Shown here: positions 1 through 64,000 of the stretch, piece after piece | Layout of the letters: the number at the start of each line of letters is the position of its first letter | Numbering within the stretch: position 1 is the stretch's first letter | Assembly: GCA_050734425.1 (NCBI GenBank) | Contig: JBOHUL010000064.1 | Coordinates: 16,683 to 80,682, forward strand | DNA: 64,000 nucleotides | Direction of reading: 5' to 3' | From: Candidatus Dormibacteria bacterium | Lineage (GTDB): Bacteria; Chloroflexota; Dormibacteria; Aeolococcales; Bog-877 | Translations under genes and position numbers: made by a program | The notes under the pieces: model-generated | The model's input: the letters and a program-made list of their open reading frames with translations, nothing else | Databases searched by the model: none | Told to the model about the DNA's origin: nothing

Positions 1-44
1 GAGCTACCTGGCCGGAGCCTGAGTCGGCTCGCAGGCGCGACCCC

Positions 45-326
45 TCAGTGCCCTGAGGGGTGGTAGCTCCTCCGGTTCTGGCTCATGTTGGTGGCCAGGA
101 CCGCCAGGCCGCCCAGCAGAATCGCGACCACGATCGCGATCACGATCGAGCCGTACTTGCCGCCGGAGGTCTTGCTGCCGATCTCCGCGAGCGAGATGAA
201 GCCTCCCAGGAGAGACCCCACCAGCCCGCCCACGACCCTGATCAGGGCGGCGAGACCTCGGCTCTTGCGCACCCAGAATGCGCCGACCACCAGCCCGATC
301 ACGATGAATGCGACTAGATGAAGCAC
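45..326 (-). CDS. GlsB/YeaQ/YmgE-family small membrane protein (transglycosylase-associated, general stress)
   Basis: 93-aa ORF with two glycine-rich hydrophobic helices (GLVVGAFW..., GGLVGSLLGGFI...), typical of the YeaQ/YmgE family; sits next to the pspA cluster. Confidence 0.5.
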   Translation of the reverse strand: MLHLVAFIVIGLVVGAFWVRKSRGLAALIRVVGGLVGSLLGGFISLAEIGSKTSGGKYGSIVIAIVVAILLGGLAVLATNMSQNRRSYHPSGH

Positions 327-328
327 GA

Positions 329-1114
329 CTAACCTCCTGTGCGCTGGCGATCCGGTGGCGGTTCCGAGGCGGCTGGTTCCGGGCCGACCGATGAGGAGTG
401 CCGGTCGTGGCGGAGCTGGGCCAGCTTAGTCTCCACATTGGTGCCGGCGCTGCCCGGGCGGAGCTGGGCGTCGATATCGTCGCCCTCCGAACCCAGGCTG
501 GACCCGATCCCGGAGGCGACCAGCTGCTGGATGGCCTCGGCTCGGGCCTGGAGCTGACGCACGTTGTCCTCGCCCCGTTCCAGCATGAGACGGGTGTCGC
601 CCGAACCCTGGGCCAGCCCGGTCAGGACCTCGCCGGCCTGAACGCTGGCCTGGGCGGCCGCGTACTGGGCCTTGAGGCTGTCGCGCTGGGTGCGGAACGA
701 GTCGACCCGGCCGCTCAGCCGTTGGACAGTCATCGCCAGCTTCTGCTCCTGGCTGCTCAGTGCCTCGATGTGGTGCTCGAGGGCGCGCATTTGGTTCTCC
801 GTCTCGAGGGCCCGAGCCAGCGCCAGCCGGGCCATGTCGTCCCGGCCGCGGATGACCTCCGCCCGGGCCTCCTCCCGGAGGCGCTCCTGGCGCTGGCGCA
901 GCTCACCCGCCTGGAGCTGCAACCTCCGCTCCGAGGTGACCACCTCCGCGACCCCCCTGCGGACTTGGCGGAGCGCCTCCAGCTGCCGGCGATAGGAGAG
1001 GTCGAGCGCGTCGGCGGGATTCTCGGCCTGGTCGAACAGCCGGTCGAGTCGGCGTTGGACCCTTGTGAGCAGGCGCCGCCCCAGAAGCGTGCGCGATGCG
1101 ATCGCGAGCGCCAC
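329..1114 (-). CDS. pspA: PspA/IM30 (phage shock protein A) family protein, paralog 1
   Basis: Coiled-coil protein, LDRLFDQAENPADALDLSYRRQLEALRQVRRGVAEVVTSERRLQ..., colinear with the second PspA paralog in this window. The tool ORF runs to 1366, but the homologous N-terminus begins near an in-frame GTG (1114) or TTG (1144); no ATG is present. Upstream sequence is antisense to an ABC-ATPase remnant. Confidence 0.75.
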   Translation of the reverse strand: MALAIASRTLLGRRLLTRVQRRLDRLFDQAENPADALDLSYRRQLEALRQVRRGVAEVVTSERRLQLQAGELRQRQERLREEARAEVIRGRDDMARLALARALETENQMRALEHHIEALSSQEQKLAMTVQRLSGRVDSFRTQRDSLKAQYAAAQASVQAGEVLTGLAQGSGDTRLMLERGEDNVRQLQARAEAIQQLVASGIGSSLGSEGDDIDAQLRPGSAGTNVETKLAQLRHDRHSSSVGPEPAASEPPPDRQRTGG

Positions 1115-1319
1115 TGCGGCTGCGAGTATCTCCAGACCGAACAAGCCCGCGGGCCTCCAAACCCTTGCACCGAAGCGACCGCCCTGTGGCCGCCATGTTA
1201 ACGTCGCGCTGAGATCGCCGATCCCACGCTCTGACTCGCCGCCATTCCCAGGGGGCGCGACACTCCGGTCGGCTCCAGGGGGAGGCCTTGGCCCCCGCCG
1301 GGGCCAGCGGGTGGCAGGC

Positions 1320-1616
1320 ACGGCTGCTTTTGGCGGCCCCCACACCCTGGTGCTGGACGAAGCCACCTCGATCCTCGACCCTCGCTCCGCCCGGGCACCA
1401 GGAGCGCTTGCCGGGCAAGGCGCTGGAGGGCAGGACGGTGATCAGCGTCTCCCATCGCCGGGGCAGACTGCAGCCGCCGACCTGGTCGTGATGCTCAACG
1501 GGGAGCGGGTGGGTTCGCACCACCAGCTACTGGGGGAAGGCGGCCGCTACGCCGATCTCTGGCGCGCCGACGGAGGGGAGATGGACGACACTTCGGCAGG
1601 GGGAGGCCAACCCTAG
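1320..1616 (+). pseudogene. Remnant of ABC transporter ATP-binding domain C-terminus (Walker B and H-loop), frameshifted
   Basis: One frame reads ...HTLVLDEATSILD... (Walker B) and ...LNGERVGSHHQLLGEGGRYADLW (typical ABC exporter C-terminus). A second frame (1288..1491) carries GRTVISVSHRRG (H-loop). No N-terminal half is present. Confidence 0.4.
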
Positions 1617-1666
1617 CCGTGCCTCTGCCGCGCGTGGGCAGGACCCAAACGGGTATATAGGGGCGT

Positions 1667-2590
1667 ATGCATCGCAAGCTGGGCGCCGACATCGGGCTCA
1701 CCGCCCGAATGTTCTTGGCCCTGTTCCTCCTGGGGGTTCTCTATCTCGCCTTCATAGGGGTGCTCTTGCTCCTCCGGGTGGACATCGCCGTGATCGTCGT
1801 GGTGGTCGCGGTGCTGCTGGTGGCCCAGTACTTCTACTCCGACAAGCTGGTCTTGAACAGCCTCCACGCCCACCTGGTGACGGCCTCGCAGCAGCCACAG
1901 CTGTTCGACATTGTCGGCCGCCTCTGCCAGATCACCGGGATGCCGATGCCCCAGATCGCGGTCATCCCCTCGCCGGTGCCCAACGCGCTGGCAACTGGGC
2001 GCAATCCCAAGCACTCGGTGGTGGCGGTCACGACCGGCATCCTCAACCAGCTGGAGCCCCAAGAGCTGGAGGCGGTGATCGCGCACGAGCTGAGTCACGT
2101 GATCCACAAAGACGTGAAGGTCATGGCCATGGCCAGCTTCTTCGCGACGGTCGCCTCGCTCCTGGTGCAGTCCGGGCTTTGGTTCGGCATGTTCGGCGGA
2201 TTCGGAGGGATGGGCGGTTATGGTCGCGGCCGTTCCAGCGACGAAGGCGAGGGCATGATCCTCGTGATCTTGGCGGCGGCCGTGGTCTGGGCGGTGAGCT
2301 TCGTTCTGATCCGGGCCCTCTCGCGCTACCGGGAGTACGCGGCTGACCGGGGCTCGGCCATCATCACCCGCGACCCGAGCCAGCTGGCCTCGGCGCTGCA
2401 GAAGATCAGCGGGACCATGACCCGCATCCCGAGCCGCGACCTACGCCAGGTGCAGTCGGCTAACGCCTTGATGATCTTCCCGGCGGTCCACATGGGCAAG
2501 GGCAGCCTGGCGGAGATCTTCTCCACCCACCCCTCCCTGGAGCACCGGCTGCGCCGCCTCAGCCAGCTGGAGCGGGAGATGCTGGGCTAG
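1667..2590 (+). CDS. htpX: Zn-dependent M48 protease HtpX
   Basis: N-terminal TM helices, HELSHV (HEXXH) motif, GRNPKHSVVAVTTGIL, C-terminal ...FSTHPSLEHRL typical of HtpX. Confidence 0.85.
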   Translation: MHRKLGADIGLTARMFLALFLLGVLYLAFIGVLLLLRVDIAVIVVVVAVLLVAQYFYSDKLVLNSLHAHLVTASQQPQLFDIVGRLCQITGMPMPQIAVIPSPVPNALATGRNPKHSVVAVTTGILNQLEPQELEAVIAHELSHVIHKDVKVMAMASFFATVASLLVQSGLWFGMFGGFGGMGGYGRGRSSDEGEGMILVILAAAVVWAVSFVLIRALSRYREYAADRGSAIITRDPSQLASALQKISGTMTRIPSRDLRQVQSANALMIFPAVHMGKGSLAEIFSTHPSLEHRLRRLSQLEREMLG

Positions 2591-2601
2591 GCGGTCCCGC
2601 C

Positions 2602-3177
2602 TTGGGATTCCTCGATTCCCTGATCGGGCGCACCAAACTTCCCAAGTCCAACGAGGACAAGATCTTCGCCATCGGCACGGCCGCGGTCGGCCTGGAGGCG
2701 TCCGCTTCCCTGAGCCCCGCCGGTCGGGTGGGGGTGGTGTTCAAGTCACTGCCCCCGGGCCGCTTCGACCAGCTGATCCAGGACACGGTGCAGATGCTCC
2801 AGATCAAGGACAGCACCAGTCCCGATGACCCCCTCAAGGTCAAGGACGTCAGGGACGAGCTGGGCTACGAGTGGCTGATTGTCGACGGAGACGACTTCGA
2901 CGGCCTGGTCGCCGCGCTCCACGGGGTGGCGCTGGGCTTGGAGGAGGAGGGGCTGGGCGGCTGTCTCTTGGCGGCGGTCTTCCCCTTTCTCCAGCGGGAC
3001 CGGCGGGTCTACTTCATCTACGGCTACAAGCAGGGCACCTTCTACCCCTTCGTCCCCAGCGGCGACCGCCAGCGCGACAACGCCGCCGAACTCGACCTGG
3101 CCACCAGGGCCAAGGAGGACCTGCCCATCGAGCCCAATCTCAGTTCCTGGTTCCCGCTCTGGGGGGTGCCGGTCTAG
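2602..3177 (+). CDS. Hypothetical cytoplasmic protein, possibly PspA-associated, immediately after htpX and convergent with pspA paralog 2
   Basis: 191-aa ORF, 12 bp after htpX; I recognise no domain. Its location between htpX and the second pspA suggests co-function (inference). Confidence 0.45.
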   Translation: MGFLDSLIGRTKLPKSNEDKIFAIGTAAVGLEASASLSPAGRVGVVFKSLPPGRFDQLIQDTVQMLQIKDSTSPDDPLKVKDVRDELGYEWLIVDGDDFDGLVAALHGVALGLEEEGLGGCLLAAVFPFLQRDRRVYFIYGYKQGTFYPFVPSGDRQRDNAAELDLATRAKEDLPIEPNLSSWFPLWGVPV

Positions 3178-3188
3178 ATGGACCGGGG

Positions 3189-4289
3189 TCAGGAGGCCTG
3201 GGCGCTGGCCTCCACGACTGTGCCGCCATCGGACATGAGCTTGGTCGCCTCCTCCAGGGTCATGTCCTCTGAGGGCAGGACCACGTCGGAGGGCAGCAGC
3301 GAATCGTTGGGCAGCTTGCTGCCGTGGGCGCGGACGAAGTTGAGCATGGCGCCGAGGGCGCCGGTGTAGGCACCCTGGTCCTGGGAGTCGATCGCCTTGC
3401 CCAGGGCGTTGTCCAAGGGCTCCAACTGGGGGCGCTCCGCGATGCTGAGCCGGTATTGGTCCTCGCCTGAGATCCGAACCACCACGCTCGGGGCGCCGCC
3501 GTTGCCGGCTGGGGCCTGGGGGCTGGCCGCCTGGCTCTCTTCGGCGGCCGATTGGTTGGAGGAGGCGATCCGAGGTGCCGACTCGGGCGCTCCCAGCACC
3601 TCCTGCTTCAGCGCCGCCAGCTGGGCGTCGACCTGGGAGTCGGTGAGGTGCCCCTGCAGCTGGCGGTCGATGTCGTCGCCGGAGTTCAGCCCGATGGTGT
3701 CCAGGGTGCCGCTGTCCATCAGGGAGTCGATCGCCTGGGAGCGTGCCTGCATCTGCTGGGTCTTGTCCTGGGCCCGCTCGACCATGAGGTTGACGTCGGT
3801 CATCTGCTCCGAGAGGCCGGTCACGGCCTCTCCGATCTGGGTCGAGGCCTTGGCTGCCGAGTACTGGGCCTTGAGGGTCTCGCGCTGGGTCTTGAATGAA
3901 GCGACCTTGGCGGTCAGCTTCTGGGCGGTGACCTCCAGCTTCTGCTCTTGGTCTTTGAGCTGCTGGATCTGAGCCGTCATCGCGTCAGCCTGGGCCTTGG
4001 CATCCTGGGCCCGGGTCAAGGCCAGTCGCGCCAGGTCCTCACGGCCCTGCTGCAGCGCCAGCTTGGCCTGGGTCTGGCACTTGTCCTGCGTCTGCTGCAG
4101 CTGGGCCTGCTGCATCTCAAGGCGCTTCTCCGAAGTCAAAACCGTGGCCACGCTGGCCTTGACCTTGGAGAGAGCCTCCATCTGCTTCTGGTAGGAGAGG
4201 TCCAAGGCATCCATCGGGTTCTCGGCCCGGTCCATGACCTTGTTGGCCTTCTGCTGGAACAGGTCGGACATCCGGCGCATGATGCTCAT
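3189..4289 (-). CDS. pspA: PspA/IM30 family protein, paralog 2, with ~130-aa C-terminal extension
   Basis: MSIMRRMSDLFQQKANKVMDRAENPMDALDLSYQKQMEAL... is a classic PspA N-terminus and coiled coil. AAGGAG RBS lies upstream of the ATG. The C-terminal ~130 aa are non-coiled and of unknown fold. Confidence 0.8.
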   Translation of the reverse strand: MSIMRRMSDLFQQKANKVMDRAENPMDALDLSYQKQMEALSKVKASVATVLTSEKRLEMQQAQLQQTQDKCQTQAKLALQQGREDLARLALTRAQDAKAQADAMTAQIQQLKDQEQKLEVTAQKLTAKVASFKTQRETLKAQYSAAKASTQIGEAVTGLSEQMTDVNLMVERAQDKTQQMQARSQAIDSLMDSGTLDTIGLNSGDDIDRQLQGHLTDSQVDAQLAALKQEVLGAPESAPRIASSNQSAAEESQAASPQAPAGNGGAPSVVVRISGEDQYRLSIAERPQLEPLDNALGKAIDSQDQGAYTGALGAMLNFVRAHGSKLPNDSLLPSDVVLPSEDMTLEEATKLMSDGGTVVEASAQAS

Positions 4290-4404
4290 CTCGGTCTCCT
4301 TGCTCGGCGGTGGCGGCCCCGCGCCCCCAGCGGCCCAGCCCCGATCTTAGCGGCTGATCGAGCTCAACTCTGCCACATTAGTTGATGTCCTGCGAGGGCG
4401 TCGG

Positions 4405-4779
4405 TCACGCGAGACGGCGTCCTTTCATGCCCGGTCGATCCGGCCCTATCAGGACCACATCGGCGGGGTCATCCTCGGAGACAAGCCCTAGCACCAGGAC
4501 GTCGCTGCGATAACCGGCGATCCGGCGTGGCCCGAGGTTGACCGCCGCCAGCACCTCGCGCCCCTCCAGCTCCTCGGGTCGGTAGCGACGGGTCAGCTGG
4601 GCGCTGGACTGCAGCCGCCCGAGCCCCGGGCCGAAGTCGATCTCGAGCTTAATCGCCGGCCGCCGAGCTTCGGGGAAGTGCCGGGCTCGGACCACTACCC
4701 CGCAGCGGATGTCAATTCGTTCCCAGGCCCCGGCGGCGTCGGTCCCTACTGGCTCGTCCGGTCTGTTCATGGGGGCCAC
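4405..4779 (-). CDS. tRNA-binding (EMAP/CsaA-like) domain protein
   Basis: KLEIDFGPGLGRLQSSAQLT...EELEGREVLAAVNLGPRRIAGYRSDVLVLG resembles the CsaA/Trbp111 OB-fold tRNA-binding domain. Confidence 0.5.
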   Translation of the reverse strand: MAPMNRPDEPVGTDAAGAWERIDIRCGVVVRARHFPEARRPAIKLEIDFGPGLGRLQSSAQLTRRYRPEELEGREVLAAVNLGPRRIAGYRSDVLVLGLVSEDDPADVVLIGPDRPGMKGRRLA

Positions 4780-4843
4780 CCCCTCCTGGGTCGTGCTTTG
4801 CAGGGGCCCGGATGTCGATCGGGCCCTCGGTATACTCCGGCGC

Positions 4844-4926
4844 GGGCGGGTACCGAAGTGGTTAAACGGGGCTGACTGTAGATCAGCTGGCTCATGCCTA
4901 CGGGGGTTCGAATCCCTCCCCGCCCA
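4844..4926 (+). tRNA. tRNA-Tyr (anticodon GUA), type II with long variable arm; CCA not encoded
   Basis: Folded by hand: acceptor GGGCGGG/CCCGCCC, D arm, anticodon stem GCUGA/UCAGC with loop CUGUAGA, long variable hairpin GGC-ucau-GCC, T arm GGGGG-UUCGAAU-CCCUC. Coordinates +/-2. Confidence 0.8.
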
Positions 4927-4960
4927 GTGACTGGCGGCCCTACGCGCCTCGGCGCGGAGG

Positions 4961-5080
4961 ATGAGCGTCTACCTCGCCTCGGAGGAGACCGCCCACCTCG
5001 CCGCGATTGCCGAGCGCGAGCGGACGTCCCAGCCAGAGGTCAGTCACCGTGAGGTCCGGCTCCACGACCCGAACACAAGG
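4961..5080 (+). pseudogene. Possible ribbon-helix-helix (CopG/ParD-like) antitoxin-type gene fragment
   Basis: GGAGG RBS 4 nt before the ATG. The N-terminus MSVYLASEETAHLAAIAERERTSQPEVSHREVR fits the RHH pattern (beta strand, then helix A, then G/S turn, then helix B). The ORF then degenerates into low complexity and runs through tRNA-Thr, so it cannot be intact. No toxin partner was found. Confidence 0.25.
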
Positions 5081-5278
5081 GCAACCGCAGCGTCGCGCCC
5101 ATCGACATCGCCGAAGCTCGCGGCGCGTCGATCGCCGGCCTCCGCGACGACGCCTTGCTCGTGGGCCCTGCGGCTGCCACACTGCGGCGCAGCCGGGCCC
5201 CGTCGGATCTCAGTCCAGGGGAGCTGGCGCTCGGCCCCGCCCCGGGCTGGAGGGCGTCTCCATAATGACGCTCGGCAC

Positions 5279-5350
5279 GCCCAGGTAGCTCAGTGGCAGA
5301 GCGCTTCCTTGGTAAGGAAGAGGTCGCGGGTTCAATCCCCGCCCTGGGCT
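5279..5350 (+). tRNA. tRNA-Thr (anticodon GGU); CCA not encoded
   Basis: Hand fold: acceptor GCCCAGG/CCUGGGC, D arm GCUC-AGUGGCA-GAGC, anticodon stem CUUCC/GGAAG with loop UUGGUAA, T arm GCGGG-UUCAAUC-CCCGC. Confidence 0.8.
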
Positions 5351-5465
5351 CTTCTGATCTCAAGGCCACCACTTAGCTGGTAATGATGCACACCGCGACG
5401 TTGTCGGACCCGACCTCGCCGTCATTCGCCAAGAGCGCAGAGTCAGCTGGCGCGGAAACCCGCGC

Positions 5466-5911
5466 CTAGCTGTACCTCCCACGTAGGTTGTTGCCACGAG
5501 TCACTGGAGGGAGCCTGCCAACCGCGGTGTGGGCGCGGTGATAGTTGTAGCGGTGCACCCAGGCGGGGAGCACGCGGGTCCGGCTGCTGTTGCTGATGTA
5601 GGGGCGGAAGTAAGCCCACTCCTCGAGCAGGGGGCGGTTGAAGCGCTCCACGTTGCCGTTCAACTGGGGGTGGTAGCGGGGGGTGAGCAGCTGGCGGATC
5701 CGGAGCTCGGACAGTGCGTGCCGGAAGTCGTTGGAGATCCGGTAGGCCTTGGCGTTGTCGGACATCACCGCCCCCACCTGGATCCCCAGCCCCTGGTAGA
5801 ACTGCTACGCCCGGCGCAGGCAAGCCGCGCACGGGGTTGCTCGCGGTGCGCCTCCACGTAGGCCAGCTGGCGGTGGTCGTCCACGGCGCAGTGCAGGTAG
5901 TCGTAGCCCTG
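5466..5911 (-). mobile_element. IS481-family (rve/DDE) transposase, C-terminal half only, frameshifted; decayed IS
   Basis: Two minus-strand frames: ...GYDYLHCAVDDHRQLAYVEAH... and ...AKAYRISNDF...YHPQLNGNVERFNRPLLEEWAYFRPYISNSSRTRVLPAWVHRYNYHRAHTAVGRLPPVTRGNNLRGRYS match the integrase-core C-terminus of IS481 transposases. N-terminal HTH and the first part of the core are absent. Confidence 0.6.
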
Positions 5912-5977
5912 CCCCGTCGCGTGCGGTACCTGCCCTCGCCCCCGGACCGGACCCGGCCCCACTCCGGGCGCGGCCGA

Positions 5978-6376
5978 GTGGCAAGAACCGGAGCCCTGCT
6001 GCGCCCACTCATCGGGGAGGCGGCCTTCCGGGCCTGCGTCCGCACCCACTGGCTGCTGATCGCCCTGGCCGTGGCGGTGCCTCTGGGCCTGGCGGCGGCG
6101 TTTGCTGCCGCCCTCAGCTCCGGTGCTCTCCGGAGCGTGCTGGCGCTGGTCTGGCTGCTCTGCGCCCTCGCCTGTGTCATCGCCGCCTTCCTAGGTCTCA
6201 TCTGGAGCCGGCGGGCCAACGCCCTCACCAGCGACCGGCTCACCTCGCAGCTGGATACCCGCTTCGGATTCGGGGCGGGGGCGCGAGGCTCGATGTGGCG
6301 TCGTGGAAGCGCCAGATCGATCGGGCGCTGCGCCGCTATCGCCAGACCAACCGTCGCAGATGGCCTCACCAGGTAA
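5978..6376 (+). pseudogene. Small 2-TM membrane protein gene (paralog A), frameshifted; paralogous to 12246..12626
   Basis: GTG-initiated frame reads ...LLRPLIGEAAFRACVRTHW plus two hydrophobic helices. The C-terminal homology (RLDVASWKRQIDRALRRYRQTNRRRW) continues in a different frame (6295..), indicating a frameshift near 6290. The protein-level match to the intact minus-strand paralog is clear. Confidence 0.4.
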
Positions 6377-6529
6377 CGGGGACGGCCAGGCAGATCAGCG
6401 GCGGCCGGGGCAAGCGGGCGCAACCTCGCGCGCGACCCGGCCTGGGCACTTTGGCACATCTCGATCTGTCGTGCTCTGGCGATCCCTGCCCGCCCGCGCT
6501 AACCTGCCCTAGACATTTGAGGTCTGTCT

Positions 6530-9500
6530 TTGATTTGTAGCAATTGTCAGGCGGAGACGACTCCTGGGCGGCGGTTCTGCGGGCAGTGCGGAGCGCCCCT
6601 GGCTCATGCTTGTGCCGCCTGCGGGGCGGCCAACCCGCCGGGGGCGAGGTTCTGCGAAGAGTGCGGCACGTCGCTCCAGCCGGTCCCGGCGGCGACTCCC
6701 GCGCCCGCTGCGGCAGCACCGCCACCGGCGCCTGGCAGCGAGACCATCGAGCTCAGATTCGTCTCGGTCGCGTTCGCCGACCTGGTCGGGTTCACCACCC
6801 TCGCCGAGGGTCGGGACCCGGAGGAGGTCCGCGAGCTCCTGACACGCTATTTTGAAGTCGCCAGGGAGCTGGTCAGCCGTTACGGGGGGACGGTGGAGAA
6901 GTTCATCGGGGACGCGGTCATGGCGGTCTGGGGAACCCCCACCGCCCAGGAGGACGATGCCGAGCGCGCGGTCCGCGCCTCCCTGGACCTGGTCGAGGCG
7001 GTCGGCCAGCTGGGGCTGCAGATGGGCTTGCCCGGGCTCTCGGCCCGAGCGGGGGTGCTCAGCGGCACGGCTGCCGTGACCGTCGGGGCCAGGGGCCAGG
7101 GGATGGTAGCCGGGGACCTGGTCAACACCGCCTCGCGGATCCAGGGCCAGGGTGCACCGGGACAGGTCCTGGTCGGGGAGACCACCAAGCGGGCTACCGA
7201 GGCGGCGATCGCCTACCAGGAGCTGGGGACGAAGAGCCTCAAGGGCAAGGGCGAGCCGACCGCGCTCTTCCAGGCGCTGCGGGTGGTGGCGGGGCTCGGA
7301 GGGATGCTCAAGTCGCAGCGCCTGGAAGCCCCTTTCGTGGGCCGTGAACGAGAGCTCCGCCTGGTCAAGGAGGTCTTCCACACCTCGACCGAGGAGCGCC
7401 GCGCCCACCTGGTGCAGGTGACTGGGGTGGCCGGGATCGGCAAGTCCCGGCTCGGTTGGGAGTTCTTCAAGTACATCGACGGGCTCCAGTCCGGCTACCT
7501 GTGGCATCGGGGCCGCTGCCTGGCCTACGGCCAGGGCATCACCTACTTCGCGCTCGCCGAGATGGTGCGCGGGCGGCTCGGGATCGTGGAGCAGGACCCG
7601 CCCGAGGTCGAGCAGGCCAAGCTCACCGCGACCCTGGAGCAGTACCTCCACGACGCCGACGACCGCGCCTTCGTCGCTCCCCGCTTGGCCCACTTGATCG
7701 GGTTGGCGGAGCGAACCGCCCCCGACCAGCAGGATCTCTTCGCCGCCTGGCGGCTCTTCTTCGAACGCATGGCCGAGGACAGCCCGGTGGTTCTGGTCTT
7801 CGAGGACATGCAGTGGGCGGACTCGGCCCTGCTGGAGTTCATCACCTACCTGATGGAGTGGTCCCGGAACTTCCCCCTGTTCGTCATGAGCCTGGTCCGC
7901 CCTGAGACGGCTCAGGCGGGCCTCGGGGCAAGCACTCGAAACGCCACCCTGATCCACCTGGAGCCGCTGTCCCCCGGGGCGATGGAGCAACTGCTCACGG
8001 GACTGGTCCCGGGCATCCCCCGCCTTCTGGCGGAGCGGATCCAGCAGCGGGCCCAGGGCGTGCCCCTCTATGCGGTGGAGACGGTGCGGATGCTCCTCGA
8101 CCGGGGCTTGCTGGTCGAAGACGGAGCCGCCTACCGGCCGACGGCCGAAATCGAGACGCTGGAGGTCCCGGACACTCTCCAGGCGCTGATCCTGGCCCGG
8201 CTCGACGGGATGGAGCCCGCGGAGAGACAACTGGTCCAGGAGGCTTCCGTGCTGGGTAAAACCTTCACCCTCGAGACCCTGGCCCGACTCTCGGGCGACA
8301 CCCACCAGGTAGTTGGGGCGGTGCTGCATGCGCTGGTGGCCAAGGAGGTCCTGGCGATCCAGAGCGATCCCCGCTCTCCCGAGCGGGGCCGCTACGGCTT
8401 TCTCCAGGACCTGGTGCGGACGGTCGCCTACGAGACACTCTCCAAGCGGGATCGGCGGTCCAAGCACCTGGCGGTGGCGACCGTCCTGGAGGCTGCCGCC
8501 GGCGACTCCGAGGATCTGGTCGAGGAGCTGGCCTCGCACTATCTGCAGGCCTGGCGCCTGGACCCGGACTCTGACGACGGCGGCGAGATCCGAAGGAAGG
8601 CCCGACGGCTTCTGGTCCGAACCGCCGAGCGGGCCGCCCAGCGGGCGGCGGTCGATGAGGCCCACGCCGCCTTCCAACGGGCCTCAGAACTGAGCGAGTC
8701 GCCGCTGGAGCGCGGTGCCCTGACTGAGCGGGCGGGGCAGATGGCGGAGCAGAGCGGCCAGCTGGACGAGGCGGACCAGCTCTACGAGGAGGCGACGCGG
8801 CTGCTCAAGGAGGGAGGCGACCACCGCGGGGCCGCCAGAGCCCAGGCGCGGCTGGCGGGGTCGGAGTACCAGCGGCTGCAGGTGGAGCAGGCGACCAAGC
8901 GAATGCAGCATGCGTACGCGGAGATGGCGACAGACGATCCCGACCCCGACGTCGCCGTGGTCACGGCCCAGCTCGGTCGCTTCCTGGCGCTTCAGGGCGA
9001 TGCCGAAAAGGCAGCACCGCTGCTGGAGCGAGCCCTGCACCTGGCGGAGCTGCTGGAGCTGCCTGACGTCTACTCTCAGGCCTTGAGCAGCAAGGCGGTC
9101 GTTCTCATGGGCCAAGACCGGATGGACGAGGCAGTGGTGCTCCTGCGGCGGGCCCTAGAGGTGGCCCTGGAGCACAGCCTCACCTTGGCCGCCAACCGCG
9201 CCTACAACAACCTGGGAACGGTGCTGGAGGCCCAGGAGCGCTACTCGGAGTTGGTCACCATGCTCACCCAGCAACTTGAGTTCGCCCGTAGGGTCGGCGA
9301 CCGCCCCTGGGAGCTCAGCACCCTGCTGGCCCATGTGACACCGTTGATGGGGCTCGGGCAATGGGACGAGGCCGTGGCCATGGTCGCGGAGGCCCGGGCG
9401 ACCGAACTGCCCTTGGTGGCATTCGCATGGAGCCAACTGGTGAGCCTGGTTAGCCTCCACTGCCACAGGGGCGAACTGGACGAGGCCGAGAGGGTTTTGG

Positions 9501-10078
9501 AGGCGACGCGATCTGCCGCGGAGGCCGACGAGTGGCAGTCCCGCCTGGCCTATTCCGCGGAGAGGGGTGTCGCCCTGCGCGCCCACGGTCGGATCGAGGA
9601 GGCGCTGATGGCGGCGGAAGGGGTCCTGGCGAGCAAGAGCAAAGTGGGCATGGGGATTACCAATCCGATCTTGAAAAGGGCGCTGGTGCTGGCCGGCGAC
9701 TGTGCCATCGACCTTGCAGACCCCGACCGCGCATCAAGGATCCTGGCAACCGCCCGCGACGCCCTGCCAGGCCAGGTCACCCCTTGGCTGAGGGGTCATC
9801 TGGCCAGGCTCTCGGCCAGGGAGTGCGCCCTGCATGGCGACACCCAGCAGGTGGAGCCGCTGTTCACAGCGGCGGAAGCCGGGTTCGGGGCCATCGACGA
9901 CCCCTTCGACCTGGCGGCTACCCGGGTCGAGCATGCCGAGTGGTTGGTCGAGCAGGCAAGGTCAGACGAGGCCCTCCAGCTCCTCGCCGAAGCACGCACG
10001 ACCCTGGAGCGTCTGGGCGCCCAGCCGTGGCTGGAAAGAGTCAGGCAGATCAGGATCGAAGAACGCCTACCCGCGTGA
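6530..10078 (+). CDS. Multidomain signalling protein: N-terminal double zinc ribbon, class III adenylate/guanylate cyclase catalytic domain, STAND/AAA NTPase (P-loop GVAGIGKS), C-terminal TPR-like helical repeats; no HTH
   Basis: CSNCQ...CGQCG...CAACG...CEECG (four CxxC). Cyclase motifs FADLVGFT, FIGDAVMAVWG, GDLVNTASRIQ (metal Asp pair plus Asn/Arg transition-state residues). Walker A VTGVAGIGKSRL, Walker B-like VLVFEDMQWAD. About 600 aa of alpha-helical repeats. TTG start in a locally AT-rich patch. Confidence 0.8.
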   Translation: MICSNCQAETTPGRRFCGQCGAPLAHACAACGAANPPGARFCEECGTSLQPVPAATPAPAAAAPPPAPGSETIELRFVSVAFADLVGFTTLAEGRDPEEVRELLTRYFEVARELVSRYGGTVEKFIGDAVMAVWGTPTAQEDDAERAVRASLDLVEAVGQLGLQMGLPGLSARAGVLSGTAAVTVGARGQGMVAGDLVNTASRIQGQGAPGQVLVGETTKRATEAAIAYQELGTKSLKGKGEPTALFQALRVVAGLGGMLKSQRLEAPFVGRERELRLVKEVFHTSTEERRAHLVQVTGVAGIGKSRLGWEFFKYIDGLQSGYLWHRGRCLAYGQGITYFALAEMVRGRLGIVEQDPPEVEQAKLTATLEQYLHDADDRAFVAPRLAHLIGLAERTAPDQQDLFAAWRLFFERMAEDSPVVLVFEDMQWADSALLEFITYLMEWSRNFPLFVMSLVRPETAQAGLGASTRNATLIHLEPLSPGAMEQLLTGLVPGIPRLLAERIQQRAQGVPLYAVETVRMLLDRGLLVEDGAAYRPTAEIETLEVPDTLQALILARLDGMEPAERQLVQEASVLGKTFTLETLARLSGDTHQVVGAVLHALVAKEVLAIQSDPRSPERGRYGFLQDLVRTVAYETLSKRDRRSKHLAVATVLEAAAGDSEDLVEELASHYLQAWRLDPDSDDGGEIRRKARRLLVRTAERAAQRAAVDEAHAAFQRASELSESPLERGALTERAGQMAEQSGQLDEADQLYEEATRLLKEGGDHRGAARAQARLAGSEYQRLQVEQATKRMQHAYAEMATDDPDPDVAVVTAQLGRFLALQGDAEKAAPLLERALHLAELLELPDVYSQALSSKAVVLMGQDRMDEAVVLLRRALEVALEHSLTLAANRAYNNLGTVLEAQERYSELVTMLTQQLEFARRVGDRPWELSTLLAHVTPLMGLGQWDEAVAMVAEARATELPLVAFAWSQLVSLVSLHCHRGELDEAERVLEATRSAAEADEWQSRLAYSAERGVALRAHGRIEEALMAAEGVLASKSKVGMGITNPILKRALVLAGDCAIDLADPDRASRILATARDALPGQVTPWLRGHLARLSARECALHGDTQQVEPLFTAAEAGFGAIDDPFDLAATRVEHAEWLVEQARSDEALQLLAEARTTLERLGAQPWLERVRQIRIEERLPA

Positions 10079-10381
10079 GGGCGACGCCCTCCGCAGGCTG
10101 GGCCTCCCGGCCGGGCAGGCGCGCAGTGTCGGCGAGTTTGAGCCAGCGACCACGCGCCCGGGCCTACGGCGCCGCCCCGGATACCGTAGCTAGGCTCAAT
10201 CCCCCCTACACTTGCGGGGCAATGTGCTAGCGCTCTGCTGAAGGCGATCAAGGCCGGCCGTCGACTCTCCCCAGAGGTCGGCGCTGAGCCCGACCCGGTC
10301 GACGGAGTCGACCGAACCGCTATCGCCCCGCAGAGCCAGTCAGGTGGAGTCTTCGCCTCCGCCCTTATCGGGAGAGGTACA

Positions 10382-11620
10382 TTGCCAGCGCGCGCGCGTC
10401 CCAGCGATCTGACCTTGATCGTGCTCGCCTGCCTGTCCAGCGAGGCGAGCGGTGGGATCGCCGCCCTGGCCCTGGTGCTCCGGCTCAGCCAGACTGGCTC
10501 GAGCTGGGCGGTGGCCGGACTCTGGCTGGCGGGCACGGTCCCGGCAGTCGCGCTTGCCCCACTGATCGGGCTGCTTCTGGACCGGGTCGAGACGGTCGGG
10601 CTCCTGCGCAATCTCGCGATCGCCTCCGCCGTCCTCGTTGTGGGCCTGGCGGTGGTGCCCGGGGTGCTTCCCGTGCTGGCCCTGGCCGCCCTCCTGGGGA
10701 TCGCCGCCGCCACCACCGCGCCGGGCCTGCTGGCGATTGCCCCGGTGGTAGGAGGGGGCGCCGGCCCAGCCCGTTCCATGACCAGAATCCAGGCGGCACA
10801 GTGGGCGGGGTCGACGGTGGGTCCCGCAGTGGGCGCAGGTCTGGTCGTGGCTTGGGGTACCCGGATCCCACTTCTCCTCGACGCCGCATCCCTCCTGCTT
10901 CTGGTTGTGGCGCTCACGGCCGTCCGGGCGCGACGCTTGCCCACTCACCGCCCGTCGGGCGAGACCCGGACCAAGGCGATCACGGCTGGGCTGGCGATCC
11001 TCGCGGGCAATCGCGGTCTGCGCCGGCTACTGCCCCCAGTGCTCCTCGTGATCACCTTCGTCAACGTGGCGGTGGTGGTGGAGGTGTTCCTGGCCACCCA
11101 GGTATTCCGCGCCGGCCCCTGGGGCTACGGAGGTCTGGTGGCCCTTTGGGGCGGGGGGCTGGTGCTGGGAACCCTGACCGTGCCCCGGCTCGCGCGCCTC
11201 AACCCACTGCTGGTCGCCGGCGCGGGCGCCGGACTGGCGGCCCTGGGACTGGCCGGCGCTGGGCTCAGCCCCGGGCTCCCACCTGCCCTGCTCGCCTATC
11301 TGCTGGGCGGCTTTGGAAACGGGCTGGAGATGAACTCGGTGAGGATCATGGTTCAGAAAGTGGCGCCTGCGGCGACCCACGGACGCGCCTTCGCAGCCTA
11401 CTTCGCCCTGGGCAGCGGCGCAGCCGCGGTGGGATCAGGGTTGGGTGGCGGTCTCCTCGGAGTCTTCGCCGTCCGTCCGGCCATGCTGGTCGCGTCGCTG
11501 GCAGTGGCAATCGCCGCAATCTGGCTGCTGGCAGCGTCGTCCCTGTGGGCCGGGCTGCCCCTGCAGTCTGACTTCCCCGCAGAGGCCCTCGGTGTTCGAC
11601 TCCCGACCAATGGCAGTTGA
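10382..11620 (+). CDS. MFS transporter (EntS/MFS_1-like, ~12 TM)
   Basis: Hydrophobic 12-helix pattern with DRxE-like motif LLLDRVETVG after TM2. True start may lie downstream of 10382. Confidence 0.65.
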   Translation: MPARARPSDLTLIVLACLSSEASGGIAALALVLRLSQTGSSWAVAGLWLAGTVPAVALAPLIGLLLDRVETVGLLRNLAIASAVLVVGLAVVPGVLPVLALAALLGIAAATTAPGLLAIAPVVGGGAGPARSMTRIQAAQWAGSTVGPAVGAGLVVAWGTRIPLLLDAASLLLLVVALTAVRARRLPTHRPSGETRTKAITAGLAILAGNRGLRRLLPPVLLVITFVNVAVVVEVFLATQVFRAGPWGYGGLVALWGGGLVLGTLTVPRLARLNPLLVAGAGAGLAALGLAGAGLSPGLPPALLAYLLGGFGNGLEMNSVRIMVQKVAPAATHGRAFAAYFALGSGAAAVGSGLGGGLLGVFAVRPAMLVASLAVAIAAIWLLAASSLWAGLPLQSDFPAEALGVRLPTNGS

Positions 11621-11737
11621 GCGCCGCCTGCAAGGCCGAATGCTAGTACTGCGAGCCGAAAGCAGCTCGCCGGCTCCGAGGCCCCGGCCTAAGCTCGATT
11701 CGACGCCTCGCACGAGACAACTCATCTACGGGGTGCT

Positions 11738-11800
11738 GCAGCTAGCTGTACTTCCCACGTAGGTTGTTGACGCGACTCACTGGAGGGAGGCGTTCGTAGA
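11738..11800 (-). mobile_element. Solo terminal fragment (~60 bp: last transposase codons plus end) of the same IS481-family element as 5461..5515
   Basis: agctagctgtacTtcccacgtaggttgttgAcGcgaCtcactggagggag is ~90% identical over ~50 bp to 5463..5512. The short ORF 11742..11927 ends ...LPPVSRVNNLRGKYS, compared with ...LPPVTRGNNLRGRYS in the first copy. Confidence 0.5.
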
Positions 11801-11845
11801 CCAGGTAAAAGTCGGCCGGAGGAGGCCGCGACCAGGAGGGTTGCT

Positions 11846-12184
11846 GTGGCACGGTACCTGATCTCGTTCGACGACGGTGCGATGACCTTCCCCGAGGAGG
11901 ATCTGGCCGACGTGGACAAGGCCGCACACGGGGTGGTCCAGGAGGCCAAGGATGCGGGCGTATGGGTCTTCGGCGCCGGGCTAGAAAGTCAACGGGCCAG
12001 CGTCATTGCCACCGACGGGAGGGTCTCCGACGGCCCATACCCGGAGACCAAGGCGGTCCTCGGCGGCTTCGCCATCGTCGAGGTGCCCTCACGCGAGGAG
12101 GCGTGAGGGTGGGCCCCGACGATCGCCGTCGCCTGCCGCTGTGCGCAAGAGGTACGGGAGCTCCTGCACGACCGGACCGTGTGA
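11846..12184 (+). pseudogene. YciI-like (YCII-related) protein gene interrupted by an in-frame TGA at 12104..12106
   Basis: MARYLISFDDG...AGVWVFGAGLESQRASVIATDGRVSDGPYPETKAVLGGFAIVEVPSREEA matches the YciI family. After the TGA the same frame continues GWAPTIAVACRCAQEVRELL... to a stop at 12182..12184. That gives the normal ~112-aa length and a family-like C-terminus; a single nt change (TTG/CTG to TGA) would explain it. Confidence 0.45.
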
Positions 12185-12245
12185 TCGAAGGAGACCCGCA
12201 CCGCTGGAGTAACAGTTGCCAAGGCCGCGGGTTGGGCATGCAGCC

Positions 12246-12626
12246 TCAGCTCCAGTCCTGGAGTCGCCCACGGTTTCGCTCGAGCGCCTGATCGATGCGC
12301 CGCTTCCAGGTGGCGACGTCCAGCCGGGCCCGGCCACCGCGGACCACTAGTTGACGGCCGAGCCGGAGGCTGGCGGCCTGGCTGGCGAGTGCGTCGGCGC
12401 CGCGGGCACAGCCCCAGAGCACCACGATGGCGACGAGGGCGTAGAGGCAGCAGAGGGCCCAGAGCACGAGCAGCCCCGGACGGGCGGCCGACGGCGAGAA
12501 GGCCGCCACCAGGACCGCGGCCAGCCCCACGATCAGGCAAGGGATCAGGAGGCCGAGGCAGCGGTTGGCGCGGACGCAGCGGCGATAGGCCGCCTCGCCG
12601 ATCAACGGAACCAGCAGCGGACGCAC
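12246..12626 (-). CDS. Small 2-TM membrane protein (paralog B, intact), unknown function
   Basis: MRPLLVPLIGEAAYRRCVRANRCLGLLIPCLIVGLAAVLVAAF...DVATWKRRIDQALERNRGRLQDWS; paralogous to the frameshifted copy at 5978..6376. Confidence 0.5.
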   Translation of the reverse strand: MRPLLVPLIGEAAYRRCVRANRCLGLLIPCLIVGLAAVLVAAFSPSAARPGLLVLWALCCLYALVAIVVLWGCARGADALASQAASLRLGRQLVVRGGRARLDVATWKRRIDQALERNRGRLQDWS

Positions 12627-12801
12627 CCGCGCAGCCCGGCCCCGGGGCCGCCGTCGGGCCGATGAGGGGGGGTGATCTGGGGAGGGCAGAGCCTACGCTC
12701 GAAGTTGGGGACGACGCGGCGCACGGCTGACCATCTGTGAAAGTCTAGGCCCGGTTCGGCACCCCCGGTGGGGCGGATCCGGCGGGATTCGGGGCCTGGG
12801 T

Positions 12802-12830
12802 TTGACCCGCGTCCCGCGGGGGGATATACT
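12802..12830 (+). promoter_or_regulatory. Sigma-A type promoter candidate for rpmG (and possibly tRNA-Trp–secE–nusG): TTGACC-N17-TATACT
   Basis: TTGACC (12802-12807), 17-nt spacer, TATACT (12825-12830), ~50 nt upstream of the rpmG TTG start. A GC hairpin followed by a U-run lies in the leader. Confidence 0.4.
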
Positions 12831-12878
12831 CAGCCTGCTCGGCTCGCGGCCGGGCGTTTTTATTCTGGAGACTGGAAC

Positions 12879-13031
12879 TTGCCCGCGACCATCATCACCC
12901 TGCAGTGCAGTCAGTGCCAGGAGCGCAACTACACCACTCAAAAGAACAAGCGCAACGACCCCGACCGGTTGGAACTGAAGAAGTATTGCCGTCGCTGCCG
13001 TCGGCACACGGCGCACCGCGAGACCAAGTAG
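12879..13031 (+). CDS. rpmG: 50S ribosomal protein L33 (zinc-ribbon C4 form)
   Basis: TTG start with GGAG 8 nt upstream. ...[47 protein letters not shown]. The tool ORF (12768..) has a spurious N-terminal extension. Confidence 0.75.
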
Positions 13032-13051
13032 AGGCTTCCACCGAGACTCAA

Positions 13052-13124
13052 AGGGGCGTAGCTCAGCTGGTAGAGCAGCGGTCTCCAAAACCGCAGGTCG
13101 CGCGTTCGAACCGTGCCGCCCCTG
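13052..13124 (+). tRNA. tRNA-Trp (anticodon CCA)
   Basis: Hand fold: acceptor AGGGGCG/CGCCCCU, D arm GCUC-AGCUGGUA-GAGC, anticodon stem GCGGU/ACCGC with loop CUCCAAA, T arm GCGCG-UUCGAAC-CGUGC. It occupies the conserved position before secE. Confidence 0.8.
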
Positions 13125-13157
13125 CAGTCAGATGGGGAGAGCGCAAAGGAGTTGGAT

Positions 13158-13508
13158 TTGGCGAACGTCGCCCGGGGGGAGAGGTCCGAGGGGAGCGAGG
13201 GCAACTACCTCCAGGAGGTCTACGGCGAGTTGCGCAAGACCGTCTGGCCCACCTGGCCGGAGCTGCGCCAGATGACCGGCGTGGTGGTGGTGACGGTGGT
13301 GCTGCTGGGCGTCTTCCTCGGCCTCCTGGGATTTGGTCTCACGACGCTCTTCAAGCCCCTCTACACCACAGCCCCGGCCGCGGCCACCACGCCGGCCCCG
13401 GCCACGGTCACCCCGACTCCCACCGCCACGCCGACCCCGTCGGCCTCGGCCAGCGCCAGCCCCAGTGCGGGGGCCTCACCCAGCCCTTCGGCCACCACCA
13501 GTCCCTAG
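13158..13508 (+). CDS. secE: Preprotein translocase subunit SecE, with a Pro/Thr/Ala-rich C-terminal tail
   Basis: NYLQEVYGELRKTVWPTWPELRQMTGVVVVTVVLLGVFLGLLGFGL is the SecE signature plus a single TM helix. Probable TTG start at 13158 after an AAGGAG RBS. The tool ORF start (13113) overlaps tRNA-Trp. Confidence 0.7.
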   Translation: MANVARGERSEGSEGNYLQEVYGELRKTVWPTWPELRQMTGVVVVTVVLLGVFLGLLGFGLTTLFKPLYTTAPAAATTPAPATVTPTPTATPTPSASASASPSAGASPSPSATTSP

Positions 13509-13538
13509 ACCGACTATGCAGCGAGTAGGAGCCCACCA

Positions 13539-14099
13539 GTGAGCCCAGCCAAGACCAACACCGTGACCGAGCCCGCCAGCTGGTACGTCATCCACGCCTA
13601 TTCGGGGCACGAGGAGAAGGTCAAGGCCAACTTGTTGAAGCGAGTTGAGTCGATGGACATGCACGACCAGATCTTCGACGTCATGGTCCCGACGGAGGAC
13701 GTCATCGAGATCAAGGACGGCCAGCGCCGCCACGTCGCGAAGCGCATATTTCCCGGCTACATCATGGTGCAGATGGTTATGTCGGACGAGTCCTGGTACG
13801 TGGTGCGCAACACGCCCGGGGTGACGAGCTTCGTGGGCAGTGGCACCAGGCCGGTGCCGCTCCAGGAGGGCGAGGTGCGGGGGATCCTGCGCCAGGTCGA
13901 GCGTGAGCCCAGCGCCCGGGTCCAGGTGGAGTTCCAGGTGGGCGACTCGGTGCGGGTGGTGGACGGCCCCTTCACTGACTTCCACGGCAAGGTTGGGGAG
14001 ATCAACGCCGAAAAGGGCAAACTCAAGGTCATGGTCAACATGTTCGGGCGGGAGACGCCAGTGGAGCTCGACCTGCTCCAGGTCGAGCGGCTGCGCTAG
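13539..14099 (+). CDS. nusG: Transcription termination/antitermination factor NusG
   Basis: NGN and KOW domains: WYVIHAYSGHEEKVK...GDSVRVVDGPFTDFHGKVGEIN. Confidence 0.9.
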   Translation: MSPAKTNTVTEPASWYVIHAYSGHEEKVKANLLKRVESMDMHDQIFDVMVPTEDVIEIKDGQRRHVAKRIFPGYIMVQMVMSDESWYVVRNTPGVTSFVGSGTRPVPLQEGEVRGILRQVEREPSARVQVEFQVGDSVRVVDGPFTDFHGKVGEINAEKGKLKVMVNMFGRETPVELDLLQVERLR

Positions 14100-14112
14100 G
14101 AGGTAGCCGAAG

Positions 14113-14541
14113 GTGGGCAAGAAGAAGGTCAAGGCGGTCCTCCGCCTCAATGTCGAGGCCGGCAAGGCGACCCCCGGCTATCCGATCGGGCCCGCCCTGG
14201 GCCAGCACCAAGTGAACATCATGGAGTTCTGTCGCGCCTACAACGAGAAGACCCAGTCCCAGGCCGGGATGGTGATTCCGGCCGAGATCACCATCTTCGA
14301 GGACCGGAGCTTCACCTTCATAACCAAGACTCCGCCCACCAGTGACCTGATCAAAAAGGCGCTCGGGATCGAGAAGGGTTCCGCCAAGCCGCCGCGCGAG
14401 GAGGCTGGGGAACTGACCCGGGAGCAGGCCCTGGCCATCGCTAAGACCAAGATGCCGGACCTGAACGCCGCCGACCCGGAGGAGGCCCTGAAGATGGTGG
14501 AGGGCAGCGCCCGCTCCATGGGCGTCAAGGTAATTGGCTGA
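14113..14541 (+). CDS. rplK: 50S ribosomal protein L11
   Basis: [38 protein letters not shown]. Confidence 0.95.
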
Positions 14542-14601
14542 GCGGCTGAACAAGGTGGGAGGGCGCCTTGGGGCGTCCGTTGGGACCACTGGAGGACGAG
14601 G

Positions 14602-15312
14602 ATGAAGGGACACCACGGCAAGAAGTACCGGGCGGCGGCCGCGCTCCTGGAGGAGGACCGGCTCCACGACCCCAAAGAGGGCGTGCAACTGGTGCGTCAG
14701 GTGAACACCTCCCGCTTCCCGGGGACGGTTGAGCTACACGCCAGGCTGGGCGTAGATCCGCGCCATGCCGACCAGATGGTCCGGGGCAGCGTGGTCCTGC
14801 CCCACGGCACCGGCAGAACCCGGCGGATCCTGGTCTTCGCCCAGGGGGAGAAGGAGCGCGAGGCGCGGGACGCGGGGGCCGAGATAGTCGGTGGCGAGGA
14901 GTTGGTCAAGCGGGTCCAGGACGGCTTTCTCGACTTCGACGTAGCCCTGGCCACCCCGGACCTGATGGGGTCGGTGGGCCGGCTCGGCAAGATCCTCGGG
15001 CCCCGGGGCCTGATGCCCAACCCCAAGGCGGGGACGGTGACCTTCGACATCGCCAAGGCCATCCGTGACGTCCAGGCCGGGCGGGTGGAGTTTCGGGTCG
15101 ACCGCAACGGCATTGTGCACGTACCGCTTGGCAAGACCAGCTTCGAGGAGGAGGCGCTGCTGCAGAACCTCTCGGCGATGCTGGAGGCGATCGTCAAGGC
15201 CAAGCCCCAGGCCGCCAAGGGCACCTACATCCGGGCGGCTCACCTGGCCCCGTCAATGGGCCCCAGCGTCAAGTTGGACCCGCTCCAGGCGGCCCGGCTG
15301 AGCCCTTCCTGA
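14602..15312 (+). CDS. rplA: 50S ribosomal protein L1
   Basis: Typical L1 sequence and length, following rplK. Confidence 0.95.
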
Positions 15313-15464
15313 GGCCGGGGCCTTCTCGGCTATACTCGGCGGACCAATTTCGGGAACCCAAGACCGCAGGGGCAGCCGCCGCTCAAACCCGACCCTGCGC
15401 AGGTGACCTGAGCCGGCAGCGCCGCTGGCCCCCGGTTCCACCTGGCCCTTGGGATCGCGCCGCA

Positions 15465-16049
15465 GTGAGGAGGAGCGCCATGGGCCAGGTGGACCGCAGG
15501 GGGGCGGCGGTGGTCCCGCAGACCAAGCAGGACCAGGTGGCGGAGCTGGCCGAGAAGCTGGGCCGGATGCGCAGCGCGGTGCTGAGCGACTACCGCGGGC
15601 TCAGCGTCGCCGAGCTGGAGGAACTCCGATCTGGCTTCCGTGAGGCGGCGGTGGACTTCCTGGTGCTGAAGAACACCCTGGCCCGCCGCGCCGGAGAGAA
15701 GGCGGGGGTGCCCCAGCTGACCGACGCGCTGGTGGGCCCCAACGCCGTCGCCATCGGCTACGACGACCCGGCCCTACCAGCCCGGCTGCTGGTCGCCTAC
15801 GCCCGCGCCAACCGCCGCCCGGAGATGGTCCTGGGGGGCATCGCCGAGGGGCAGCTGCTCGGCCCCCAGGAGGTCCGTCAGCTGGCGGAGCTGCCCTCGC
15901 GCGAGGTTTTGATGGCGCAGCTGCTGGGCGTGGTGGAGTCGGCCGTGGGCCAGCTGGTGCAGTTGCTGGAGAGTCCGGTGCGAGACCTGGTGGGTCTTCT
16001 GGAGGCGAAGGCCCAGGCTACACCGGAGGCGCCGGCCCGGAGCGGCTGA
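15465..16049 (+). CDS. rplJ: 50S ribosomal protein L10
   Basis: L10 family. The internal ATG ~15 nt downstream, preceded by GGAGGAG, is the more likely start. There is a ~150-nt leader after rplA. Confidence 0.9.
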   Translation: MRRSAMGQVDRRGAAVVPQTKQDQVAELAEKLGRMRSAVLSDYRGLSVAELEELRSGFREAAVDFLVLKNTLARRAGEKAGVPQLTDALVGPNAVAIGYDDPALPARLLVAYARANRRPEMVLGGIAEGQLLGPQEVRQLAELPSREVLMAQLLGVVESAVGQLVQLLESPVRDLVGLLEAKAQATPEAPARSG

Positions 16050-16087
16050 GCTGGATCAATCCGAGCTAGGCATGGAGGTGTGAGTCA

Positions 16088-16468
16088 ATGGCCAAGGTGA
16101 GCGTGGACGACTTCGTCGAGGCGCTGGGGTCCTGGACGGTCCTGGATCTTGTGAACGCCAAGAAGAAGATCGAAGAGACCTATGGCATCACCGCCGCCGC
16201 GCCGGTGGCCGTGGCGGCCCAGGCCCCGGCGCAGGGGGAGGCGGCGGAGGAGGAGCAGACCGAGTTCTCGGTGATCCTGACCGCTGCCGGGGACCAGAAG
16301 ATCGCCGCCATCAAGGCGGTGCGGGAGATCACGGGGCTGGGCCTGAAGGAGGCCAAGGACGTGGTCGACGGGGCCCCCAAGCCGGTCAAGGAAGGCGTGA
16401 CTCGGGACGAGGCCGAGGCGGTGTTGAAGAAGATCCAGGAGGTGGGCGCCGCGGGCGAGATCAAGTAG
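16088..16468 (+). CDS. rplL: 50S ribosomal protein L7/L12
   Basis: Ala-rich hinge plus C-terminal domain ...[39 protein letters not shown]. Confidence 0.95.
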
Positions 16469-16551
16469 CTGGGGCAGGTGGTCCGGCCCCGGTTCGGGGC
16501 GGGGGCGGTTCGGCGGATGTGGTAAGATCGCCGTTCCGCCACCTGTGAAGT

Positions 16552-19500
16552 TTGCGTACGTCCGCGCCTGCCGGGAGAACTTTTAGAGCTATGCCCTCTT
16601 TTCCTGCTGCCTTGCCCGCCGTGCCCCAACGCCTCAGCTTCGGGACGATCTCCGAGATGCTGGACGTGGGCAACCTGATTGAGACCCAGCTCAATTCGTT
16701 TGGCTGGTTCGTCAGCTCAGGCCTGCGGGAGCTCTTCGATGAGATCAACCCCATCACCGACTACACCGGCAAGAACTACGAGCTCAGGTTCCTTGACTAC
16801 AGCTTCGGCCAGCCCAAGTTCGACCAGGAGGAGTGCCGCAACCGGGACATGACTTTCGCCGCGCCGCTGCGGATCATGACCCGGCTGCATATCAAGACCG
16901 GGGAGAACGCCGGCGAGATCAAGGAGTCCGAGGTGTATCTGGGCGACTTCCCAATGATGACCGAGCAGGGCACCTTCCTGGTCAACGGCACCGAGCGGGT
17001 GGTGGTGAGTCAGCTGGTGCGCTCGCCTGGGGTCTACTTCACCGCCGGCCCCGAGCACCCGGTCACGGGGAGGCCGTTGTACGCGGTCAAGTTCATCCCC
17101 AACCGGGGGGCCTGGCTGGAGATCGAAACCTCGACCAAGGACGTGCTCACGGCCAAGATCGACCGCAAGCGCAAGTTCCAGGCCACCACCTTGATCCGGG
17201 CCCTGGGCTATCCCAGCGACGATGACATCCGTCACTTCTTCCAGGACGTCGACACCGACCCCGAGCACCGCTACATCGACGCCACCCTAGAGAAGGACCC
17301 CAGCCACGACGTCAACGAGGCCCTGGTCGAGCTCTACCGCAAGATCCGCCCGGGCGACCCCCCGACCGTGGAGAACGCCCGCAACCTCCTGCAGGCGCTC
17401 TTCTTCAATCCCCGGCGCTTCGACCTGGGGCGGGTGGGCCGGTTCAAGCTGGACAAGCGCCTGGGGCTGCCCGAGGCCGAGGCCCGGCGCCGGGCGGAGG
17501 AGCACGAGCTGCGGGTTCTGGCCCACGAGGACTTCATCAACATCATCCGCCGCCTGGTGCAGCTCAACAACGGCGAGGGCGAGCAGGACGACATCGATCA
17601 CCTGGGCAACCGCCGGGTCCGAGCGGTGGGCGAGCTGCTGCAAAACCAGTTCCGCACTGGCCTGCTGCGGATGGAACGCATCATCAAGGAGCGGATGACC
17701 ATCTGCGACGCCACCACGGTCACGGCGGCCTCGTTGATAAACGCCCGCCCGGTGGTGGCGGCCATCAAGGAGTTCTTTGGCTCAAGCCAGCTCTCCCAGT
17801 TCATGGACCAGACCAATCCCCTGTCGGAGCTGACCCACAAGCGCCGGCTCTCGGCGCTGGGGCCCGGCGGGCTCTCGCGGGAGCGGGCGGGGATGGTCGT
17901 CCGAGACGTCCACCGGAGCCACTACGGCCGCATCTGCCCGATCGAGACCCCAGAGGGACCCAACATCGGGCTCATGGGCTCACTCGCCACCTTCGCCAGG
18001 GTCAACGACTTCGGCTTCATCGAGACCCCGTTCCGCCGCGTCTACCACGAGCTAGATTTGGGGCGGGAGCAGGGACTGCTCGAGGGCAGGGTGCTGGCGG
18101 CGGCCGCCGGTGGCCTCAAGGCCGGGGCGACCCTCGACGCCAAGGCGCTGAAGCAGCTGGAGAAGGCCGACCTGAGCAAGGTGCAGATCCGCCCCTGGGT
18201 CAGCGGGGAGATCAAGTTTCTCTCCGCCGACGAGGAGGACAAGTACACCGTGGCTCAGGCCAACGCCCCAGTGTCGGAGGCGGGCGACTTCCTCGTCAGC
18301 CACACGCCTGCCCGGACCCGGCACACCTTCAAGGACGTGCCCGTGGCCGAGGTGGACTGGGTCGACGTCTCCCCCAAGCAGACCGTCTCGGTGGCGACGG
18401 CGATGATCCCCTTCCTGGAGCATGACGACGCCAACCGGGCGTTGATGGGCTCCAACATGCAGCGACAGGCGGTTCCCCTGCTCCGGACCGACTCGCCCGT
18501 GGTGGGAACCGGGATGGAGGGCTATGCCGCCAAGGACAGCGGCGAGCTGATCGTCGCCGCCAGCCCGGGGACCGTCCTGGGGGTGAACGTGCCCATCCAG
18601 GAGATCAACCAGGACAAGGTCCAGGTGGTGCGCTCGGGTCAGGACACTGGCCTCGGCATCCTCTTCCGGCCCGATGGGAGAGGACCCGATGTCTGGTACG
18701 GGGTGCACAAGTTCGTCCGCAGCAACCAGGGCACCTGTCTCAGCCAGCGGATCGTGGTCTCACCGGGGGAGCACCTGGACACTGGTGCGGTCATGGCCGA
18801 CGGTCCCTCGACGGATCGGGGTGAGTTGGCCCTGGGCCAGAACGTGCTGGTGGCTTTCATGCCCTGGGAGGGCTACAACTACGAGGACGCCATCCTAATC
18901 AGCGAGTCCGTGGTCCGGGAGGACAAGTACACCTCGATCCACATCGAGGAGTTCGAGGTCGAGGTGCGCGACACCAGGCTCGGCGCCGAGGAGGTGACGA
19001 GGGAGCTTCCCAACGTGGGCGAGGAGAGCCTGCGCAACCTCGACGAGCGTGGCATCGTCTATGTCGGTGCCGAGGTCGCCTCCGGCGACATCCTCGTCGG
19101 TAAGACCACCCCCAAGGGGGAGTCGGAGCTCTCCGCCGAGGAGCGACTCCTCCGCGCCATCTTCGGGGAGAAGTCGAAGGAGGTCCGCGACAGCTCCCTG
19201 CGCGTGCCCCACGGCGAGCGGGGAGTGGTGGTCGACGTGAAGACGTTCAGCCGCTCCAACAAGGACGAGCTGCCCGCCGGCGTGGAGGAGTTGATCCGGA
19301 TCTACGTCGCCCAGAAGCGCAAGATCAGCGAAGGCGACAAGATGGCGGGCCGCCACGGCAACAAGGGGGTCATCGCCCGGATCCTCCCGATCGAAGACCT
19401 CCCCTTCCTTCCCGATGGGACTCCGGTCGAGATCGTCCTCAACCCCCTCGGCGTGCCCAGCCGCATGAATCTGGGCCAGGTGCTGGAAACCCATCTCGGA

Positions 19501-20121
19501 TGGGCGGCTAAGGCCCTGGGGCTGAAGGTCGCTACGCCGGTGTTCGACGGCGCCTCCGAGGCCCAGATCGAAGACGAGCTGGAGCGGGCGGGTCTGCCGC
19601 GAGACGGCAAGGTCTGGCTCCGTGACGGCCGCTCAGGGGAGACCTTCGACCAGCCGGTGACGGTGGGGATCATCTACATGATGAAGCTGGCCCACCTGGT
19701 GGAGGACAAGATCCACGCCCGCAGCACCGGGCCCTACAGCCTGGTCACCCAGCAGCCGCTGGGAGGGAAGGCCCAGTTCGGCGGGCAGCGGTTCGGTGAG
19801 ATGGAGGTCTGGGCCCTGGAGGCCTACGGCGCCAGCCACATCCTCCAGGAAATCCTGACCATCAAGTCGGACGACATCGTCGGTCGGGTCAAGGCCTACG
19901 AGGCCATCGTCAAGGGCGACAACACCCTGGATGCCAGCATCCCCGAGTCTTTCCGGGTCCTGGTCAAGGAGCTGGAAGGGCTGGCGCTCGGGGTCGAGAT
20001 CATGTCCGAGAACGAGGAGCAGATCGTATTCACAGAGGACGACATGCCCGACATGCCGCTGAGCCTCGGAATCAACCTGGAGCGCGACGAGCGCGACGAC
20101 GCCGAGGACATCAGCAGGTAG
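16552..20121 (+). CDS. rpoB: DNA-directed RNA polymerase subunit beta
   Basis: Full-length RpoB homology. Likely start at the in-frame ATG 16591 (MPSFPAAL...). Confidence 0.95.
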
Positions 20122-20211
20122 GCGTGTCCTTCATCCCGAATCCCCGGGGATGGGCCGGCCCGGATCCATCCCCGCTCGCCATCCACCCATTCGCCAGGAG
20201 GCGGCCAAGCC

Positions 20212-24585
<4,374 letters not shown>

Positions 24586-24737
24586 ACGCGGGAGCGGCTC
24601 TCGCACTGGCCGCGCCGCGTGTTGCGCCACCTGCGGGACGCGCCCGGGCGCCTCACGAGCTCAGCCGGAGCGCGTCCTCGCCCCGACGCCACAGGTAGCG
24701 TAGGCGCGGATATCGGAAAAGGGGGAGAAGCCAGCCC

Positions 24738-25169
24738 ATGATCAGCCATCTTTCGCATACCCCGATCTACGTGCTGAACCAGGATTCAGCCAAGGACTTC
24801 TACACCCGGGTCCTCGGCTTCGAGGTGCGCAGCGACGTGGTGATGGGTGAGGGATTCGATGGAGCGGGGGCTGGCTTCCGCTGGTTGACCGTCGGTCCGA
24901 GGGACCAGCCAGGTGTCGAGCTGATCTTGGCGGACTGCTCCATGGGCCGCGACCCGGAGGCGGCCCAGAAGCTGCGTGACCTAGTCTCTGGCGGCACCAT
25001 GGGGGCGGGCGTGATGGCGACGGACGACTGCCGGGCGACCTGCGACGAGCTTCGGGCCAGGGGAGTTGCCTTCATCCAGGAGCCAGCCGACCGCCCCTAC
25101 GGCATCGAAGCCGTTTTTCGCGACGACTCGGGCAACTGGTTCACGCTGACCCAGCGCTTGACCGGATAG
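24738..25169 (+). CDS. VOC-family (glyoxalase/bleomycin-resistance/dioxygenase fold) protein
   Basis: 143 aa; ...HTPIYVLNQDSAKDFYTRVLGFEV... and ...VAFIQEPADRPYGIEAVFRDDSGNWFTLTQ are typical VOC paired beta-alpha-beta-beta-beta modules. Confidence 0.65.
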   Translation: MISHLSHTPIYVLNQDSAKDFYTRVLGFEVRSDVVMGEGFDGAGAGFRWLTVGPRDQPGVELILADCSMGRDPEAAQKLRDLVSGGTMGAGVMATDDCRATCDELRARGVAFIQEPADRPYGIEAVFRDDSGNWFTLTQRLTG

Positions 25170-25284
25170 CCGCTCCCGGCGCGCGTCCGGAGATGGGGGA
25201 CCTCTGCGGCACTCATGGCTGGCGTCGATCGGAGCGGCTTCGAGACTGGCTCCGGGGGCAGGAGCAGCCGATACCATCACGGTC

Positions 25285-26403
25285 ATGGCGCGCCGCAGCA
25301 CCCCTCCCTTTCGAGCCGACCACGTCGGCAGCCTGCTGCGGCCCAAGAGCCTGCTGCGAGCTCGCCGAGACTTGGCCGCCGGCACCATCGGGGCCGACGA
25401 GTTGCGCGAGCAGGAGGACCAAGCCATCCGGGCGGCGGTGCGGATGCAAGAGGCGCTGGGGTTGCAGTCGGCCACCGACGGTGAGTTCCGCCGAACGTCG
25501 TGGCACATGGACTTCATCTACCAGCTGCAGGGGATCGGGAAGGCCGACCAAAGTCTTCGAGTGCAGTTCCGCAAAGGCGACGGCACCACCGAGTTCACCT
25601 CGGCGGCGCTGCGAGTCCAGGACCGCATCCGGCTCGGGCAGCCCATCTTCGCCGAGCACTTCCAGTTCCTGCAGTCGTGCGTCAGCACCGCAATCCCCAA
25701 GCTGACGATCCCCTCGCCGAGCATGGTCCACTACCGAGGTGGGCGGGCGGCCATCGACCCCGCGGTTTACCCTGACCTCGACCAGTTCTGGGAGGACCTG
25801 AGCCGGGCCTACGCCGACGAGATCGCGGCGCTGGCCGGGCAGGGCTGCACCTACCTGCAGCTGGACGACACCAGCCTCGCCTACCTCAACGACCCTGCCC
25901 AGCGGGAGATGCTGCAGCTCCAGGGTATCGACGCTGAGCACCAGCACCTGACCAACATCCGCCAGATCAACAAGGCGCTGGAGGGAAGGCCTCAGGGGAT
26001 GGCCATCACGAGCCACTCCTGTCGCGGCAACTACCGCTCCTACTGGGTGGCGGAGGGCGGCTACGACTTCGTCGCCGAGGCGCTGTTCAGCGAGCTCCAG
26101 GTCGACGGTTTCTTCCTGGAATTCGACGACGAGCGCTCGGGGAGCTTCGCCCCGCTGCGATTCGTGCCCAAGGGGAAGATGGTGGTGCTGGGCCTGGTCA
26201 CGACCAAGCGGGGGGAGTTGGAGAACAAGGACCAGCTCAAGCGCCGGATCGAAGAGGCGAGCCGCTACGTGCCCTTGGACCAGCTCTGTCTCTCGCCCCA
26301 GTGCGGCTTCTCGTCGACCGTCGAGGGCAACCAGATCACCGTCGAGGAAGAGGTGGCGAAGCTGCGCCTGGTAGTAGAGGTGGCGGCTGAGGTCTGGGGG
26401 TGA
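25285..26403 (+). CDS. Cobalamin-independent methionine synthase II-like protein (YxjG/YxjH family)
   Basis: FRADHVGSLLRPKSLLRARRDLAAGTIGADELREQEDQAIRAAVRMQEALGLQSATDGEFRR matches the B. subtilis YxjG/YxjH N-terminus; the rest has a MetE C-domain-like fold. Confidence 0.7.
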   Translation: MARRSTPPFRADHVGSLLRPKSLLRARRDLAAGTIGADELREQEDQAIRAAVRMQEALGLQSATDGEFRRTSWHMDFIYQLQGIGKADQSLRVQFRKGDGTTEFTSAALRVQDRIRLGQPIFAEHFQFLQSCVSTAIPKLTIPSPSMVHYRGGRAAIDPAVYPDLDQFWEDLSRAYADEIAALAGQGCTYLQLDDTSLAYLNDPAQREMLQLQGIDAEHQHLTNIRQINKALEGRPQGMAITSHSCRGNYRSYWVAEGGYDFVAEALFSELQVDGFFLEFDDERSGSFAPLRFVPKGKMVVLGLVTTKRGELENKDQLKRRIEEASRYVPLDQLCLSPQCGFSSTVEGNQITVEEEVAKLRLVVEVAAEVWG

Positions 26404-26611
26404 CCGGGGCCGGGTGAGCGGCCGGTAGCCGCCTTCTGCCCGTTGAGGCCCTCGCCGGACTCGCCGGGCCAGATCCAGCGCCACGGCCCCGCCGGTCGCC
26501 GACCGGGCTCAGCCGAGCTCAAACCGATCTCGGCCTCGATCGGCGGCCCGGACCAACAAACCGTGAGGGCCGGTGGGGAACGGCGTAACTACGACAGGAG
26601 CTGTCCCGAGT

Positions 26612-26640
26612 TTGACAGCCTCACCGTCCGGCGATAGACT
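26612..26640 (+). promoter_or_regulatory. Promoter candidate for the str operon (rpsL–rpsG–fusA–tuf): TTGACA-N17-TAGACT
   Basis: Consensus -35 TTGACA (26612-26617), 17-nt spacer, -10 TAGACT (26635-26640), ~90 nt upstream of rpsL. Confidence 0.4.
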
Positions 26641-26728
26641 AGGTGATCGCGTCTCCGGCGGGGCGTGAGCTAATTTCCGCTTGGCCGCTGCCCCGGAACG
26701 GCCAATGTTCCTCAAGGTCCAATTCAAC

Positions 26729-27115
26729 TTGCCCACCATTCAGCAACTGGTCCGGAAGGGTCGCCAGCCGGTGACCAAGAAGACCAAGTCGCCGGCCCTG
26801 CGGGGCTCGCCCCAGCGCCGGGGGGTGTGCGTCCGTGTCTTCACCACCACCCCGAAGAAGCCAAACTCGGCGCTGCGCAAGGTGGCCCGAGTGCGACTCA
26901 CTACCAAGGTTGAGGTGACCGCCTACATCCCCGGGATTGGGCACAACCTGCAGGAGCACTCGGTGGTGCTGGTCCGAGGCGGCCGGGTCAAGGACCTCCC
27001 CGGGGTGCGTTACCACATAATCAGGGGTGCGCTCGACACCGCCGGGGCTAGCGCCCGCAAGCAGTCGCGAAGCAAGTACGGCGCCAAGCGCGAGAAGCCC
27101 GCTAGGAGCGCCTGA
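26729..27115 (+). CDS. rpsL: 30S ribosomal protein S12
   Basis: Conserved N-terminus (M)[11 protein letters not shown] from a TTG at 26729; an in-frame ATG at 26705 is an alternative start. ...[16 protein letters not shown]... Confidence 0.9.
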
Positions 27116-27116
27116 G

Positions 27117-27587
27117 ATGCCCCGCCGCCAGCGCGTCTCTCGCCGGGTCATCATCCCCGATCCCCACTACCACAGTGAGGCGCTGGCCAAGTTCATCAAT
27201 TCAGTGATGCTCAACGGCAAGCGGGCGACCGCCGAGCGCATCGTATACGGGGCGTTGGGCCGGATCTCCAAGAGCCAGCGCCGGGAGCCGATCGAGGTCT
27301 TCGATCAGGCGATGCGCAACGCTACCCCGATCATCGAGGTCAAGCCCAAGCGAGTGGGGGGCGCCACCTATCAGGTTCCGGTGGAGATCCGCCACGACCG
27401 CCGCCTGGCGCTGGCCCGGCGCTGGATCATCAAGGGCGCCCGGGACCGGCACGGACGGAGCATGGCCGAGAAGCTCGCCTCCGAGCTGATGGACGCCAAC
27501 AACGGCATCGGCCAGGCGGTCAAGCGCAAGGAAGACACCCACAAGATGGCCGAGTCCAACCGGGCCTTCTCCCACTTCCGCTACTGA
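27117..27587 (+). CDS. rpsG: 30S ribosomal protein S7
   Basis: [16 protein letters not shown]... after an AGGAG RBS. The tool ORF (27027) is an N-terminal over-extension. Confidence 0.9.
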
Positions 27588-29701
27588 TGAGCACCCAGGT
27601 CTCGACCGCTCCCAAGGGAATGGCGGCAGGGCGCCAGACGCCTCTTGACCGGGTGCGCAACATCGGGATCATGGCCCACATCGACGCGGGCAAGACCACC
27701 ACCACCGAGAGGGTGCTCTTCTACACCGGCCGCATCCACAAGATGGGTGAGGTCCACGACGGGGCCGCGACCATGGACTGGATGGTCCAAGAGCAGGAGA
27801 GGGGCATCACCATCACCTCGGCCGCCACTGCGGCGGAGTGGAAGGGCCACCAGATCAACATCATCGACACGCCGGGACACGTCGACTTCACCGCCGAGGT
27901 GGAGCGGAGCCTGCGAGTCCTGGATGGCGCGATCGCCCTCTTCGACGCCGTCAGCGGGGTGGAGCCCCAGTCGGAGACCGTCTGGCGTCAGGCCGACCGT
28001 TACGACGTGCCCCGGATCTGCTTCATCAACAAGATGGACCGCACCGGAGCGGACTTCCACGGCGCGGTCGGGGCCATCAGGGAGCGGCTTGGGGCCAGGG
28101 CGGTGCCGGTGCAGCTCCCGATCGGCTCCGAGGAGTCCTTCGTCGGGATCTACGATCTGATCCGGGAGCGGGCTACGGTCTACACCGACGACCTCGGAAC
28201 CTCGGTCAACAACCCCGAGCTGCCGGCGGAGATGGCGGAGGCGGTGGCGACCGCCCGGCAGGAGCTGGTGGAGGCGGCCGCCGAGTTCGACGACGAGGTG
28301 ATGCAGAGCTACCTCGACGACCAGCCGATCGAGCCCGAGAGGCTGAGCAAGGCCCTGCGCCGCGGCACCGTCCGAGCCCAGGTATTCCCCGTCTACTGCG
28401 GCGCCGCGCTGCGCAACCGCGGGGTCCAGCCCCTGCTCGACGGGGTGGTGGAGTTCCTCCCCAGCCCGGTGGACCGGCCCCCCGTGACCGGAACCGACCC
28501 CAACGGGGCCGAGCGAATCGTGCGGGAGGTGGAGGACGAAGCGCCCTTCTCAGCACTTGCCTTCAAGATCATGACCGACCCCTACGTCGGCAAGCTCACC
28601 TTCTTTAGGGTCTACAGCGGTCAGCTCAAGGCCGGGACCTACGTCTATAACGCCAGCCGTGGGGAGCGAGAGCGGGTAGGCCGCATCCTCAAGATGCACG
28701 CCAACCGGAGGGAGGAGGTGGATCAGGTCCGGGCCGGGGACATCGCCGCCGCCATTGGGCTGCGCCACGCCTCAACCGGCGACACTCTCAGCGACGAGGG
28801 GCATCCCATCCTGCTTGAGTCGATCACCTTCAGCGAGCCGGTGATCTCGGTCGCGATCGAGCCCAAGACCAAGGCCGACCAGGACAAGCTGGACTTGGCC
28901 CTGCTCAAGCTGGCCGAGGAGGACCCCACCTTTCGGGTCAAGACCGACCCCGAGACGGGCCAGAACCTGATCTCGGGGATGGGCGAGCTGCACCTTGAGG
29001 TGATCGTGGACCGCCTTCTCCGCGAGTTCAAGGTGGACGCCAACGTAGGCAAGCCCCAGGTCGCCTACCGCGAGACCGTGCGCAAGGAGGCCAAGGGCAC
29101 CGGGCGCTTCGTGCGCCAGACCGGCGGCCACGGCCAGTACGGCCACTGCGAGCTGATCGTCGGCCCCAACGAGACGGGCCAGGGCTTCGAGTTCGTGAAC
29201 AAGATCGTGGGGGGCACCATCCCCAAGGAGTACATCTCCCCGATCGAGAAGGGCTGCATCGACGCCATGCAGTCGGGGGTGGTGGCGGGCTATCCCGTGG
29301 TCGACGTCAAGGTGACCGTCTACGACGGCTCCTTCCACGACGTCGACTCCTCGGAGCAGGCCTTCCAGATCGCGGGCTCGCTGGGGATGAAGGACGGGAT
29401 GCGCAAGGCGGCCCCCGTTTTGCTGGAGCCGGTGATGAAGGTCGATGTGACCGTGCCCGAGGCCAACCTGGGCGATATCATCGGCGATCTCTCCGCCCGC
29501 AGAGGCCACACCCTGGGGATGGAGAGCCGCCGGGGAATGCAGATCGTCCACGCCCAGGTACCCCTGGGCAACATGTTCGGTTATGCCACCCAGGTGCGGA
29601 GCATGACCCAGGGACGGGCCAGCTACGCGATGGAATTCGACCACTACCAGGAGTTGCCGCAGGGCCTGGCGGAGGAGATCACGGCCAAGCGGAAGAGTTG
29701 A
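27587..29701 (+). CDS. fusA: Elongation factor G
   Basis: [22 protein letters not shown]...; ATGA overlap with the rpsG stop. Confidence 0.95.
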
Positions 29702-29750
29702 ACCACCGGCAATTGAGGGAGGACGAAACCCTCACCAAGGGCAGGAAGGA

Positions 29751-30935
<1,185 letters not shown>

Positions 30936-30966
30936 CCTGGAGAAGAAGGGAGCCCCGAGGCAGAAG

Positions 30967-31272
30967 ATGGCCCAGCGAATACGCATCCGGCTCAAGGCCT
31001 ACGACCACCGGGTCCTGGACCAGGCGGCCGCCCGGATCGTGGAGACCGTCACCCGCAACCAGGCCAAGGTGGTGGGTCCGGTGCCGATGCCCACCGAGAT
31101 CAACAAGTACACCGTGGTCCGGGGCCCCTTCATCGACAAGGACTCACGGGAGCAGTTCGAGATGCGCACGCACAAGCGCAACGTCGACATCCTCGACCCC
31201 AACCCCAAGGTGATCGACGCGCTGATGCACCTGAACCTGCCGAGCGGGGTCAACATCGAGATCAAGCTCTGA
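30967..31272 (+). CDS. rpsJ: 30S ribosomal protein S10
   Basis: [19 protein letters not shown]... Confidence 0.95.
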
Positions 31273-31913
31273 TGACCAAGGCGCTCCTGGCCCGCAAGCT
31301 GGGGATGACCCAGATCTTCCTGGAGGACGGTCGCTGCTGTCCGGTGACCGTGCTTCAGGCCGGGCCGTGCCCCGTCGTCCAGCTCAAGACCGAGGCCAAG
31401 GAGGGCTATGACGCGGTCCAGATCGCGTTTGCGCCCATGGCCAAGCGGGTGAGCAAGCCCCGCCGAGGCCACTTCGAGGTGGCCGACCTTGAACCCCACC
31501 GCCACCTGGCCGAGGTGAGGGGTGAGAGCGAGGCGGCCGTGGGCGACGTGCTCACGGTGGGTACCTTCCAGGCGGGGGCGTTCCTGGACGTGATCGGGAC
31601 CAGCAAGGGCAAGGGATTCGCCGGGCCGCACAAGCGCCACCACTTCGGCCGGGGGCCCGTCACCCACGGCAGCCACAACATACGACAGCCGGGCTCGGTC
31701 GGCTCGGTCGATGCCGCCAGGACCTGGCGCGGTCTGCGGATGGCGGGCCATCTGGGAGCCCAGCGGAGCACGGTCAGGCGCCTGCAACTGGTCCGGGTCG
31801 ACGAGGAGCGCAACCTGCTCTTGGTCAAAGGGGCGGTGCCGGGCCAGCGCCAGGGCGTGGTGCTGGTGCGGGAGTCGCCGCCGCGGCGGCGCCGCCAGGG
31901 GGCCCACCGCTGA
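31272..31913 (+). CDS. rplC: 50S ribosomal protein L3
   Basis: L3 family; TGATG overlap with rpsJ. Confidence 0.95.
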   Translation: MTKALLARKLGMTQIFLEDGRCCPVTVLQAGPCPVVQLKTEAKEGYDAVQIAFAPMAKRVSKPRRGHFEVADLEPHRHLAEVRGESEAAVGDVLTVGTFQAGAFLDVIGTSKGKGFAGPHKRHHFGRGPVTHGSHNIRQPGSVGSVDAARTWRGLRMAGHLGAQRSTVRRLQLVRVDEERNLLLVKGAVPGQRQGVVLVRESPPRRRRQGAHR

Positions 31914-32536
31914 TGGCCCACGCGGTGCTGCGGGGGCCGGAAGGCCAGGAGCAGGGCACAGTCGAGCTGCCGGAGACCGTCTTCGGCGGTGCCGTCCACC
32001 ATGCCGCCCTGCACCAGGCCCTGCTGCGCCAGGCGGCCGGGGCGCGTCAGGGCACCCATGCCACCAAGACCCGGGGCCAGGTCCGCGGCGGGGGGCGCAA
32101 ACCCTACCGCCAGAAGGGGACGGGGCGGGCACGCCAGGGTTCGATCCGGGCGCCCCAGTGGCGCGGCGGCGGCACGGTCTTCGGCCCCACGCCCCACGGC
32201 CATGCCCAGGCCATGCCCCGCAAGCAGCGTCGGCTGGCGTTGCGCTCGGCGCTGGCGGCCAAGGCCGAGGAGGGTGCGATTCAGGTGGTCGAGGAGCTGG
32301 AGTACGAAGGGCCGAAGACGCGGAGGCTGGCGGCCTTCCTGGATCAGGCGGGGGCGGCCCGGCGGGTGCTGCTGGTGCTGCGGGAGCGCTCTGACAACGT
32401 CGAGCTCTCGGCCCGCAACATCCCCCAGCTCAAGGTGATCCTGAGCCACAACCTGGGTGTCCGCGACCTGCTGACCGCCGAGACCCTGATCTTCACCAGA
32501 GCGGCGCTGGAGCAGGTGGGGGAGCACCTCTCGTGA
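31913..32536 (+). CDS. rplD: 50S ribosomal protein L4
   Basis: L4 family. Confidence 0.9.
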
Positions 32537-32835
32537 AGGAGCCCGCCTCGGTTTTGATCCGCCCCGTCATCAGCGAGAAGTCGTACGCCGGCATGGCCAA
32601 GCAGCGCTACGTCTTCCAGGTTTCGCCCCGGGCCAACAAGATCGAGGTGAAGCAGGCGATCGAGTCCGCCTTCAAGGTCAAGGCGGTCGCGGTCAACGTC
32701 ATGGTGGTCAAGGGCAAGACCAGGACCCGGATGCGCCGGGGCGGCCGGATCGTGGGGCGCAGCCGCGACTGGAAAAAGGCGGTGGTGACCCTGGCCCCGG
32801 GCGAGAGCATCGCCAACCTCTTCGAGGGAGTCTGA
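32533..32835 (+). CDS. rplW: 50S ribosomal protein L23
   Basis: L23 family. Confidence 0.9.
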
Positions 32836-32836
32836 G

Positions 32837-33661
32837 ATGCCGGTCAAGCGCTACCGCCCGACCTCGCCGGGGCGCCGCTTCATGAGCGTGAGCTCCTTCG
32901 AGGACGTGGTCAAGTGCGAAGCCGAGCGCCGGCTCACGGTTTCGCTCAAGAAGCACTCCGGCCGAAACGCGCAGGGCAAGATCACCGTGCGCCACCGCGG
33001 CGGCGGCCATCGCCGGATCTACCGCAAGATCGACTTCAAGCGGGACAAGCTGGATGTGCCGGGTAACGTGGCCACGATCGAGTACGACCCCAACCGCAGC
33101 GCCCGGATCGCCTTGATCCACTACCTGGACGGTGAGAAGCGCTACATCCTCGCCCCCGAGGGGCTGCGGGTGGCGGACCGAGTGGTGGCGGGAGAGAAGA
33201 GTGACATCCAGCCCGGCAACTCGCTGCCCCTGACTAAGATCCCCCTCGGGACCACGGTCCACAACATCGAGGTCCAGTTGGGCCGGGGAGGGCAGTTGGT
33301 ACGCAGCGCTGGCGTGGGGGCCCAACTGGTGGCCCGGGAGGGGCGCCACGCCCAGCTGCGGATGCCTTCCGGTGAGGTGCGGCTGATCGACGTCCGCTGT
33401 CGCGCCACCATCGGTCAGGTGGGCAACTCCGACCACTCCAACGAGACCTGGGGCAAGGCGGGCAAGAGCCGCTGGCGTGGCTTCCGGCCCACCGTCCGGG
33501 GGGCGACGATGAATCCCGTTGACCATCCCCACGGAGGCGGGGAGGGGCGCTCAGGGCCTGGCGGGCACCCGCAGACGCCGTGGGGCAAGCCCGCTTTGGG
33601 CCACCGGACGAGGAACAACAAGTCAACCAATCGCATGATCGTCCGCCGGAGGAGCAAGTAG
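32837..33661 (+). CDS. rplB: 50S ribosomal protein L2
   Basis: ...[16 protein letters not shown]... L2 signature. Confidence 0.95.
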
Positions 33662-33662
33662 C

Positions 33663-33947
33663 ATGAGCCGCTCGGTCAAGAAGGGCCCCTTCTGCGACGC
33701 CCCACTCCTGAAGAAGGTGCTGGAGATGAACCGGGCCAAGGAGAAGCGGGTGATCCGGACCTGGTCCCGGCGCAGCGACATCTTCCCCGAGATGCTGGGG
33801 CACACGATCGCGGTCCACGACGGCCGCAAGCATGTCCCGGTGTTCATCAGCGAGGCAATGGTCGGTCACAAGCTGGGCGAGTTCGTGCCCACCCGGCGCT
33901 TCCGCAGCCATGGCCACCACACCGAGCGCAGCTCGGCTTTGAAGTAG
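33663..33947 (+). CDS. rpsS: 30S ribosomal protein S19
   Basis: [19 protein letters not shown]... Confidence 0.95.
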
Positions 33948-33960
33948 CGAAGGGGCAGGT

Positions 33961-34386
33961 ATGCAGGTTCAGGCGCTGGCGCGGTGGGTGCGGGTGCCCC
34001 CCCGCAAGGCCCGGCTGGTGGCCGAGGTGGTGGAGGGGATGGCCGTGGCCGAGGCCCTGACCACCCTGGCGTTCATGCCCCAGGCGGCGGCCCGGGACGT
34101 GGCCAAGGTGGTGCGCTCCGCCGCCGCCAATGCCGAGAACAACTTCAGCTTGGACCGGGACCGGCTCCAGCTGCTGCGGGTGGACGTGGACGGGGGACCC
34201 ACCATCAAGCGCTTCCGGCCCCGGGCCAGGGGGTCCTCCGCCTCTATCTTCAAGCGCACCTGCCACCTGAAGGCGGTGGTGGAGGACGGCCTGGCGCGGC
34301 CCGGCCGGGACCGGGGCCGACCGGCGCTGGCGCGGGCCCCTGTCCCCACGACGGACGCGGCCGAACCCGAGCCTGAGGAGGACTGA
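33961..34386 (+). CDS. rplV: 50S ribosomal protein L22 (with C-terminal extension)
   Basis: L22 core plus a ~30-aa Arg/Pro/Ala-rich tail. Confidence 0.9.
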
Positions 34387-34394
34387 GCGAGAAC

Positions 34395-35408
34395 ATGGGA
34401 CAGAAGGTTCATCCCAACGGCTTCCGGCTCGGGGTTTACCGCCCCTGGAACGCCCGCTGGTTCGCGACCGGCCGGGAGTACACCAAGCTGCTTCAGGAAG
34501 ACCTGTCGATGCGCCAGTTGATCGCCAGCCGGCTCAAGAACGCCAGCGTGGCCAGGATCGAGACCGAGCGCTCTGCCAACCAGCTCACGGTCATCATCCA
34601 CACGGCCAAACCGGGCATCGTAATCGGCCGCAGTGGGGCCTCGGTGGACGCGCTCCGGGACAACCTGGAGCGGATCTCCAACAAGAAGGTGCGGGTCACG
34701 ATCCAGGAGATCAAGACCCCCGAGCTCGACGCCCAGCTGCTGGCGGAGAACGTTGCCAACCAGCTGGAGAAGCGGATCGCCTTCCGCCGGGCCGTCAAGC
34801 AGTCGGTCATGCGTTCGATGCGGGCGGGGGCCAAGGGGGTGAAGATCCAGATCTCGGGCCGCTTGGGTGGCGGCGACATGAGTCGTCGCGAGTGGGACCG
34901 GGACGGCCGGGTCCCGCTGCACACCCTGAAGGCGGACATCGACTACGGCCAGGCCGAGGCCAAGACCACTTCCGGACAGATCGGGGTCAGCGCCTGGATC
35001 TACCGCGGCGACTTCGCCGATGCCGAGGCCCAACCGGTGGCGGCACCCGAGGCGCCGGCCGCCGCAGTGGCGACGCCTCCGGTGGACCAGACCGCGACCC
35101 CGGTCGCCGAGGGCCCTCCCGCCAGCCCTCCGGCCCAGGCCGCGGCGACGCCCCTCGACCAGGGTGCAGAGATGGTCTCGGAGGGATCCCCGGCGCCGAC
35201 GGAAGGCGGGGCGGAACCCAAGCCCAAGCCTCGAACCCGGGTCCGGAGCGCTCCGACCAAGGCGGCTGCCGCGGGCGCAGCCCCGGCCGCCCCGGTCAAA
35301 CGGGCCACCCGGACCCGGGCTCCGGCCCCGGCGGCCAAGCCCACGAAAGCGCCCCGCCGGCGTTCGACCAAGTCCGGCTCCGAGCCCAAGCCCGAGAAGG
35401 CGGGCTGA
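34395..35408 (+). CDS. rpsC: 30S ribosomal protein S3 (with ~120-aa Ala/Pro/Lys-rich C-terminal extension)
   Basis: S3 KH and C-terminal domains, then ...[14 protein letters not shown]...[48 protein letters not shown]... Confidence 0.9.
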
Positions 35409-35409
35409 G

Positions 35410-35844
35410 ATGCTGATCCCAAGAAGGCCGCGGCACCGCAAGCAGCACCGGGGCCGGATGACCGGCGCCGCCCAGCGGGGCTCGAGCCTTGCGTTTGGCC
35501 CGTACGGGCTGCAGGCTCTTGAGCCCTGCTGGATGACCAACCGCCAGATCGAGGCTGCCCGCCGGGCCATGACCCGGCACGTGCGACGGGGAGGTAAGAT
35601 CTGGATCCGCGTATTCCCGGACAAGCCGGTCACCAAGAAGCCCGCTGAGACCCGGATGGGGTCAGGCAAGGGCAACCCAGAAGGCTGGGTGAGTGTGGTC
35701 CGGCCGGGACGGATCCTCTTTGAGATGGATGGAGTGGGCATGGACACGGCCAAAGAAGCGATGCGTTTGGCGGCGCACAAGCTGCCGCTGCGGACTCGCT
35801 TCGTCGCACGGGACGACGGACCGATGCAGGAGCAGGCCTCGTGA
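35410..35844 (+). CDS. rplP: 50S ribosomal protein L16
   Basis: [38 protein letters not shown]...; the tool ORF 35020.. is an over-extension. Confidence 0.9.
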
Positions 35845-36059
35845 CTAAGCGGGCGCTCGACGTGCAGCAGCTTCGGGAGGGGGACGACATCGCCCTGGCC
35901 GAAGCCCTCCAGGCACGCCAGCAGGAGCTGTTGCAGCTGCGCCTGCAGCGGGCCACCGGTCAGCTGGAGCAGCACCGGCGCATCCGCGAGGTGCGACGCG
36001 GGATCGCCCGGGTGCACACCCTGATCCGGGAGCGGGCCCTGCAGGAGGGCGAGGGTTGA
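35841..36059 (+). CDS. rpmC: 50S ribosomal protein L29
   Basis: L29 family helical hairpin. Confidence 0.85.
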
Positions 36060-36328
36060 GCCCGGAGGCGGCTTCCACCCGGCCCCGGCGCAAGATCCGG
36101 TTGGGCATGGTCGTGAGCGACAAGATGGAGAAGACGGTGGTGGTGGAGGTCCAGGAGCTGCGGGCCCACCGCCTCTACCACAAGGTGCTGCGGCGCAGCC
36201 ACCGCTTCCAGGCCCACGACGAGACCAATGACTGCCACACCGGCGACCGGGTCCGGATCATGGAGACGCGGCCGTTGAGCCGGACCAAGCGCTGGCGCGT
36301 GATCGAGATCGTGGACCGGGCGAGGTAA
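36056..36328 (+). CDS. rpsQ: 30S ribosomal protein S17
   Basis: ...[18 protein letters not shown]... S17 OB fold. Confidence 0.9.
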
Positions 36329-36331
36329 CCG

Positions 36332-36700
36332 GTGATCCAGCAGGAGACCGTGCTCAAGGTTGCGGACAACAGCGGCGCCCGCGAGATCCTCTGCGTTCGG
36401 GTGACTGGGGGATCGGCCCGGCGCTACGCCTCCCTCGGCGACGTGATCGTGGCCGCGGTCAAGGTGGCCCAACCCAACTCCGGGGTCAAGAAGGGAGACG
36501 TGGTCAAGGCGGTGGTGGTTCGCACCGCCAAGGAGTGCCGCCGCCCCGATGGTAGCCGGATCCGGTTTGACGACAACGCGGCGGTCTTGCTCAATCCCCA
36601 GAACAGCCCGCGGGGCACACGCATCTTCGGGCCGGTGGCGCGGGAGCTGCGCGAGCGCAACTTCATGAAGATAATCTCGCTGGCGCCGGAGGTGCTTTGA
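36332..36700 (+). CDS. rplN: 50S ribosomal protein L14
   Basis: [24 protein letters not shown]... Confidence 0.95.
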
Positions 36701-37077
36701 CGGTGCCCCGCACCAGTCCGCGTCGCCACGTGCGCGCTCTGGACATCCGCTCCGGCGACACCGTGGTCGTAATCTCCGGCTCCGAGCGGGGCAAGCGGGG
36801 CGTGGTGGAGCGCACCCTCTCCAGGGAGCAGCGGATCGTGGTCAACGGAGTCAACATCCGCAAGCGGCACCAGCGGGCGGGCCAGCGACGCGGCGGCACC
36901 GCGGCGATGCAGGGAGGCGTCATCGACTTCCCGGCACCGCTGCACTACAGCAACGTCCAACTGGTCTGCCTCAACTGCGACCAACCGACCCGGCTGGGGC
37001 GAAGGCTCGAGGGGGACCGGATGGTGGCCTACTGCAGGCGCTGCGACAAGACCTATCTCAGGCCCCCGCGAGCATGA
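36697..37077 (+). CDS. rplX: 50S ribosomal protein L24 (variant with C-terminal CxxC...CxxC motif)
   Basis: KOW motif [16 protein letters not shown]; the C-terminus is replaced by [30 protein letters not shown]. Confidence 0.85.
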
Positions 37078-37622
37078 GCGCGGCAGCGCCGCGGCTCTTG
37101 GGGAGCTATCGGGAGACGGTGATCCCCGGGCTCGTCTCCAACTTCGGTTACCTCAACGTGATGCAGGTGCCGCGGCTGGAGAAGATCGTGGTCAACGTCG
37201 GCGTCGGCGAGGCGATCCAGAATGGCAAGGCGCTGGACGCCGCGATCAACGACCTCCGCACCATCACCGGACAGCAGCCTCAGGTGCGCAAGGCGCGAAA
37301 GTCGGTCGCCGCCTTCAAGCTGCGCCAGGGCATGACCGTGGGACTCAAGGTGACGCTACGGGGCGCTCGCATGTACGAGTTCCTGGACCGGCTGGTGAGC
37401 GTGGCCCTACCCCGGATCCGCGACTTCCGCGGGGTCCAGGCCCGCTTCGACGGCCGGGGCAACCTGACCCTGGGGCTGGTCGAGCAGTTGGTCTTTCCCG
37501 AGATCAACTACGACAAGATTGACAAGCTCCGGGGGATGGAGATAACCATCGTCACCACCGCCAGGACGGATGCCGAGGGCCAGAGCCTGCTGGCCGCCCT
37601 GGGCATGCCCTTCCGGCGCTAG
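37074..37622 (+). CDS. rplE: 50S ribosomal protein L5
   Basis: L5 family. Confidence 0.95.
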
Positions 37623-37632
37623 GAGATCCCGC

Positions 37633-37818
37633 TTGGCGAAGAAGTCGAAGATCATGGCCAGCCGGCGAGCGCCGCGATTCTCGGTCCAGGCCCGCAGCCG
37701 CTGCAATCTCTGCGGGCGGCCCCGGGGCTACATGCGCAAGTTCGGCCTCTGCCGCATCTGCTTTAGAATCCGAGCCTCCCAGGGGCAGATCCCCGGGGTG
37801 CGCAAGTCGAGCTGGTAG
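37633..37818 (+). CDS. rpsN: 30S ribosomal protein S14 type Z (zinc-binding, 61 aa)
   Basis: TTG start after AGGAG. (M)[60 protein letters not shown] with a C4 motif. The tool ORF 37570.. is over-extended. Confidence 0.85.
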
Positions 37819-37824
37819 AAGAGA

Positions 37825-38220
37825 GTGCTGAGCGATCCGATTGCCGACATGTTGACGCGGGTCCGCAACGCCAACCTGGCCGACCGTGACCGGGTTGAGA
37901 TGCCGGCCAGCAAGGTGAAGGCGGAGATCGCCCGCGTCCTGCGGGACGAGGGCTTCATCAAGGACTTCGGGACCCTCGAGGCCGGCGGTCACCGAAGCCT
38001 GTGGTTGGAGCTCAAGCCCAAGACCGCGCTGGGTCGGCCGCTGAGCGGACTGCGCCGGGTCAGCCGCCCAGGCCTGCGGGTCTACTCTGGGAGCCAGTCC
38101 ATCCCCAGGGTTCTGGGGGGGCTGGGGGTGGCGGTGGTGTCCACCTCCCAGGGGATCATGAGCGGCCAGAAGGCACGTCAGCAGCGGCTGGGTGGCGAAG
38201 TCCTGGCCGAGGTCTGGTAG
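37825..38220 (+). CDS. rpsH: 30S ribosomal protein S8
   Basis: [16 protein letters not shown]... Confidence 0.95.
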
Positions 38221-38228
38221 GGCTCGCC

Positions 38229-38777
38229 GTGTCACGCATCGGCAGGACCGCGATCCCCCTTCCCCAAGGGGTGACCGTCAAGCTGGAGTGGCCTTCGGTG
38301 GCGGTTACGGGACCGATGGGCGAGCTCCGCCGGGAGCTGCCCCGGGCCATGACCGTCCGCCAGGAGGATGGCCTCCTCTTGGTGGAGCGGCCCAGCGACT
38401 CCGCTCCCCATCGCTCCCTCCACGGCCTCACCCGCACCCTGCTGGCCAACATGGTCCAGGGGGTCACGACCGGCTTTCGCAAGGAGCTGGAGCTGCAGGG
38501 GGTGGGGTACCGGGCCTCGATCCAGGCTGGCGATCTGCAGCTGGCCCTGGGCTACTCCCACCCGGTCCGCGTGACCCCACCGCCGGGGATCCGGATCGAG
38601 GTGCCCGAGCCAACCCGGATCGCGGTCTCGGGCAGCGACAAGGAGCTGGTGGGCCAGACCGCGGCCCGGATCCGCGCCGCTCGCAAGCCCGAGCCGTACA
38701 AGGGCAAGGGCGTGCGCTATCGCGGCGAGGTGATCCGGCGCAAGGCGGGCAAGAGCGGCAAGCAGGTCAAGGCATAG
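38229..38777 (+). CDS. rplF: 50S ribosomal protein L6
   Basis: GTG start; (M)[19 protein letters not shown].... The tool ORF 38001.. is over-extended. Confidence 0.9.
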
Positions 38778-38779
38778 CC

Positions 38780-39136
38780 ATGGTCCCTTCTCGGCGGACT
38801 TCGGCGCGGCAGCACCGGCACCGGCGGGTGAGGGGTCGGGTGGTGGGCTCCGGCCTCAGGCCCCGGCTCTGTGTATTTCGCAGCCTGCACCACCTCTACG
38901 CCCAGGTGGTGGACGACGACCGGGGCAACACTCTGGTCGCCGCCAGCACCACCGAGCCTGGCCTCGGTGCCAAGGGTGCCAACCGGGCCAGCGCCGCCAT
39001 CGTCGGCAAGACCGTGGGCGAGCGAGCGCGGGCGGCGGGAATCAGCCGGGTGGTCTTCGACCGCGGGGGCTATCTGTACCATGGGCGGGTCCAGGCGCTG
39101 GCAGAGGCCGCGCGGGCCGCCGGTCTGGAGTTCTGA
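38780..39136 (+). CDS. rplR: 50S ribosomal protein L18
   Basis: [21 protein letters not shown]...; the tool ORF 38192.. is over-extended. Confidence 0.9.
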
Positions 39137-39140
39137 GATC

Positions 39141-39695
39141 GTGAGTACCAACATGTCGCGGCCCGACCGTGATGCCCGGGGCGAGCTTTCCGAGCGGGTG
39201 GTGAGCCTCAACCGGGTGGCCAAGGTGGTGAAGGGTGGCCGTCGCTTCTCCTTCAGCGCCCTGGTCGTCGTCGGCGACGGCGCCGGACGGGTGGGTGCCG
39301 GGCTGGGCAAGGCGGGGGAGGTGCCGGAGGCCATCCGCAAGGGGGTCGACGACGCCAAGAAGCACATGATCCACGTGCCCATGGTTGGGCGGACCATCCC
39401 CCACCGCGTGCTCCGCAAGGAGGGCGCGGCCAAGGTTCTGCTTCGGCCGGCCTCGCCCGGGACCGGGGTGATCTCGGGAGGAGCCATGCGGGCGGTGGTG
39501 GAGCTGGCCGGGATCAAGGACATCCTGACCAAGTCCCTGGGGACTGACAATCCCATCAACACGGTCCGGGCAACGATGGGGGCCCTGCGCGAGCTCCGCA
39601 CCGCCGAGACCGTGGCCCAGATGCGCGGAGTCGCGGTGGCGGAACTGGGCATGCGCCGGGCCCCCGCGACCCCGGGAGAGGACCAGGGTGGCTGA
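39141..39695 (+). CDS. rpsE: 30S ribosomal protein S5
   Basis: ...[40 protein letters not shown].... GTG start after GGAG; an ATG at 39153 is an alternative. Confidence 0.9.
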
Positions 39696-39927
39696 GGAGC
39701 CGGGGGGGCTGCGGGTGACCTGGGTCAAGAGCGCCATCGGCTACGGCCAGGACCAGAAGCGGACGATTGAGGCCCTGGGGCTGCGGCGGCTGGGCCAGAC
39801 GGCTCAGCATCGAGACTCGCCCGCGATCCGGGGAATGGTCCGCGCCGTCGCCCATCTGGTCAAGGTGGAGGAGACGGAGTCCAGCCCGGAGAAGAGCGGG
39901 CAGCGTCAGCGCAGAGGGCGGCGGTGA
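39688..39927 (+). CDS. rpmD: 50S ribosomal protein L30 (with C-terminal extension)
   Basis: L30 core [31 protein letters not shown]... plus a ~20-aa basic tail. Confidence 0.8.
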
Positions 39928-40625
39928 GGGTCGACCAGGTCCAGCGGGCCGCGGGCAGCCGGCGCCCGCGCAAGCGGGTCGGGCGCGGGATCGCCGCCGG
40001 AGGCGGGAAGACCGCGGGCCGGGGGCAAAAGGGCCAGGGGGCGCGCAGCTCCTGGAGCCTGCCCCGCTCCTTCGAGGGCGGCCAGATGCCCCTGACCCAG
40101 CGGGTCCCCAAGTTGCGGGGATTCCACAACCACTTCCGGATCGAGTATCAGGTCGTCAACTGTGGCAAGCTGCGCCGCTTTCAGGCGGGCGAGGTCGTCG
40201 ACCCTGAACGCCTGCGTCAGGCGGGGCTGATCCAGCACGCGGACCGTCCGGTCAAACTTCTGGCTGGCGGCGGCGCACCGCCGGCGGTGTCGGTGCGGGT
40301 CCAGCGCAGCTCCAAGGCAGCCCTTGCGGCGCTGACCGCGGCGGGGGGCGCGTTGGAGTTGCTGCCAACGGCCGCCGCAGCGGCGGAGGCCGCGGCAGGA
40401 TCTGCCACTGCGCCTGCGAGCCGGGCCGAGGCGGTCCCGCCCCAGGCGGAGCCGGCGCGGGAGGAGCCTCAGCTGGTCAGTGAGGCCCCGGCCCGGCTCA
40501 CTGTCAAGCGCGCGCCCAGGAAGACCAAGGCGTCCGGGCCGAAGGCGGCGGCGGCGGCTCCGGAAGGCACGCCCGGGTCCACGGCGGATGGGGTCGGCAG
40601 CGGAGGGCAGGAAACCTCGCCATGA
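39924..40625 (+). CDS. rplO: 50S ribosomal protein L15 (with ~85-aa Ala-rich C-terminal extension)
   Basis: L15 core (~146 aa), then ...[31 protein letters not shown]... Confidence 0.85.
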
Positions 40626-41974
40626 GCCTGTTCGGGGCGCTCCGTGCCGCGATGCAGGTTCCCGAGCTCCGGCGCAAGCTCTTGATCACGATCGGGCTGA
40701 TCGTGGTCTTTCGCATTCTGGCGACCATCACCATCCCCGGTGTCAACGGGGCGGCGCTGCGGCAACTGTTCAGCAGCAACGGCCTCTTGGGCCTGATCAA
40801 CCTCTTTTCTGGCAGCGGCTTCTCCACCGGCAACAACGCCGGGATTTCCATCGTCGCGCTGGGTCTGAACCCATTCATCAACGCCACCATCATCATGCAG
40901 CTGATGACAGTGATCTCGACCAGGGTCAAGGAACTCTCCAAGGAGGGGGAGATGGGGCGCCGGAGGCTGACCCAGTACGCCCGCTACCTCACGGTGGCGC
41001 TGGCGATGCTGCAGGCGTTCGGCTACACCCGCCTCTTCGAGAGCTACAGCTTCGACGGCCAGACGATCCTCTCCCCGACCACCTCCTGGCCGGTGGTGCT
41101 GGAGATCGTCATCGTCCTCACCGGCGGCACCATCATCATCATGTGGTTTGGGGAGCTGATCACGGAGTACGGCCTGGGAAACGGCGTTTCCATCATCATC
41201 ATGGCCGGGATTCTGGCCCAGATCCCAGGAAATGTGCTGGCCTTCACCAACGGCGGGTCGGCCCAGACCTTTACCGTCTTCATGTTTGCCGTCATCGGGG
41301 TACTGGTGGCGGGAGGCATCATCTTTGTCCAACAGGCCACGCGCAAGATACCCATCCAATCGGCGCAGCGCGTCGTTGGGCGGCAGGTGTATCAGGGCAG
41401 GAGCAGCTTCCTGCCGCTTAGGGTCAACCAGGCGGGGGTGATTCCAATCATCTTCGCCATCTCGATCATGTTCTTCCCCACCATCTTCGGCAATTTCTTC
41501 GCACCCGCCGCCGGGCACGGAGGTGGTGTGGTGGGTGAGTTAGCCACCTGGGTCCACAACAGCTGGAACCCCTTCGGGCCGATCCTCTGGCTGGACATCA
41601 TCTACGAGTTGATCTACTTCGCATTGATCATGGGCTTCACCTTCTTCTACACCGCTGTGACCTTCGACCCTGAGGACGCGGCCGACAATCTGCGCAAGAG
41701 CGCCACCTTCATCCCCGGCATCCGACCGGGTCGGGCGACGGCGCAGTACCTGGCCCGGGTGATGAGCCGGATCACCCTGGCCGGCGCGATCTTCCTCGGC
41801 CTGATCACCGTGGTGCTGCCCATCCTGACGGCATTACTGACTGGCCAGCAGCCCAACCAGGGGCTGTACCTGGGCGGCACGGCAGTGCTGATCGTGGTCG
41901 GGGTTTCGCTCGACACCATGAAGCAGTTGGAGACCCAGCTCCTGATGCGGCAATATCGGGGATTCATCCATTGA
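40622..41974 (+). CDS. secY: Preprotein translocase subunit SecY
   Basis: 10-TM SecY family, ...ALGLNPFINATIIMQLM... Confidence 0.95.
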   Translation: MSLFGALRAAMQVPELRRKLLITIGLIVVFRILATITIPGVNGAALRQLFSSNGLLGLINLFSGSGFSTGNNAGISIVALGLNPFINATIIMQLMTVISTRVKELSKEGEMGRRRLTQYARYLTVALAMLQAFGYTRLFESYSFDGQTILSPTTSWPVVLEIVIVLTGGTIIIMWFGELITEYGLGNGVSIIIMAGILAQIPGNVLAFTNGGSAQTFTVFMFAVIGVLVAGGIIFVQQATRKIPIQSAQRVVGRQVYQGRSSFLPLRVNQAGVIPIIFAISIMFFPTIFGNFFAPAAGHGGGVVGELATWVHNSWNPFGPILWLDIIYELIYFALIMGFTFFYTAVTFDPEDAADNLRKSATFIPGIRPGRATAQYLARVMSRITLAGAIFLGLITVVLPILTALLTGQQPNQGLYLGGTAVLIVVGVSLDTMKQLETQLLMRQYRGFIH

Positions 41975-41990
41975 GAGGGGGGGCGAGAGG

Positions 41991-42569
41991 GTGGCGGCAG
42001 CAGTCCATCGCAACCTAGCCCTGTTCGGGCCCGCGGGTTCTGGCAAGGGGACGCAGGCCGAGCTGTTGCGGCGGAAGCTGGGCCTGGAGCACATCGCCAC
42101 GGGGGAGATGCTGCGGCAGGAGCACTCCAAAGGCACCGAGCTGGGCCAGACGCTGGCGACCTACCTGGACCAAGGCAAGCTGGTGCCCGATGAGGTAATC
42201 GTGGCCATGATCCGCCACCGGCTCGACGACCCCAGTGCCGACTCGGGCTTCGTCCTCGACGGCTTTCCCCGGACCCTGACCCAGGCCAGGGCCCTGGAGG
42301 AGATGCTGGCCCGGGTGGGCAGGCCCCTGGACATGGTCCTGGTGCTGAAGGTGCCGACCGAGCAGCTGGTCCAACGGCTGGAGCTGCGGGCCCGGCAGCA
42401 GAACCGCGCCGACGATACCCGCGACGTGATCGAGGAGCGGCTGCGGATCTACCGAGAGCAGACGGCGGCGGCCCTGGATTACCTGGCGGAGTCGGTGCCG
42501 CTCTTCCACGTCGATGGCACTCGGCCGGCGGAAGCCGTGTTCCAGGCTATCCTGGGGGCGGTCTCATGA
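41991..42569 (+). CDS. adk: Adenylate kinase (short, no zinc lid)
   Basis: LFGPAGSGKGTQAELL... Confidence 0.9.
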   Translation: MAAAVHRNLALFGPAGSGKGTQAELLRRKLGLEHIATGEMLRQEHSKGTELGQTLATYLDQGKLVPDEVIVAMIRHRLDDPSADSGFVLDGFPRTLTQARALEEMLARVGRPLDMVLVLKVPTEQLVQRLELRARQQNRADDTRDVIEERLRIYREQTAAALDYLAESVPLFHVDGTRPAEAVFQAILGAVS

Positions 42570-43324
42570 TCACCCTCAAACGCCCCGAGGAGATCGAGCT
42601 GATGCGTCAGGCGGGGCGGCGGCTGGCGGAGGTGATCGACCTCCTGGCCAAAGCCGTGGTTCCCGGGGTCACCACCAGCGAGCTCGACCGCACTGCCAAC
42701 CGGGAGATCCGGCGGCGGGACAGCTTTCCGGGCTTTCTCGGCTACGACGGCTTCCCCAAGCATCTGTGCGTCTCGGTCAACGATCAGGTGCTCCACGCCA
42801 TCCCCGACGGGCGGCGCTTGGAGGAGGGCGACATCGTCAGCCTCGACTGCGGTCTGATCTACCAGGGCTGGTGGGCAGACGCCGGGGTGACCGTGGGCTG
42901 CGGTGCCGTCGACCCGGAGGCGGAGCGCCTGATGCGGGTGACCCAGGAGGCGCTGGACCGGGGCATTGCCCAGGCGGTTCCGGGCAACCGCCTGGGCGAC
43001 ATCGGCCACGCGGTGCAGCAGCACGTCGAGACCCACGGTTTCTCGATCGTGCGGGGCTACACCGGACACGGCATCGGCCGCGACATGCACGAGTCTCCGG
43101 ACGTGCCCAACCACGGGGTCCCCGGGCGGGGGGTCGAGATCCGGCCCGGTCTCTGCCTGGCGATCGAGCCCATCGTCAACGAGGGCGATCCCGGCACCCA
43201 GGTGGAGGCAGACGGCTGGACCGTGACCACCGCCGACCGGCGCCGCTCCTGCTACTTCGAGCACACCATCGCCATCAGCTCCCAAGGGGCGGAGGTGCTG
43301 ACGCGCTTACCGGGGGCCGCCTGA
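42566..43324 (+). CDS. map: Methionine aminopeptidase type I
   Basis: Pita-bread fold motifs; ...HGIGRDMHESPDVPN... Confidence 0.9.
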   Translation: MITLKRPEEIELMRQAGRRLAEVIDLLAKAVVPGVTTSELDRTANREIRRRDSFPGFLGYDGFPKHLCVSVNDQVLHAIPDGRRLEEGDIVSLDCGLIYQGWWADAGVTVGCGAVDPEAERLMRVTQEALDRGIAQAVPGNRLGDIGHAVQQHVETHGFSIVRGYTGHGIGRDMHESPDVPNHGVPGRGVEIRPGLCLAIEPIVNEGDPGTQVEADGWTVTTADRRRSCYFEHTIAISSQGAEVLTRLPGAA

Positions 43325-43388
43325 TCCCGGCGGGGGTCGAGGCAGGATCGGATATACTTGCCCCAGGGCGAAGCTCGCCTCCGTTGTT

Positions 43389-43613
43389 GTGCCCACCAAT
43401 TTGAGCGATCCCGGCGGGCTCCGGGGTCGAGTCCTTGAACCCTTGCCGAACTCGCTCTTTCGGGTGGAGCTGGAGGCCGGGGGCAGGGTGGTGGCCCACG
43501 CGGCGGGGCGGGCGCGCTTGGCGAGCGTGCGGCTCCTCCCTGGGGACCGGGTCCTGGTCGAGCTTTCGACCACCGATCCTGGGCGGGGCCGGATCCTGGC
43601 CCGTCTAGTCTGA
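43389..43613 (+). CDS. infA: Translation initiation factor IF-1
   Basis: GTG start; ...GRVLEPLPNSLFRVELEAGGRVVAHAAGRARLASVRLLPGDRVLVELSTTDPGRGRILARL. S1-like OB fold; somewhat divergent from the canonical sequence. Confidence 0.8.
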   Translation: MPTNLSDPGGLRGRVLEPLPNSLFRVELEAGGRVVAHAAGRARLASVRLLPGDRVLVELSTTDPGRGRILARLV

Positions 43614-43631
43614 ATCACAAACAAGGGGACG

Positions 43632-43745
43632 ATGAAGGTCCGGGCATCGGTGAAGCGGATGTGTGACAAGTGCAAGGTGATCCGGCGCTCCGGCACCGTG
43701 CGGGTCATCTGCGCCAACCCCAAGCACAAGCAGCGCCAGGGCTGA
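43632..43745 (+). CDS. rpmJ: 50S ribosomal protein L36 (zinc form); not in supplied ORF track (<60 aa)
   Basis: Read directly: [37 protein letters not shown]. Confidence 0.85.
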
Positions 43746-43758
43746 TGGGGAACCGCTG

Positions 43759-44142
43759 ATGGCGCGTATCGCGGGCGTCGACCTGCCCCGGGGCAAGCGC
43801 ATCGAGGTCGGCCTGACCTACATCTTCGGTATCGGCCCCACCACCAGCCGACGGATTCTGGGCATCGCCCAGGTGGACGGCGACACCAAGACCGACAACT
43901 TGAGCGAGACCCAGGTGGTGCGGCTGCGAGACGTCATCGCCAAGGAGCTGCCGATGCGGGTCGAGGGCGACCTCCGGCGCCAGGTCCTGCTCAACATCAA
44001 GCGGCTGATGGAGATCGGAACCTACCGGGGACTGCGCCACCGTCGCGGACTGCCGGTCCGAGGACAGCGGACCAGGACCAACGCTCGTTCTCGCCGGGGA
44101 CCGCGCAAGACGGTGGGCGTGAGGCGCAAGAAGGGCAAGTGA
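43759..44142 (+). CDS. rpsM: 30S ribosomal protein S13
   Basis: [26 protein letters not shown]... Confidence 0.95.
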
Positions 44143-44190
44143 TGCCATCGGGCGGCCGGGCGGGTACGTCTTCGGCCGTGAGGAGCTGAG

Positions 44191-44583
44191 TTGGCGAAGA
44201 AGAAGGTGGTGCGGACGCGCCGGCGCGAACGCAAGAACGTGACCGTGGGCAAGGCGCACGTGTTCAGTACCTTCAACAACACCATCGTCACCCTGACCGA
44301 CCCCCAGGGCAACGTGCTCGCGTGGGGCAGCGCCGGCTCGGCGGGTTTCAAGGGCTCGCGCAAGAGCACCCCCTTCGCCGCCCAGGTGACTGCGACCGAG
44401 GCGGCCAAGCGGGCGATGGAGCACGGGCTCAAGTCGATCGAGGTGCTGGTCAAAGGGCCCGGCCAGGGCCGCGAGGCGGCCATCCGCTCGCTGCAGGCGG
44501 CGGGCCTGGAGGTGAGCTCCATCACTGACGTGACCCCGGTGCCCCACAACGGTTGCCGGGCGCCCAAGCGGCGGCGGGTCTAG
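44191..44583 (+). CDS. rpsK: 30S ribosomal protein S11
   Basis: TTG start after GAGGAG; S11 family. Confidence 0.95.
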
Positions 44584-45219
44584 ATGGCCAATCCCCACGC
44601 TCCGGTCTGCCGCCTCTGCCGTCGCGAAGGGGTCAAGCTTTTCCTCAAGGGGGAGAAGTGCATAGGCGAGCGCTGCACGTTCACTAGGCGCAACGCGACC
44701 CCTCCAGGACAGCACGGACTGTCGCGGCGCCGGCGGATCAGTGAGTACGGGATCCAGTTGCGGGCCAAGCAGCGGGGCCGCCGCATCTTCGGGGTGATGG
44801 AGACCCAGTTCCACAACTACTTCGACCAGGCGGCGGCGCGCAACGGTGTCACCGGCACCCTGCTGCTGCAGCTCTTGGAGCAGCGCCTGGACAACGTCGT
44901 CTACCGAGCCGGATTCGCCTCCTCGCGGAGCGAGGCCAGGCAGATGGTGGGGCACCGCCACTTCCAGGTCAACGGTCGGACCGTCAACATCCCCTCCTTC
45001 CAGGTCAAGCCGGGCCAGGTGGTCGAGGTCCGGGAGCGTAGCCGCGAGCTGCAGGCGATCACCCGGTCGCTGGAGCTCCGGGGCGACCAGGGACGGCCCC
45101 CGTGGCTGGCCCTCGACTCGGAGCAGCGGCGGGTGGAGGTGACCCGGCTGCCGGAGCGACCTGAGATGGATACCACCATCGACGAACAGCTGATCGTCGA
45201 GTGGTACTCCCGACAGTAA
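44584..45219 (+). CDS. rpsD: 30S ribosomal protein S4 (zinc-binding N-terminus)
   Basis: ...CRLCRREGVKLFLKGEKCIGERC... Confidence 0.95.
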   Translation: MANPHAPVCRLCRREGVKLFLKGEKCIGERCTFTRRNATPPGQHGLSRRRRISEYGIQLRAKQRGRRIFGVMETQFHNYFDQAAARNGVTGTLLLQLLEQRLDNVVYRAGFASSRSEARQMVGHRHFQVNGRTVNIPSFQVKPGQVVEVRERSRELQAITRSLELRGDQGRPPWLALDSEQRRVEVTRLPERPEMDTTIDEQLIVEWYSRQ

Positions 45220-45247
45220 CGGGGCCATGCCCCTGCCAGCGAGGTGA

Positions 45248-46231
45248 TTGCCAACTATGCCGGAGACCGCAATTCAGCCGACGGTTCGTGAGGTCGAGTC
45301 CTCGAAGGACCACGGGCACTTTGAGATCGAGCCACTGGAGGCCGGGTACGGCACCACCCTGGGCAACTCCCTGCGGCGGGTGCTGCTCTCCTCCCTGACC
45401 GGCGCGGCGGTGACGGCCGTCTCCATTGAGGGGGTGGCCCACGAGTTCTCAAGCATCAAGTACGTCAAGGAGGACGTGGGCGAGATTCTGCTCAACGTCA
45501 AGCAGCTGAGCCTCACCTGCCACAATCCCGAGGGAACCCGTCTGACCCTCGACGCCCAGGGGGGCCGGCGCCTGACCGCGGCGGACATCGCCCCCAACCC
45601 CGACGTTGAGATCGCCAATCCCGACCTCTACCTCTGCACCCTCGACGGGGCCTCGGCGAAGCTGCGGATGGACATGACGGTGGAGCTGGGGCGGGGCTAC
45701 TCGCCGGCAGACCGCAACAAGCGCGAGGGCCAGCCGATCGGGGTCATCCCCGTCGATGCCATCTTCACCCCGGTGATCAAGGCCAACTTTCTGGTGGAGA
45801 AGACCAGGGTGGGCCAGGACACGGATTGGGAGAAGCTGGTTCTGGAGGTCTGGACCAACGGCACCATCGTTCCGGTGGAGGCGGTGAGCCGCGCTGCCGA
45901 GTACTACACCCGCCATCTCAGCCTGTTCGCCTCCTTCGGCGAGCGTCTCACCGAGTCTGCCCAGGGCCAGGTTGGGGCGACCGACCTCAAGACCCGCTTG
46001 GCGGACGTGCCCGTGGACGAGTTGGAGCTGAGCGTCCGGGCGCTGAACTGCCTCAAGGCCAACGACATCACCAAGCTGGGTGAGCTGCTTTCGATGCGGA
46101 TGGAGGAGCTCCTGGCCTTGCGCAACTTCGGCGCCAAGTCCCTGGACGAGATCAAGCAGAAGCTGGTCGCCCGCGGATTCGTCGCTCCCGAGGAGATCGA
46201 CGAGCTCTTCCAGCGGGGGGACCACCAGTAA
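45248..46231 (+). CDS. rpoA: DNA-directed RNA polymerase subunit alpha
   Basis: N-terminal dimerisation domain and alpha-CTD. Confidence 0.95.
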   Translation: MPTMPETAIQPTVREVESSKDHGHFEIEPLEAGYGTTLGNSLRRVLLSSLTGAAVTAVSIEGVAHEFSSIKYVKEDVGEILLNVKQLSLTCHNPEGTRLTLDAQGGRRLTAADIAPNPDVEIANPDLYLCTLDGASAKLRMDMTVELGRGYSPADRNKREGQPIGVIPVDAIFTPVIKANFLVEKTRVGQDTDWEKLVLEVWTNGTIVPVEAVSRAAEYYTRHLSLFASFGERLTESAQGQVGATDLKTRLADVPVDELELSVRALNCLKANDITKLGELLSMRMEELLALRNFGAKSLDEIKQKLVARGFVAPEEIDELFQRGDHQ

Positions 46232-46233
46232 CC

Positions 46234-46587
46234 ATGCGCCATCTCAAGGCCGGCCGCAAACTGGGGCGGACGTCGGCCCACCGCCTGGCGCTCAGCCGCA
46301 ACCAGGCCACCGCGCTGCTGGAGCACGGCCGGATTGAGACCACCGAGGCCAAGGCCAAGGAGTTGCGCCGTTGGGTCGAGCGGATGGTGACCACGGCCAA
46401 GACCGACGACCTGGCGGCCCGGCGCCGAATCATGGGCCGGGTCCAGGACGAGGACGTGGCCTTCAAGCTCTTCTCTCAATACGCCGAGCGCTACCGGGAT
46501 CGCCCAGGAGGCTACACCCGGATCGTGCACCGGGGGCCGAGGCCCGGGGATGGGGCCCCGCTGGTCCTGATGGAGATGGTGGACTGA
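46234..46587 (+). CDS. rplQ: 50S ribosomal protein L17
   Basis: MRHLKAGRKLGRTSAHRLAL... Confidence 0.95.
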   Translation: MRHLKAGRKLGRTSAHRLALSRNQATALLEHGRIETTEAKAKELRRWVERMVTTAKTDDLAARRRIMGRVQDEDVAFKLFSQYAERYRDRPGGYTRIVHRGPRPGDGAPLVLMEMVD

Positions 46588-46592
46588 CGGCG

Positions 46593-47366
46593 ATGAGCGG
46601 ACTCCAGACCTACCGGATGGTGCTGGCCTACGACGGCGGCCGCTACCACGGCTGGCAGGCCCAGGCCAGGGTGGCGACTGTCGAGGGAGAACTCCACCGC
46701 GCTCTGGCGCAGCTGACTGGAGAGCGCTGCCGCATCTTGGCCGCCGGTCGTACCGACGCCGGGGCCCATGCTCACGGGCAGGTGGTGGCTTTCACCCTGG
46801 GGAGCGACTGGTCCCCGGCCCGCCTCAGCGCCCGATGCAATGCCGTGCTGCCAGCGGACGTGAAGGTGCTGGCGGCGGCCCGGGCCGAGAGCGACTTCCA
46901 CCCCCGCCGGCAGGCGTGGCGGCGCACCTACCGCTACCTGGTCCGTGACGGGGCCCCGTCCGACCCGGTAGGACGCGGCTACGAATGGCGGGTGCCGAAG
47001 CCACTGGAGCTCCTGCCGATGCGCCGGGCCGCCCGGATGCTGCTGGGGAGACACGACTTCGCCGCCTTCGGCAGCAGTCCCAGACCGGACGGGGGCACAA
47101 TTCGGACCGTCGATCGCGCCGATCTCTGGCGAGTCGGAGGTCTGATCACCCTGGAGGTCAGGGCAGATGCATTCCTCCGCTCGATGATGCGGGGCTTCGC
47201 CGGGGCTCTGGCGACGGTGGGGGCGGGACGGGCGCGACCGGTCCAGGTGGCGGAGGCGCTGGAGGCCCCGTCTGAGTTCCGTGGTCGGTGGACCGCGGCG
47301 CCCGCGAGCGGCCTGCACCAGTGGCGGGTGGAGTACTCCCCAGGGACCGGGGGCCTGGCCGCATGA
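46593..47366 (+). CDS. truA: tRNA pseudouridine(38-40) synthase TruA
   Basis: ...YRMVLAYDGGRYHGWQAQ...AAGRTDAGAHAHGQVVAF... with the catalytic Asp in RTDAG. Confidence 0.85.
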   Translation: MSGLQTYRMVLAYDGGRYHGWQAQARVATVEGELHRALAQLTGERCRILAAGRTDAGAHAHGQVVAFTLGSDWSPARLSARCNAVLPADVKVLAAARAESDFHPRRQAWRRTYRYLVRDGAPSDPVGRGYEWRVPKPLELLPMRRAARMLLGRHDFAAFGSSPRPDGGTIRTVDRADLWRVGGLITLEVRADAFLRSMMRGFAGALATVGAGRARPVQVAEALEAPSEFRGRWTAAPASGLHQWRVEYSPGTGGLAA

Positions 47367-47833
47367 GCACCGTCTCCCAGCGGAGCTTTGTGGCGCCCGC
47401 CCGACCTGTTCAGGAGCGGTGGCTGGTGGTCGACGCCAGCGGCGAGACCCTGGGCCGGTTGGCTGTGAACCTGGCGCGGGTGCTGCGGGGCAAGCATCTG
47501 CCCACCTACACTCCCCACGTGCTCTGCGGCGACCACGTCATCGTGGTCAACTGCTCTCAGATCCAGGTCAGCGGCAAGAAGCGCAGCGACAAGATCTACG
47601 ACCGCTACAGCGGCTACCCCGGTGGGCGCAGGGAGCGGACCTACCAGGAACTGGTCGACCGCGACCCGACCGCGCCCCTGCGCGAGGCGGTGCGGGGCAT
47701 GCTCCAGCACAACACCCTGGGAGGGCGGCAGCTGCAGCGCCTGCGGACCTACCCCGGCCCTGAGCACCCGCACGCCTCCCAGACTCCGGTGCGCATCCGA
47801 TTCGGCGACAAGGCAGAGGTAATTGGGCTTTGA
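47363..47833 (+). CDS. rplM: 50S ribosomal protein L13
   Basis: [34 protein letters not shown]... Confidence 0.95.
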
Positions 47834-48234
47834 GCGAAGTTGACCCCACTCGATACTCTTACGGCACCGGCCGGCGCAAGACGGCGGTGGCCAGGGTGAG
47901 GATCTATCCCGGCAGCGGGGTGGCGGTGATCAACGACCGCGAGCCCCTGCGCCACTTCGGCCGGTTGGAGCTGGAACAGGTGGCGCTGCAACCGATCGAG
48001 GTGGCGGGCCTCGCCGGCAGGCTCCGAGTGTCGGTCAAGGTCGAAGGCGGCGGAGTCTCGGGCCAGGCGGGGGCGGTGGCCCACGGCCTGGCCCGGGCGC
48101 TCTGTGCCTGGGACCCGGCGTTGCGGCCCAAGCTCAAGGCGGCCGGGCTGATGACCCGAGACCCTAGGATGAAAGAGCGCAAGAAGCCGGGTCTGAAGCG
48201 GGCCCGGAAGGCACCCCAGTACACCAAGCGCTGA
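47830..48234 (+). CDS. rpsI: 30S ribosomal protein S9
   Basis: ...[20 protein letters not shown]...[12 protein letters not shown]. Confidence 0.95.
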
Positions 48235-48268
48235 AACCCGCTCTCGCACCCACCCGTTCCAATACCCG

Positions 48269-48287
48269 TCCCGCCCAGAAGGCGGGA
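48269..48287 (+). terminator. Candidate intrinsic terminator hairpin after rpsI (GC stem, no U-tract, as common in high-GC actinobacteria)
   Basis: uCCCGCC-cagaa-GGCGGGa perfect 6-7 bp stem, 35 nt after the rpsI stop. Confidence 0.35.
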
Positions 48288-48308
48288 GCCGACCCAGCCA
48301 GGGGTGAA

Positions 48309-49202
48309 GTGGCCGACGCACTCTACGGACGCGACTTTCTCGCAATCTCGGACCTGACCCGCCAAGAACTGGTCGGTCTCCTGGATCTGGCTGCCCGTCT
48401 GAAGCGGGGCGAAGACCCTGGGAGCCCGCTGGCGCGGCGCTCGGTGGCGATGATCTTCCTACGTCCCAGCAACCGGACCCGGGTCTCGTTCGAGGCGGCG
48501 CTGCACCAACTGGGCGGGCATCCCATCGCCCTCTTCGAGCGCGAGATCGAGATGGGCAGGCGAGAATCGGTGGCGGACGTGGGACGAATTCTCGACCGCT
48601 TCGTGGCCGGGCTGGTGGCCCGGATCCCCTCGGACCGCGACCTGAGAGGCCTGGCCCAGGTGATGGAGGCCCCGGTGATCAACGCCATGACCGATCGGGC
48701 TCACCCCTGCCAGGCGCTGGCCGACTGCCTCACGGTGGTGGAGGTCCTCGGCCACCTCGACGGGGTCCGCTTGACCTTCGTCGGCGACGGCAACAACGTC
48801 TGCGCCTCTTTGGTCGCGGCCTCCCGGATACTCGACATCGATCTCCGGGTGGTGACGCCGCCCGGCTACGAGCCAGCGGGTCAGGCCACTGTCGACCTGG
48901 ATCGGGCGCTTGCCGACGCCGAGATCATCTACACCGACGTGTGGACCTCGATGGGGCAGGAGGAGCAGCACGAGGACCGGCGCCAGGACTTCGGGCCATT
49001 CCAGGTCAACCGTGAGCTGCTGGCCCGGGCCCCTGGCAGCGCCAGAGTGATGCACTGCCTCCCCGCCCATCGCGGCGAGGAGATCACCGACGAGGTGCTG
49101 GACGGCCCCCAGTCGGTCGTCTTCGCTCAGGCGGAGAACCGATACTGGGTCCAGCTGGCGTTACTGCGGTCAATTTTCGGCGGAGGCGTGGGCAGCTCGT
49201 GA
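48309..49202 (+). CDS. argF: Ornithine carbamoyltransferase-like protein (ATCase/OTCase fold; SNRTR instead of STRTR motif)
   Basis: ...AMIFLRPSNRTRVSFEAAL..., HPCQALADCLT, DVWTSMGQE, HCLPAHRGEEITDEVLDGPQSVVFAQAENR are all OTCase-type motifs. It is a lone gene here, not in an arg cluster. Confidence 0.6.
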   Translation: MADALYGRDFLAISDLTRQELVGLLDLAARLKRGEDPGSPLARRSVAMIFLRPSNRTRVSFEAALHQLGGHPIALFEREIEMGRRESVADVGRILDRFVAGLVARIPSDRDLRGLAQVMEAPVINAMTDRAHPCQALADCLTVVEVLGHLDGVRLTFVGDGNNVCASLVAASRILDIDLRVVTPPGYEPAGQATVDLDRALADAEIIYTDVWTSMGQEEQHEDRRQDFGPFQVNRELLARAPGSARVMHCLPAHRGEEITDEVLDGPQSVVFAQAENRYWVQLALLRSIFGGGVGSS

Positions 49203-50119
49203 TCGACCTGAGCTGGCTTTCCCAGCCGGGGGTCTTGGGCCTCAATATCGGCGACGCCGCCCGGGTTCTGCTCCCGACCGTGGGCTGGCGAACCATCCTC
49301 GACATCCTCATCATCGCCTTCCTCGCCTACCGGCTCCTGGTCCTGATCCGAGGGACGCAGGCGGTGCAGCTGCTGGTGGGGTTGCTCCTGATCGGGGCCC
49401 TGGCGGCGATCGCCTACATCCTCAATCTGCCGGTTTTGAAGTTCGTCTTCAGCAACGGCGGGGAGGTGATCGCGATCGCCGTGGTGGTGCTCTTCCAACC
49501 CGAACTGCGCCGGGCTTTGGACCAGATGGGCCGCTTGGGCCGGCTGCGTCATGGGCTCATCGCGCCCCAAGCGGCGCACCTGCGCCAAGACGTCGCCGAA
49601 GTGGTCCGGGCGGCGATGCGCCTGGGCGAGACCGCCACTGGGGCTTTGATCGTGCTGCACGGGGACATTGGTCTGGAGGAGATTGCCGCCACCGGGGTCC
49701 GGATGGACGCCATCCTCAGCGCAGACACCCTGGTGACGGTCTTCACCTACCGCTCCCCGCTCCATGACGGAGCCGCGGTGATCCGCGACGGGCGCATCGT
49801 CGCGGGCGGCTGTGTTTTGCCGCTGGCGGAGCGCACCGGTAAGCAGGGCCGGGTGGGCACGCGGCACCGGGCGGCGATTGGGCTGAGTCAGGAGACCGAC
49901 GCCGCCGTGGTGATCGTCTCCGAGGAGTCGGGGCGCGTGAGCCTGGCTCTCGCCGGCGAGCTGCAGCGCGAGCTCGACTCCGATTCTTTGACCGCTCGAC
50001 TCTCCGCCTTCTATCACCTGCCCATCGACGAACGGCACTGGCCCTCCCTGCGGGTCCGTGGTCGAACGCCGCGGCGACCGACCACGGCCCAGGGCGCTCC
50101 CGGCGGTGAGCACCGATGA
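49199..50119 (+). CDS. cdaA: Diadenylate cyclase CdaA (c-di-AMP synthase, 3 N-terminal TM helices plus DAC domain)
   Basis: ...TGALIVLHGD..., ...PLHDGAAVIRDGRIVAGGCVLPL..., ...GTRHRAAIGLSQETDAAVVIVSEESGRVSLA. Confidence 0.85.
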   Translation: MIDLSWLSQPGVLGLNIGDAARVLLPTVGWRTILDILIIAFLAYRLLVLIRGTQAVQLLVGLLLIGALAAIAYILNLPVLKFVFSNGGEVIAIAVVVLFQPELRRALDQMGRLGRLRHGLIAPQAAHLRQDVAEVVRAAMRLGETATGALIVLHGDIGLEEIAATGVRMDAILSADTLVTVFTYRSPLHDGAAVIRDGRIVAGGCVLPLAERTGKQGRVGTRHRAAIGLSQETDAAVVIVSEESGRVSLALAGELQRELDSDSLTARLSAFYHLPIDERHWPSLRVRGRTPRRPTTAQGAPGGEHR

Positions 50120-51093
50120 TGGCTCGGCTGCTGCGGCTGGTGACGCGCAACTTCCAGCTCAAGGTGATCGCGATCTTGGTCGCCTGCGGCATGTGGGTCG
50201 GGGTGGTCTACGCCAGCGACCCGCCCGCCATCGACGCCTACACCGTGGCGGTGCACCCGGCAGGTCTGCTGCACAAGGGGCTGGTCCTGCCGCGCCCGAT
50301 CGGATCCGTTCAAGTCAAGGTCGCCGGGTTCTTGAGCCAGGTGCACAGCCCCGAGGTGGCGACCCACCTCACGGCGAGCGCCGATTTGAGCCACATCACC
50401 CAGCCAGGCGAGTACCTGGTCAAACTCACCGTGCAGAAGACCGACGACAACGTCTCCATCTGGTCGGCGCCGAAGAAGGTCAAGGTGGTCGTAGATAGCG
50501 AGAAGACGGTCTCGCTGCCCGTCCACCTAAGCGTCGGTGCCAACCCGCCGCCAGGCTACGACCTGAATCAGGCACGGACCACTATCAGCCCCTCGACGGT
50601 CCAGGTCGAAGGTCCGGAGAGCGTCCTGGCCAACCTCCAGGCGGAAGCCGTGGTTGACCTGTCCCAGGCCCGGGTGTCGGAGCCGATCAGCAGCCCGGTG
50701 ACGCTGGTCAACACCGACGGCCTCGACAACGAGCTCACTGTCACCCCCAACTCGGTGACGGTCGACGTCGCCATCAGCTCGGAGACGACCCAGACCTCGG
50801 TCGGGGTCAAAACGGTCTTCGCTGGCAGTGGCCAGCCGGCGACGGGCTACGAGGTCACCGGGCTTCAGCTCCAGCCACTCACGGTCACGGTCAGCGGTCC
50901 GACCGCGGTCCTGACCAACCTGACGGCGATCGACACCGAGCCAATCGACATCAGCCATGCCACCGCCAGCGAAACGGTGACTGCCACCCTTGTGGCTCCT
51001 GCTGGAACAACACTCTCTCCGGGCGTGGTCAGCGTGGTCATCACCGTGGTCCCGATCCCCACCCCTTCGCCTTCGCCCAGCCCCAGCCCGTGA
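50116..51093 (+). CDS. cdaR: CdaA regulatory protein CdaR (YbbR domain repeats) with Pro/Ser/Thr-rich C-terminal tail
   Basis: N-terminal TM helix, repeated YbbR-like beta modules, overlaps cdaA by 4 nt. The tail is ...VVPIPTPSPSPSPSP. Confidence 0.7.
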   Translation: MMARLLRLVTRNFQLKVIAILVACGMWVGVVYASDPPAIDAYTVAVHPAGLLHKGLVLPRPIGSVQVKVAGFLSQVHSPEVATHLTASADLSHITQPGEYLVKLTVQKTDDNVSIWSAPKKVKVVVDSEKTVSLPVHLSVGANPPPGYDLNQARTTISPSTVQVEGPESVLANLQAEAVVDLSQARVSEPISSPVTLVNTDGLDNELTVTPNSVTVDVAISSETTQTSVGVKTVFAGSGQPATGYEVTGLQLQPLTVTVSGPTAVLTNLTAIDTEPIDISHATASETVTATLVAPAGTTLSPGVVSVVITVVPIPTPSPSPSPSP

Positions 51094-51176
51094 GCCACAG
51101 GCTCGTAACTCCTTCGCCAGGCGCGGCGTTGAAGCTGGCTGGAGGGCTCACTGAAGTGGGAGGCAGGTAGACCGCA

Positions 51177-53009
51177 GTGTGCGGCATCATCGGCTATCTG
51201 GGACCGCGGTCGGCCGCGCCGCTGCTGCTCGACAGCCTGCAGCGGCTGGAGTACCGCGGCTACGACTCGGCCGGGGTCGTGGTCCTCAAAGGGGACGGGA
51301 CCGCGACCGCGGTCAGGTCACCGGGGAAGGTCGAGGCGCTCCTGGCCTCGGCCGGCGTCGCGAGCCTCGAGGGCCAGGTCGGGATGGGTCACACCCGCTG
51401 GGCCACCCACGGCCGCCCATCCGAGGCCAACGCTCATCCCCAACGGGACTGCAGCGGCCGCTTCTTCGTCATCCACAACGGCATCATCGAGAACTTCGCT
51501 CAGCTGCGGCGGGAGTTGGTGGAGCTGGGCCACCGCTTCATCTCCGAGACGGACACCGAGGTTCTGCCCCACCTGATCGAGGAGTACTACCAGGGCGACC
51601 TGGTGGCGGCGACCCGGCGGGCGCTGGCCCGGCTCCAGGGGGCGTTCGCGGTGGTTGTTTTGAGCTCGACCGACCCAGACACCCTGATCGGAGCCAGGCT
51701 CAACGCCCCCCTGGTGGTCGGCGTCGGCCGCGACGAGTGGTTCCTCAGCTCCGACCTCACCGCCATCATCCCCTACACCAGGCAGGCGCTGGTGCTGGGG
51801 GAGGGGGACATGGCGGTGCTGAGCCCGGTGGGGCCGGTGGTGAGCTCGATCGTCGATGGGAGTGAGTCCGTGCCCCGGGTGGTGCGGGTCGACTGGGACG
51901 TGATCCAGGCGGAGCGCGGCGGCTTCCCCAGCTTCATGGCCAAGGAGATCCAAGAGCAGCCGGCGGCGCTGGAGAACGCCCTCCGGGGGAGGCTCCTCGG
52001 AGACGGCACGGTCGAGTTCCCCGAGTGGGATCTGGACGATGGCGCGCTGGCCTCGTTCGAGCGAATCCAGATCGTCGGCACCGGCACCGCCTACATCGCG
52101 GGCTTGTTGACCCGCTATGCCATCGAGGATTTGGCCCAGCTGCCGGTGGTGGTCGAGACCAGCTCCGAGTGGCGCTACCGACCTCAGCCCAGCGACGGCA
52201 AGACCCTGTTCTTGGCCATCTCTCAGTCGGGTGAGACTGCGGACACCCTGGCGGCGGCCCGCCTGGCCCGGGCTCAGCGCAGCCACCTGCTGGCTCTGAC
52301 CAACGTGGTCGGCAGCACCCTGGCCCTCGAGGCCGACTCGGTCATCAACCTCCACGCCGGACCCGAGATCTGCGTCGTCGCCACCAAGACGTTCGTCAAT
52401 CAGGTGGCCTGCGGGCTGCTGCTGGCCCTGCGCCTAGCGCAGGCCCGGGGGCGGATGAGTCAGGCCGACCGCGGCGAGATCGCCCAGGCCCTCCGGATGG
52501 TGCCCCAAGTGCAGCGCCAGATCTTAGCCCGAGAAGAGGGGATCGCGGCGATGGGCCGCTGGCTCTCGCAGGCCGGCTCCGCCCTGTACGTGGGCCGGGG
52601 CTACAACTATCCGGCGGCGATGGAGGCGGCGCTGAAGCTGAAGGAGGTCTCCTACGTCCACGCTGAGGCCTTGCCCGCGGGCGAGTTGAAGCACGGGCCC
52701 ATCGCCCTGCTGGATGAGCGGATGCCGGTCGTCGCCTTCGCGACCGAGTCCAAGACCCGGGAGAAGGTGCGCAGCAACGTCCAGGAGTCGCGGGCCCGTC
52801 AGAGCCCAATCCTGGCGATAGTGAATGACGGCGACACCACCCTGGAGGGTGTTGCCGATCACCTGCTGCCGGTGCCCCGGCTGCCGGAGCCGGTGTCGCC
52901 GCTGGCCACGGCCTTGGTGGGGCAGCTGCTTGCGTACCACGCGGCGCTCAAGAAGGGGCTGGATGTCGACCGCCCCCGGAACCTGGCCAAATCAGTCACA
53001 GTCGAGTGA
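51177..53009 (+). CDS. glmS: Glutamine--fructose-6-phosphate aminotransferase
   Basis: MCGIIGYLG... N-terminal Cys amidotransferase domain plus two SIS domains; C-terminus ...KSVTVE. Confidence 0.95.
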   Translation: MCGIIGYLGPRSAAPLLLDSLQRLEYRGYDSAGVVVLKGDGTATAVRSPGKVEALLASAGVASLEGQVGMGHTRWATHGRPSEANAHPQRDCSGRFFVIHNGIIENFAQLRRELVELGHRFISETDTEVLPHLIEEYYQGDLVAATRRALARLQGAFAVVVLSSTDPDTLIGARLNAPLVVGVGRDEWFLSSDLTAIIPYTRQALVLGEGDMAVLSPVGPVVSSIVDGSESVPRVVRVDWDVIQAERGGFPSFMAKEIQEQPAALENALRGRLLGDGTVEFPEWDLDDGALASFERIQIVGTGTAYIAGLLTRYAIEDLAQLPVVVETSSEWRYRPQPSDGKTLFLAISQSGETADTLAAARLARAQRSHLLALTNVVGSTLALEADSVINLHAGPEICVVATKTFVNQVACGLLLALRLAQARGRMSQADRGEIAQALRMVPQVQRQILAREEGIAAMGRWLSQAGSALYVGRGYNYPAAMEAALKLKEVSYVHAEALPAGELKHGPIALLDERMPVVAFATESKTREKVRSNVQESRARQSPILAIVNDGDTTLEGVADHLLPVPRLPEPVSPLATALVGQLLAYHAALKKGLDVDRPRNLAKSVTVE

Positions 53010-54289
53010 CCGGCGGGACCGAAGCAGGTTCTCCCCACCGACTGGGGGTCGGGGTCGACGTCAGTTCGGTGGAGCGCGTCGCCGAGCTGGTCCGGAGCCA
53101 GCCTCGGTTCGTGGAGAAGTACTTCACCGCCGCGGAGGCCGCCTACTGCCTTGGCCGACCCGAGCGTCTGACAGCCCGCTGGGCGGCCAAGGAGGCGGTG
53201 CGCAAGCTGTTCGGCAGCCTGGGCTGGAGGATTCCCCTCTATGTAGAGATCTCGGTGCGGCGTCGCCCTGGGGGGGCGCCGGAGGCGCTCATCCGGGGCG
53301 AGCCGGTGGCCGGTCTGGAGCTCAGCCTGAGCCATGACGCCGGGGTCGGGGTGGCCGTGGCGGTGATGGCGAGCGAGGCCCTGCGGCAGCCCCTCTCAGT
53401 GCCCTGGCCCGCGGATCTGGCCCTGCCGGTGCGCCCGGTGGACGGCCACAAGGGCACCTTCGGCACGGTCTTGGTCATCGCTGGCAGCCGATCCTTCCCG
53501 GGAGCCGCAGTCCTCTGCGCCCTGGGAGCTCTCAGGGGAGGTGCGGGAAAGGTTCAGGCCGTGACCCTGGACCCGGCCAGCGCCGCCTTCCCTCCGGAGT
53601 TGATCCGGCTGGCGGTCAGCGACGGCGGAGAGGGCCTGGGGGCGGCTGCGATCATCCAGGTCCGGCCCCAGCTGCAGGCGGCCACGGCGGTGGTTTGCGG
53701 TCCGGGGCTCGGACTGTCGGCGGCGACGGGTGAGCTGCTCTCAGAGTTGTTCCGGGCAGCTGAACAGATGTCCTTCAAGCTGGTGCTCGACGCCGACGCC
53801 CTCAATGCCTGCGCCCGCGAGCGTCAGCTCCTGGAGCGGATTCCCCAGGGGGCGGTGCTCACACCCCATCCCCTGGAGGCGGCCCGGCTGGCGGGCATGG
53901 AGTTGGCACAGATCCAAGCCGACCGGGAGGGGCAAGCCCGGGCCCTGGCCCAGTCCCTGGGAACGGTGCTGGTGCTCAAGGGCGCGGGGACGGTGGTGGC
54001 GGACCCCCGGGGGAAGTGCTGGACCGATCAACATGCCACTGCTGCCCTGGCGGCAGGGGGCAGCGGCGACGTGCTCGCGGGGCTGGTCGGGGCACTTCTG
54101 GCCCAGGGGATGGACGCGCCGGGTGGCGCCCGGGCGGCGGTCTACCTCCATGGCGAGGCAGGGACCCGGTTGGGACTGCGGCGGGGCAGGGCGGGCATCC
54201 TCGCCAGTGAGGTTGCCTCGGAACTCGTGGAGACGGCCGAGGCGCTGCGCCGGACTCAGCCGGGCCGGGGCGGAGTCACACCGCCTTGA
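53006..54289 (+). CDS. acpS: Fusion protein: holo-ACP synthase (AcpS, N-terminal ~125 aa) plus ADP-dependent NAD(P)H-hydrate dehydratase (YjeF_C / Nnr dehydratase domain)
   Basis: N-terminus GVGVDVSSVERVAE...FTAAEAAYC...RWAAKEAVRKLFG...LSLSHDAGVGVAV is AcpS. The C-terminus VDGHKGTFGTVLVIAGSRSFPGAAVLCALGALRGGAGKV...LTPHPLE...VLKGAGTVVA...GGSGDVLAG is YjeF_C. No YjeF_N epimerase domain is present. Confidence 0.8.
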   Translation: MTGGTEAGSPHRLGVGVDVSSVERVAELVRSQPRFVEKYFTAAEAAYCLGRPERLTARWAAKEAVRKLFGSLGWRIPLYVEISVRRRPGGAPEALIRGEPVAGLELSLSHDAGVGVAVAVMASEALRQPLSVPWPADLALPVRPVDGHKGTFGTVLVIAGSRSFPGAAVLCALGALRGGAGKVQAVTLDPASAAFPPELIRLAVSDGGEGLGAAAIIQVRPQLQAATAVVCGPGLGLSAATGELLSELFRAAEQMSFKLVLDADALNACARERQLLERIPQGAVLTPHPLEAARLAGMELAQIQADREGQARALAQSLGTVLVLKGAGTVVADPRGKCWTDQHATAALAAGGSGDVLAGLVGALLAQGMDAPGGARAAVYLHGEAGTRLGLRRGRAGILASEVASELVETAEALRRTQPGRGGVTPP

Positions 54290-55449
54290 GCTCACCGGGC
54301 AGTGAGGCACCGGTGTTCCGGTCGCCCCAGCGGCCCACCTGGATCGAGATCGACGAATCCGCCCTGGGACGGAACGTGGCGGAGGTGGTGCGAGAGCTGG
54401 GGGGCGTGGCACTGATGGCCGTGGTCAAGGCGGATGGCTACGGCCATGGGGCGGCCACCGTGGCTCGGGTGGCGGTTGGCAACGGGGCCGCCTGGGTGGG
54501 GACGGCCACCGTGGCCGAGGCCTCGCAACTGCGGCGGCAGGGGGTCACGGCGCCGATCCTGGTGCTGGGCTACACCCCCCCGGAGGAGGTCCTGGCGGCG
54601 GTCGCCGCCAATCTCGCCATCACCGTCTTCGACCTCGCGGTCCTGGAGGCACTGGAGCGGGCCGGTACCGCCCTTGGGCAGCGCGCCTGCGCCCACCTCG
54701 AGGTGGACACCGGCATGAGCCGTCTCGGGGTGGCACCGGAGCAGGTCGCGACCTTCGCCGTCGCGGCAAGCCGCTGCGCCCACGTGGACCTGGAGGGGTG
54801 CTACACCCACTTCCGCCACGGCGCCGATCCTCTAGCCACCCGGGAGCAGCTCGCCCGGTTGCTCCGGGCCCTCGACGCGTCTCGTGGCGCGGGTGTTGAG
54901 TTCCGCCTGCGCCATGCCGCCAACAGTGCCGCGTGGAAGACGGTGCCCGAGGCGCGACTGGACCTGGTGCGGTTGGGGATCGAGCTCCTGGGCCTGACCA
55001 CCCCCGATGGCCGGCGCCGGGAGCCGGTCCTGAGTCTCCGCACCACAGTGGCCCAGGTCCGCGAGGTGGAGGCCGGGACCTTTGTCGGATATGAGGGGGG
55101 GTTCCAGGCTCCCCGAGCCATGCGCATCGCCACCATTCCAATCGGCTACGGCGACGGCTTCCGGCGCACCCCGAGCAACTGGGGCATGGTGCTCATTGGG
55201 GGCCGGGCGCGGCCGCTGGTCGGGCACGTCTGCATGGACCTGGCGATGGTCGATGTGAGCGACCCGCCCGAGGTCGGGGCCAGCGACGTGGTCACGCTGC
55301 TGGGCCGCGATGGCGACGCCCGACTCAGGGCCGAGACCGTGGCCCAGAGGCTCGGGACCATCAACTACGAGGTGACCACCGCGCTCTCCGCCCGGGTGCC
55401 GCGGGAGTCCCTCAGTGCTGGGATCGGGCTGGCTAAGGGCCCGGCCTAG
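54286..55449 (+). CDS. alr: Alanine racemase
   Basis: ...AVVKADGYGHGA... PLP-Lys motif; TIM barrel plus C-terminal beta domain. Confidence 0.9.
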   Translation: MSSPGSEAPVFRSPQRPTWIEIDESALGRNVAEVVRELGGVALMAVVKADGYGHGAATVARVAVGNGAAWVGTATVAEASQLRRQGVTAPILVLGYTPPEEVLAAVAANLAITVFDLAVLEALERAGTALGQRACAHLEVDTGMSRLGVAPEQVATFAVAASRCAHVDLEGCYTHFRHGADPLATREQLARLLRALDASRGAGVEFRLRHAANSAAWKTVPEARLDLVRLGIELLGLTTPDGRRREPVLSLRTTVAQVREVEAGTFVGYEGGFQAPRAMRIATIPIGYGDGFRRTPSNWGMVLIGGRARPLVGHVCMDLAMVDVSDPPEVGASDVVTLLGRDGDARLRAETVAQRLGTINYEVTTALSARVPRESLSAGIGLAKGPA

Positions 55450-55458
55450 AATCAAGTC

Positions 55459-56355
55459 ATGAGTTCGGCCTCGGGGGGGTCGCCCCGGTCCCCTTTGGGC
55501 CGAGCGCGACTCTCACGGCTACGGGAGGCCCGCCTCTACCTGGTCACCGACGATGCCACGCCCGCGGACGGGCTCCCAGAGCTGGTGGCGGCGGCGGCTC
55601 GGGGCGGGGCGGACCTGGTTCAGCTCCGGCGCAAGGGCGTCGAGCCCGCGCGGTTGCGCGGGCTGGCCGAGGACTGTCTCAGGCGGGCGCGAGAGGGTGG
55701 TGCCCTGTTTCTGGTGGACGACCACGTCGAGCTGGCTCTGCAGATCGGTGCCGACGGAGTCCACCTGGGCCAGCAGGACCAGGAGCCGGCGCGGGCCCGC
55801 GCCCGGCTGGGGCCGGACGCGATCCTGGGCGTCTCAACCCACGCCCTGCCCCAGCCTCGGTCGGCCCTGGAGAGCGGCGCCGACTACATCTCGGCCGGAC
55901 CGGTCTTCTCAACTCCCACCAAGCCGGGGCGGGAGGCCGTGGGCTTTGACTATGTCTCCGCCGCCGCCACCAGCGTTCCCCTGCCCCTGGTCGCAATCGG
56001 GGGTCTGGCGGCGGACAGTGCGGGCGAGGCGATCCGGCGGGGTGCAGACATGATCGGGGTGGTGCGCTGCATCTGCCAGGCGACGGACCCCGAGGCGGCG
56101 GCCAGGGAGCTGCGCCGCGCCATCGGCCACGCCACCCCCTGGGACTGGCTCGAGGTCAACGGCGAGAGGCGCCGGTGCCCGGGGGGCAGCCGGGGGGCGG
56201 ACCTCCTTCGACAGCTGGGGCTCGGCCTCGAAGGGGTGGTGGTGGAGTTGAATGGTGAGATGCTGACTCGCGAGGGCCTGGAGACGACGCGTCTGCTGGC
56301 CGGCGACCGGTTGGAGGTGGTGCACCTGGTTGGTGGAGGCATGGGCCATGGGTGA
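55459..56355 (+). CDS. thiE: Thiamine-phosphate synthase ThiE fused in-frame to sulfur-carrier ThiS (C-terminal ~70 aa ending ...VGGGMGHG)
   Basis: ThiE runs LYLVTDD... to ...ATDPEAAARELRRAI. It continues without stop or start codon into WLEVNGERRRCPGG...LTREGLETTRLLAGDRLEVVHLVGGG (ThiS beta-grasp with terminal GG), then a 5-aa tail. Confidence 0.75.
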   Translation: MSSASGGSPRSPLGRARLSRLREARLYLVTDDATPADGLPELVAAAARGGADLVQLRRKGVEPARLRGLAEDCLRRAREGGALFLVDDHVELALQIGADGVHLGQQDQEPARARARLGPDAILGVSTHALPQPRSALESGADYISAGPVFSTPTKPGREAVGFDYVSAAATSVPLPLVAIGGLAADSAGEAIRRGADMIGVVRCICQATDPEAAARELRRAIGHATPWDWLEVNGERRRCPGGSRGADLLRQLGLGLEGVVVELNGEMLTREGLETTRLLAGDRLEVVHLVGGGMGHG

Positions 56356-57148
56356 CGATCGACTGCGGCTGGGAGAGGTGGAGCTGGACTCGCGGCTGAT
56401 CCATGGGACCGCCAGGTTCCCCTCTTCTGGGGTGCTGGCTGCGGCCATCGCCGCCGCAGGCTCGGAGATGCTGACAGTGTCGATCCGGCGGTTCCACCTG
56501 GATGGGGACCGGCGCACCGAGCTGGAGCAGCTGGACCTCAAGGCCTACCGGATCCTGGCCAACACTGCCGGGGCCACGACGGCAGCCGAGGCGGTGCGGC
56601 TCGCTCGGTTGGCCCGGGCGGCGTCGGTGTCGGACCTGATCAAGGTCGAGGTCGTCGGTGACCCCGAGACGCTGCTGCCGGACCCGATCGCGACCATGGA
56701 GGCGACGAGGGAGCTGGTGGCCCAGGGTTTCACCGTCCTGCCATATGCCAGCGACGACGTGGCGCTGGCGCTGCGGCTGGCCGAGGCCGGTGCGGTGGCG
56801 GTGATGCCCGGGGCCGCCCCGATCGGATCCACCCTGGGGGTGCTCAATCCCCACAACCTCCGGGCCATCATCGAAAGGTGCCCGGTACCGGTGATCGTCG
56901 ACGCCGGCCTGGGTTCACCGGCCGACGCCGTCCGGGTGATGGAGTGGGGTGCCGCCGGGGTCCTGGTCAACACCGGGATCGCCAAGGCCCAGGATCCGGT
57001 GGCGATGGCCCGCGCCTTCGGTGAGGCGGTCAGGGTCGGGCGAGCCGCCCACCGGGCGGGACCTGCGGGCGACCGACTTCCGAGCGGCTTCGGTGCCAGC
57101 AGCCCGGCTGAGGGCGTGCCCCGGCCCCTGGTGCCGGTCAGCGGCTGA
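56348..57148 (+). CDS. thiG: Thiazole synthase ThiG
   Basis: MGDDRLRLGEVELDSRLIHGTARFPS... ThiG (TIM barrel; Lys Schiff base). GGAGG RBS 8 nt upstream of ATG 56348; overlaps the thiE-thiS 3' end. Confidence 0.9.
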   Translation: MGDDRLRLGEVELDSRLIHGTARFPSSGVLAAAIAAAGSEMLTVSIRRFHLDGDRRTELEQLDLKAYRILANTAGATTAAEAVRLARLARAASVSDLIKVEVVGDPETLLPDPIATMEATRELVAQGFTVLPYASDDVALALRLAEAGAVAVMPGAAPIGSTLGVLNPHNLRAIIERCPVPVIVDAGLGSPADAVRVMEWGAAGVLVNTGIAKAQDPVAMARAFGEAVRVGRAAHRAGPAGDRLPSGFGASSPAEGVPRPLVPVSG

Positions 57149-57158
57149 GGGCGACTCC

Positions 57159-58184
57159 CTGGTCCGCTCCAAGACGGCCTGGCGACGCGCCGCCTGGGGT
57201 GAGGGCAGGCCTCTGGCGGAGGTCGGCGAAGGCCGGGCCCTGGAGGCCCTGATCGAGCTCGCAGGGCCACCGCCACCGGGGGCGGCGGTGGCTCCGGGAG
57301 ACGACGCCGCCGACCTAGGGCCTCTTTCGGGTGGCCCCGTGCTGCTCTCGACCGACAGCCTCTGCGAGGACGTGGACTTCCGGCGCCAGTACCAGTCGCC
57401 CTACCAGGTGGGCTGGAAGGCGTGGATGGCGGCGGCCTCCGACCTGGCGGCGATGGGGGCGCGGGTTGACGGCGGCCTGGCGGCGGCCCTTGTCCCGGAC
57501 CTTGCCACCGAGAACGAGCTGATGGCCATCCAGCTGGGCCTGGTGGAAGCGGCCGCGGCGGACTCTGCCCGGGTCCTGGGAGGTGACCTGAGCCGGACCC
57601 CGGGACCGCTGGCCGTGACCGTGACCGTGATGGGACACATGGAGGCGGGACGGCCGGTGGCACTGGGCGGGGGCTCGCCCGGGGAGCTGCTGGTCCTGAC
57701 CGGCAGCGTGGGGGCGGCCGCGATGGCGCTGCAGCTCCTGGAGTCGGGCCAGGCCGCGGTGCCCCCGCCCTGGCTGGAGCGGCTACTGCTCCCCACCGCG
57801 CGGGTGGAGGCGGGGGTCGCGCTCCAGCGCGGTGGGGTCCGGGCCATGACGGACATCAGCGACGGCCTCCTGCTCGACCTCTCCCGGCTGTGCCGGGCCA
57901 GTCGAGTGGGAGCGGAGCTCTGGCTCGACCGGGTGCCATTGGCCCCCGGGTCGGCCCCGGGCTGCGACCAGCTGCGCTCGGCTCTCTCCGGAGGCGAGGA
58001 CTTCGAGCTGCTGGCCGCCATCCCCGAGCCGGACCTCGAGCCGCTGCGGTCGAGGTGGGAGGAGGCCCTGCCGCCCCTTGCCGTCGTGGGCAGATTGGTC
58101 AGCGGCGGCGGTGTCGTGTTGCGCTCGCGCCCGGGGGGCGACGTCGTCACCCTGCAGGGTATAGATGGCTACCGGCACTTCTGA
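57159..58184 (+). CDS. thiL: Thiamine-monophosphate kinase ThiL (start codon uncertain; no in-frame ATG/GTG/TTG between the thiG stop and the conserved N-terminal region)
   Basis: ...GEGRALEALIELAGP...APGDDAADLGPLSGGPVLLSTDSLCEDVDF...ASDLAAMGA... is the PurM-like ThiL. The only in-frame ATG (56949) lies 200 nt inside thiG. A plausible CTG at 57213 follows a GAGGG RBS. Confidence 0.7.
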   Translation: MVRSKTAWRRAAWGEGRPLAEVGEGRALEALIELAGPPPPGAAVAPGDDAADLGPLSGGPVLLSTDSLCEDVDFRRQYQSPYQVGWKAWMAAASDLAAMGARVDGGLAAALVPDLATENELMAIQLGLVEAAAADSARVLGGDLSRTPGPLAVTVTVMGHMEAGRPVALGGGSPGELLVLTGSVGAAAMALQLLESGQAAVPPPWLERLLLPTARVEAGVALQRGGVRAMTDISDGLLLDLSRLCRASRVGAELWLDRVPLAPGSAPGCDQLRSALSGGEDFELLAAIPEPDLEPLRSRWEEALPPLAVVGRLVSGGGVVLRSRPGGDVVTLQGIDGYRHF

Positions 58185-58623
58185 GGCAGAGGAGGAGCGG
58201 CTCTGGCGCACCTCCGGCGCCGCCGCCACCCGGGAGCTGGGGCGGCGGCTGGGCCGGGCCCTTCGGCCCGGCGACTGCCTGGCCCTCAAGGGGGAGCTGG
58301 GCTCGGGGAAGACGGTCCTGGCCCAGGGCATAGTGTCCGGAGCAGGCGGTGGCGAGGACGTTCGCAGCCCCACCTTCCTGCTCCACGCCGTCTACCCGGG
58401 CAGGGTCACGGTCCACCACTTGGATCTTTACCGCCTCGAGGCAGAGGTCGACCTCCGTCGCCTGGGTATCGACGAGGCCCTGGAGGAAGGCGCGGTGGTG
58501 GTGGAGTGGCCGGAGCGCTGTGCCTCTGCCTGGTTCAACGGCGAGGTGGGCCTGGAGATCCTGGACTCCGAGGTGCGACAGATAAGCCTGCGCTTGCGCT
58601 CCGGACTACTCGACGGTGACTGA
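58165..58623 (+). CDS. tsaE: tRNA t6A37 biosynthesis protein TsaE (YjeE ATPase)
   Basis: ...LKGELGSGKTVLAQGI... P-loop. Confidence 0.85.
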   Translation: MATGTSEAEEERLWRTSGAAATRELGRRLGRALRPGDCLALKGELGSGKTVLAQGIVSGAGGGEDVRSPTFLLHAVYPGRVTVHHLDLYRLEAEVDLRRLGIDEALEEGAVVVEWPERCASAWFNGEVGLEILDSEVRQISLRLRSGLLDGD

Positions 58624-59281
58624 GGAGGCGGGCGGGCTGGCCCTGGCCATCGACGGCTCCCGCAGGGGGGCGCCGCTGGTGGTGGTCGCCTCGCGCGTGG
58701 GGCGCTTGCTCTGGCGTAGCCCCGAAGTCGCGGCGGACCCAGCCCTGGAGAGGTCGGTGGGGATGGCCCTGGCCCGGTACCGAGAGCGGATCGAGCTGGT
58801 GCTGGCGGTGCGCGGACCGGGCTCCTACATCGGCGTCAGGAGCGGTCTGGCGGCAGCTCTGGGGGTGGCTCAGGGGCGCGGCTGCCCGCTGGCCCTGATC
58901 GGGGCCCTGGAGCTGGTGGCCCACACCGCCGAACCAGATGGGGGGATCACGCTGGCCCTGGCCGATGCCGGGCGCGGCGGCACCTACGGTCAGCTTTTGG
59001 CGCCCGCGCCCGAGCGAGAGGGGAGTGGCACGCTCCGTTGGCGGACGCGAGGACCGGCGCAGCTCCTGGGGCGGGAGCTGCCGTGGCCCAAGGCGTGGCA
59101 GGAGGCGGCCTGCATCGTGGGGACCGCGGGATCGGGACGGGAGCTGCCTCGAATGTCGGCGCTCACTCCCTGCCGCTCGCGGGCCGGGGCGGTGGCCGAG
59201 CTGATCCGGCTGGGTCCGACCCCGATCTCGGCGTACGATCAGGTGGCAGCCGACTACGCGGAACCCCTGGGAGTTCGATAG
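58616..59281 (+). CDS. tsaB: tRNA t6A37 biosynthesis protein TsaB (YeaZ, inactive Kae1 paralog)
   Basis: LALAIDGSRRGAPLVVVAS... ASKHA-fold N-terminus; conserved position between tsaE and rimI. Confidence 0.75.
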   Translation: MTEEAGGLALAIDGSRRGAPLVVVASRVGRLLWRSPEVAADPALERSVGMALARYRERIELVLAVRGPGSYIGVRSGLAAALGVAQGRGCPLALIGALELVAHTAEPDGGITLALADAGRGGTYGQLLAPAPEREGSGTLRWRTRGPAQLLGRELPWPKAWQEAACIVGTAGSGRELPRMSALTPCRSRAGAVAELIRLGPTPISAYDQVAADYAEPLGVR

Positions 59282-59839
59282 GTGATCCTCATCGGTGAGC
59301 GCCTTGAGATCAGACCGATGCAGACCGAGGACATAGCCGCAGTTCGCGACATCGAGACCGCCGTCTTCCCCACGCCCTGGCCCGGAACCGCCTACCAGCG
59401 CGAGCTCAACAGCAATCGGGCCGCCCACTACATCTGCCTGCGCCGCAATGAGGAGGTCATAGGCTACGGCGGCCTCTGGGCGGTGGGCGAGGAGTCCCAC
59501 GTCACCACAATCGGGGTGGCCGCCAGCTACCAAGGCCAGGGTTACGGCCGGGCGATCTTTGCCGCCTTGGTCAACCGCTCGTACCAGCTTCGAGCCAACT
59601 TCGTCAGCCTCGAGGTCCGACCCCACAACGAGCCCGCGATCCACCTTTACCAGACCTTCGGCTTCAAGGTGATCGGCCGTCGCCGCGGCTACTACACCGA
59701 CAACGGTGAGGACGCCCTCGTGATGTGGTCGGACCTGATCCACGCACCCCGCTTCAAGCAACGATTCTTGGAGATCTGCCGACACCTGGAGATCGAAGGC
59801 TTAGGCCCGCTGCCGGACCCCCTCATCCCCGAGCGGTGA
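59282..59839 (+). CDS. rimI: Ribosomal-protein-alanine N-acetyltransferase RimI (GNAT)
   Basis: GNAT motif A ...QGQGYGRAIFAALV... Confidence 0.85.
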   Translation: MILIGERLEIRPMQTEDIAAVRDIETAVFPTPWPGTAYQRELNSNRAAHYICLRRNEEVIGYGGLWAVGEESHVTTIGVAASYQGQGYGRAIFAALVNRSYQLRANFVSLEVRPHNEPAIHLYQTFGFKVIGRRRGYYTDNGEDALVMWSDLIHAPRFKQRFLEICRHLEIEGLGPLPDPLIPER

Positions 59840-60831
59840 GGCTCCTGGCGCTCGAGACCAGCTGCGACGAGACCGCGGCCGCCCTGGTGCTGGACGACTT
59901 CTCGGTGGAGTGCTCGGTGGTGGCATCGCAGGCCAGCGCCCACGCCCCGTACGGGGGGGTCGTGCCCGAGCTGGCCGCCCGCATGCACCTGGAGCGGCTG
60001 TCCTCCGTGGTGGCCGAGGCGGTGAGCGGGCTGGGGGGACTCAATGCCGGCCTCGACGGCGTCGCAGTGACGAAGGGGCCGGGGCTGGTGGGCTGCCTCG
60101 CGGTCGGGGTCAGCTACGCCCAGAGCCTGGCCCGGACCCTGGACCTGCCGGTGGTCGGGGTCAACCACATGACGGGGCACGTCCTGGCCTCCAGGATCGA
60201 GGATCCGAAGCTGGAGCCTCCCTTCGTGGCGCTGGTGGTCAGCGGTGGCCATACCGACCTTATCCACTACCGCTCCCACGGCGACGTGGTGCTGTTGGGG
60301 GCGACTCGGGACGACGCCGTGGGCGAGGCGTTCGACAAGGTGGCGCGGATGCTGGGGCTGCCCTACCCCGGTGGGCCGGCCATCGACAGCGTGGCGGAGG
60401 GAGGCGATCCGCGGCGGTACACCCTGCCCCGACCGGTCCTGCCTGACTTCGCCTTCTCCTTCAGCGGGCTCAAGACCGCGGTTCTCTACCTGCTGCGGGG
60501 GCTGCCCCCACTCACAGAGCAGGATGTGGCCGATGTCGCCGCCAGCTTCCGCCTGGCGGCGGTCGAGACCCTGCTGACCCAGTTGGAGGCCGCGATCGAG
60601 CACACCGGGAGCCGCCGGGCCGTGATCGCCGGCGGCGTGGCCAGCAATCGACTCCTACGCCAGATGGCGCGAGAGCGGCTGCGGGGCATTGCCGAGGTCA
60701 CCATCCCCGCCCCCCGCCTCTGCACCGACAACGCCGCCATGATCGGCGCCGCCGCCTGGACCACGGTGCAGCGCAGAGGTTTCGATGCCAGGCCCTTCGG
60801 TGTCGAGCCGGGGCTGCGGGCGTATGCGTGA
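59836..60831 (+). CDS. tsaD: tRNA N6-adenosine threonylcarbamoyltransferase TsaD (Kae1/YgjD)
   Basis: GTG start overlapping the rimI stop; ...LALETSCDETAAALV... and ...GVNHMTGHVLA... metal-binding His pair. Confidence 0.9.
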   Translation: MRLLALETSCDETAAALVLDDFSVECSVVASQASAHAPYGGVVPELAARMHLERLSSVVAEAVSGLGGLNAGLDGVAVTKGPGLVGCLAVGVSYAQSLARTLDLPVVGVNHMTGHVLASRIEDPKLEPPFVALVVSGGHTDLIHYRSHGDVVLLGATRDDAVGEAFDKVARMLGLPYPGGPAIDSVAEGGDPRRYTLPRPVLPDFAFSFSGLKTAVLYLLRGLPPLTEQDVADVAASFRLAAVETLLTQLEAAIEHTGSRRAVIAGGVASNRLLRQMARERLRGIAEVTIPAPRLCTDNAAMIGAAAWTTVQRRGFDARPFGVEPGLRAYA

Positions 60832-61037
60832 AGCGGCGCGGGGCGAGTGTTGGTGGTGAAGTCAGCCGCTGGGCAGATCGGGGCGCTGGTCCCCGAATTG
60901 GAGCGTCTTCGGGCGGTTGGGCTGCTTCAGGCCTCCCTCGCGCCGGCCGGGGCGCGGATGCCATGAGCGGCAGCTCTGGGCCGCAGACGTACGGCAGCAA
61001 TCTGCCCTGCTGATTCTCGGCGAGATGCGCCCGCCCG

Positions 61038-62057
61038 CTATCCGGGGGCGGCTGGCACTGGGGGCTCCGCATCTCTCAGAGCTAACGGTTTCGTGAAGTC
61101 CCAGAACCGCGCCTGTCTGCTGAATCGGATCCCACACGCTGTGCAGTCCGAGCTGTCTCCGCCCCAGGCGAGAGGCCCACGGCACCGGGGGCAGCACGTT
61201 CGCTGTGCCAGTTGGGCGAGCGAAGCCGGAGTCCCCCTTTGCGGAGCTTGGCTCCGGAAGATGGGGCCCGAACCCCTGGTCGCGAAGAGGAACTGGCTCG
61301 GTCCCCACCAGCTCCGCCCCAGTCGCTGGGCCAGAAGTTCAGCCGGGTAGACGACGGGGCGCAGCGCCCGGACCAGGGTTGGGCCGAACATCTGGTCCCA
61401 TCTCCTGAAGTTGTTGACGCTGGCGGCGGTGCGGGTGTGAAAGCCGCTCCTCGTCAGGGTTCGGCGGACGGCGGCCAGCGAGAACGTATGGAAGGGATAC
61501 TCGGTCGAGCCGGTCACCATTGGCTCGGGACCACGGAGCTCAGCCCAACTGCCCCGACGGAGACCCCGCCAGCGGGCCAGGGCGTGGTGCTTGATCGGCA
61601 CATCCACGAGCCAGCGCCGGTTCACGACCCGACCCATCTCCCGCAGGGCCGGGTCCAGGTTGGTCAGGTGGTGCAGCACCCGGACCACCATGGCTGTGTC
61701 CACCGCGCCGTCCACCAGCGGCAGGTGGGCGAGGTCGGCCCGGATAAGGTGGATCCGCCCGGCCCCGATCTCCCCGGCCAGCCGCTCTGAGGCCTTGGTC
61801 AGCTGGGTCGCCGAGTAGTCGACCAGGATGGTGTGGTCCGCCGCTCTCTGATACTCGGGGGCATGGCGCCCGTAGCCGCCGCCGAAGTCGGCAAACCACT
61901 GGCCCCCTCCCAGGCGGGGGAGAAGCCGCCGCAGAAGCCGCGCCTCCAACCAGTACTCGTAGTCCCGGTTATCCCAGAAGGCGAGGTAGTCGAAGCCGCT
62001 GTCGTAGTCGACGATGGCAGCAGCCTTCCCAGCGGGCCCGCCGCAAGGCGCGGTCAT
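61038..62057 (-). CDS. Class I SAM-dependent methyltransferase with C-terminal CxxC...CxxC zinc-ribbon
   Basis: Motif I ...FADFGGGYGRHA..., motif post-I ...ILVDYS.... The C-terminus is ...CCPRCRGPLAWGGDSSDCTACGI.... Convergent with tsaD. Confidence 0.65.
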   Translation of the reverse strand: MTAPCGGPAGKAAAIVDYDSGFDYLAFWDNRDYEYWLEARLLRRLLPRLGGGQWFADFGGGYGRHAPEYQRAADHTILVDYSATQLTKASERLAGEIGAGRIHLIRADLAHLPLVDGAVDTAMVVRVLHHLTNLDPALREMGRVVNRRWLVDVPIKHHALARWRGLRRGSWAELRGPEPMVTGSTEYPFHTFSLAAVRRTLTRSGFHTRTAASVNNFRRWDQMFGPTLVRALRPVVYPAELLAQRLGRSWWGPSQFLFATRGSGPIFRSQAPQRGTPASLAQLAQRTCCPRCRGPLAWGGDSSDCTACGIRFSRQARFWDFTKPLALRDAEPPVPAAPG

Positions 62058-62141
62058 GTCCTGGGGATGTTAGCCGCGGCGGCGGGTCCGTCGGAGTGGA
62101 CGTGGCGGACTTGCGGACCAGCTCCTCTCCTGGCTAGACTG

Positions 62142-62168
62142 TTAGCACTCACAGGGGTTGAGTGCTAA
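62142..62168 (+). promoter_or_regulatory. CIRCE operator (HrcA binding site) upstream of groES
   Basis: Perfect TTAGCACTC-N9-GAGTGCTAA inverted repeat, 19 nt before the groES ATG. Confidence 0.9.
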
Positions 62169-62186
62169 CGGCAAAGGAGGTAGGGA

Positions 62187-62504
62187 ATGGCCCTGAAGTT
62201 GCGGCCGCTGGCTGACCGGGTCGTGGTCAAGCCGCTGGAGCGTGAGGAGACGACCAAGAGTGGAATCGTGCTTCCCGACACCGCCAAGGAGAAGCCCCAA
62301 GAGGGTCTTGTCGAGGCGATCGGAAACGGCAAGTACAACGAGCAGACCGGCCAGCGGGTGGCGATGGATGTCAAGGTCGGCGACCGCATCATCTACGCCA
62401 AGTACTCTGGGTCCGAGATCAAGATCGATGAGCAGGACTACCTGATCCTGTCCGAGAGAGACATCCTCGCCGTCGTCGCCAACGGCAAGGGCGCCAAGGG
62501 CTGA
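62187..62504 (+). CDS. groES: Co-chaperonin GroES
   Basis: ...[37 protein letters not shown]... Confidence 0.95.
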
Positions 62505-62588
62505 AACCCATCCGGTGAGCTCAACGCTCGCCGGGATCCATCTGGGGCTCCCGGCGGGCCCGGCTCCGGTCAAGGAGAGTGATCTAGA

Positions 62589-64000
<1,412 letters not shown>

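Follow-up and report, generated by a model that had tools for sequence, protein, structure and literature searches.

An envelope-stress gene cluster of Candidatus Dormibacteria resembling the PspA-PspAA/HtpX-PspAB module, with an adjoining second PspA gene

In the window (the whole stretch of 64,000 nucleotides that was analysed), positions 45-4289 hold five genes, with a GlsB-like gene and pspA-1 on the reverse strand, htpX and pspAB on the forward strand, and pspA-2 on the reverse strand again (Table 1). The left flank carries the housekeeping genes infB-rbfA-nrnA-truB-ribF and the right flank csaA and tRNAs, likewise housekeeping. All five genes had been called at these positions in an earlier reading of the letters alone (the sequence-only reading) and were recovered from the list of open reading frames (ORFs). 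The pairing of PspA with an M48 membrane protease in a PspA-centred envelope-stress cluster was confirmed, as was the reported absence of PspB, PspC, PspF and ClgR from the cluster; a profile search of the ORFs in positions 1-4800 found no match for PspB/PspC/PspF, LiaI/LiaF/LiaRS or ClgR/PspM/PspN. Each of the PF22742, PF22743, PF04012, PF01435 and NF002669 assignments exceeds its curated cut-off. The Actinomycetota host assumed in that reading has to be abandoned, as the genome belongs to Candidatus Dormibacteria and identical proteins, named PspAB and PspA/IM30 by NCBI, are present in a Dormibacteria metagenome-assembled genome.

Table 1. Genes, domains and sequence elements of the cluster, with positions in the window.
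Feature	Positions	Strand	Description
GlsB-like protein gene	45-326	-	93 aa; three hydrophobic segments; small 3-TM membrane protein
pspA-1	329-1144	-	271 aa; TTG start; PF04012 64.0 bits; PspAA domain absent
Shine-Dalgarno of pspA-1 (GGAGG)	1154-1158	-	9 nt upstream of TTG start
ABC exporter pseudogene remnant	1318-1616	+	Frameshifted C-terminal ~95 residues of ATPase domain
AAACGGGTATATAGG motif	1647-1661	+	Near-invariant in ~25 Dormibacterota loci; flanking sequence variable
htpX	1667-2590	+	M48 zinc metalloprotease, 307 aa; NF002669 2e-123, PF01435 9.1e-33
pspAB	2602-3177	+	191 aa; TTG start; PF22742 1.7e-57 over full length
pspA-2	3189-4289	-	366 aa; convergent with pspAB
PspAA domain of pspA-2	3219-3491	-	Residues ~267-357; PF22743 1.3e-23
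Pro/Ala/Ser-rich disordered linker of pspA-2	3492-3590	-	Residues 234-266; AF2 pLDDT <50
PspA/IM30 (ESCRT-III-like) domain of pspA-2	3591-4289	-	Residues 1-233, alpha0 to alpha5; PF04012 2e-22
Shine-Dalgarno of pspA-2 (AAGGAGA)	4295-4301	-	5 nt before ATG at 4289; kept in orthologous loci
-10-like element (TAAGAT)	4344-4349	-	~55 nt ahead of pspA-2; relatives carry TAACAT or TAAGAT

The pspAB gene starts 11 nt past the htpX stop codon and the two form a tightly coupled two-gene operon. HtpX scores 411.3 bits against the NCBIfam HtpX equivalog model NF002669 (cut-off, 341 bits), carries the zinc motif HELSH (HEXXH) at residue 140, and has hydrophobic segments at residues 6-63 (two TM helices), 149-168 and 193-220 that fit four TM helices. 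A generic sigma-70 scan found nothing; within the AAACGGGTATATAGG motif, TATATA at 1654-1659 ends 7 nt ahead of the htpX ATG and probably acts as the -10 element for a leaderless mRNA of htpX-pspAB.

A profile search of the 191-aa protein, a check proposed together with the sequence-only reading, returned a match to Pfam PF22742, "PspA associated protein B", over its full length (194.8 bits; gathering cut-off, 27 bits; residues 1-191 aligned to positions 1-189 of the 189 in the profile). The protein, PspAB, stands alone as a soluble alpha/beta protein, with no TM segments by hydropathy, an AF2 model at pLDDT 78, a conserved but disordered N-terminal MGFLDxLxGR motif (alignment and AF2 model) and a conserved C-terminal YKxGTFYPFVP...RDN...E...W...W block (alignment). 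The PF22742 family comprises 1242 representatives at 50% identity, in all of which PspAB is stand-alone at ~190 aa; no domain fusions joining PspAB with HtpX, PspA or PspAA were found, and the module is spread over at least 586 GTDB species genomes. The suggestion that this ORF is a new candidate PspA partner does not hold, as the family is named and published (PMC11237479) and the identical 191-aa protein is labelled "PspA-associated protein PspAB" by NCBI. That the cluster might be an uncharacterised actinobacterial module with a newly recognised partner draws on sound gene-neighbourhood logic, and neither a solved structure nor an experimental function of PspAB was found, nor any experimental paper on PspAB or PspAA in the literature search; the prior naming and publication of PspAB as a PspA partner and the Dormibacterota host rule out its novelty and make it extremely improbable.

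In PspA-2, a canonical ESCRT-III-like PspA is joined through a flexible linker to a globular PspAA domain, and the stop codon of its gene lies 11 nt from that of pspAB. The PF04012 (PspA_IM30) match covers residues 3-228 at 80.3 bits (gathering cut-off, 33.9 bits), and a profile search (hmmsearch) against PDB structures recovered Vipp1 6zvr (1.8e-21) and 4whe (3.6e-12), with Foldseek matches to Vipp1/PspA structures at E-values of 2.7e-7 to 8e-5. The C-terminal extension described in the sequence-only reading is present, with 138 aa beyond the PF04012 match, though it is not novel and consists of a disordered linker, differing in length and sequence among homologs, and the PF22743 PspAA domain (residues 269-357; 83.5 bits; gathering cut-off, 27 bits). 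In the AF2 model (residues 268-353; pLDDT 70-83), PspAA has a beta-beta-alpha-alpha-beta-beta-alpha topology, with strands at residues 268-273, 278-282, 324-326 and 336-338 and helices at 283-301, 305-322 and 345-353, while R272, D277, D293 and D304 are invariant in an alignment of 23 sequences. Upstream of pspA-2, a TAAsATC block is invariant in 16 aligned regions, and the TAAGAT within this gene's copy is a candidate promoter element.

Linkage was explored in 80 genomes from four phyla, Archaea included (Dormibacterota, Actinomycetota, Chloroflexota and Methanosarcinales/Methanotrichales). The htpX gene lies directly upstream of pspAB, co-directional and with a gap of <250 nt, in 76 of the 80, an arrangement thus conserved far beyond chance. 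PspA and PspAA occur within 6 kb in 55 genomes; among the 42 loci with full flanks the count is 32, and in 30 of these both lie downstream and on the opposite strand, facing pspAB convergently as in the window. The PspA beside the dyad is of the PspAA-bearing type in 55/55 cases, with the two as one fused protein in Dormibacterota and as separate genes elsewhere. Since 25 of the 80 loci (10 of the 42 fully flanked) have neither PspA nor PspAA within 6 kb, the HtpX-PspAB dyad can stand alone, at least locally. Conserved homologs and conserved linkage, on which the sequence-only reading had staked its proposal, were therefore both found (1242 representatives; htpX in 76/80, pspA in 55/80).

The domains PspAA and PspAB, the fusion of PspA to PspAA, reported for Actinobacteria and Chloroflexi, and the membrane metallopeptidase-PspAB dyad have been described previously (Ravi/Popp et al., mSystems 2024, PMC11237479). 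The published system has the same four components, with the TM-metallopeptidase gene directly upstream of pspAB and PspA and PspAA fused, and the cluster is very likely a Dormibacteria copy of this envelope-stress module. It differs in that the SHOCT-like third gene, occasional in the published system, is absent; in that pspA-2 is convergent, whereas the Frankia and Moorella examples are co-directional; and in the additional anchored PspA paralog and GlsB-like dyad alongside, while PMC11237479 makes no mention of Dormibacterota as a host.

The longest ORF for pspA-1 runs from 329 to 1366 (reverse strand), with the PspA_IM30 match beginning only at residue 98, and NCBI calls a 261-aa protein from a GTG at 1114. 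The TTG at 1144 was taken as the start because of the alignment and length of the orthologs (272-275 aa), the Shine-Dalgarno sequence, and a second, independent gene call at the locus of 271 aa. A non-ATG start and a hydrophobic N-terminal extension, both noted in the sequence-only reading, are thereby upheld, with the extension present in every ortholog examined. Based on hydropathy and hydrophobic moment, residues 2-22 form a hydrophobic, non-amphipathic anchor, followed by an amphipathic alpha0 and the coiled-coil core. The two paralogs, 46% identical over 226 aa, differ in architecture as had been proposed, PspA-1 having the N-terminal hydrophobic extension and PspA-2 the C-terminal globular one. 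PspA-1 is a member of a paralog clade specific to Dormibacterota, in which the hydrophobic N-terminal anchor is conserved; it is a PspA duplicate specific to this lineage that has lost PspAA and gained the anchor, and is therefore presumably a permanently membrane-tethered PspA. The GlsB-like gene follows 2 nt downstream, so the two are co-operonic, and the pairing is kept in Dormibacterota loci; the literature searched yielded no anchored PspA of this kind partnered with a small GlsB-like membrane protein. The GlsB/YmgE label given to this gene fits its size and three TM segments, while its score against PF04226 (Transgly_assoc) falls below threshold (15.3 bits; cut-off, 25.3; E 0.024), as does that against NF007771, by far (E 0.0037); PF04226 matches four of ten orthologs (best E 4.8e-5).

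The divergent orientation of pspA-1 and htpX stands as originally read, but the spacer between them (1145-1666) is not a plain promoter region, as it contains the remnant of an ABC exporter gene. Intact paired ABC genes occupy this position in the Dormibacterota locus L003 and in six other Dormibacterota loci, and residues 494-583 of the L003 ABC2 protein match the spacer in two frames (tblastn; E 1e-9 and 1e-4). By comparison with L003, a deletion of an estimated ~3.2 kb would have left the remnant. PspA-1 of the present genome, beside this scar, is unusually diverged, and it is conceivable, if rather unlikely, that relaxed selection acts on it (and perhaps on the GlsB-like gene) and is turning it into a pseudogene, as opposed to its serving as a functional second effector. 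Its mean identity to the orthologs is only 49%, compared with the 54-73% that those orthologs share with the set; its composition has drifted (13.7% R, 1.1% K), and of the 81 positions at which 17 orthologs are invariant it has lost 17, where leave-one-out controls lose 0-7; GC3 is 0.864, compared to 0.91-0.92 in neighbouring genes, and the gene adjoins the deletion scar. Against this, the ORF is intact with a good Shine-Dalgarno sequence (intactness being weak evidence at 71% GC), PF04012 is still matched at 64 bits, the protein keeps 46 of the 54 positions that do not vary across the two paralog families, and the anchor and alpha0 are retained.

Because PspAB returned no informative structural match, how the components act together can only be inferred. 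PspAB would serve HtpX, the membrane protease, as its partner subunit in the cytoplasm and would probably contact the PspAA domains exposed, on a flexible tether, by PspA polymers; such a contact would co-localise or co-regulate the sealing of lesions by PspA and HtpX's clearance of damaged membrane proteins. A combined membrane-repair and quality-control unit is a reasonable interpretation of the cluster, and the same one has been drawn in the literature. A physical bridge by PspAB between HtpX and PspAA is a tentative proposal, with somewhat less than even chances, and the joint proposition that PspAB bridges HtpX to PspAA-decorated PspA polymers and that an anchored PspA/GlsB-like partnership evolved in Dormibacterota is more doubtful. 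As a variant, HtpX-PspAB may control PspA assembly through PspAA or the linker.

It is also possible, though on the unlikely side, that HtpX and PspAB are an autonomous pair, with PspAB as a regulator, substrate adaptor or pseudo-substrate plug of the protease and PspA-PspAA no more than a stress gene that often lies nearby and is perhaps co-induced, without physical contact between PspAB and PspAA. The adjacency of htpX and pspAB holds far more strictly than does linkage to PspA (76 against 55 of 80), ten of the 42 fully flanked loci have no PspA nearby, and where present PspA can be 1-5 kb away. A role in docking to the protease is conceivable for the conserved, disordered peptide at the N-terminus of PspAB. 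The same reading is favoured by pspA-2 being separate and convergent, with an upstream motif unlike that of htpX, so that nothing points to a common operator. It accounts less readily for the finding that, across four phyla, 76% of the fully flanked loci have PspA and PspAA within 6 kb, a frequency far above that expected of unrelated genes by judgement and not by calculation, and for the PspAA-bearing type being the one beside the dyad in every case. A further alternative casts PspAB not as an adaptor but as an enzyme, or a sensor of small molecules, that modifies or senses a lipid or peptide and signals the state of the membrane to HtpX; it would make use of an invariant polar cluster (D85, K143, Y140/Y148, R158-D159-N160, E163 and E177) and appears improbable. 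Overall, the locus is probably best explained as the known PspA-PspAA/HtpX-PspAB module with an adjoining lineage-specific second dyad, the bridging mechanism proposed above being a tentative part of that explanation.

Membrane proteins recruit or regulate a PspA homolog in both LiaI-LiaH of Bacillus subtilis and PspB/PspC-PspA of E. coli. As in these systems, a PspA/IM30 effector gene here lies beside genes for membrane-associated partners, which by analogy would be expected to dock PspA at the stressed membrane; unlike in them, a protease is the membrane partner here, and the link would run through a soluble protein. In eukaryotic and archaeal ESCRT-III, C-terminal MIM motifs bind partners with MIT domains (Vps4), and PspA-2, with its ESCRT-III-like fold, similarly appears to carry a candidate partner-binding module at its C-terminus on a flexible linker, where ESCRT-III binds adaptors and regulators, although PspAA is a globular alpha/beta domain of ~90 aa and not a short helical MIM and, unlike ESCRT-III/Vps4, no AAA+ ATPase gene is nearby. 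E. coli HtpX (M48B) is a Cpx-regulated quality-control protease for membrane proteins, and HtpX of the window resembles it in passing the equivalog model, in its HEXXH motif and in hydrophobic segments fitting four TM helices. To our knowledge, htpX of E. coli neither shares an operon with a PspAB-type partner nor is linked to pspA, and the conserved TATATA before the htpX start, suggestive of a leaderless mRNA, sets the present gene further apart.

The PspAB family, the PspA-PspAA fusion and the link to the metallopeptidase are already known, having been published in 2024 and being present in Pfam and in NCBI annotation, and what goes modestly beyond the literature is the Dormibacterota clade of anchored PspA-1 with its GlsB-like partner, the divergence of PspA-1 and the ABC remnant. 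The anchored paralog and its partner are a small new variant that merits a line in a comparative study. The module as a whole brings together the two best-known effectors of membrane stress, a polymer of the ESCRT-III type and a quality-control protease, and showing how PspAB and PspAA couple them would interest the PspA/ESCRT-III field. If the bridge is true, a single prokaryotic assembly would close a membrane lesion and also break down the damaged proteins behind it.

The envelope-stress cluster is biologically real and its core has already been described and annotated; the window locus is very probably an instance of the known PspA-PspAA/HtpX-PspAB module. The ORF listing and profile searches reproduced the gene order, strands and coordinates of the sequence-only reading. 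The 191-aa protein, put forward there as a candidate new PspA partner, belongs to a named and published family annotated at NCBI: PF22742, "PspA associated protein B" (PspAB), covers its whole length (E = 1.7e-57; 194.8 bits, cut-off 27), and NCBI holds an identical protein already named PspAB. The C-terminal extension of PspA-2 is the PspAA domain (PF22743, "PspA-Associated protein"; residues 269-357, E = 1.3e-23). Assignment of the host to the Actinomycetota also has to be withdrawn, because the NCBI taxon labels (PspA-2 and PspA-1, labelled PspA/IM30 family proteins, share the taxon of the PspAB entry) and two NCBI assemblies carrying the same locus, there after infB-rbfA-nrnA-truB-ribF, place the genome in the Dormibacterota.

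PspAA and PspAB were defined by Ravi, Popp et al. (mSystems 2024, PMC11237479), whose table gives the order PspA→PspAA→TM-Metallopeptidase→PspAB for Frankia and SHOCT→Metallopeptidase→PspAB→PspA→PspAA for Moorella, with a SHOCT-like third gene present in some cases. For the function of PspAA and PspAB the paper offers association and nothing further, and it makes no mention of Dormibacterota, GlsB-type partners or TM-anchored PspA. Literature searches found no experimental work on PspAB or PspAA, or on a PspA-GlsB link. Novelty is confined to the architecture of one lineage-specific PspA paralog and to a little local genome history.

Features of the cluster and its surroundings (nucleotide positions in the window)
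Feature	Position	Strand	Basis or remark
93-aa protein, three hydrophobic segments	45-326	-	ORF listing and profile searches
pspA-1	329-1144	-	ORF listing and profile searches
ABC exporter ATPase remnant	1318-1616	+	last ~95 codons of second exporter gene, frameshifted
Element upstream of htpX	1647-1661	+	near-invariant across Dormibacterota
htpX	1667-2590	+	ORF listing and profile searches
191-aa ORF (pspAB)	2602-3177	+	ORF listing and profile searches; start codon TTG, 2602-2604
pspA-2	3189-4289	-	ORF listing and profile searches
TAAsATC...CTGGGT block	4302-4349	-	alignment of pspA-2 upstream regions (A4)
csaA	4405-4779	-	after pspA-2, then tRNA-Tyr and tRNA-Thr
tRNA-Tyr	4844-4926		
tRNA-Thr	5279-5351		
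rve_3 fragment	5466-5777	-	103 aa, E = 6.5e-14
1182-aa signalling protein	6530-10078	+	multidomain

HtpX scored 411 bits with the NCBIfam equivalog NF002669, above its cut-off of 341; it carries the zinc motif HELSH at residue 140, and its hydrophobic segments fit four transmembrane helices. Both PspA paralogs passed PF04012 and are 46% identical to one another over 226 residues. PADLOC returned only coiled-coil noise on the cluster, which is thus not a defence system, and an Rfam scan of positions 1-6000 recovered tRNA-Tyr and tRNA-Thr alone. Adjoining these tRNA genes is an isolated rve_3 integrase-core fragment, probably an IS element or integrase remnant at a tRNA site. The 1182-aa protein encoded farther along combines a double zinc ribbon, an adenylate/guanylate cyclase, an AAA_16 (STAND-type) ATPase and TPR repeats; a 722-aa antisense ORF overlapping its gene is spurious.

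Scanning one genome per GTDB species with a degenerate pattern located at least 586 PspAB loci, 80 of which were fetched and searched with the window proteins using tblastn. In 76 of the 80, htpX runs in the same direction as pspAB and ends <250 nt before it; PspA and PspAA occur within 6 kb in 55 (32 of 42 among loci with full flanks), positioned downstream on the opposite strand and convergent with pspAB, as in the window, in 30 of the 32 fully flanked cases. PspA and PspAA form one ORF in 22 loci, every one of Dormibacterota type, and are separate adjacent genes in 33 (32 in different frames, one split by a stop codon) from the Solirubrobacterales and Thermoleophilia, Acidimicrobiia, Chloroflexota, Methanosarcinales and Methanotrichales, and from one MAG labelled Gammaproteobacteria. 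Labels of Micrarchaeia, Verrucomicrobiia and Acidiferrales on a few MAGs probably reflect mis-binning, because the sequences concerned fall among those of Dormibacterota. An exhaustive HMMER search yielded 1242 PspAB representatives at 50% identity, nearly all ~190 aa, among which there was no informative domain fusion; over-length representatives consist of PspAB plus unassigned sequence or read-through of an M48 fragment. The possibility raised at the outset, that the 191-aa ORF might have neither conserved homologs nor linkage, falls away with these representatives and the recurrent htpX neighbour, because the PspAB family is real and already known.

PspAB is soluble, with no hydrophobic segment, and is predicted to fold as a two-layer alpha/beta sandwich (AF2, 20-sequence alignment; pLDDT 78, pTM 0.76). 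Conservation peaks toward the C-terminus (Y140, K143, Y148-P149-F150, P152, R158-D159-N160, E163, E177, W183 and W187); residues 1-11 are disordered in the model, yet carry the invariant D5, L7 and G9 of MGFLDxLxGR. That this N-terminus (MGFLDSLIGR) mimics helix alpha0 of PspA/Vipp1 is no more than speculation: PspA N-termini of the same genome differ (MSIMRRMSDLF...), and the short motif has a hydrophobic moment that is only modest. The sole match of the PspAB profile among PDB sequences, a designed TIM barrel (E = 0.0036), is spurious, and hhalign detected no relationship between PspAB and PspA-2/PspAA. In the model of PspA-2, helices alpha0 to alpha5 (residues 3-232) are followed by a disordered Pro/Ala/Ser-rich linker (234-266) and a beta-beta-alpha-alpha-beta-beta-alpha domain (268-353), and the N-terminal part resembles Vipp1/PspA structures both in sequence (1.8e-21) and in fold (Foldseek, 2.7e-7). 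PspAA is thus a globular domain tethered to an ESCRT-III-like core.

Upstream of htpX, the element AAACGGGTATATAGG occupies the same position in loci L001-L029, 7-10 nt from the htpX start codon, with a GCGTGA-like element ~16 nt farther upstream. Its TATATA, ending 7 nt before the window ATG, suggests that htpX-pspAB is transcribed from a -10 box here as a leaderless mRNA. The pspA-2 gene is preceded by an AAGGAGA Shine-Dalgarno sequence and, ~55 nt upstream, by a TAAsATC block that is conserved in relatives as part of the longer block through CTGGGT. No operator common to htpX and pspA-2 was found, each upstream region having its own conserved motif. Within positions 1-5500, a sigma-70 scan gave zero promoters and all terminator-like matches fell inside genes. 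RNAalifold found no consensus structure in the pspA-2 5'UTR; a candidate CCGCC/GGCGG hairpin, drawn by hand just ahead of the Shine-Dalgarno, shows 81% pairing and little covariation, and its conservation in the window itself is poor.

The proposed non-ATG start and hydrophobic N-terminal extension of PspA-1 are upheld. In the longest ORF the Pfam match starts no earlier than residue 98. Orthologs of 272-275 aa carry an N-terminal hydrophobic stretch of ~17 aa, then ASRTxVGRR, and align in the window to a TTG at 1144 (codon 1142-1144) preceded by GGAGG (1158-1154); the resulting 271 aa also appear in one public gene call. The NCBI call (261 aa, GTG at 1114) clips the conserved hydrophobic N-terminus. 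Residues 2-19 are hydrophobic and non-amphipathic (mean hydropathy 1.57, hydrophobic moment 0.1), with the usual amphipathic alpha0 following at residues 21-38 (hydrophobic moment 1.96). Nearly all PspA-1-type proteins recovered came from Dormibacterota MAGs, and those of other genomes share 63-67% identity with the PspA-2 core, which fits a phylum-level duplication whose copy would have shed PspAA and acquired an anchor. The 93-aa gene, 2 nt downstream of pspA-1 and conserved together with it, encodes a protein with a weak GlsB/YeaQ/YmgE likeness, and the pair most likely comprises a PspA variant anchored in the membrane and a small membrane protein as its partner.

Seven Dormibacterota loci, L003 among them, have two fused permease-ATPase ABC exporter genes (580 and 589 aa) between pspA-1 and htpX. 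Because relatives keep both genes intact, ~3.2 kb (estimated from L003) has been deleted in the window. Mean identity of window PspA-1 to its orthologs is 49%, against 54-73% for those orthologs within the set. The protein is rich in Arg and poor in Lys, its gene has GC3 below that of neighbouring genes, and of the 81 positions invariant in 17 orthologs it no longer keeps 17 (0-7 lost in leave-one-out controls). Such divergence beside a deletion scar suggests relaxed selection or neofunctionalisation; the pair may be decaying in this genome, although that is rather unlikely.

The identity of the components, the operonic coupling of htpX with pspAB and their systematic co-location with a PspAA-bearing PspA are established by these data. 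As a proposed mechanism, PspAB would act as a stoichiometric cytoplasmic partner of HtpX, and PspAA as a handle letting HtpX-PspAB and PspA polymers find or regulate each other; a role for PspAB as the physical bridge is put forward only tentatively. It is rather unlikely that HtpX-PspAB works independently of PspA, and improbable that PspAB is an enzyme or sensor. Dyads of htpX-pspAB that lack both PspA and PspAA in the surrounding 6 kb occur in Dormibacterota (L020-L022 and L024) and in further loci (L030, L033, L041-L044, L046, L051 and others), and bear directly on whether PspAB needs PspAA. Under the proposed partnership of HtpX-PspAB with PspA, the outcome would be membrane sealing coupled to the removal of damaged membrane proteins.

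Follow-up and report, generated by a model that had tools for sequence, protein, structure and literature searches.

The DNA between tRNA-Thr and rpmG in this window (the whole stretch that we analyzed, 64,000 nt from the genome of a Dormibacteria bacterium from soil), running from 5352 to about 12,794, is probably the local version of a plasticity zone that has long existed in one Dormibacteria clade. It is pieced together from genes of long residence, newer genes and the dead remains of insertion sequences, and it is ordinary, because the stretch differs in every related genome and is a mosaic rather than one decayed foreign island. In other words, its structure looks like the outcome of cumulative turnover and rearrangement, not of a single decayed integration. 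A sequence-only reading had proposed just such an integration, old and since decayed, splitting a contiguous locus. The anatomy that it described is present, each feature lying at the position given for it or within 1 nt: tRNA-Thr ends at 5351, rpmG starts at 12879 and about 7.5 kb separates them. It was also right to see the segment as accessory within a window that is core elsewhere, since the conserved blocks are linked in relatives and the cargo differs in each. The proposed event itself fares worse.

The flanks of this locus are conserved. The left conserved block (infB-truB-ribF-psp-tRNA_bind-tRNA-Tyr/Thr) ends with tRNA-Tyr(GTA) at 4844..4926 and tRNA-Thr(GGT) at 5279..5351, which anchors the variable interval on its left side; both are on the plus strand and were called by ARAGORN and Rfam, and tRNA_bind adjoins tRNA-Tyr in L086, L088, L089 and L093 as well. 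The two tRNA genes are separated by a lineage-specific spacer of 352 nt (4927..5278, strand unassigned) with a coding-like GC3 periodicity, which matched no protein family in Pfam or NCBIfam and has blastn matches in near-identical strains only; in L088, L089, L093 and L095, the two tRNAs stand 0 nt apart. On the right, blastn against L002-L015 gives 80-86% identity rightward from about 12,795 and no match left of there, which puts the start of the conserved block about 80 nt upstream of rpmG. This upstream region (12795..12878, plus strand) leads into rpmG (ribosomal protein L33, TTG start, 12879..13031), tRNA-Trp (13052..13125; ARAGORN, Rfam), secE (13158..13508) and nusG (13539..14099), all on the plus strand. 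The rpmG assignment comes from the sequence and tblastn: its product and the relatives' L33 share 88-92% identity, and the orthologs match Pfam Ribosomal_L33. The order rpmG-tRNA-Trp-secE-nusG is kept in related loci wherever sequence extends that far, and synteny between the window and related loci holds only rightward of about 12,800.

Was a contiguous locus split here at all? The mycobacterial order is tyrT-thrT-metT-rpmG2-(hadABC)-trpT-secE-nusG, and the window is like it in carrying tRNA-Tyr, tRNA-Thr and, farther on, rpmG, tRNA-Trp, secE and nusG on one strand. It is unlike it in belonging to another phylum, and in every linked relative 6-21 kb separates tRNA-Thr from rpmG. The actinobacterial baseline taken earlier therefore does not apply: the genome is from Dormibacterota, and none of the relatives examined has a same-strand tRNA-Thr abutting rpmG. 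The tRNA-Met reported as missing is indeed not found at the locus in the window (ARAGORN, Rfam), and none of the related Dormibacterota loci examined has one there.

The NusG-based loci compared number 80, all from Dormibacterota metagenome-assembled genomes (MAGs); every compared sequence is a MAG contig. Among the 76 loci with rpmG, 14 either show more than 9 kb upstream without tRNA-Thr or have an interval that is fully measured. In at least five genomes, the window and four others, the tRNA-Thr and rpmG blocks lie on one contig, with largely different genes between them. The window's 7.5 kb holds memA, cyc, MFS, YciI, memB and two IS481 remnants; L089 has 6.2 kb with a 160-aa gene, a PIN/RHH pair, PQQ and RibD_C; the L085/L020 contig has 12.1 kb with BNR, another MFS, HTH/AHSA1, AstE, DAO and ADH; L095 (the whole L010 contig) has 15.4 kb with GtrA, mem, Pyr_redox, cNMP_binding, cyc, MarR, a hydrolase, SnoaL and MerR; and the L007/L088 contig has 20.7 kb. 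No linked relative shows an empty site. Because every one of these intervals is occupied, no recent event split a contiguous locus. Two families recur in relatives' intervals, one encoding the small membrane protein and the other the cyclase-AAA_16-TPR protein; MFS, YciI and both IS481 remnants are specific to the window's lineage. In a clade that is more distantly related, 130-175 nt separate tRNA-Thr(GGT) from rpmG, with the tRNA gene on the opposite strand, and given this closeness, a compact arrangement may be ancestral deep in the phylum. Elsewhere, tyrosine-integrase elements sit directly 3' of tRNA-Thr(GGT), in L086, L074 and L037. This tRNA gene is thus a genuine integrase target in relatives, and the site is an integration hot spot. 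The tRNA-Thr of L086 is nearly identical to that of the window, and the L086 gene set (integrase, GntR, SSB, FtsK/SpoIIIE) presumably resembles actinomycete integrative conjugative elements.

The window's interval bears no such signature. Its GC content is 0.698 vs. 0.687 for the remaining window, it is 20th among 57 windows of equal size in tetranucleotide distance and its codon scores of 0.28-0.43 sit within those of the flanks (mean 0.41, SD 0.09, range 0.18-0.60). By all three measures, it is native. We looked for an att-like repeat of the tRNA-Thr 3' end and found none, and Pfam and homology searches of the interval gave no integrase or FtsK homolog. The sequence-only reading had named two findings as telling against itself (close relatives with the same genes in native codon usage, or no compositional deviation and no att-like repeats), and these are largely what we observe.

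The long-term residents of the interval appear to be two families. memA (5978 to about 6426, plus strand; frame analysis, alignment) is a pseudogene of a two-TM membrane protein, in which a 1-nt deletion near 6255 shifts the frame; memB (12246..12626, minus strand; homologs, alignment) is an intact gene for a small two-TM membrane protein. They are two copies in inverted orientation, one frameshifted and one intact, as first described. Frame-corrected memA shares 45% identity with memB and 34-45% with the mem proteins of relatives; taken together, the latter and the window copies share only 31-45% identity. Eight of the closest relatives (L002-L008, L010) have minus-strand mem homologs 1.5-5.7 kb upstream of rpmG, and memB matches these in position and orientation. 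The large cyclase–STAND–TPR gene, cyc (6530..10078, plus strand, 1182 aa), had been recognized correctly: Pfam gives a double zinc ribbon, Guanylate_cyc (class III nucleotidyl cyclase), AAA_16 (STAND-type NTPase) and TPR, in that order. Homologs at 61-65% identity lie within the interval of L003, L004, L010/L095 and L093, always on the strand opposite the window's cyc, and in an unsupported NJ tree, the window's gene branches most deeply within the group containing these copies. The family is multicopy, with close members (65-67% identity) at other sites in L094, L096 and L100, and in Dormibacterota it has undergone massive expansion (more than 8000 matches at E < 1e-50). Co-location and that unsupported tree suggest orthology with the interval copies, and on the same basis, cyc would be inverted relative to the four relatives.

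The remaining features are younger or dead. The MFS transporter (MFS_1/MFS_3 by Pfam; 10382..11620, plus strand, 412 aa) was also named correctly; it matches NCBIfam TIGR00900 below the cut-off, has no homolog in roughly 100 related loci and has two 64%-identical relatives in unrelated metagenome contexts. The YciI-like gene (Pfam YCII; 11846..12184, plus strand) does have the reported in-frame stop, a TGA at 12104-12106, in the window's assembly; the stop is, however, a strain polymorphism, because in a 99.79%-identical MAG contig the codon is TTA (Leu) and the gene, of 112 aa, is intact. The two assemblies differ by 34 SNPs, 10 of them clustered in this gene. The two decayed IS481 ends are likewise as described. 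The first (5466 to about 5960, minus strand; Pfam rve_3, NCBIfam, frame analysis) keeps only the C-terminal half of a transposase, matching positions 145-283 of 284 of transpos_IS481 (E 1.5e-35), and it reads from a DDHxxLAY motif through an in-frame stop and a frameshift to the rve_3 C terminus; its outer IS end is at 5466, and it stops about 18 nt upstream of the memA start codon. The second (11742..11789, minus strand; repeat search, blastn) is a solo 48-nt IS end that is 92% identical to 5466-5513 in direct orientation (4 of 48 positions differ; blastn E 4.6e-13).

Could one event nevertheless account for all this? It is unlikely, we think, that a single integrative element entered at the 3' end of tRNA-Thr, split a contiguous tRNA-Thr-rpmG junction and then ameliorated in composition, its integrase and att sites being lost. 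The segment does begin 1 nt after tRNA-Thr, exactly where L086 (with its AICE-like gene set), L074 and L037 carry their elements; the decay signatures are real (IS481 scraps, frameshifted memA, the polymorphic YciI stop); relatives lack MFS, YciI and the IS remnants; and the distant clade has tRNA-Thr close to rpmG. Yet that tRNA-Thr is on the other strand, the segment shows neither integrase remnant nor att-like repeat nor any deviation in composition or codons and all linked relatives are occupied. The synteny comparison cuts both ways, with MFS, YciI and the IS remnants peculiar to this lineage but mem and cyc family members in relatives' same interval, so that at least half of the segment is older than the window's lineage.

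We consider it similarly improbable that IS481 mobilized the region, importing or flipping the 6.2-kb memA-cyc-MFS unit in the manner of a composite transposon between two direct-oriented copies. Two copies of the same IS end bracket exactly these three genes, remnant 1 ends just before memA, cyc is inverted vs. four relatives and members of the cyc group are found elsewhere in the chromosome in other genomes, so the gene relocates. Against this, both copies are truncated on the same side, and the right-hand one keeps its inner end only, so that a composite unit would have no outer end left; searches for a target-site duplication and for an inverted partner end found neither, no intact copy exists in the 64-kb window or any related locus and the two ends have diverged from each other. 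Far less probable still is a chimeric MAG contig that joins the tRNA and rpmG blocks via repeated IS sequence. From the same population come short contigs whose ends fall exactly at tRNA-Thr (L084) or within the Tyr-Thr spacer (L083), and contigs of other MAGs break at the tRNA pair (L090-L092, L095), but a 26-kb contig of a second assembly, GCA_974104925.1, which may not be independent of the window's, aligns colinearly with the window from 3539 to 20005, free of indels and 99.79% identical, four other genomes link both blocks and the IS remnants are too short and diverged to be assembly-collapsing repeats.

A long-standing plasticity zone, the reading that we prefer, would have the tRNA-Tyr/tRNA-Thr pair as its left limit and the rpmG-tRNA-Trp-secE-nusG promoter region as its right one. 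These anchors are conserved and stay linked while the DNA between them turns over: relatives acquire elements with integrases directly 3' of tRNA-Thr, toxin–antitoxin pairs and assorted metabolic or regulatory genes. In the window, intact memB near rpmG, its decaying second copy memA and cyc, inverted and directly behind memA, would be the residents; MFS and YciI are lineage-specific genes of native composition; and two IS481-family copies would have inserted and later been truncated to scars. Rearrangement, IS481 activity and gene turnover would thus have reshaped the zone. We infer from these features an inverted memA-cyc unit, a part for IS481 in the rearrangement and an order of events in the zone's history.

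Among known systems, the zone is like regions of genomic plasticity (flexible genomic islets) in having linked conserved flanks, content and length that vary per genome, mobile-element scars, pseudogenes, toxin–antitoxin pairs, transporters and an edge at which MAG assemblies break. Unlike such regions, it has mem and cyc (in relatives, also Pyr_redox and GtrA) semiconserved across genomes, though rearranged, and so, the zone is not purely strain-specific cargo. With tRNA-targeted islands (AICE/ICE) it shares a position immediately 3' of a tRNA gene that serves relatives' tyrosine integrases, but not an integrase, att repeat or compositional signature, nor an empty site in relatives. With an IS481-flanked composite unit it shares the match to the IS481 model and two same-end copies around three genes, but these are truncated pseudoelements with no IR pair found. 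The usual comparison for cyclase-AAA_16-TPR proteins is with mycobacterial Rv0386-type cyclase-ATPases: cyc shares with this class III signaling family Guanylate_cyc, AAA_16 and TPR in the same order, and it differs from the Rv0386 type in lacking a C-terminal LuxR-type HTH and in carrying the N-terminal double zinc ribbon.

Is the DNA between tRNA-Thr(GGT) and rpmG a single segment that split a once contiguous locus, or is it one state of a place where related genomes differ from each other? The sequence-only reading held the former: one old integration beside a tRNA gene, since decayed, judged against the actinobacterial tyrT-thrT-metT-rpmG locus, in which a tRNA-Met lies between tRNA-Thr and rpmG and all of the genes are contiguous. 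The window has neither feature, and every related locus lacks the tRNA-Met as well. The absence of tRNA-Met, which that reading had remarked on, is real: ARAGORN finds no tRNA in the 64-kb window beyond those for Tyr (4844-4926), Thr (5279-5351), and Trp (13052-13125), and an Rfam scan of 4000-14500 returned these three and nothing further. It was the baseline that was wrong. A scan with NusG, one genome per species, gave 80 loci, most of them from Candidatus Dormibacterota (Dormibacteraeota/Dormibacteria) and the rest "bacterium" MAGs or entries under other taxon labels that nevertheless carry the same locus; the organism belongs to Dormibacterota, and the main value of the present work is a correction, namely that gene order in Actinobacteria is no valid template for that phylum.

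What, then, is conserved? On the right, the order rpmG-tRNA-Trp-secE-nusG-rplK is kept in the 80 loci wherever the sequence reaches, and similarity between the window and its relatives starts close to 12,795, some 80 nt ahead of rpmG, with none further left. On the other side, non-conserved DNA begins at 5352, directly after the end of tRNA-Thr at 5351. In the captured sequence, no tRNA-Thr lies upstream of rpmG in any of the 14 loci with at least 88% NusG identity (5 of which have at least 9 kb) or of the 30 with at least 83% (10 of which extend that far); in nine loci from a more distant clade, tRNA-Thr sits 129-175 nt from rpmG on the opposite strand. The left block was located from the contigs that encode homologous tRNA_bind and PspA-like proteins, and it, too, is conserved: infB-rbfA-DHH-truB-ribF-psp-M48-pspAB-pspAA-tRNA_bind-tRNA-Tyr-tRNA-Thr.

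The left and rpmG blocks share one contig, in the same relative orientation, in the window and in four other genomes, and the interval from tRNA-Thr to rpmG measures 6.2 kb in L089, 7.5 kb in the window, 12.1 kb in the L085/L020 contig, 15.4 kb in L095 (the whole L010 contig), and 20.7 kb in the L007/L088 contig. Its gene content differs largely from genome to genome; about 100 related loci contain nothing homologous to the MFS gene, the YciI gene, or the IS481 remnants of the window. Because the blocks are linked in five genomes and the genes between them differ, the anchors were ancestral neighbors in this clade with a variable zone between them. No empty site, with the flanks contiguous, was seen: all four of the other linked genomes hold 6.2-20.7 kb between the anchors, so that the zone is never empty in the genomes at hand. 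With the same conserved flanks linked in several genomes and content that varies among relatives, the segment is a region of genomic plasticity, with the tRNA pair and the ribosomal/secE-nusG operon as its anchors. This type of feature is already well known, and we describe no new kind of element or mechanism; the result does supply, for an uncultured phylum, a concrete plasticity zone whose position is defined by its conserved anchors.

Every element that had been listed at 5352-12878 was found again. Nearest to the tRNA is an IS481-type remnant on the minus strand (remnant 1, 5466 to about 5960), which reads from a DDHxxLAY motif through a stop and a frameshift to an rve_3 C-terminus; it matches positions 145-283 of 284 in the NCBIfam IS481 model NF033577 (E 1.5e-35), and its score of 123 bits is less than the 224 bits required of a full-length match, since no more than half of the protein is left. 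A second, in direct orientation to the first (remnant 2, 11742-11789, minus strand), is 48 nt long and 92% identical to the same IS end (blastn E 4.6e-13). Between the two lie memA (5978-6426, plus strand), a copy of a small membrane protein gene with a 1-nt deletion near 6255; cyc (6530-10078), which encodes 1182 aa with a double zinc ribbon, a cyclase, AAA_16, and TPR; and an MFS transporter gene identified by Pfam. Beyond remnant 2 come a YciI-like gene (Pfam YCII), interrupted in the window assembly by TGA at 12104-12106, and memB (12246-12626, minus strand), the intact two-TM counterpart to which memA is the inverted second copy. Then follow rpmG, which starts at 12879 with a TTG codon, secE, and nusG. 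Neither remnant contains an intact transposase ORF, remnant 1 having its stop and frameshift and no N-terminal half and remnant 2 only its 48 nt. Judged by sequence, they belong to IS481, but are dead.

That this DNA is accessory, as the sequence-only reading proposed, holds up: it is non-conserved and of differing content between conserved blocks. A single insertion that split the locus does not. The segment does lie directly 3′ of a tRNA gene, at the end of tRNA-Thr, as a tRNA-targeted island would. However, the integrase, att, composition, and empty-site tests all fail. Pfam on the ORFs of the interval gives only the rve_3 of IS481, and the integrase, FtsK, SSB, and GntR proteins of a relative's element (below), used as tblastn queries, have no match in the window. 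A 21-nt pattern from the 3′ end of tRNA-Thr, with up to 3 mismatches allowed, recovers only the tRNA itself from the whole window, and blastn-short with tRNA-Thr plus 90 nt yields only chance-level matches of 10-14 nt, none near 12.6-12.9 kb. The GC content of the interval is 0.698 (0.687 in the rest of the window), its tetranucleotide distance ranks 20th among 57 equal-sized windows, and the codon scores of cyc (0.34), MFS (0.29), YciI (0.28), and memB (0.43) lie within the range of the other window genes (0.18-0.60, mean 0.41); neither these measures nor GC3 frames reveal any compositional deviation. Native composition without an att-like repeat is largely what the sequence-only reading had itself said would count against it. 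Searches with tblastx of short intergenic pieces against all loci returned only high-GC noise, and literature searches on Dormibacterota mobile elements and on rpmG2/hadA/tRNA turned up nothing about this locus.

In relatives, the tRNA-Thr(GGT) site is a real integration target. In the Dormibacteria MAG L086 (JBOHUG010000010.1, 1-6473), a tyrosine integrase gene (5256-6209) lies directly 3′ of a tRNA-Thr(GGT) (6400-6473, minus strand) nearly identical to the one in the window; after the integrase come GntR, an 88-aa gene, SSB, FtsK/SpoIIIE, a 385-aa gene, and PIN. The integrase-GntR-SSB-FtsK/SpoIIIE set is what we take to be an AICE-like integrated element; its far att site is not within the captured contig, and the far end lies beyond it. 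Homologs of this integrase stand 3′ of minus-strand tRNA-Thr(GGT) genes in L074 (2366-3159, tblastn E 2e-13) and L037 (6857-7192, 7e-8), both from the distant clade with tRNA-Thr 129-175 nt from rpmG. With tyrosine integrases using tRNA-Thr(GGT) in at least three genomes, the zone should be useful for finding integrative elements, and since contigs break there, it should also serve MAG quality control. Five contigs from independent MAGs or metagenomes (L090, L091, L092, L084, and L095) stop at or inside the tRNA-Tyr/tRNA-Thr pair, which fits an adjacent interval that varies between strains.

Two of the window's genes have relatives in the zone. Eight of the closest relatives (L002-L008 and L010) have a mem homolog 1.5-5.7 kb upstream of rpmG, on the minus strand. 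The mem proteins, about 125 aa long and with two TM segments, form an uncharacterized family with the motif LVPLIGExAFxxCVR ... GYPIRIRGxGGxLDVxxWKRxIDRAL and no match in Pfam, NCBIfam, or PADLOC. Homologs of cyc with 61-65% identity occur inside the interval of L003, L004, L010/L095, and L093; each of the four is encoded on the other strand from the window's cyc and adjoins a Pyr_redox gene that the window does not have. The cyc family is very large across the phylum, with several copies per genome and equally close members away from the interval in three other genomes, and in a neighbor-joining tree the window's cyc branches deepest within the group to which the interval copies belong; given these three facts, it is a reasonable inference, and only that, that cyc was resident in the zone and was inverted in the window's lineage. 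Its Pfam domains, Guanylate_cyc (E 2e-22), AAA_16 (2e-21), and TPR (1.5e-18), in that order after an N-terminal DZR, suggest a class III cyclase-STAND-TPR signalling protein. We rejected a defense role (PADLOC gave only generic cyclase-domain (PycC) and TPR matches, with no system context) and also a conserved cyc-MFS cassette: the cyc of L095 has no MFS beside it, and the MFS gene that adjoins the cyc of L100 shows no homology to that of the window. In one metagenome scan, the window's MFS had two relatives only, at 64% identity; their contexts are unrelated and one is fragmented, so they do not inform its origin. A gene with a cNMP_binding domain adjoins cyc homologs in L095 (8427-9422) and L096 (13627-14046), and L096 has a second cyc paralog as well; the window's cyc has no neighbor of this kind.

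How might the window's arrangement have come about? The zone would already have been present, carrying mem and cyc, before the species diverged. On the line leading to the window, a memA-cyc unit would have come into the plus orientation, with the second copy, memB, in the usual place beside rpmG, and MFS and YciI would have been gained. Two IS481 copies presumably inserted, and deletions later truncated both (remnant 1 stops about 18 nt short of the memA start codon); memA would have decayed afterward by its 1-nt deletion. Transposition or inversion of memA-cyc-MFS by the IS elements themselves is a live alternative because the two IS481 ends bracket exactly these genes. Against it, the two copies have lost sequence from the same side, and neither an outer end nor an intact copy is left. 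The same IS end survives in both remnants; no inverted partner turned up among the repeats, no target duplication was recognized, and the DNA next to one end bears no relation to that next to the other. A composite transposon has a complete IS copy with a working outer end on each side of its cargo; here both copies are truncated, and the right one is an inner end only.

Could the junctions simply be an assembly artefact? This is unlikely, since a second assembly is colinear with the window and the same blocks are linked in four other genomes. The second assembly, a MAG contig of GCA_974104925.1, matches 3539-20005 at 99.79% identity, with 34 substitutions and 0 indels. YciI is polymorphic for its stop: GCA_974104925.1 has TTA in place of the window's TGA at 12104-12106, and there the gene is intact. 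A stretch of 170 nt in YciI (11949-12116) accounts for 10 of the 34 substitutions (chance about 5e-10), and 6 of these 10, the TGA/TTA difference included, are non-synonymous. Gene conversion from a YciI paralog was considered as the source of this cluster and set aside, the window holding no paralog.

For the plasticity zone, one might go further and propose that the tRNA-Tyr/Thr-to-rpmG interval is a clade-wide, position-fixed Dormibacteria hot spot, entered repeatedly at tRNA-Thr(GGT) by AICE-like tyrosine-integrase elements, whose rpmG-proximal side keeps a semi-conserved signalling pair (the uncharacterized two-TM mem and the zinc-ribbon cyclase-STAND-TPR protein, beside which relatives encode a cNMP-binding partner) that is functionally tied to rpmG-secE-nusG rather than there by accident. 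Taken jointly, we think this improbable.

Smaller irregularities surround the interval. A 352-nt spacer (4927-5278) parts tRNA-Tyr from tRNA-Thr in the window, and the same tRNAs abut (0 nt) in L088, L089, L093, and L095; the spacer shows GC3 periodicity in the frame of an ORF from 4961 onward that falls into no family of Pfam, NCBIfam, or PADLOC, and it may be the remnant of another small insertion. A 1.6-kb insertion between tRNA-Trp and secE in L007 (8013-9684) carries a Glyoxalase_6 gene (Pfam E 1.5e-29) and, by eye only and not confirmed by Pfam, a fragment resembling a tyrosine-recombinase C terminus (LGHCSIAITARTYAEV). L085 (9877-10508) shows a local inversion of the tRNA_bind/tRNA-Tyr pair compared with the window, which puts tRNA_bind between tRNA-Tyr on the minus strand and tRNA-Thr on the plus strand. 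The window's SecE has a C-terminal tail (13340-13508) rich in Pro, Thr, Ala, and Ser, encoded in part by a 24-nt tandem repeat (13364-13411), and the matches to relatives' SecE end ahead of this tail.

Follow-up and report, generated by a model that had tools for sequence, protein, structure and literature searches.

The gene and the architecture of its product

The window, that is, the whole 64,000-nt stretch of DNA analysed here, to which all positions refer (not the gene alone), contains at 6530..10078 on the forward strand a complete cyclase gene, stop codon included, whose open reading frame begins with TTG and is translated into 1182 amino acids. The gene is genuine and intact, and its product is a large signalling enzyme. 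NCBI protein P0001 matches the 1182-aa product exactly, but its start is placed 51 codons later. In our alignment the TTG codon is in register with the V/M-I-C-S-N-C start of the homologs, and direct reading of the sequence reveals a Shine-Dalgarno-like GAGG (6519..6522, forward strand) 7 nt 5' of it; motifs of the GGAGG or GAAGGAG type occur at similar spacing in homologs.

The protein comprises a series of modules, all encoded on the forward strand, which were delineated by Pfam profiles and an AlphaFold model of the monomer (mean pLDDT 80.3). The N-terminal double zinc ribbon (residues 1-50; 6530..6679), matched by DZR (3-46, E 4.8e-11) and Zn_Ribbon_1 (E 2.4e-11), holds eight cysteines in four CxxC pairs (C3/C6, C17/C20, C28/C31, C42/C45). 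An Ala/Pro-rich disordered linker (residues 51-71; 6680..6742), with pLDDT below 50 at 51-69 and a mean identity of 17% among homologs, leads into a class III nucleotidyl cyclase catalytic domain (residues 72-252; 6743..7285; Guanylate_cyc at 78-244, E 2.2e-22). The adjoining STAND nucleotide-binding oligomerisation module (residues about 271-610; 7340..8359; AAA_16 at 268-443, E 2.2e-21) consists, according to secondary structure and pLDDT, of a P-loop nucleotide-binding domain (NBD) followed by helical and winged-helix domains, with Walker A at G299-S306 (K305 within) and Walker B at E425/D426. Residues 623-1173 (8396..10048) make up a TPR-like helical repeat sensor array, in which TPR_12 (E 1.5e-18), TPR_7 and TPR_MalT (25.5 bits, under its 45-bit cutoff) match across residues 735-1028. 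In the model, about 28 helices of ~17 residues each (pLDDT mostly 85-95) form regular pairs from residue 623 to residue 1173 and reach the protein end.

A helix-turn-helix (HTH) or GerE domain was not matched by Pfam at E<0.1 anywhere in the protein, and the last 200 residues, scanned alone, yielded only TPR matches even at E<=10. Pfam, C-terminal scan and model thus agree that the TPR array extends to the C-terminus without an HTH. An earlier, sequence-only reading had proposed precisely this zinc ribbon, cyclase, STAND and TPR protein lacking a C-terminal HTH, and open reading frame, segment-wise Pfam matches and model confirm it; its observation holds, and its interpretation is partly supported, as detailed below.

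Genomic setting

The gene lies in a variable interval between tRNA-Thr(GGT) on the left (5279..5351, forward strand; ARAGORN; Rfam tRNA, 72.5 bits), with tRNA-Tyr at 4844-4926 near this edge, and tRNA-Trp(CCA) on the right (13052..13125, forward strand; ARAGORN; Rfam), after which Pfam identifies the secE-nusG-rplKAJL-rpoBC genes. Immediately downstream of tRNA-Thr, on the reverse strand, is a decayed IS transposase fragment with an rve_3 integrase core (5466..5777; Pfam E 6.5e-14; source annotation). A second remnant, comprising the last 16 codons at the 3' end of the same transposase (11742..11789, reverse strand; repeat family D2), is a 92% direct repeat of 5466-5513, as seen by blastn (E 7e-14) and in the translations. 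The two remnants enclose orf5978, the cyclase gene and an MFS gene. The interval from tRNA-Thr to tRNA-Trp/secE has been remodelled in this genome, and the IS remnants may reflect some mobility of the segment.

The gene itself is not a recent insertion, because its GC and GC3 are native (GC3 0.87), its product is sister to Dormibacterota copies in the tree, and three other Dormibacterota species (loci L004, L005 and L015) also possess a family gene in this tRNA-Thr to tRNA-Trp/secE region, there beside ordinary metabolic genes. We regard it as chromosomal and vertically inherited. Overall identity to relatives (62-67%) is comparable to that of the flanking housekeeping proteins PspAB (67%) and a tRNA-binding protein (66%). 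What stands of the earlier suggestion that the gene is part of an insertion or mobile island are the IS scars and the local rearrangement, which is real.

A patch of about 0.37 GC (6500..6552, forward strand) covers the ribosome-binding site, the TTG start and the first 7 codons. The 40-mer at the start has a GC content of 0.375, a value as low being reached in only 4 of ~64,000 40-nt windows; the starts of homologs average 0.64 and are <=0.45 in none of 78. This AT-rich start is peculiar to our copy among the 78 homolog starts compared. It had been taken as a sign of foreign origin or of a strong promoter; the unusual composition is genuine, but neither explanation is supported, as the rest of the gene is native and a search of the patch for a sigma-70-like promoter site found none.

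Proximity to secE-nusG applies to only part of the family, and most loci lie elsewhere, in the context of amino-acid biosynthesis, oxidoreductases, transporters or ribosomal operons. Family members occur multiply and in tandem within single genomes, and the sole recurrent neighbour across 71 loci is another family copy. A search of these 71 neighbourhoods for a recurrent effector or partner gene (cNMP-binding, TIR, TM-effector, nuclease or protease) found none, nor was a conserved neighbour found that points to the ligand of the cyclase protein.

An abundant family and its characterised relatives

The family search gave more than 8000 matches, and a search of cluster representatives at E<=1e-30 gave 18,461, the best 150 of which all fall below 1e-182 and are mostly colinear over their full length. 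The zinc-ribbon, HTH-less form spans Dormibacterota and several Actinomycetota classes; species-representative genomes contain it at more than 551 loci, and its diversity amounts to no fewer than 150 separate clusters at 50% identity. For these two phyla the family is ordinary and very large, though uncharacterised, and the literature searched contained no biochemically characterised member of the subfamily. Seven of the eight ribbon cysteines are conserved in 28/28 sequences with an annotated N-terminus and C45 in 28/29, and 79 of 83 family genes encode the complete set of four in-frame CxxC motifs. A GerE/LuxR domain is found in none of the best 120 homologs, and the combination of cyclase and LuxR has been reported as confined to the genus Mycobacterium (PMC3466318). 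The LuxR HTH is hence not the usual ending, nor is the zinc ribbon a distinguishing trait, as had been assumed: the HTH-less, zinc-ribbon cyclase is an abundant form and not an exception to a LuxR-bearing norm. Judged by sequence, the protein is strongly conserved for a sensor, with mean identities among homologs of 72% in the cyclase domain (across two phyla), 70% in the NBD, and 59% (623-900) and 43% (901-1173) in the TPR array.

The cyclase residues that had been called intact are so on alignment. D84 (in FADLVGFT) and D128 (in IGDAVMAV) take the metal-binding, R173 the phosphate-binding and N199/R203 (in NTASR) the transition-state roles, and all match the catalytic residues of 2W01, 3R5G, 6SIR and 5OYH; K124 and M192 occupy the specificity positions. 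The catalytic and Walker residues are unchanged across 35 aligned homologs, and the catalytic set, K124 and Walker A/B are present in 87 of the 88 family genes examined. Among PDB sequences, the cyclase domain is closest to 2W01 (E 4.7e-23), with 3R5G also matched (E 1.6e-18). Its fold agrees with those of CyaB (3R5G), CyaC (1WC0) and Cya2 (2W01) at Foldseek TM 0.76-0.87 and 29-31% identity, including the two metal aspartates, the phosphate arginine and the Asn/Arg pair, whereas these cyclases are stand-alone or regulated by other domains.

For the protein as a whole, Mycobacterium tuberculosis Rv0386 (also Rv1358 and Rv2488c) offers a parallel: a class IIIc adenylate cyclase, a MalT-like ATPase, TPRs and a LuxR HTH. 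Size (1085 vs 1182 aa) and the order of class III cyclase, AAA_16/MalT-type P-loop NTPase and helical/TPR repeats correspond. Unlike our protein, Rv0386 ends in a LuxR HTH and has no described double zinc ribbon, its reported specificity pair is Gln/Asn rather than Lys/Met, and its form has been reported from Mycobacterium only. The best structural match, to residues about 270-1000, is PH0952 (6MFV; Foldseek E 1.8e-14), despite a sequence identity of only 15%. PH0952 and E. coli MalT share with our protein the NBD-HD-WHD core and the TPR sensor behind it, and an inducer-triggered ADP/ATP switch with multimerisation would be expected in common (PMC6468293), whereas the N-terminal cyclase and zinc ribbon take the place of their DNA-binding domain. 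The best NCBIfam match is the TOMM system kinase/cyclase fusion protein (TIGR03903; residues 101-899 against profile positions 315-1116). It likewise lacks an HTH and spans the cyclase, the NTPase and the repeats, but at 216 bits it is far under the 706-bit cutoff, and our protein lacks the N-terminal Ser/Thr kinase domain, with TOMM biosynthesis genes absent nearby.

Proposed mechanism and competing explanations

The most probable reading, which we would put at roughly two in three, is a class III adenylate cyclase in which a STAND ATPase switch with a C-terminal TPR sensor governs activity, encoded by a chromosomal, vertically inherited gene. At rest, the NTPase module would be ADP-bound, closed, monomeric and autoinhibited, a state that contacts with the TPR array would stabilise. 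Docking of a ligand or partner protein, conserved and of cellular origin, on the TPR sensor would open the module, ADP would be exchanged for ATP, and the protein would then oligomerise. Class III cyclases have two active sites, which are formed only across the dimer interface; oligomerisation, by juxtaposing the N-terminal cyclase domains, would therefore yield catalytically active homodimers, with ATP as substrate and cAMP as product. Genes at other loci of the genome would encode the receptors that sense the diffusible product. Enzyme activity, cAMP as product, oligomerisation-dependent gating and the kind of ligand are proposed here by analogy with the component families, and PH0952, the closest structure, represents a TPR-sensor STAND family with an inducer-triggered ADP/ATP oligomerisation switch (PMC6468293), which supports, in general terms, the earlier suggestion that a ligand or partner activates the cyclase.

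Architecture and switch could be the same and the product not, or not only, cAMP, but cGMP or another cNMP. We consider this unlikely. The K124 position is Glu in guanylate cyclases (6SIR, 2W01) and Lys in ATP-converted variants (5OYH, 6FHT), a Glu to Lys change that forms part of the guanylate to adenylate conversion (6SIR vs 5OYH; 2W01 vs 6FHT); on this comparison K124 is an adenine-type residue, and the guanylate-type Glu, Cys and Gly are all absent. Met at the second specificity site is non-canonical. M192, found in 83/88 family genes, stands where RhGC has Cys (6SIR), ATP-converted RhGC Asp (5OYH), CyaB Thr and Cya2 Gly, and its difference from the Asp/Thr of characterised adenylate cyclases counts against a cAMP-only reading, so that the product could differ from cAMP or be mixed. 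Moreover, the entry title of 2W01 (Cya2) names a guanylyl cyclase, and for Rv0386, whose specificity pair is non-canonical, adenylate as well as guanylate cyclase activity has been reported. Still less probable is an NLR/Avs-like antiphage sensor, in which the TPR array would detect an invader protein, the STAND module oligomerise and a cNMP alarm trigger a toxic effector encoded elsewhere, as in a Pycsar/Pucsar-like system acting in trans. Avs proteins are indeed built in the same way, with an enzymatic domain at the N-terminus, then a STAND NTPase, and repeats at the C-terminus; the sensor end is the least conserved part, copies are multiple and tandem, and IS remnants flank our gene. Cyclases fused to STAND NTPases (NACHT, AP-ATPase) have been described as a predicted immune clade (2026 preprint 10.64898/2026.08.12.744502), and effector roles for cNMP cyclases are known from further NTP-dependent conflict systems (PMC7159879). 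The class III-like fold also agrees with PycC, and PADLOC PycC models match (best E 3.7e-17), but these matches are generic and confined to the cyclase domain; no Avs NTPase or sensor profile, NACHT or NB-ARC profile is matched, and the module scores as AAA_16 with repeats of sub-threshold TPR_MalT type. Avs3 (8DGC) is among the Foldseek matches (E 1e-9), but aligns poorly (rmsd 28 Å, TM 0.10-0.16) compared with 6MFV. The six immediate neighbours have no PADLOC match, no cNMP-binding effector or defence island adjoins the gene, and homologs lie largely among ordinary metabolic or ribosomal genes. Native composition, a chromosomal position conserved across species and an identity like that of the flanking housekeeping proteins also count against this reading, and the slow-evolving cyclase domain contrasts with the long branches reported for immune cyclases, whose clade 1 evolves fast (same preprint). 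Nothing shows a mobile or antiviral role.

Very improbable, finally, is a MalT/Rv0386-style regulator in which the double zinc ribbon supplants the HTH as DNA/RNA-binding output and the cyclase is an accessory. Zinc ribbons are common among nucleic-acid-binding proteins, one source labels the ribbon of homolog P0108 as ribosomal protein L40E-like, the nearest characterised NTPase-TPR relatives (MalT, PH0952, Rv0386) are transcription factors, whether predicted or proven, and our gene adjoins a transcription/translation cluster, an adjacency limited to part of the family. A DNA-binding domain is absent from both Pfam matches and model, however, DZR has no established nucleic-acid-binding role, and strict conservation of the catalytic set points to the cyclase reaction as the output under selection. 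In the switch-gated cyclase that we favour, the double zinc ribbon, attached through its disordered linker, is a constant accessory of the subfamily and probably serves protein or nucleic-acid contact or localisation.

Domain architecture and family

The cyclase gene is an ORF of 1182 codons (6530..10078, plus strand; ORF list and translation), with a TTG start and a GAGG motif 7 nt 5' of it. This start aligns with those of its homologs, which open V/M-I-C-S-N-C. Pfam places a double zinc ribbon (DZR, residues 3-46, E 4.8e-11), a class III cyclase domain (Guanylate_cyc, PF00211, residues 78-244, E 2.2e-22; 80 bits against a cutoff of 21.9 bits, spanning profile positions 9-177 of 183), a P-loop NTPase domain (AAA_16, residues 268-443, E 2.2e-21; 77.5 bits against 32.6) and TPR repeats across residues 735-1028 (TPR_12, E 1.5e-18, 67.1 bits against 30.1; TPR_7, 37.5 against 27.9; and others). 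An AlphaFold2 model calculated from 35 homologs (mean pLDDT 80.3) resolves a zinc ribbon (residues 1-50), a disordered linker (51-69), the cyclase domain (72-252), a second linker (253-268), an alpha/beta NTPase domain (NBD, 273-480), a helical and beta-hairpin winged-helix part (WHD, 482-604) and about 28 regular, paired helices of about 17 residues each (623-1173). ORF, Pfam domains and model all agree with the position and layout proposed by the sequence-only reading. Identity among homologs is 72% in the cyclase domain, 70% in the NBD and 66% in the WHD, and in the TPR part it drops from 59% to 43%. A 1189-aa ORF at 16552-20121, considered as a paralog, is rpoB.

The same reading held that the "usual" C-terminal helix-turn-helix (HTH) was missing. 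The absence itself is upheld: no HTH family, GerE included, matched the whole protein at E<0.1, the C-terminal 200 aa alone returned TPR families only, up to E<=10, and the TPR helices of the model reach the C-terminus, leaving no space for a LuxR-type HTH, so that a cryptic domain of this kind is ruled out. It is the word "usual" that has to be given up. The cyclase-LuxR form is reported to be a monophyletic set of 15 proteins found in Mycobacterium only (PMC3466318), and GerE/LuxR (PF00196) occurs in none of the best 120 homologs of our protein. The HTH-bearing Rv0386 type is thus a narrow exception.

The main value of our analysis lies in this correction and in the context that comes with it: the HTH-less zinc-ribbon cyclase-STAND-TPR protein is no mobile-island oddity but the way in which a very large signalling family is commonly built. 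A word-indexed homolog search returned at least 8000 proteins, all at E<=1e-10, and a HMMER search against 1.84 billion 50%-identity representatives returned 18,461 at E<=1e-30; the best 150 of the latter, one cluster each, all score below 1e-182 and are mostly 1150-1200 aa long and colinear over their full length. The best 120 homologs, mostly from Candidatus Dormibacterota and 53-66% identical to the query, are for the most part labelled adenylate/guanylate cyclase domain-containing protein, AAA family ATPase or similar. With each species represented by a single genome, a scan confirmed more than 551 family loci. The best 80 align with the query from residue 1-3 up to about 1170-1182 and belong to Dormibacterota (56-66% identity) and to Actinomycetota (49-53%), among them Gaiellales, Thermoleophilia, Acidimicrobiia and Solirubrobacterales. 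The family thus spans Dormibacterota and deep-branching Actinomycetota, soil phyla on which hardly any experimental work exists. Our literature search found no paper linking Dormibacterota and adenylate cyclases, and the family, known as a kind, is experimentally unexplored. Worth noting within it are a conserved Lys/Met pair, a constant zinc ribbon, intact tandem arrays and a systematic misannotation of start sites.

The double zinc ribbon is constant in this subfamily. Its four CxxC motifs are in frame in 79 of 83 family genes, most of which start with GTG or TTG, and the many "DZR-less" entries of 1107-1131 aa in databases therefore appear to owe their shortness to a miscalled start. The NCBI model of the window gene itself (protein P0001, 1131 aa, at 10001-13396 of locus L001) begins 51 codons 3' of the TTG and, by leaving out 6530-6682 of the window, lacks the whole double zinc ribbon. 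Public gene models of the family thus often begin too late and lose this domain. Ten of the fetched loci carry two or three complete family copies head to tail, all with the catalytic and Walker A signature intact and often spaced by mere tens of nucleotides, among them three copies each in L033, L059 and L063, two each in L022, L036, L049, L060, L066 and L073. Such arrays suggest co-expressed paralogs with different sensors, or hetero-oligomers.

Catalytic site and predicted switch

The cyclase residues that had been read as intact are upheld by alignment to solved cyclases (2W01, 3R5G, 6SIR and 5OYH). D84 (in FADLVGFT) and D128 (in IGDAVMAV) align to the two metal-binding positions, R173 to the phosphate-binding Arg, and N199 and R203 (in NTASR) to the transition-state pair. 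All five are invariant in the homolog alignment (A1) and present in 87 of the 88 family genes that we scored from the fetched loci. The full signature D-K-D-R-M-N-R-K (seven cyclase residues and the Walker A Lys) likewise occurs in 87/88, its Met position in 83/88; the sole exception, a minus-strand motif match in locus L038, is probably no family member. Active sites of class III cyclases form across a dimer interface, and here both metal Asp, the phosphate Arg and the Asn/Arg pair lie on one chain, as a homodimeric enzyme needs. A C1/C2-like heterodimer of tandem copies was considered and rejected, as all tandem copies retain the full catalytic set. The cyclase domain also resembles CyaB, CyaC and Cya2 in fold (Foldseek TM 0.76-0.87), and the enzyme is very probably active.

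Substrate specificity is less clear-cut. The canonical adenylate pair is Lys and Asp, or Thr in class IIIb. The rhodopsin guanylate cyclase RhGC carries kvEtIGDA ... hwCLVGDTVNTASR as wild type (6SIR) and kvKtIGDA ... hwDLVGDTVNTASR as an ATP-converted mutant (5OYH), and Cya2 (2W01) has Glu where the adenylate-type variant in 6FHT carries Lys. The corresponding motif of the query is veKfIGDA ... qgMvaGDlvNTASR; K124 is therefore the adenine-type residue, since Lys stands in 5OYH and 6FHT against Glu in 6SIR and 2W01. The second specificity site, which is Asp or Thr in adenylate cyclases (Thr in CyaB) and Cys or Gly in guanylate cyclases, is occupied by M192. The pair thus combines an adenylate-type Lys with a Met of neither type, and is absent from the characterised cyclases compared here. 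The product is probably cAMP, with the conserved Met leaving real doubt about strict substrate specificity.

The remainder of the protein has the build of a STAND NTPase, in which a P-loop NBD is followed by a helical domain, a WHD and a TPR-type repeat sensor. The homolog alignment shows no variation in Walker A (G299-S306) or Walker B (E425/D426). When the PDB was searched with the sequence of residues 258-1182, weak generic TPR matches alone came back (LGN/Pins, kinesin light chain). It took the fold search to reveal 6MFV, the Pyrococcus STAND ATPase PH0952 with its TPR sensor, as the best Foldseek match to the NTPase-repeat module (E 1.8e-14).

By analogy with this relative, the protein probably acts as a MalT/PH0952-type STAND switch that drives a class III cyclase. 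PH0952 and MalT rest in a closed, ADP-bound state, autoinhibited through contacts of the NBD with the arm and the sensor, and binding of an inducer to the TPR sensor leads to opening, nucleotide exchange and multimerisation, which activates the effector (PMC6468293). Multimerisation of the window protein would bring its N-terminal cyclase domains into induced proximity, and this would constitute the output. Such a step would be natural for an enzyme whose active sites need a dimer interface. If this mechanism is right, the family joins dimerisation-dependent class III catalysis with inducer-driven STAND oligomerisation, both of them well studied, and would offer a tractable model of an NLR-like switch placed on a second-messenger enzyme, as opposed to a nuclease or a transcription factor.

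A probably resident gene in a remodelled interval

The window is core chromosome. Its gene order runs from a PspA/M48/PspAB/PspA-PspAA cluster and the gene for a tRNA-binding protein through tRNA-Tyr, tRNA-Thr and a 7.7-kb interval with the cyclase to tRNA-Trp, secE, nusG, rplKAJL and rpoBC, and on to the str, S10 and spc ribosomal operons, rplM, cdaA-ybbR-glmS, alr, thiE and tsaD. The psp cluster (329-4289; also in the family locus L015, 6721-10375) is conserved and holds two PspA/IM30 genes (one PspAA-fused), PspAB and an M48 peptidase; the putative tRNA-binding protein (4405-4779) adjoins it. In the distal part, genes for a DAC-domain diadenylate cyclase, a YbbR-domain protein and a GlmS-like protein stand in a row (49199-53009), a c-di-AMP synthase cluster and thus a second nucleotide-messenger system of this genome in the same window. 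The following ORF (53006-54289) joins an ACPS (4'-phosphopantetheinyl transferase) and a Carb_kinase (NAD(P)H-hydrate dehydratase) domain.

The sequence-only reading placed the cyclase inside an insertion, which is right in a weak sense: the interval is IS-scarred and rearranged, and has been remodelled in this genome. On the minus strand, 5466-5777 holds a fragment of a decayed rve_3 transposase gene (Pfam E 6.5e-14). The last 16 codons of this fragment recur, 92% identical over 48 nt and in direct orientation, at 11742-11789 (minus strand). Between these two remnants, which are scars left by two copies of a single IS family, lie orf5978, the cyclase gene and an MFS gene. The small ORFs orf5978 (5978-6376, plus strand) and orf12246 (12246-12626, minus strand), both without a Pfam family, encode paralogous predicted membrane proteins (43% identity, E 7e-14) and are inverted on either side of the cyclase-MFS-YCII block. 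A 338-aa ORF at 5443-6459 (minus strand), considered as an integrase, has no Pfam match and a low GC3 and is probably spurious; that stretch is really occupied by the rve_3 fragment and orf5978.

The cyclase gene itself, however, looks resident, judging by native composition, synteny and tree position. The interval shows no compositional anomaly (GC 0.66-0.75 in 300-nt windows; GC3 of the cyclase 0.87), and the one AT-rich patch extends over only about 50 nt and has no counterpart in homologs, so that composition gives no sign of a foreign origin. Family members at 64% identity lie about 6 kb from tRNA-Trp-secE-nusG-rplKA in L004 and L005, and in L015 one at 61% has tRNA-Thr/tRNA-Tyr, the psp cluster and the gene for the tRNA-binding protein about 2.3 kb away. 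A neighbour-joining tree places the window protein as sister to the entire Dormibacterota clade, which holds these syntenic copies as well as within-genome paralogs, for instance three copies in the 2.49-Mb chromosome OY969577.1; this fits vertical inheritance with later duplications.

Orientation of the family member relative to its flanks differs among genomes, and the immediate neighbours vary. A pyridine-nucleotide-disulfide oxidoreductase of about 490 aa stands beside the cyclase homolog in five Dormibacterota loci (L004, 8158-9639; L005, 8413-9906; L007, 3735-5231; L009, 4010-5458; L015, 3752-5212), in differing orientation, and its adjacency could reflect a lineage-specific functional link or mere synteny. 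Several Dormibacterota loci have a GtrA-like gene and an orf12246 homolog in common, the latter near the cyclase in L004, L005, L007 and L009. Oxidoreductase, HhH-GPD and GtrA neighbours are absent across the whole 64-kb window. An MFS gene adjoins the cyclase in the window and in L002, L006 and L018; a conserved cyclase-MFS pair was rejected, the window MFS gene having no tblastn match in other loci.

The AT-rich start of the gene, which had been taken to suggest foreign origin or a strong promoter, is genuinely unusual. The 40-mer at the start has a GC content of 0.375, and just 4 of about 64,000 40-nt windows are as low. The AT-rich patch (6500-6552), which sits just 3' of the IS-scarred stretch, spans the ribosome-binding site, the TTG start and codons 2-7 (ATT TGT AGC AAT TGT CAG), four of which are rare A/T-ending synonyms. 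Neither of the proposed explanations found support: the gene is native in composition, and no sigma-70-like promoter was detected at the patch or near the cyclase gene. None of 78 homologs has an AT-rich start (mean GC 0.64, none <=0.45); they encode the identical N-terminal peptide with G/C-ending codons. With no promoter and no likeness in homologs, the patch is thus a local peculiarity of this copy, and one possible cause is selection that keeps the mRNA free of structure where translation begins at a weak TTG. The only other 40-nt stretch of the window at or below 40% GC (41592-41631) falls inside a 450-aa ORF (40622-41974) of the ribosomal-operon region. Rfam finds three tRNAs alone in 4500-13500, and no structured RNA or riboswitch upstream of the gene. 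Terminator-like matches near the gene were discounted, as they lie within its own coding sequence (7740-7754) and are about as numerous as expected by chance. The sole sigma-70-like promoter match in 5300-13200 (12802-12856; TTGACC, 17-nt spacer, TATACT) is directly followed by a terminator-like hairpin and T-run, about 200 nt 5' of tRNA-Trp.

Relation to known systems and a role in signalling or conflict

The window protein belongs to PF00211 and to the AAA_16/TPR STAND class, and is no member of the Rv0386 CHD+LuxR group, TIGR03903, Avs, Pycsar or Pucsar. Like the Rv0386 group it has a class III cyclase at its N-terminus with a MalT-like ATPase behind it, but it lacks the C-terminal LuxR/GerE HTH of that group and has K124/M192 in place of the Gln/Asn specificity pair described in the literature. 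TIGR03903, a TOMM kinase/cyclase fusion with an N-terminal kinase, matches at 215.9 bits against a cutoff of 705.75, only from profile position 315 onwards, so that its kinase portion is missing, and Pfam finds no Pkinase in the query. Avs proteins are set apart by the absence of both a profile match and a defence context, and Pycsar/Pucsar systems by their adjacent cNMP-binding effector of TIR or TM type, which the query lacks: no cNMP-binding, TIR or known effector domain occurs in any of its window neighbours.

Could the protein nevertheless serve in conflict, as an Avs/NLR-like antiphage sensor in a mobile or defence context, as the sequence-only reading had it? NTP-dependent conflict systems do make use of cyclase domains as effectors (PMC7159879), a 2026 preprint (10.64898/2026.08.12.744502) reports a fast-evolving, long-branched "immune clade 1" in which cNMP cyclases are fused to NACHT or AP-ATPase STANDs, and in this genome the gene has an IS remnant on either side. 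The NTPase of our protein, however, is AAA_16 by Pfam, with no NACHT or NB-ARC match at E<0.1, and PADLOC returns PycC models on the cyclase domain and one generic TPR model, none for Avs/NLR. The best PycC model (PDLC00734, 60.5 bits, E 3.7e-17, residues 73-205) scores below the generic Pfam cyclase match, a similarity to be expected from common class III ancestry. Avs3 (8DGC) is among the Foldseek matches at E 1e-9, but aligns with an rmsd of 28 Å and TM 0.10-0.16.

The surroundings and the pace of evolution weigh in the same direction. PADLOC finds no match in the six neighbours of the cyclase gene. When the 496 neighbour proteins of 71 loci were clustered all against all, one recurrent neighbour dominated, which is another family copy (17 loci, loose clustering); the others are metabolic or transport genes, contexts are metabolic or housekeeping, and no cNMP-binding, TIR, membrane-effector, nuclease or protease partner is found among the recurrent clusters. 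Position is kept across species, and the 62-67% identity of the query to its Dormibacterota relatives is similar to that of the flanking PspAB (67%) and tRNA-binding protein (66%), and below that of nusG (91%). A cyclase domain 72% identical across two phyla argues against accelerated evolution. We therefore regard a conflict role of this protein as improbable.

More speculatively, the family as a whole could be a bacterial form of NLR-like surveillance, which senses a conserved intracellular or invader-derived protein and emits a cyclic nucleotide in trans. It would then be related to Pycsar/Pucsar and to the predicted cyclase-STAND immune clade, but chromosomal and effector-less. The thousands of members, the up to three intact tandem copies and the Lys/Met pair could be read in this way, a long shot to which we give still less credence than to a conflict role of the window protein. 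In a milder version, tandem copies could form hetero-oligomeric cAMP 'signalosomes', each copy contributing a different TPR sensor.

Follow-up and report, generated by a model that had tools for sequence, protein, structure and literature searches.

Organization of the fused gene

The gene considered here, designated acpS::nnrD, occupies positions 53006..54289 on the forward strand of the window (the whole 64-kb stretch of DNA that was analysed) and encodes a protein of 427 aa. The ORF list and a reading of the sequence showed a complete ORF with a GTG start and without an internal stop codon; because no start codon lies between the upstream in-frame stop and position 53006, the N terminus of the protein cannot extend further. 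Its operon neighbours are glmS upstream (51177..53009, +) and the alanine racemase gene alr downstream (54286..55449, +), each overlapping the fused gene by 4 nt: the GTG start shares GTGA with the glmS stop codon, and the TGA stop shares TTGA with the TTG start of alr. A scan for promoters and terminators between 49000 and 61200 gave no signal beyond shuffled expectation. A 100 % identical NCBI protein (P0001), present on three contigs and named 'NAD(P)H-hydrate dehydratase [Candidatus Dormibacteria bacterium]', derives from a Candidatus Dormibacteria MAG, and the actinobacterial, 'Streptomyces-type' frame in which the initial annotation had placed the gene does not hold, the host, a soil bacterium, belonging to Candidatus Dormibacteria (Dormiibacterota).

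The N-terminal part of the protein (aa 13-125; 53042..53380, +) is an AcpS-type (group I) 4'-phosphopantetheinyl transferase domain, recognized from Pfam and NCBIfam matches and from alignments. The match to ACPS (PF01648; aa 14-99) scores 41.4 bits against a cut-off of 25, and the NCBIfam AcpS models span aa 13-121; the domain model TIGR00556 is passed marginally (46.6 vs 45.35 bits), and the scores lie below the equivalog cut-offs of TIGR00516 (37 vs 59.8 bits) and NF000832 (53.4 vs 107 bits). Judged by these scores the AcpS domain is divergent, which accounts for PGAP naming the fused protein only as a dehydratase. Residues D18, R24, E63, K67 and H110 are invariant in 15 homologues and align to D8, R14, E58, K62 and H105 of Bacillus subtilis AcpS (PDB 1F7L/1F80); the residues that mark membership of the family, namely the counterparts of the Mg2+ ligands Asp8 and Glu58 together with those of Lys62 and His105, are thus all found in one domain of ~120 aa. 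Over aa 13-125 the protein shares 38 % identity with the free-standing AcpS encoded in a Dehalococcoidia locus (L041).

The C-terminal part (aa 137-424; 53414..54277, +) is a YjeF_C, or NAD(P)HX dehydratase, domain according to Pfam, NCBIfam, alignments and AlphaFold. It matches Carb_kinase/YjeF_C (PF01256) over aa 155-406 with 166.5 bits (cut-off 27) and yjeF_cterm (TIGR00196) over aa 136-409 with 181.3 bits (cut-off 129.85), and the motifs HKG (148-150), GPGLG (232-236), DADAL (262-266), TPHPxE (286-291), LKG (324-326) and GGxGDVLxG (351-359), aligned to Thermotoga maritima Tm0922 (2AX3) and B. subtilis YxkO (3RPH, 1KYH), are invariant in the homologues. The same Dehalococcoidia locus encodes an Nnr to which aa ~125-422 are 39 % identical, with a match that begins immediately behind the YjeF_N domain of that Nnr. 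Homologues of 44-63 % identity retain without exception the catalytic and ligand residues of the two domains, and the AlphaFold monomer model has a mean pLDDT of 87.7.

The two domains are joined by a Pro-rich linker (aa 126-136, LRQPLSVPWPA; 53381..53413, +), delimited by the homologue alignment and the AlphaFold model, which differs in length and sequence between homologues and is modelled with lower confidence; the spacer between the domain boundaries amounts to ~11-15 residues. From about aa 130 onwards the linker aligns to the inter-domain linker between YjeF_N and YjeF_C of canonical Nnr. The linker string that had been quoted earlier (...MASEALRQPLSVPWPADLALPVRPVDGHKG...) is contained in the translation of 53006..54289, and at the junction this sequence contains neither a stop codon nor a start codon with a ribosome-binding site. 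A frameshift or stop at the junction is ruled out by the uninterrupted ORF and by the retention of one frame in nearly all related loci (see below). With a single ORF and both Pfam domains above cut-off, the in-frame AcpS-YjeF_C fusion reported in the initial annotation is genuine.

That annotation had also described the epimerase (YjeF_N) domain as missing from both the protein and the window, and the Pfam scans and the six-frame search agree with it. Pfam gave no match to PF03853 (YjeF_N) in the fused protein, nor in 71 ORFs selected by GC3 to cover the window with rpoB, rpoC, groES and groEL left out. A purpose-built YjeF_N HMM found nothing at E<=1e-3 in the six-frame translation of the 64-kb window, a search that also covers two stretches of ribosomal-protein genes (31409-32566 and 38159-39724) where the GC3 choice of frame was probably wrong. 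No YjeF_N was found within +-6 kb of the fusion in the 40 related fused loci. A YjeF_N domain is ~170 residues long, so the spacer of ~11-15 residues cannot conceal one, and this possibility, which it had been proposed to check, is ruled out. The 80-aa linker of one Clostridia-type protein (P0137) likewise gave no signal of a YjeF_N remnant when searched with filters off.

Distribution of fused and separate genes

A survey across taxa, as had been suggested, was run on the 80 best GTDB species-representative loci, and 40 of these carry the fusion, with YjeF_C beginning 21-64 nt after ACPS. The fusion is phylum-wide in Dormibacterota and recurs in a large family from Clostridia, so that the earlier view of it as a peculiarity of this genome has to be given up. 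Wherever the contig extends far enough, glmS lies upstream (38/38 fused loci), usually preceded by ybbR. Downstream, thi genes and alr are found in most fused loci, alr following directly in 28 of the 40. In public protein data the fused architecture is represented by at least 52 clusters at 50 % identity.

Both domains are encoded in one ORF in 38 of the 40 fused loci. The other two (L039 and L053), where ACPS and YjeF_C lie in different frames, could be taken as a sign that a separate acpS and a stand-alone yjeF_C had been merged by sequencing or assembly error; however, both come from long-read MAGs and each carries a single-base insertion, in one case within the conserved SLTHD codons and in the other in a C-run. 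One frame is kept in the other 38 species-level genomes, which come from many independent projects, and the clusters sharing the architecture and the uninterrupted junction also argue against an artefact, a reading that is effectively refuted.

The second large ACPS-Carb_kinase family was found in Clostridia, in the context acpS-ydcC-alr-mazEF; 'Clostridia bacterium' is here the NCBI organism name of two low-GC fused proteins from the homology search, and the proteins are named 'NAD(P)H-hydrate dehydratase [Clostridia bacterium]'. The YjeF_C domains of the Dormibacterota and Clostridia fusions are each nearer to canonical Nnr than to the other, and the Clostridia fusion therefore probably arose independently. 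A C-terminal extension in one protein (P0138), considered as a possible YjeF_C-Alr read-through, gave no match to Alr.

Among the 40 unfused loci, 20 contain a separate acpS no more than 2 kb upstream of a gene with Pfam-verified YjeF_N and YjeF_C domains, and in 17 the two genes directly adjoin. In the adjacent unfused pairs, 700-840 nt separate the end of ACPS from the start of YjeF_C. The order glmS-acpS-nnr occurs in a member of the Limnochordales (L067) and acpS-nnr-alr in Capillibacterium (L068), both unfused. Loci from Chloroflexota, Firmicutes, Myxococcota, Nitrospirota and Desulfobacterota bore out the statement of the initial annotation that other lineages keep acpS and nnr as neighbouring but separate genes.

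In trees of the concatenated domains, the fused proteins formed one clan relative to the acpS-linked unfused proteins in 50/50 bootstraps. In a simple neighbour-joining tree of all 80 YjeF_C domains, 6/60 bootstraps kept the fused set together as a clan, with long-branch attraction to proteobacterial sequences; the window protein grouped with L001-L009 on a long branch (60/60 bootstraps). Since the tree of 80 domains did not recover the fused set as one group, the case for a single origin draws on synteny, the junction and the restricted-taxon tree.

Proposed origin and function

Our favoured hypothesis, which we consider quite probable, is that the fused gene encodes two independent housekeeping enzymes in one polypeptide and was born of an in-frame deletion of ~0.7 kb in an ancestor of Dormibacterota. 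Because relatives carry a separate acpS just upstream of yjeF_N-yjeF_C, we infer that the Dormibacterota gene is best explained by a deletion. The ancestral arrangement would have been glmS-acpS followed by yjeF_N-yjeF_C-alr, and the deletion would have removed the acpS stop codon, a short intergenic gap and the YjeF_N module, thereby joining the C terminus of AcpS to the old linker between YjeF_N and YjeF_C. The fusion has the look of two adjacent housekeeping genes that simply merged, and it is also found in Clostridia; it is therefore only modestly unusual.

Because none of the catalytic residues varies in either domain, the fused protein most probably carries out both reactions, each independently of the other, as a bifunctional enzyme. 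With Mg2+ as cofactor, the N-terminal domain would load apo-ACP with the 4'-phosphopantetheine of CoA; the C-terminal domain would consume ADP, as its counterparts in other bacteria do, to turn (S)-NAD(P)HX back into NAD(P)H, and each active site would be expected to operate on its own. AcpS forms homotrimers whose active sites lie between subunits, and YxkO of B. subtilis forms tetramers; the presence of a trimer-forming and a tetramer-forming domain in one chain is a point against the view of two independent enzymes. The R epimer of NAD(P)HX may be handled by spontaneous epimerization or by an unlinked epimerase. The initial annotation offered a choice between loss of epimerization and an epimerase acting in trans, and thereby omitted the spontaneous equilibration of the R and S forms (PMC5938422): these interconvert with a t1/2 of about 40 min, NAD(P)HX levels are normal in epimerase-dead Escherichia coli, and a dehydratase without an epimerase was found in 168 surveyed genomes (PMC5938422).

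One alternative explanation is selection of the fusion for a functional coupling of its two activities, for example by tethering NADPH-hydrate repair to the machinery of ACP and fatty-acid synthesis, a heavy consumer of NADPH, or by AcpS taking over a former structural or assembly role of YjeF_N. Two distant lineages have this architecture, each in its own gene context (glmS-fusion-alr in Dormibacterota, fusion-ydcC-alr-mazEF in Clostridia), and the closer relationship of each YjeF_C to canonical Nnr suggests that the fusion recurred, which could hint at selection for coupling over a neutral merger. The adjacency of acpS and yjeF in seven phyla, possibly tied to NADPH use in lipid synthesis (PMC5938422), points the same way. 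However, co-transcribed neighbours readily fuse by deletion without a functional cause, the linker is short, variable and non-conserved, and no substrate is shared, AcpS releasing 3',5'-ADP and NAD(P)HX dehydratase consuming 5'-ADP; we regard this explanation as unlikely. Of the physical coupling proposed in the initial annotation, what stands is the trivial part, that both domains are in the same chain; nothing was found for catalytic coupling. A bolder proposal would be that, in at least two lineages, AcpS replaced the epimerase module of Nnr because of a real partnership with the dehydratase as a physically coupled unit, the epimerase being dispensable throughout the phylum. Such a unit, if real, could recruit NADPH-hydrate repair to fatty-acid synthesis or need AcpS for assembly of the dehydratase, and the partnership would underlie the acpS-yjeF association in the seven phyla; we hold this to be rather improbable.

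A change of function in one domain, whether YjeF_C acting on a substrate other than NAD(P)HX or AcpS serving as an inert scaffold, would be consistent with the long branch of the clade formed by the window protein and L001-L009 and with the failure of the AcpS domain to reach the equivalog cut-offs. It appears very improbable given that the family-defining motifs of YjeF_C and the Mg2+-, CoA- and ACP-contact residues of AcpS are all invariant, and that TIGR00196 is comfortably passed (181 vs 130 bits).

Significance and relation to known systems

The acpS-yjeF link has been noted before: in seven phyla, genes for holo-ACP synthase are found clustered with yjeF, an association described as of 'significance unclear', and a relation to NADPH use in lipid synthesis has been considered possible (PMC5938422). 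The fusion adds Rosetta-stone evidence for this link, which the literature has called unexplained. In the literature searched, with partial coverage of subscription papers, no earlier description of an AcpS-dehydratase fusion was found. Holo-ACP synthase is an essential enzyme, and the only AcpS recognizable in the region is part of a protein to which NCBI gives the name 'NAD(P)H-hydrate dehydratase'; when genomes of Dormibacterota and many Clostridia MAGs are reconstructed automatically, the enzyme will therefore be scored as absent. A phylum in which the dehydratase no longer has an epimerase fused to it also offers a natural test of the dispensability of NAD(P)HX epimerase. Finally, the fusion still adjoins alr in 28 of the 40 fused loci although YjeF_N is lacking there, which bears on a question raised in the literature, namely which of the two, epimerase or dehydratase, accounts for the alr/PLP association (PMC5938422).

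As a system the fusion is not new in kind, since the two enzymes, like the adjacency of their genes, were known already. A close parallel for the C-terminal half is Nnr (E. coli YjeF; T. maritima Tm0922, 2AX3), to which YjeF_C is homologous over its full length (129.7 bits, query aa 139-416); the inter-domain linker just ahead of 'LPxRPxxxHKG' is kept and the neighbourhood with acpS and alr is the same, both in the loci examined here and in those described previously (PMC5938422). The N-terminal partner is, however, AcpS and not the YjeF_N epimerase, and the score against the bifunctional Nnr equivalog NF007856 is 139 bits against a cut-off of 703, which places the protein outside that family. 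B. subtilis YxkO (1KYH, 3RPH) is likewise a dehydratase without a fused epimerase (123.8 bits, query aa 136-387, motifs conserved), but is a free protein of 276 aa, whereas the dehydratase domain described here bears an N-terminal AcpS. Like group I AcpS of B. subtilis (1F7L/1F7T/1F80), the transferase part is a domain of ~120 aa in which the Mg2+ ligands D8 and E58, K62, the ACP-contact residue R14 and H105 are conserved; it differs in its divergent sequence (39 bits, short of the equivalog cut-offs of NCBIfam) and in forming the N-terminal domain of a 427-aa chain in place of the usual free trimeric protein. The C-terminal PPT domain of the fungal fatty acid synthase alpha subunit (e.g. 2UV8, 6U5V), which matched query aa 13-120 weakly yet significantly, is also an AcpS-type transferase inside a larger enzyme, yet there the partner is its own client system (FAS/ACP) and here it is an unrelated metabolite-repair enzyme. 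The Clostridia proteins (e.g. P0133, P0323 and P0351) share the two-domain architecture, a length of ~400-415 aa and a nearby alr, and differ in their low-GC lineage and in their ydcC-alr-RHH/PemK context, which is that of acpS in B. subtilis.

The fused gene and its setting

The window gene at 53006-54289 (+ strand) is a single ORF of 427 aa with a GTG start and no internal stop. Pfam matched an ACPS domain at aa 14-99 (41.4 bits) and a Carb_kinase/YjeF_C domain at aa 155-406 (166.5 bits), and among the NCBIfam models yjeF_cterm scored 181 bits, against a cut-off of 130, over aa 136-409 and aa 13-121 were covered by several AcpS models, bearing out the in-frame fusion of AcpS to the NAD(P)HX dehydratase domain YjeF_C proposed in the initial annotation. 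Only ~11-15 residues separate the two domains, too few for the ~170 aa of the epimerase domain YjeF_N, and concealment of YjeF_N in the linker, which had been raised as a possible refutation, is thereby excluded. That YjeF_N is missing from the window as a whole was also confirmed: it was found neither in a Pfam scan of 71 GC3-supported window ORFs (rpoB, rpoC, groES and groEL omitted) nor in a search of all six window frames with an HMM made from ten Pfam-verified domains.

The GTG start shares bases with the glmS stop codon (GTGA), and the TGA stop with the TTG start of alr (TTGA). Such tight packing is typical of genes that would be co-translated from one operon, and a scan between glmS, the fusion and alr revealed no promoter- or terminator-like sites above chance. 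The stop-to-stop frame holding the fusion (52829-54286) has a GC3 of 0.79 and the neighbouring glmS, alr, thiES and thiG of 0.85-0.91, a minor compositional difference. The window covers a ribosomal-protein/rpoBC/S10-spc-alpha region, followed downstream by cdaA-ybbR-glmS-[fusion]-alr-thiE/S-thiG-thiL-tsaE-tsaB-rimI-tsaD-...-groES-groEL, an order like the one in other Terrabacteria. NCBI has a protein with 100% identity to it (P0001), from a 'Candidatus Dormibacteria bacterium' MAG. Of the best 120 relatives in the database, which extend to 43% identity, nearly all are 403-440 aa long and carry PF01648 and PF01256, those that are named being mostly Dormibacteria/Dormiibacterota; the actinobacterial framing of the initial annotation was therefore wrong.

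A number of other features of the window were noted. Two genes 3' of the acpS fusion, thiE and thiS form a single ORF (55459-56355, + strand; TMP-TENI and ThiS domains), a second fusion of neighbouring genes that is limited to the window's clade: it is present in the nine nearest species-level relatives (L001-L009), and the two genes are separate adjacent ORFs in other Dormibacterota clades (L015, L021, L023, L030, L035, L036). Two PspA/IM30 paralogues lie beside genes for the PspA-associated PspAA and PspAB domains and an M48 peptidase (332-4346, -/+ strands). A short ORF at 5469-5804 (- strand), in which an integrase core domain (rve_3) is represented by its C-terminal portion only, is probably an insertion sequence remnant, and 6521-10075 (+ strand) encodes a ~1185-aa protein with double zinc ribbons, an adenylate/guanylate cyclase domain, an AAA_16 ATPase and TPR repeats.

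Distribution and origin of the fusion

Fifteen aligned fused proteins were used to scan GTDB species-representative genomes, and the best 80 loci were annotated on six-frame translations with custom ACPS, YjeF_N and YjeF_C HMMs. The fused arrangement, with YjeF_C following ACPS after 21-64 nt, was present in 40 of the 80, and in 38 of these both domains lie within one ORF. In the remaining two, both from long-read (MFD) Dormibacterota MAGs, 1-nt insertions (L039:6254-6262 and L053:~6310-6320) put the two domains out of frame with each other: the conserved SLTHD codons are interrupted by an additional G in one case, and a C-run is lengthened by a C in the other. These shifts probably reflect homopolymer or indel errors in assembly and not a true division of the gene. 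The glmS gene is 5' of the fusion in all 38 fused loci whose contig reaches that far, abutting it in 36. Adjacency of alr is common, not obligatory, since it lies directly 3' in 28/40 and not in the other twelve (1.3 kb off in L009; absent within reach in L008, L011-L014, L016, L018, L020, L034, L039 and L053). No YjeF_N was detected by the custom HMM in six frames within 6 kb of the fusion in any of the 40. Some of the MAGs (L002, L010, L011, L014, L023-L026, L035 and the 'Chloroflexi CF_' loci) are labelled at NCBI as Acidiferrales, Angelobacter, Saccharimonadales, Acidoferrum, Bacillota, Verrucomicrobiia, Chloroflexia or Chloroflexi; all carry the Dormibacterota-type ybbR-glmS-fusion-alr locus and were treated as the same lineage on that ground, and the labels look unreliable. 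Both the architecture and its conservation are direct observations.

Among the 40 unfused loci, 38 encode a canonical YjeF_N-YjeF_C protein (Nnr; ten Pfam-verified). A separate acpS lies on the same strand within 2 kb 5' of nnr in 20 of the 40 and is immediately adjacent in 17, including eight Dehalococcoidia/Chloroflexota genomes, Phascolarctobacterium, Myxococcota, Nitrospirota and Desulfobacteraceae; the order is glmS-acpS-nnr in Limnochordales and acpS-nnr-alr in Capillibacterium. In adjacent pairs, 700-840 nt separate the end of ACPS from the start of YjeF_C. Residues 13-125 of the window fusion share 38% identity with the free-standing AcpS of a Dehalococcoidia locus (L041), and residues ~125-422 share 39% with the neighbouring Nnr from just past its YjeF_N ('GIGLP...ARALVPARPLTSHKGTFG'), so that the junction joins the AcpS C terminus to the old linker between the N and C domains. 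An in-frame deletion of ~0.7 kb that eliminated YjeF_N along with the intergenic gap and the stop codon of acpS would yield exactly the fused gene. The fused loci formed a single clan among the 59 loci with both acpS and YjeF_C (bootstraps: ACPS 46/50, YjeF_C 35/50, concatenated 50/50); a simple NJ tree of all 80 YjeF_C domains, where the window's clade was pulled toward long proteobacterial branches, did not recover this clan (6/60 bootstraps), so the argument for a putative single origin rests mainly on the common synteny and junction.

The fusion is limited neither to one genome nor to the Dormibacterota: it is phylum-wide and recurs in a large Clostridia family of the same ACPS-Carb_kinase architecture. 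When 1.84 billion cluster representatives were searched with a profile and the best 150 classed by custom HMMs, 52 proved to be ACPS-YjeF_C, 83 YjeF_N-YjeF_C and 15 YjeF_C-only proteins, with no three-domain protein among the 150; ~41 of the 52 have a low-GC amino-acid composition. With a Clostridia-type protein (P0133) as query, nearly all of the best 120 matches carried PF01648+PF01256, and the two that were named were both 'NAD(P)H-hydrate dehydratase [Clostridia bacterium]'. The Clostridia-type gene cluster is [fusion]-ydcC-alr-RHH/PemK (L081:6001-9084; L082:6001-9067), the same arrangement as in the Bacillus subtilis acpS neighbourhood, acpS-ydcC-alr-ndoAI-ndoA. The corrected YjeF_C distance that separates high-GC from low-GC fused proteins (1.36, which compositional bias could inflate) exceeds those from the fused groups to canonical Nnr (1.11 and 1.20), favouring two independent fusions, and the Dormibacterota and Clostridia genes are thus probably of separate origin.

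Predicted function and relation to known systems

Residues D18, R24, E63, K67 and H110 of the AcpS half are invariant across the 15 aligned fused proteins and correspond to D8, R14, E58, K62 and H105 of B. subtilis AcpS, the Mg2+, CoA and ACP contacts of that structure. Also invariant are the YjeF_C motifs HKG, GPGLG, DADAL, TPHPxE, LKG and GGxGDVLxG. The AlphaFold model (mean pLDDT 87.7) is confident for both domains, lower in the linker and disordered at both termini. Together, the invariant residues and the model lead us to predict that the enzyme is bifunctional and that its two active sites are independent, its activities being read from sequence; the dehydratase would presumably be ADP-dependent, and (R)-NAD(P)HX would presumably be dealt with by spontaneous epimerisation or by an unlinked epimerase.

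[quoted passage not shown] According to the same study, yjeF clusters in seven phyla with genes for holo-ACP synthase, a link whose 'significance is unclear', and in six with alr; the fusion lends Rosetta-stone support to this unexplained acpS-yjeF association, and offers a natural, putatively epimerase-less lineage for comparison. It is also of practical value to recognize that the fusion conceals acpS from annotation: the AcpS half scores under the NCBIfam equivalog cut-offs, so acpS would look absent in automated annotations, and P0001, P0405 and P0414 are named at NCBI only 'NAD(P)H-hydrate dehydratase'. Literature searches found no published description of an AcpS-dehydratase fusion; the architecture is already present in hundreds of public proteins with precomputed Pfam domains. 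It is a real, phylum-wide and recurrent merger of two known neighbouring housekeeping genes. Its YjeF_C motifs align to those of the dehydratase structures Tm0922 and YxkO, and AcpS, a trimer former, and YjeF_C, a tetramer former, are here joined in one chain; it is a new architectural variant of Nnr, not a new system.
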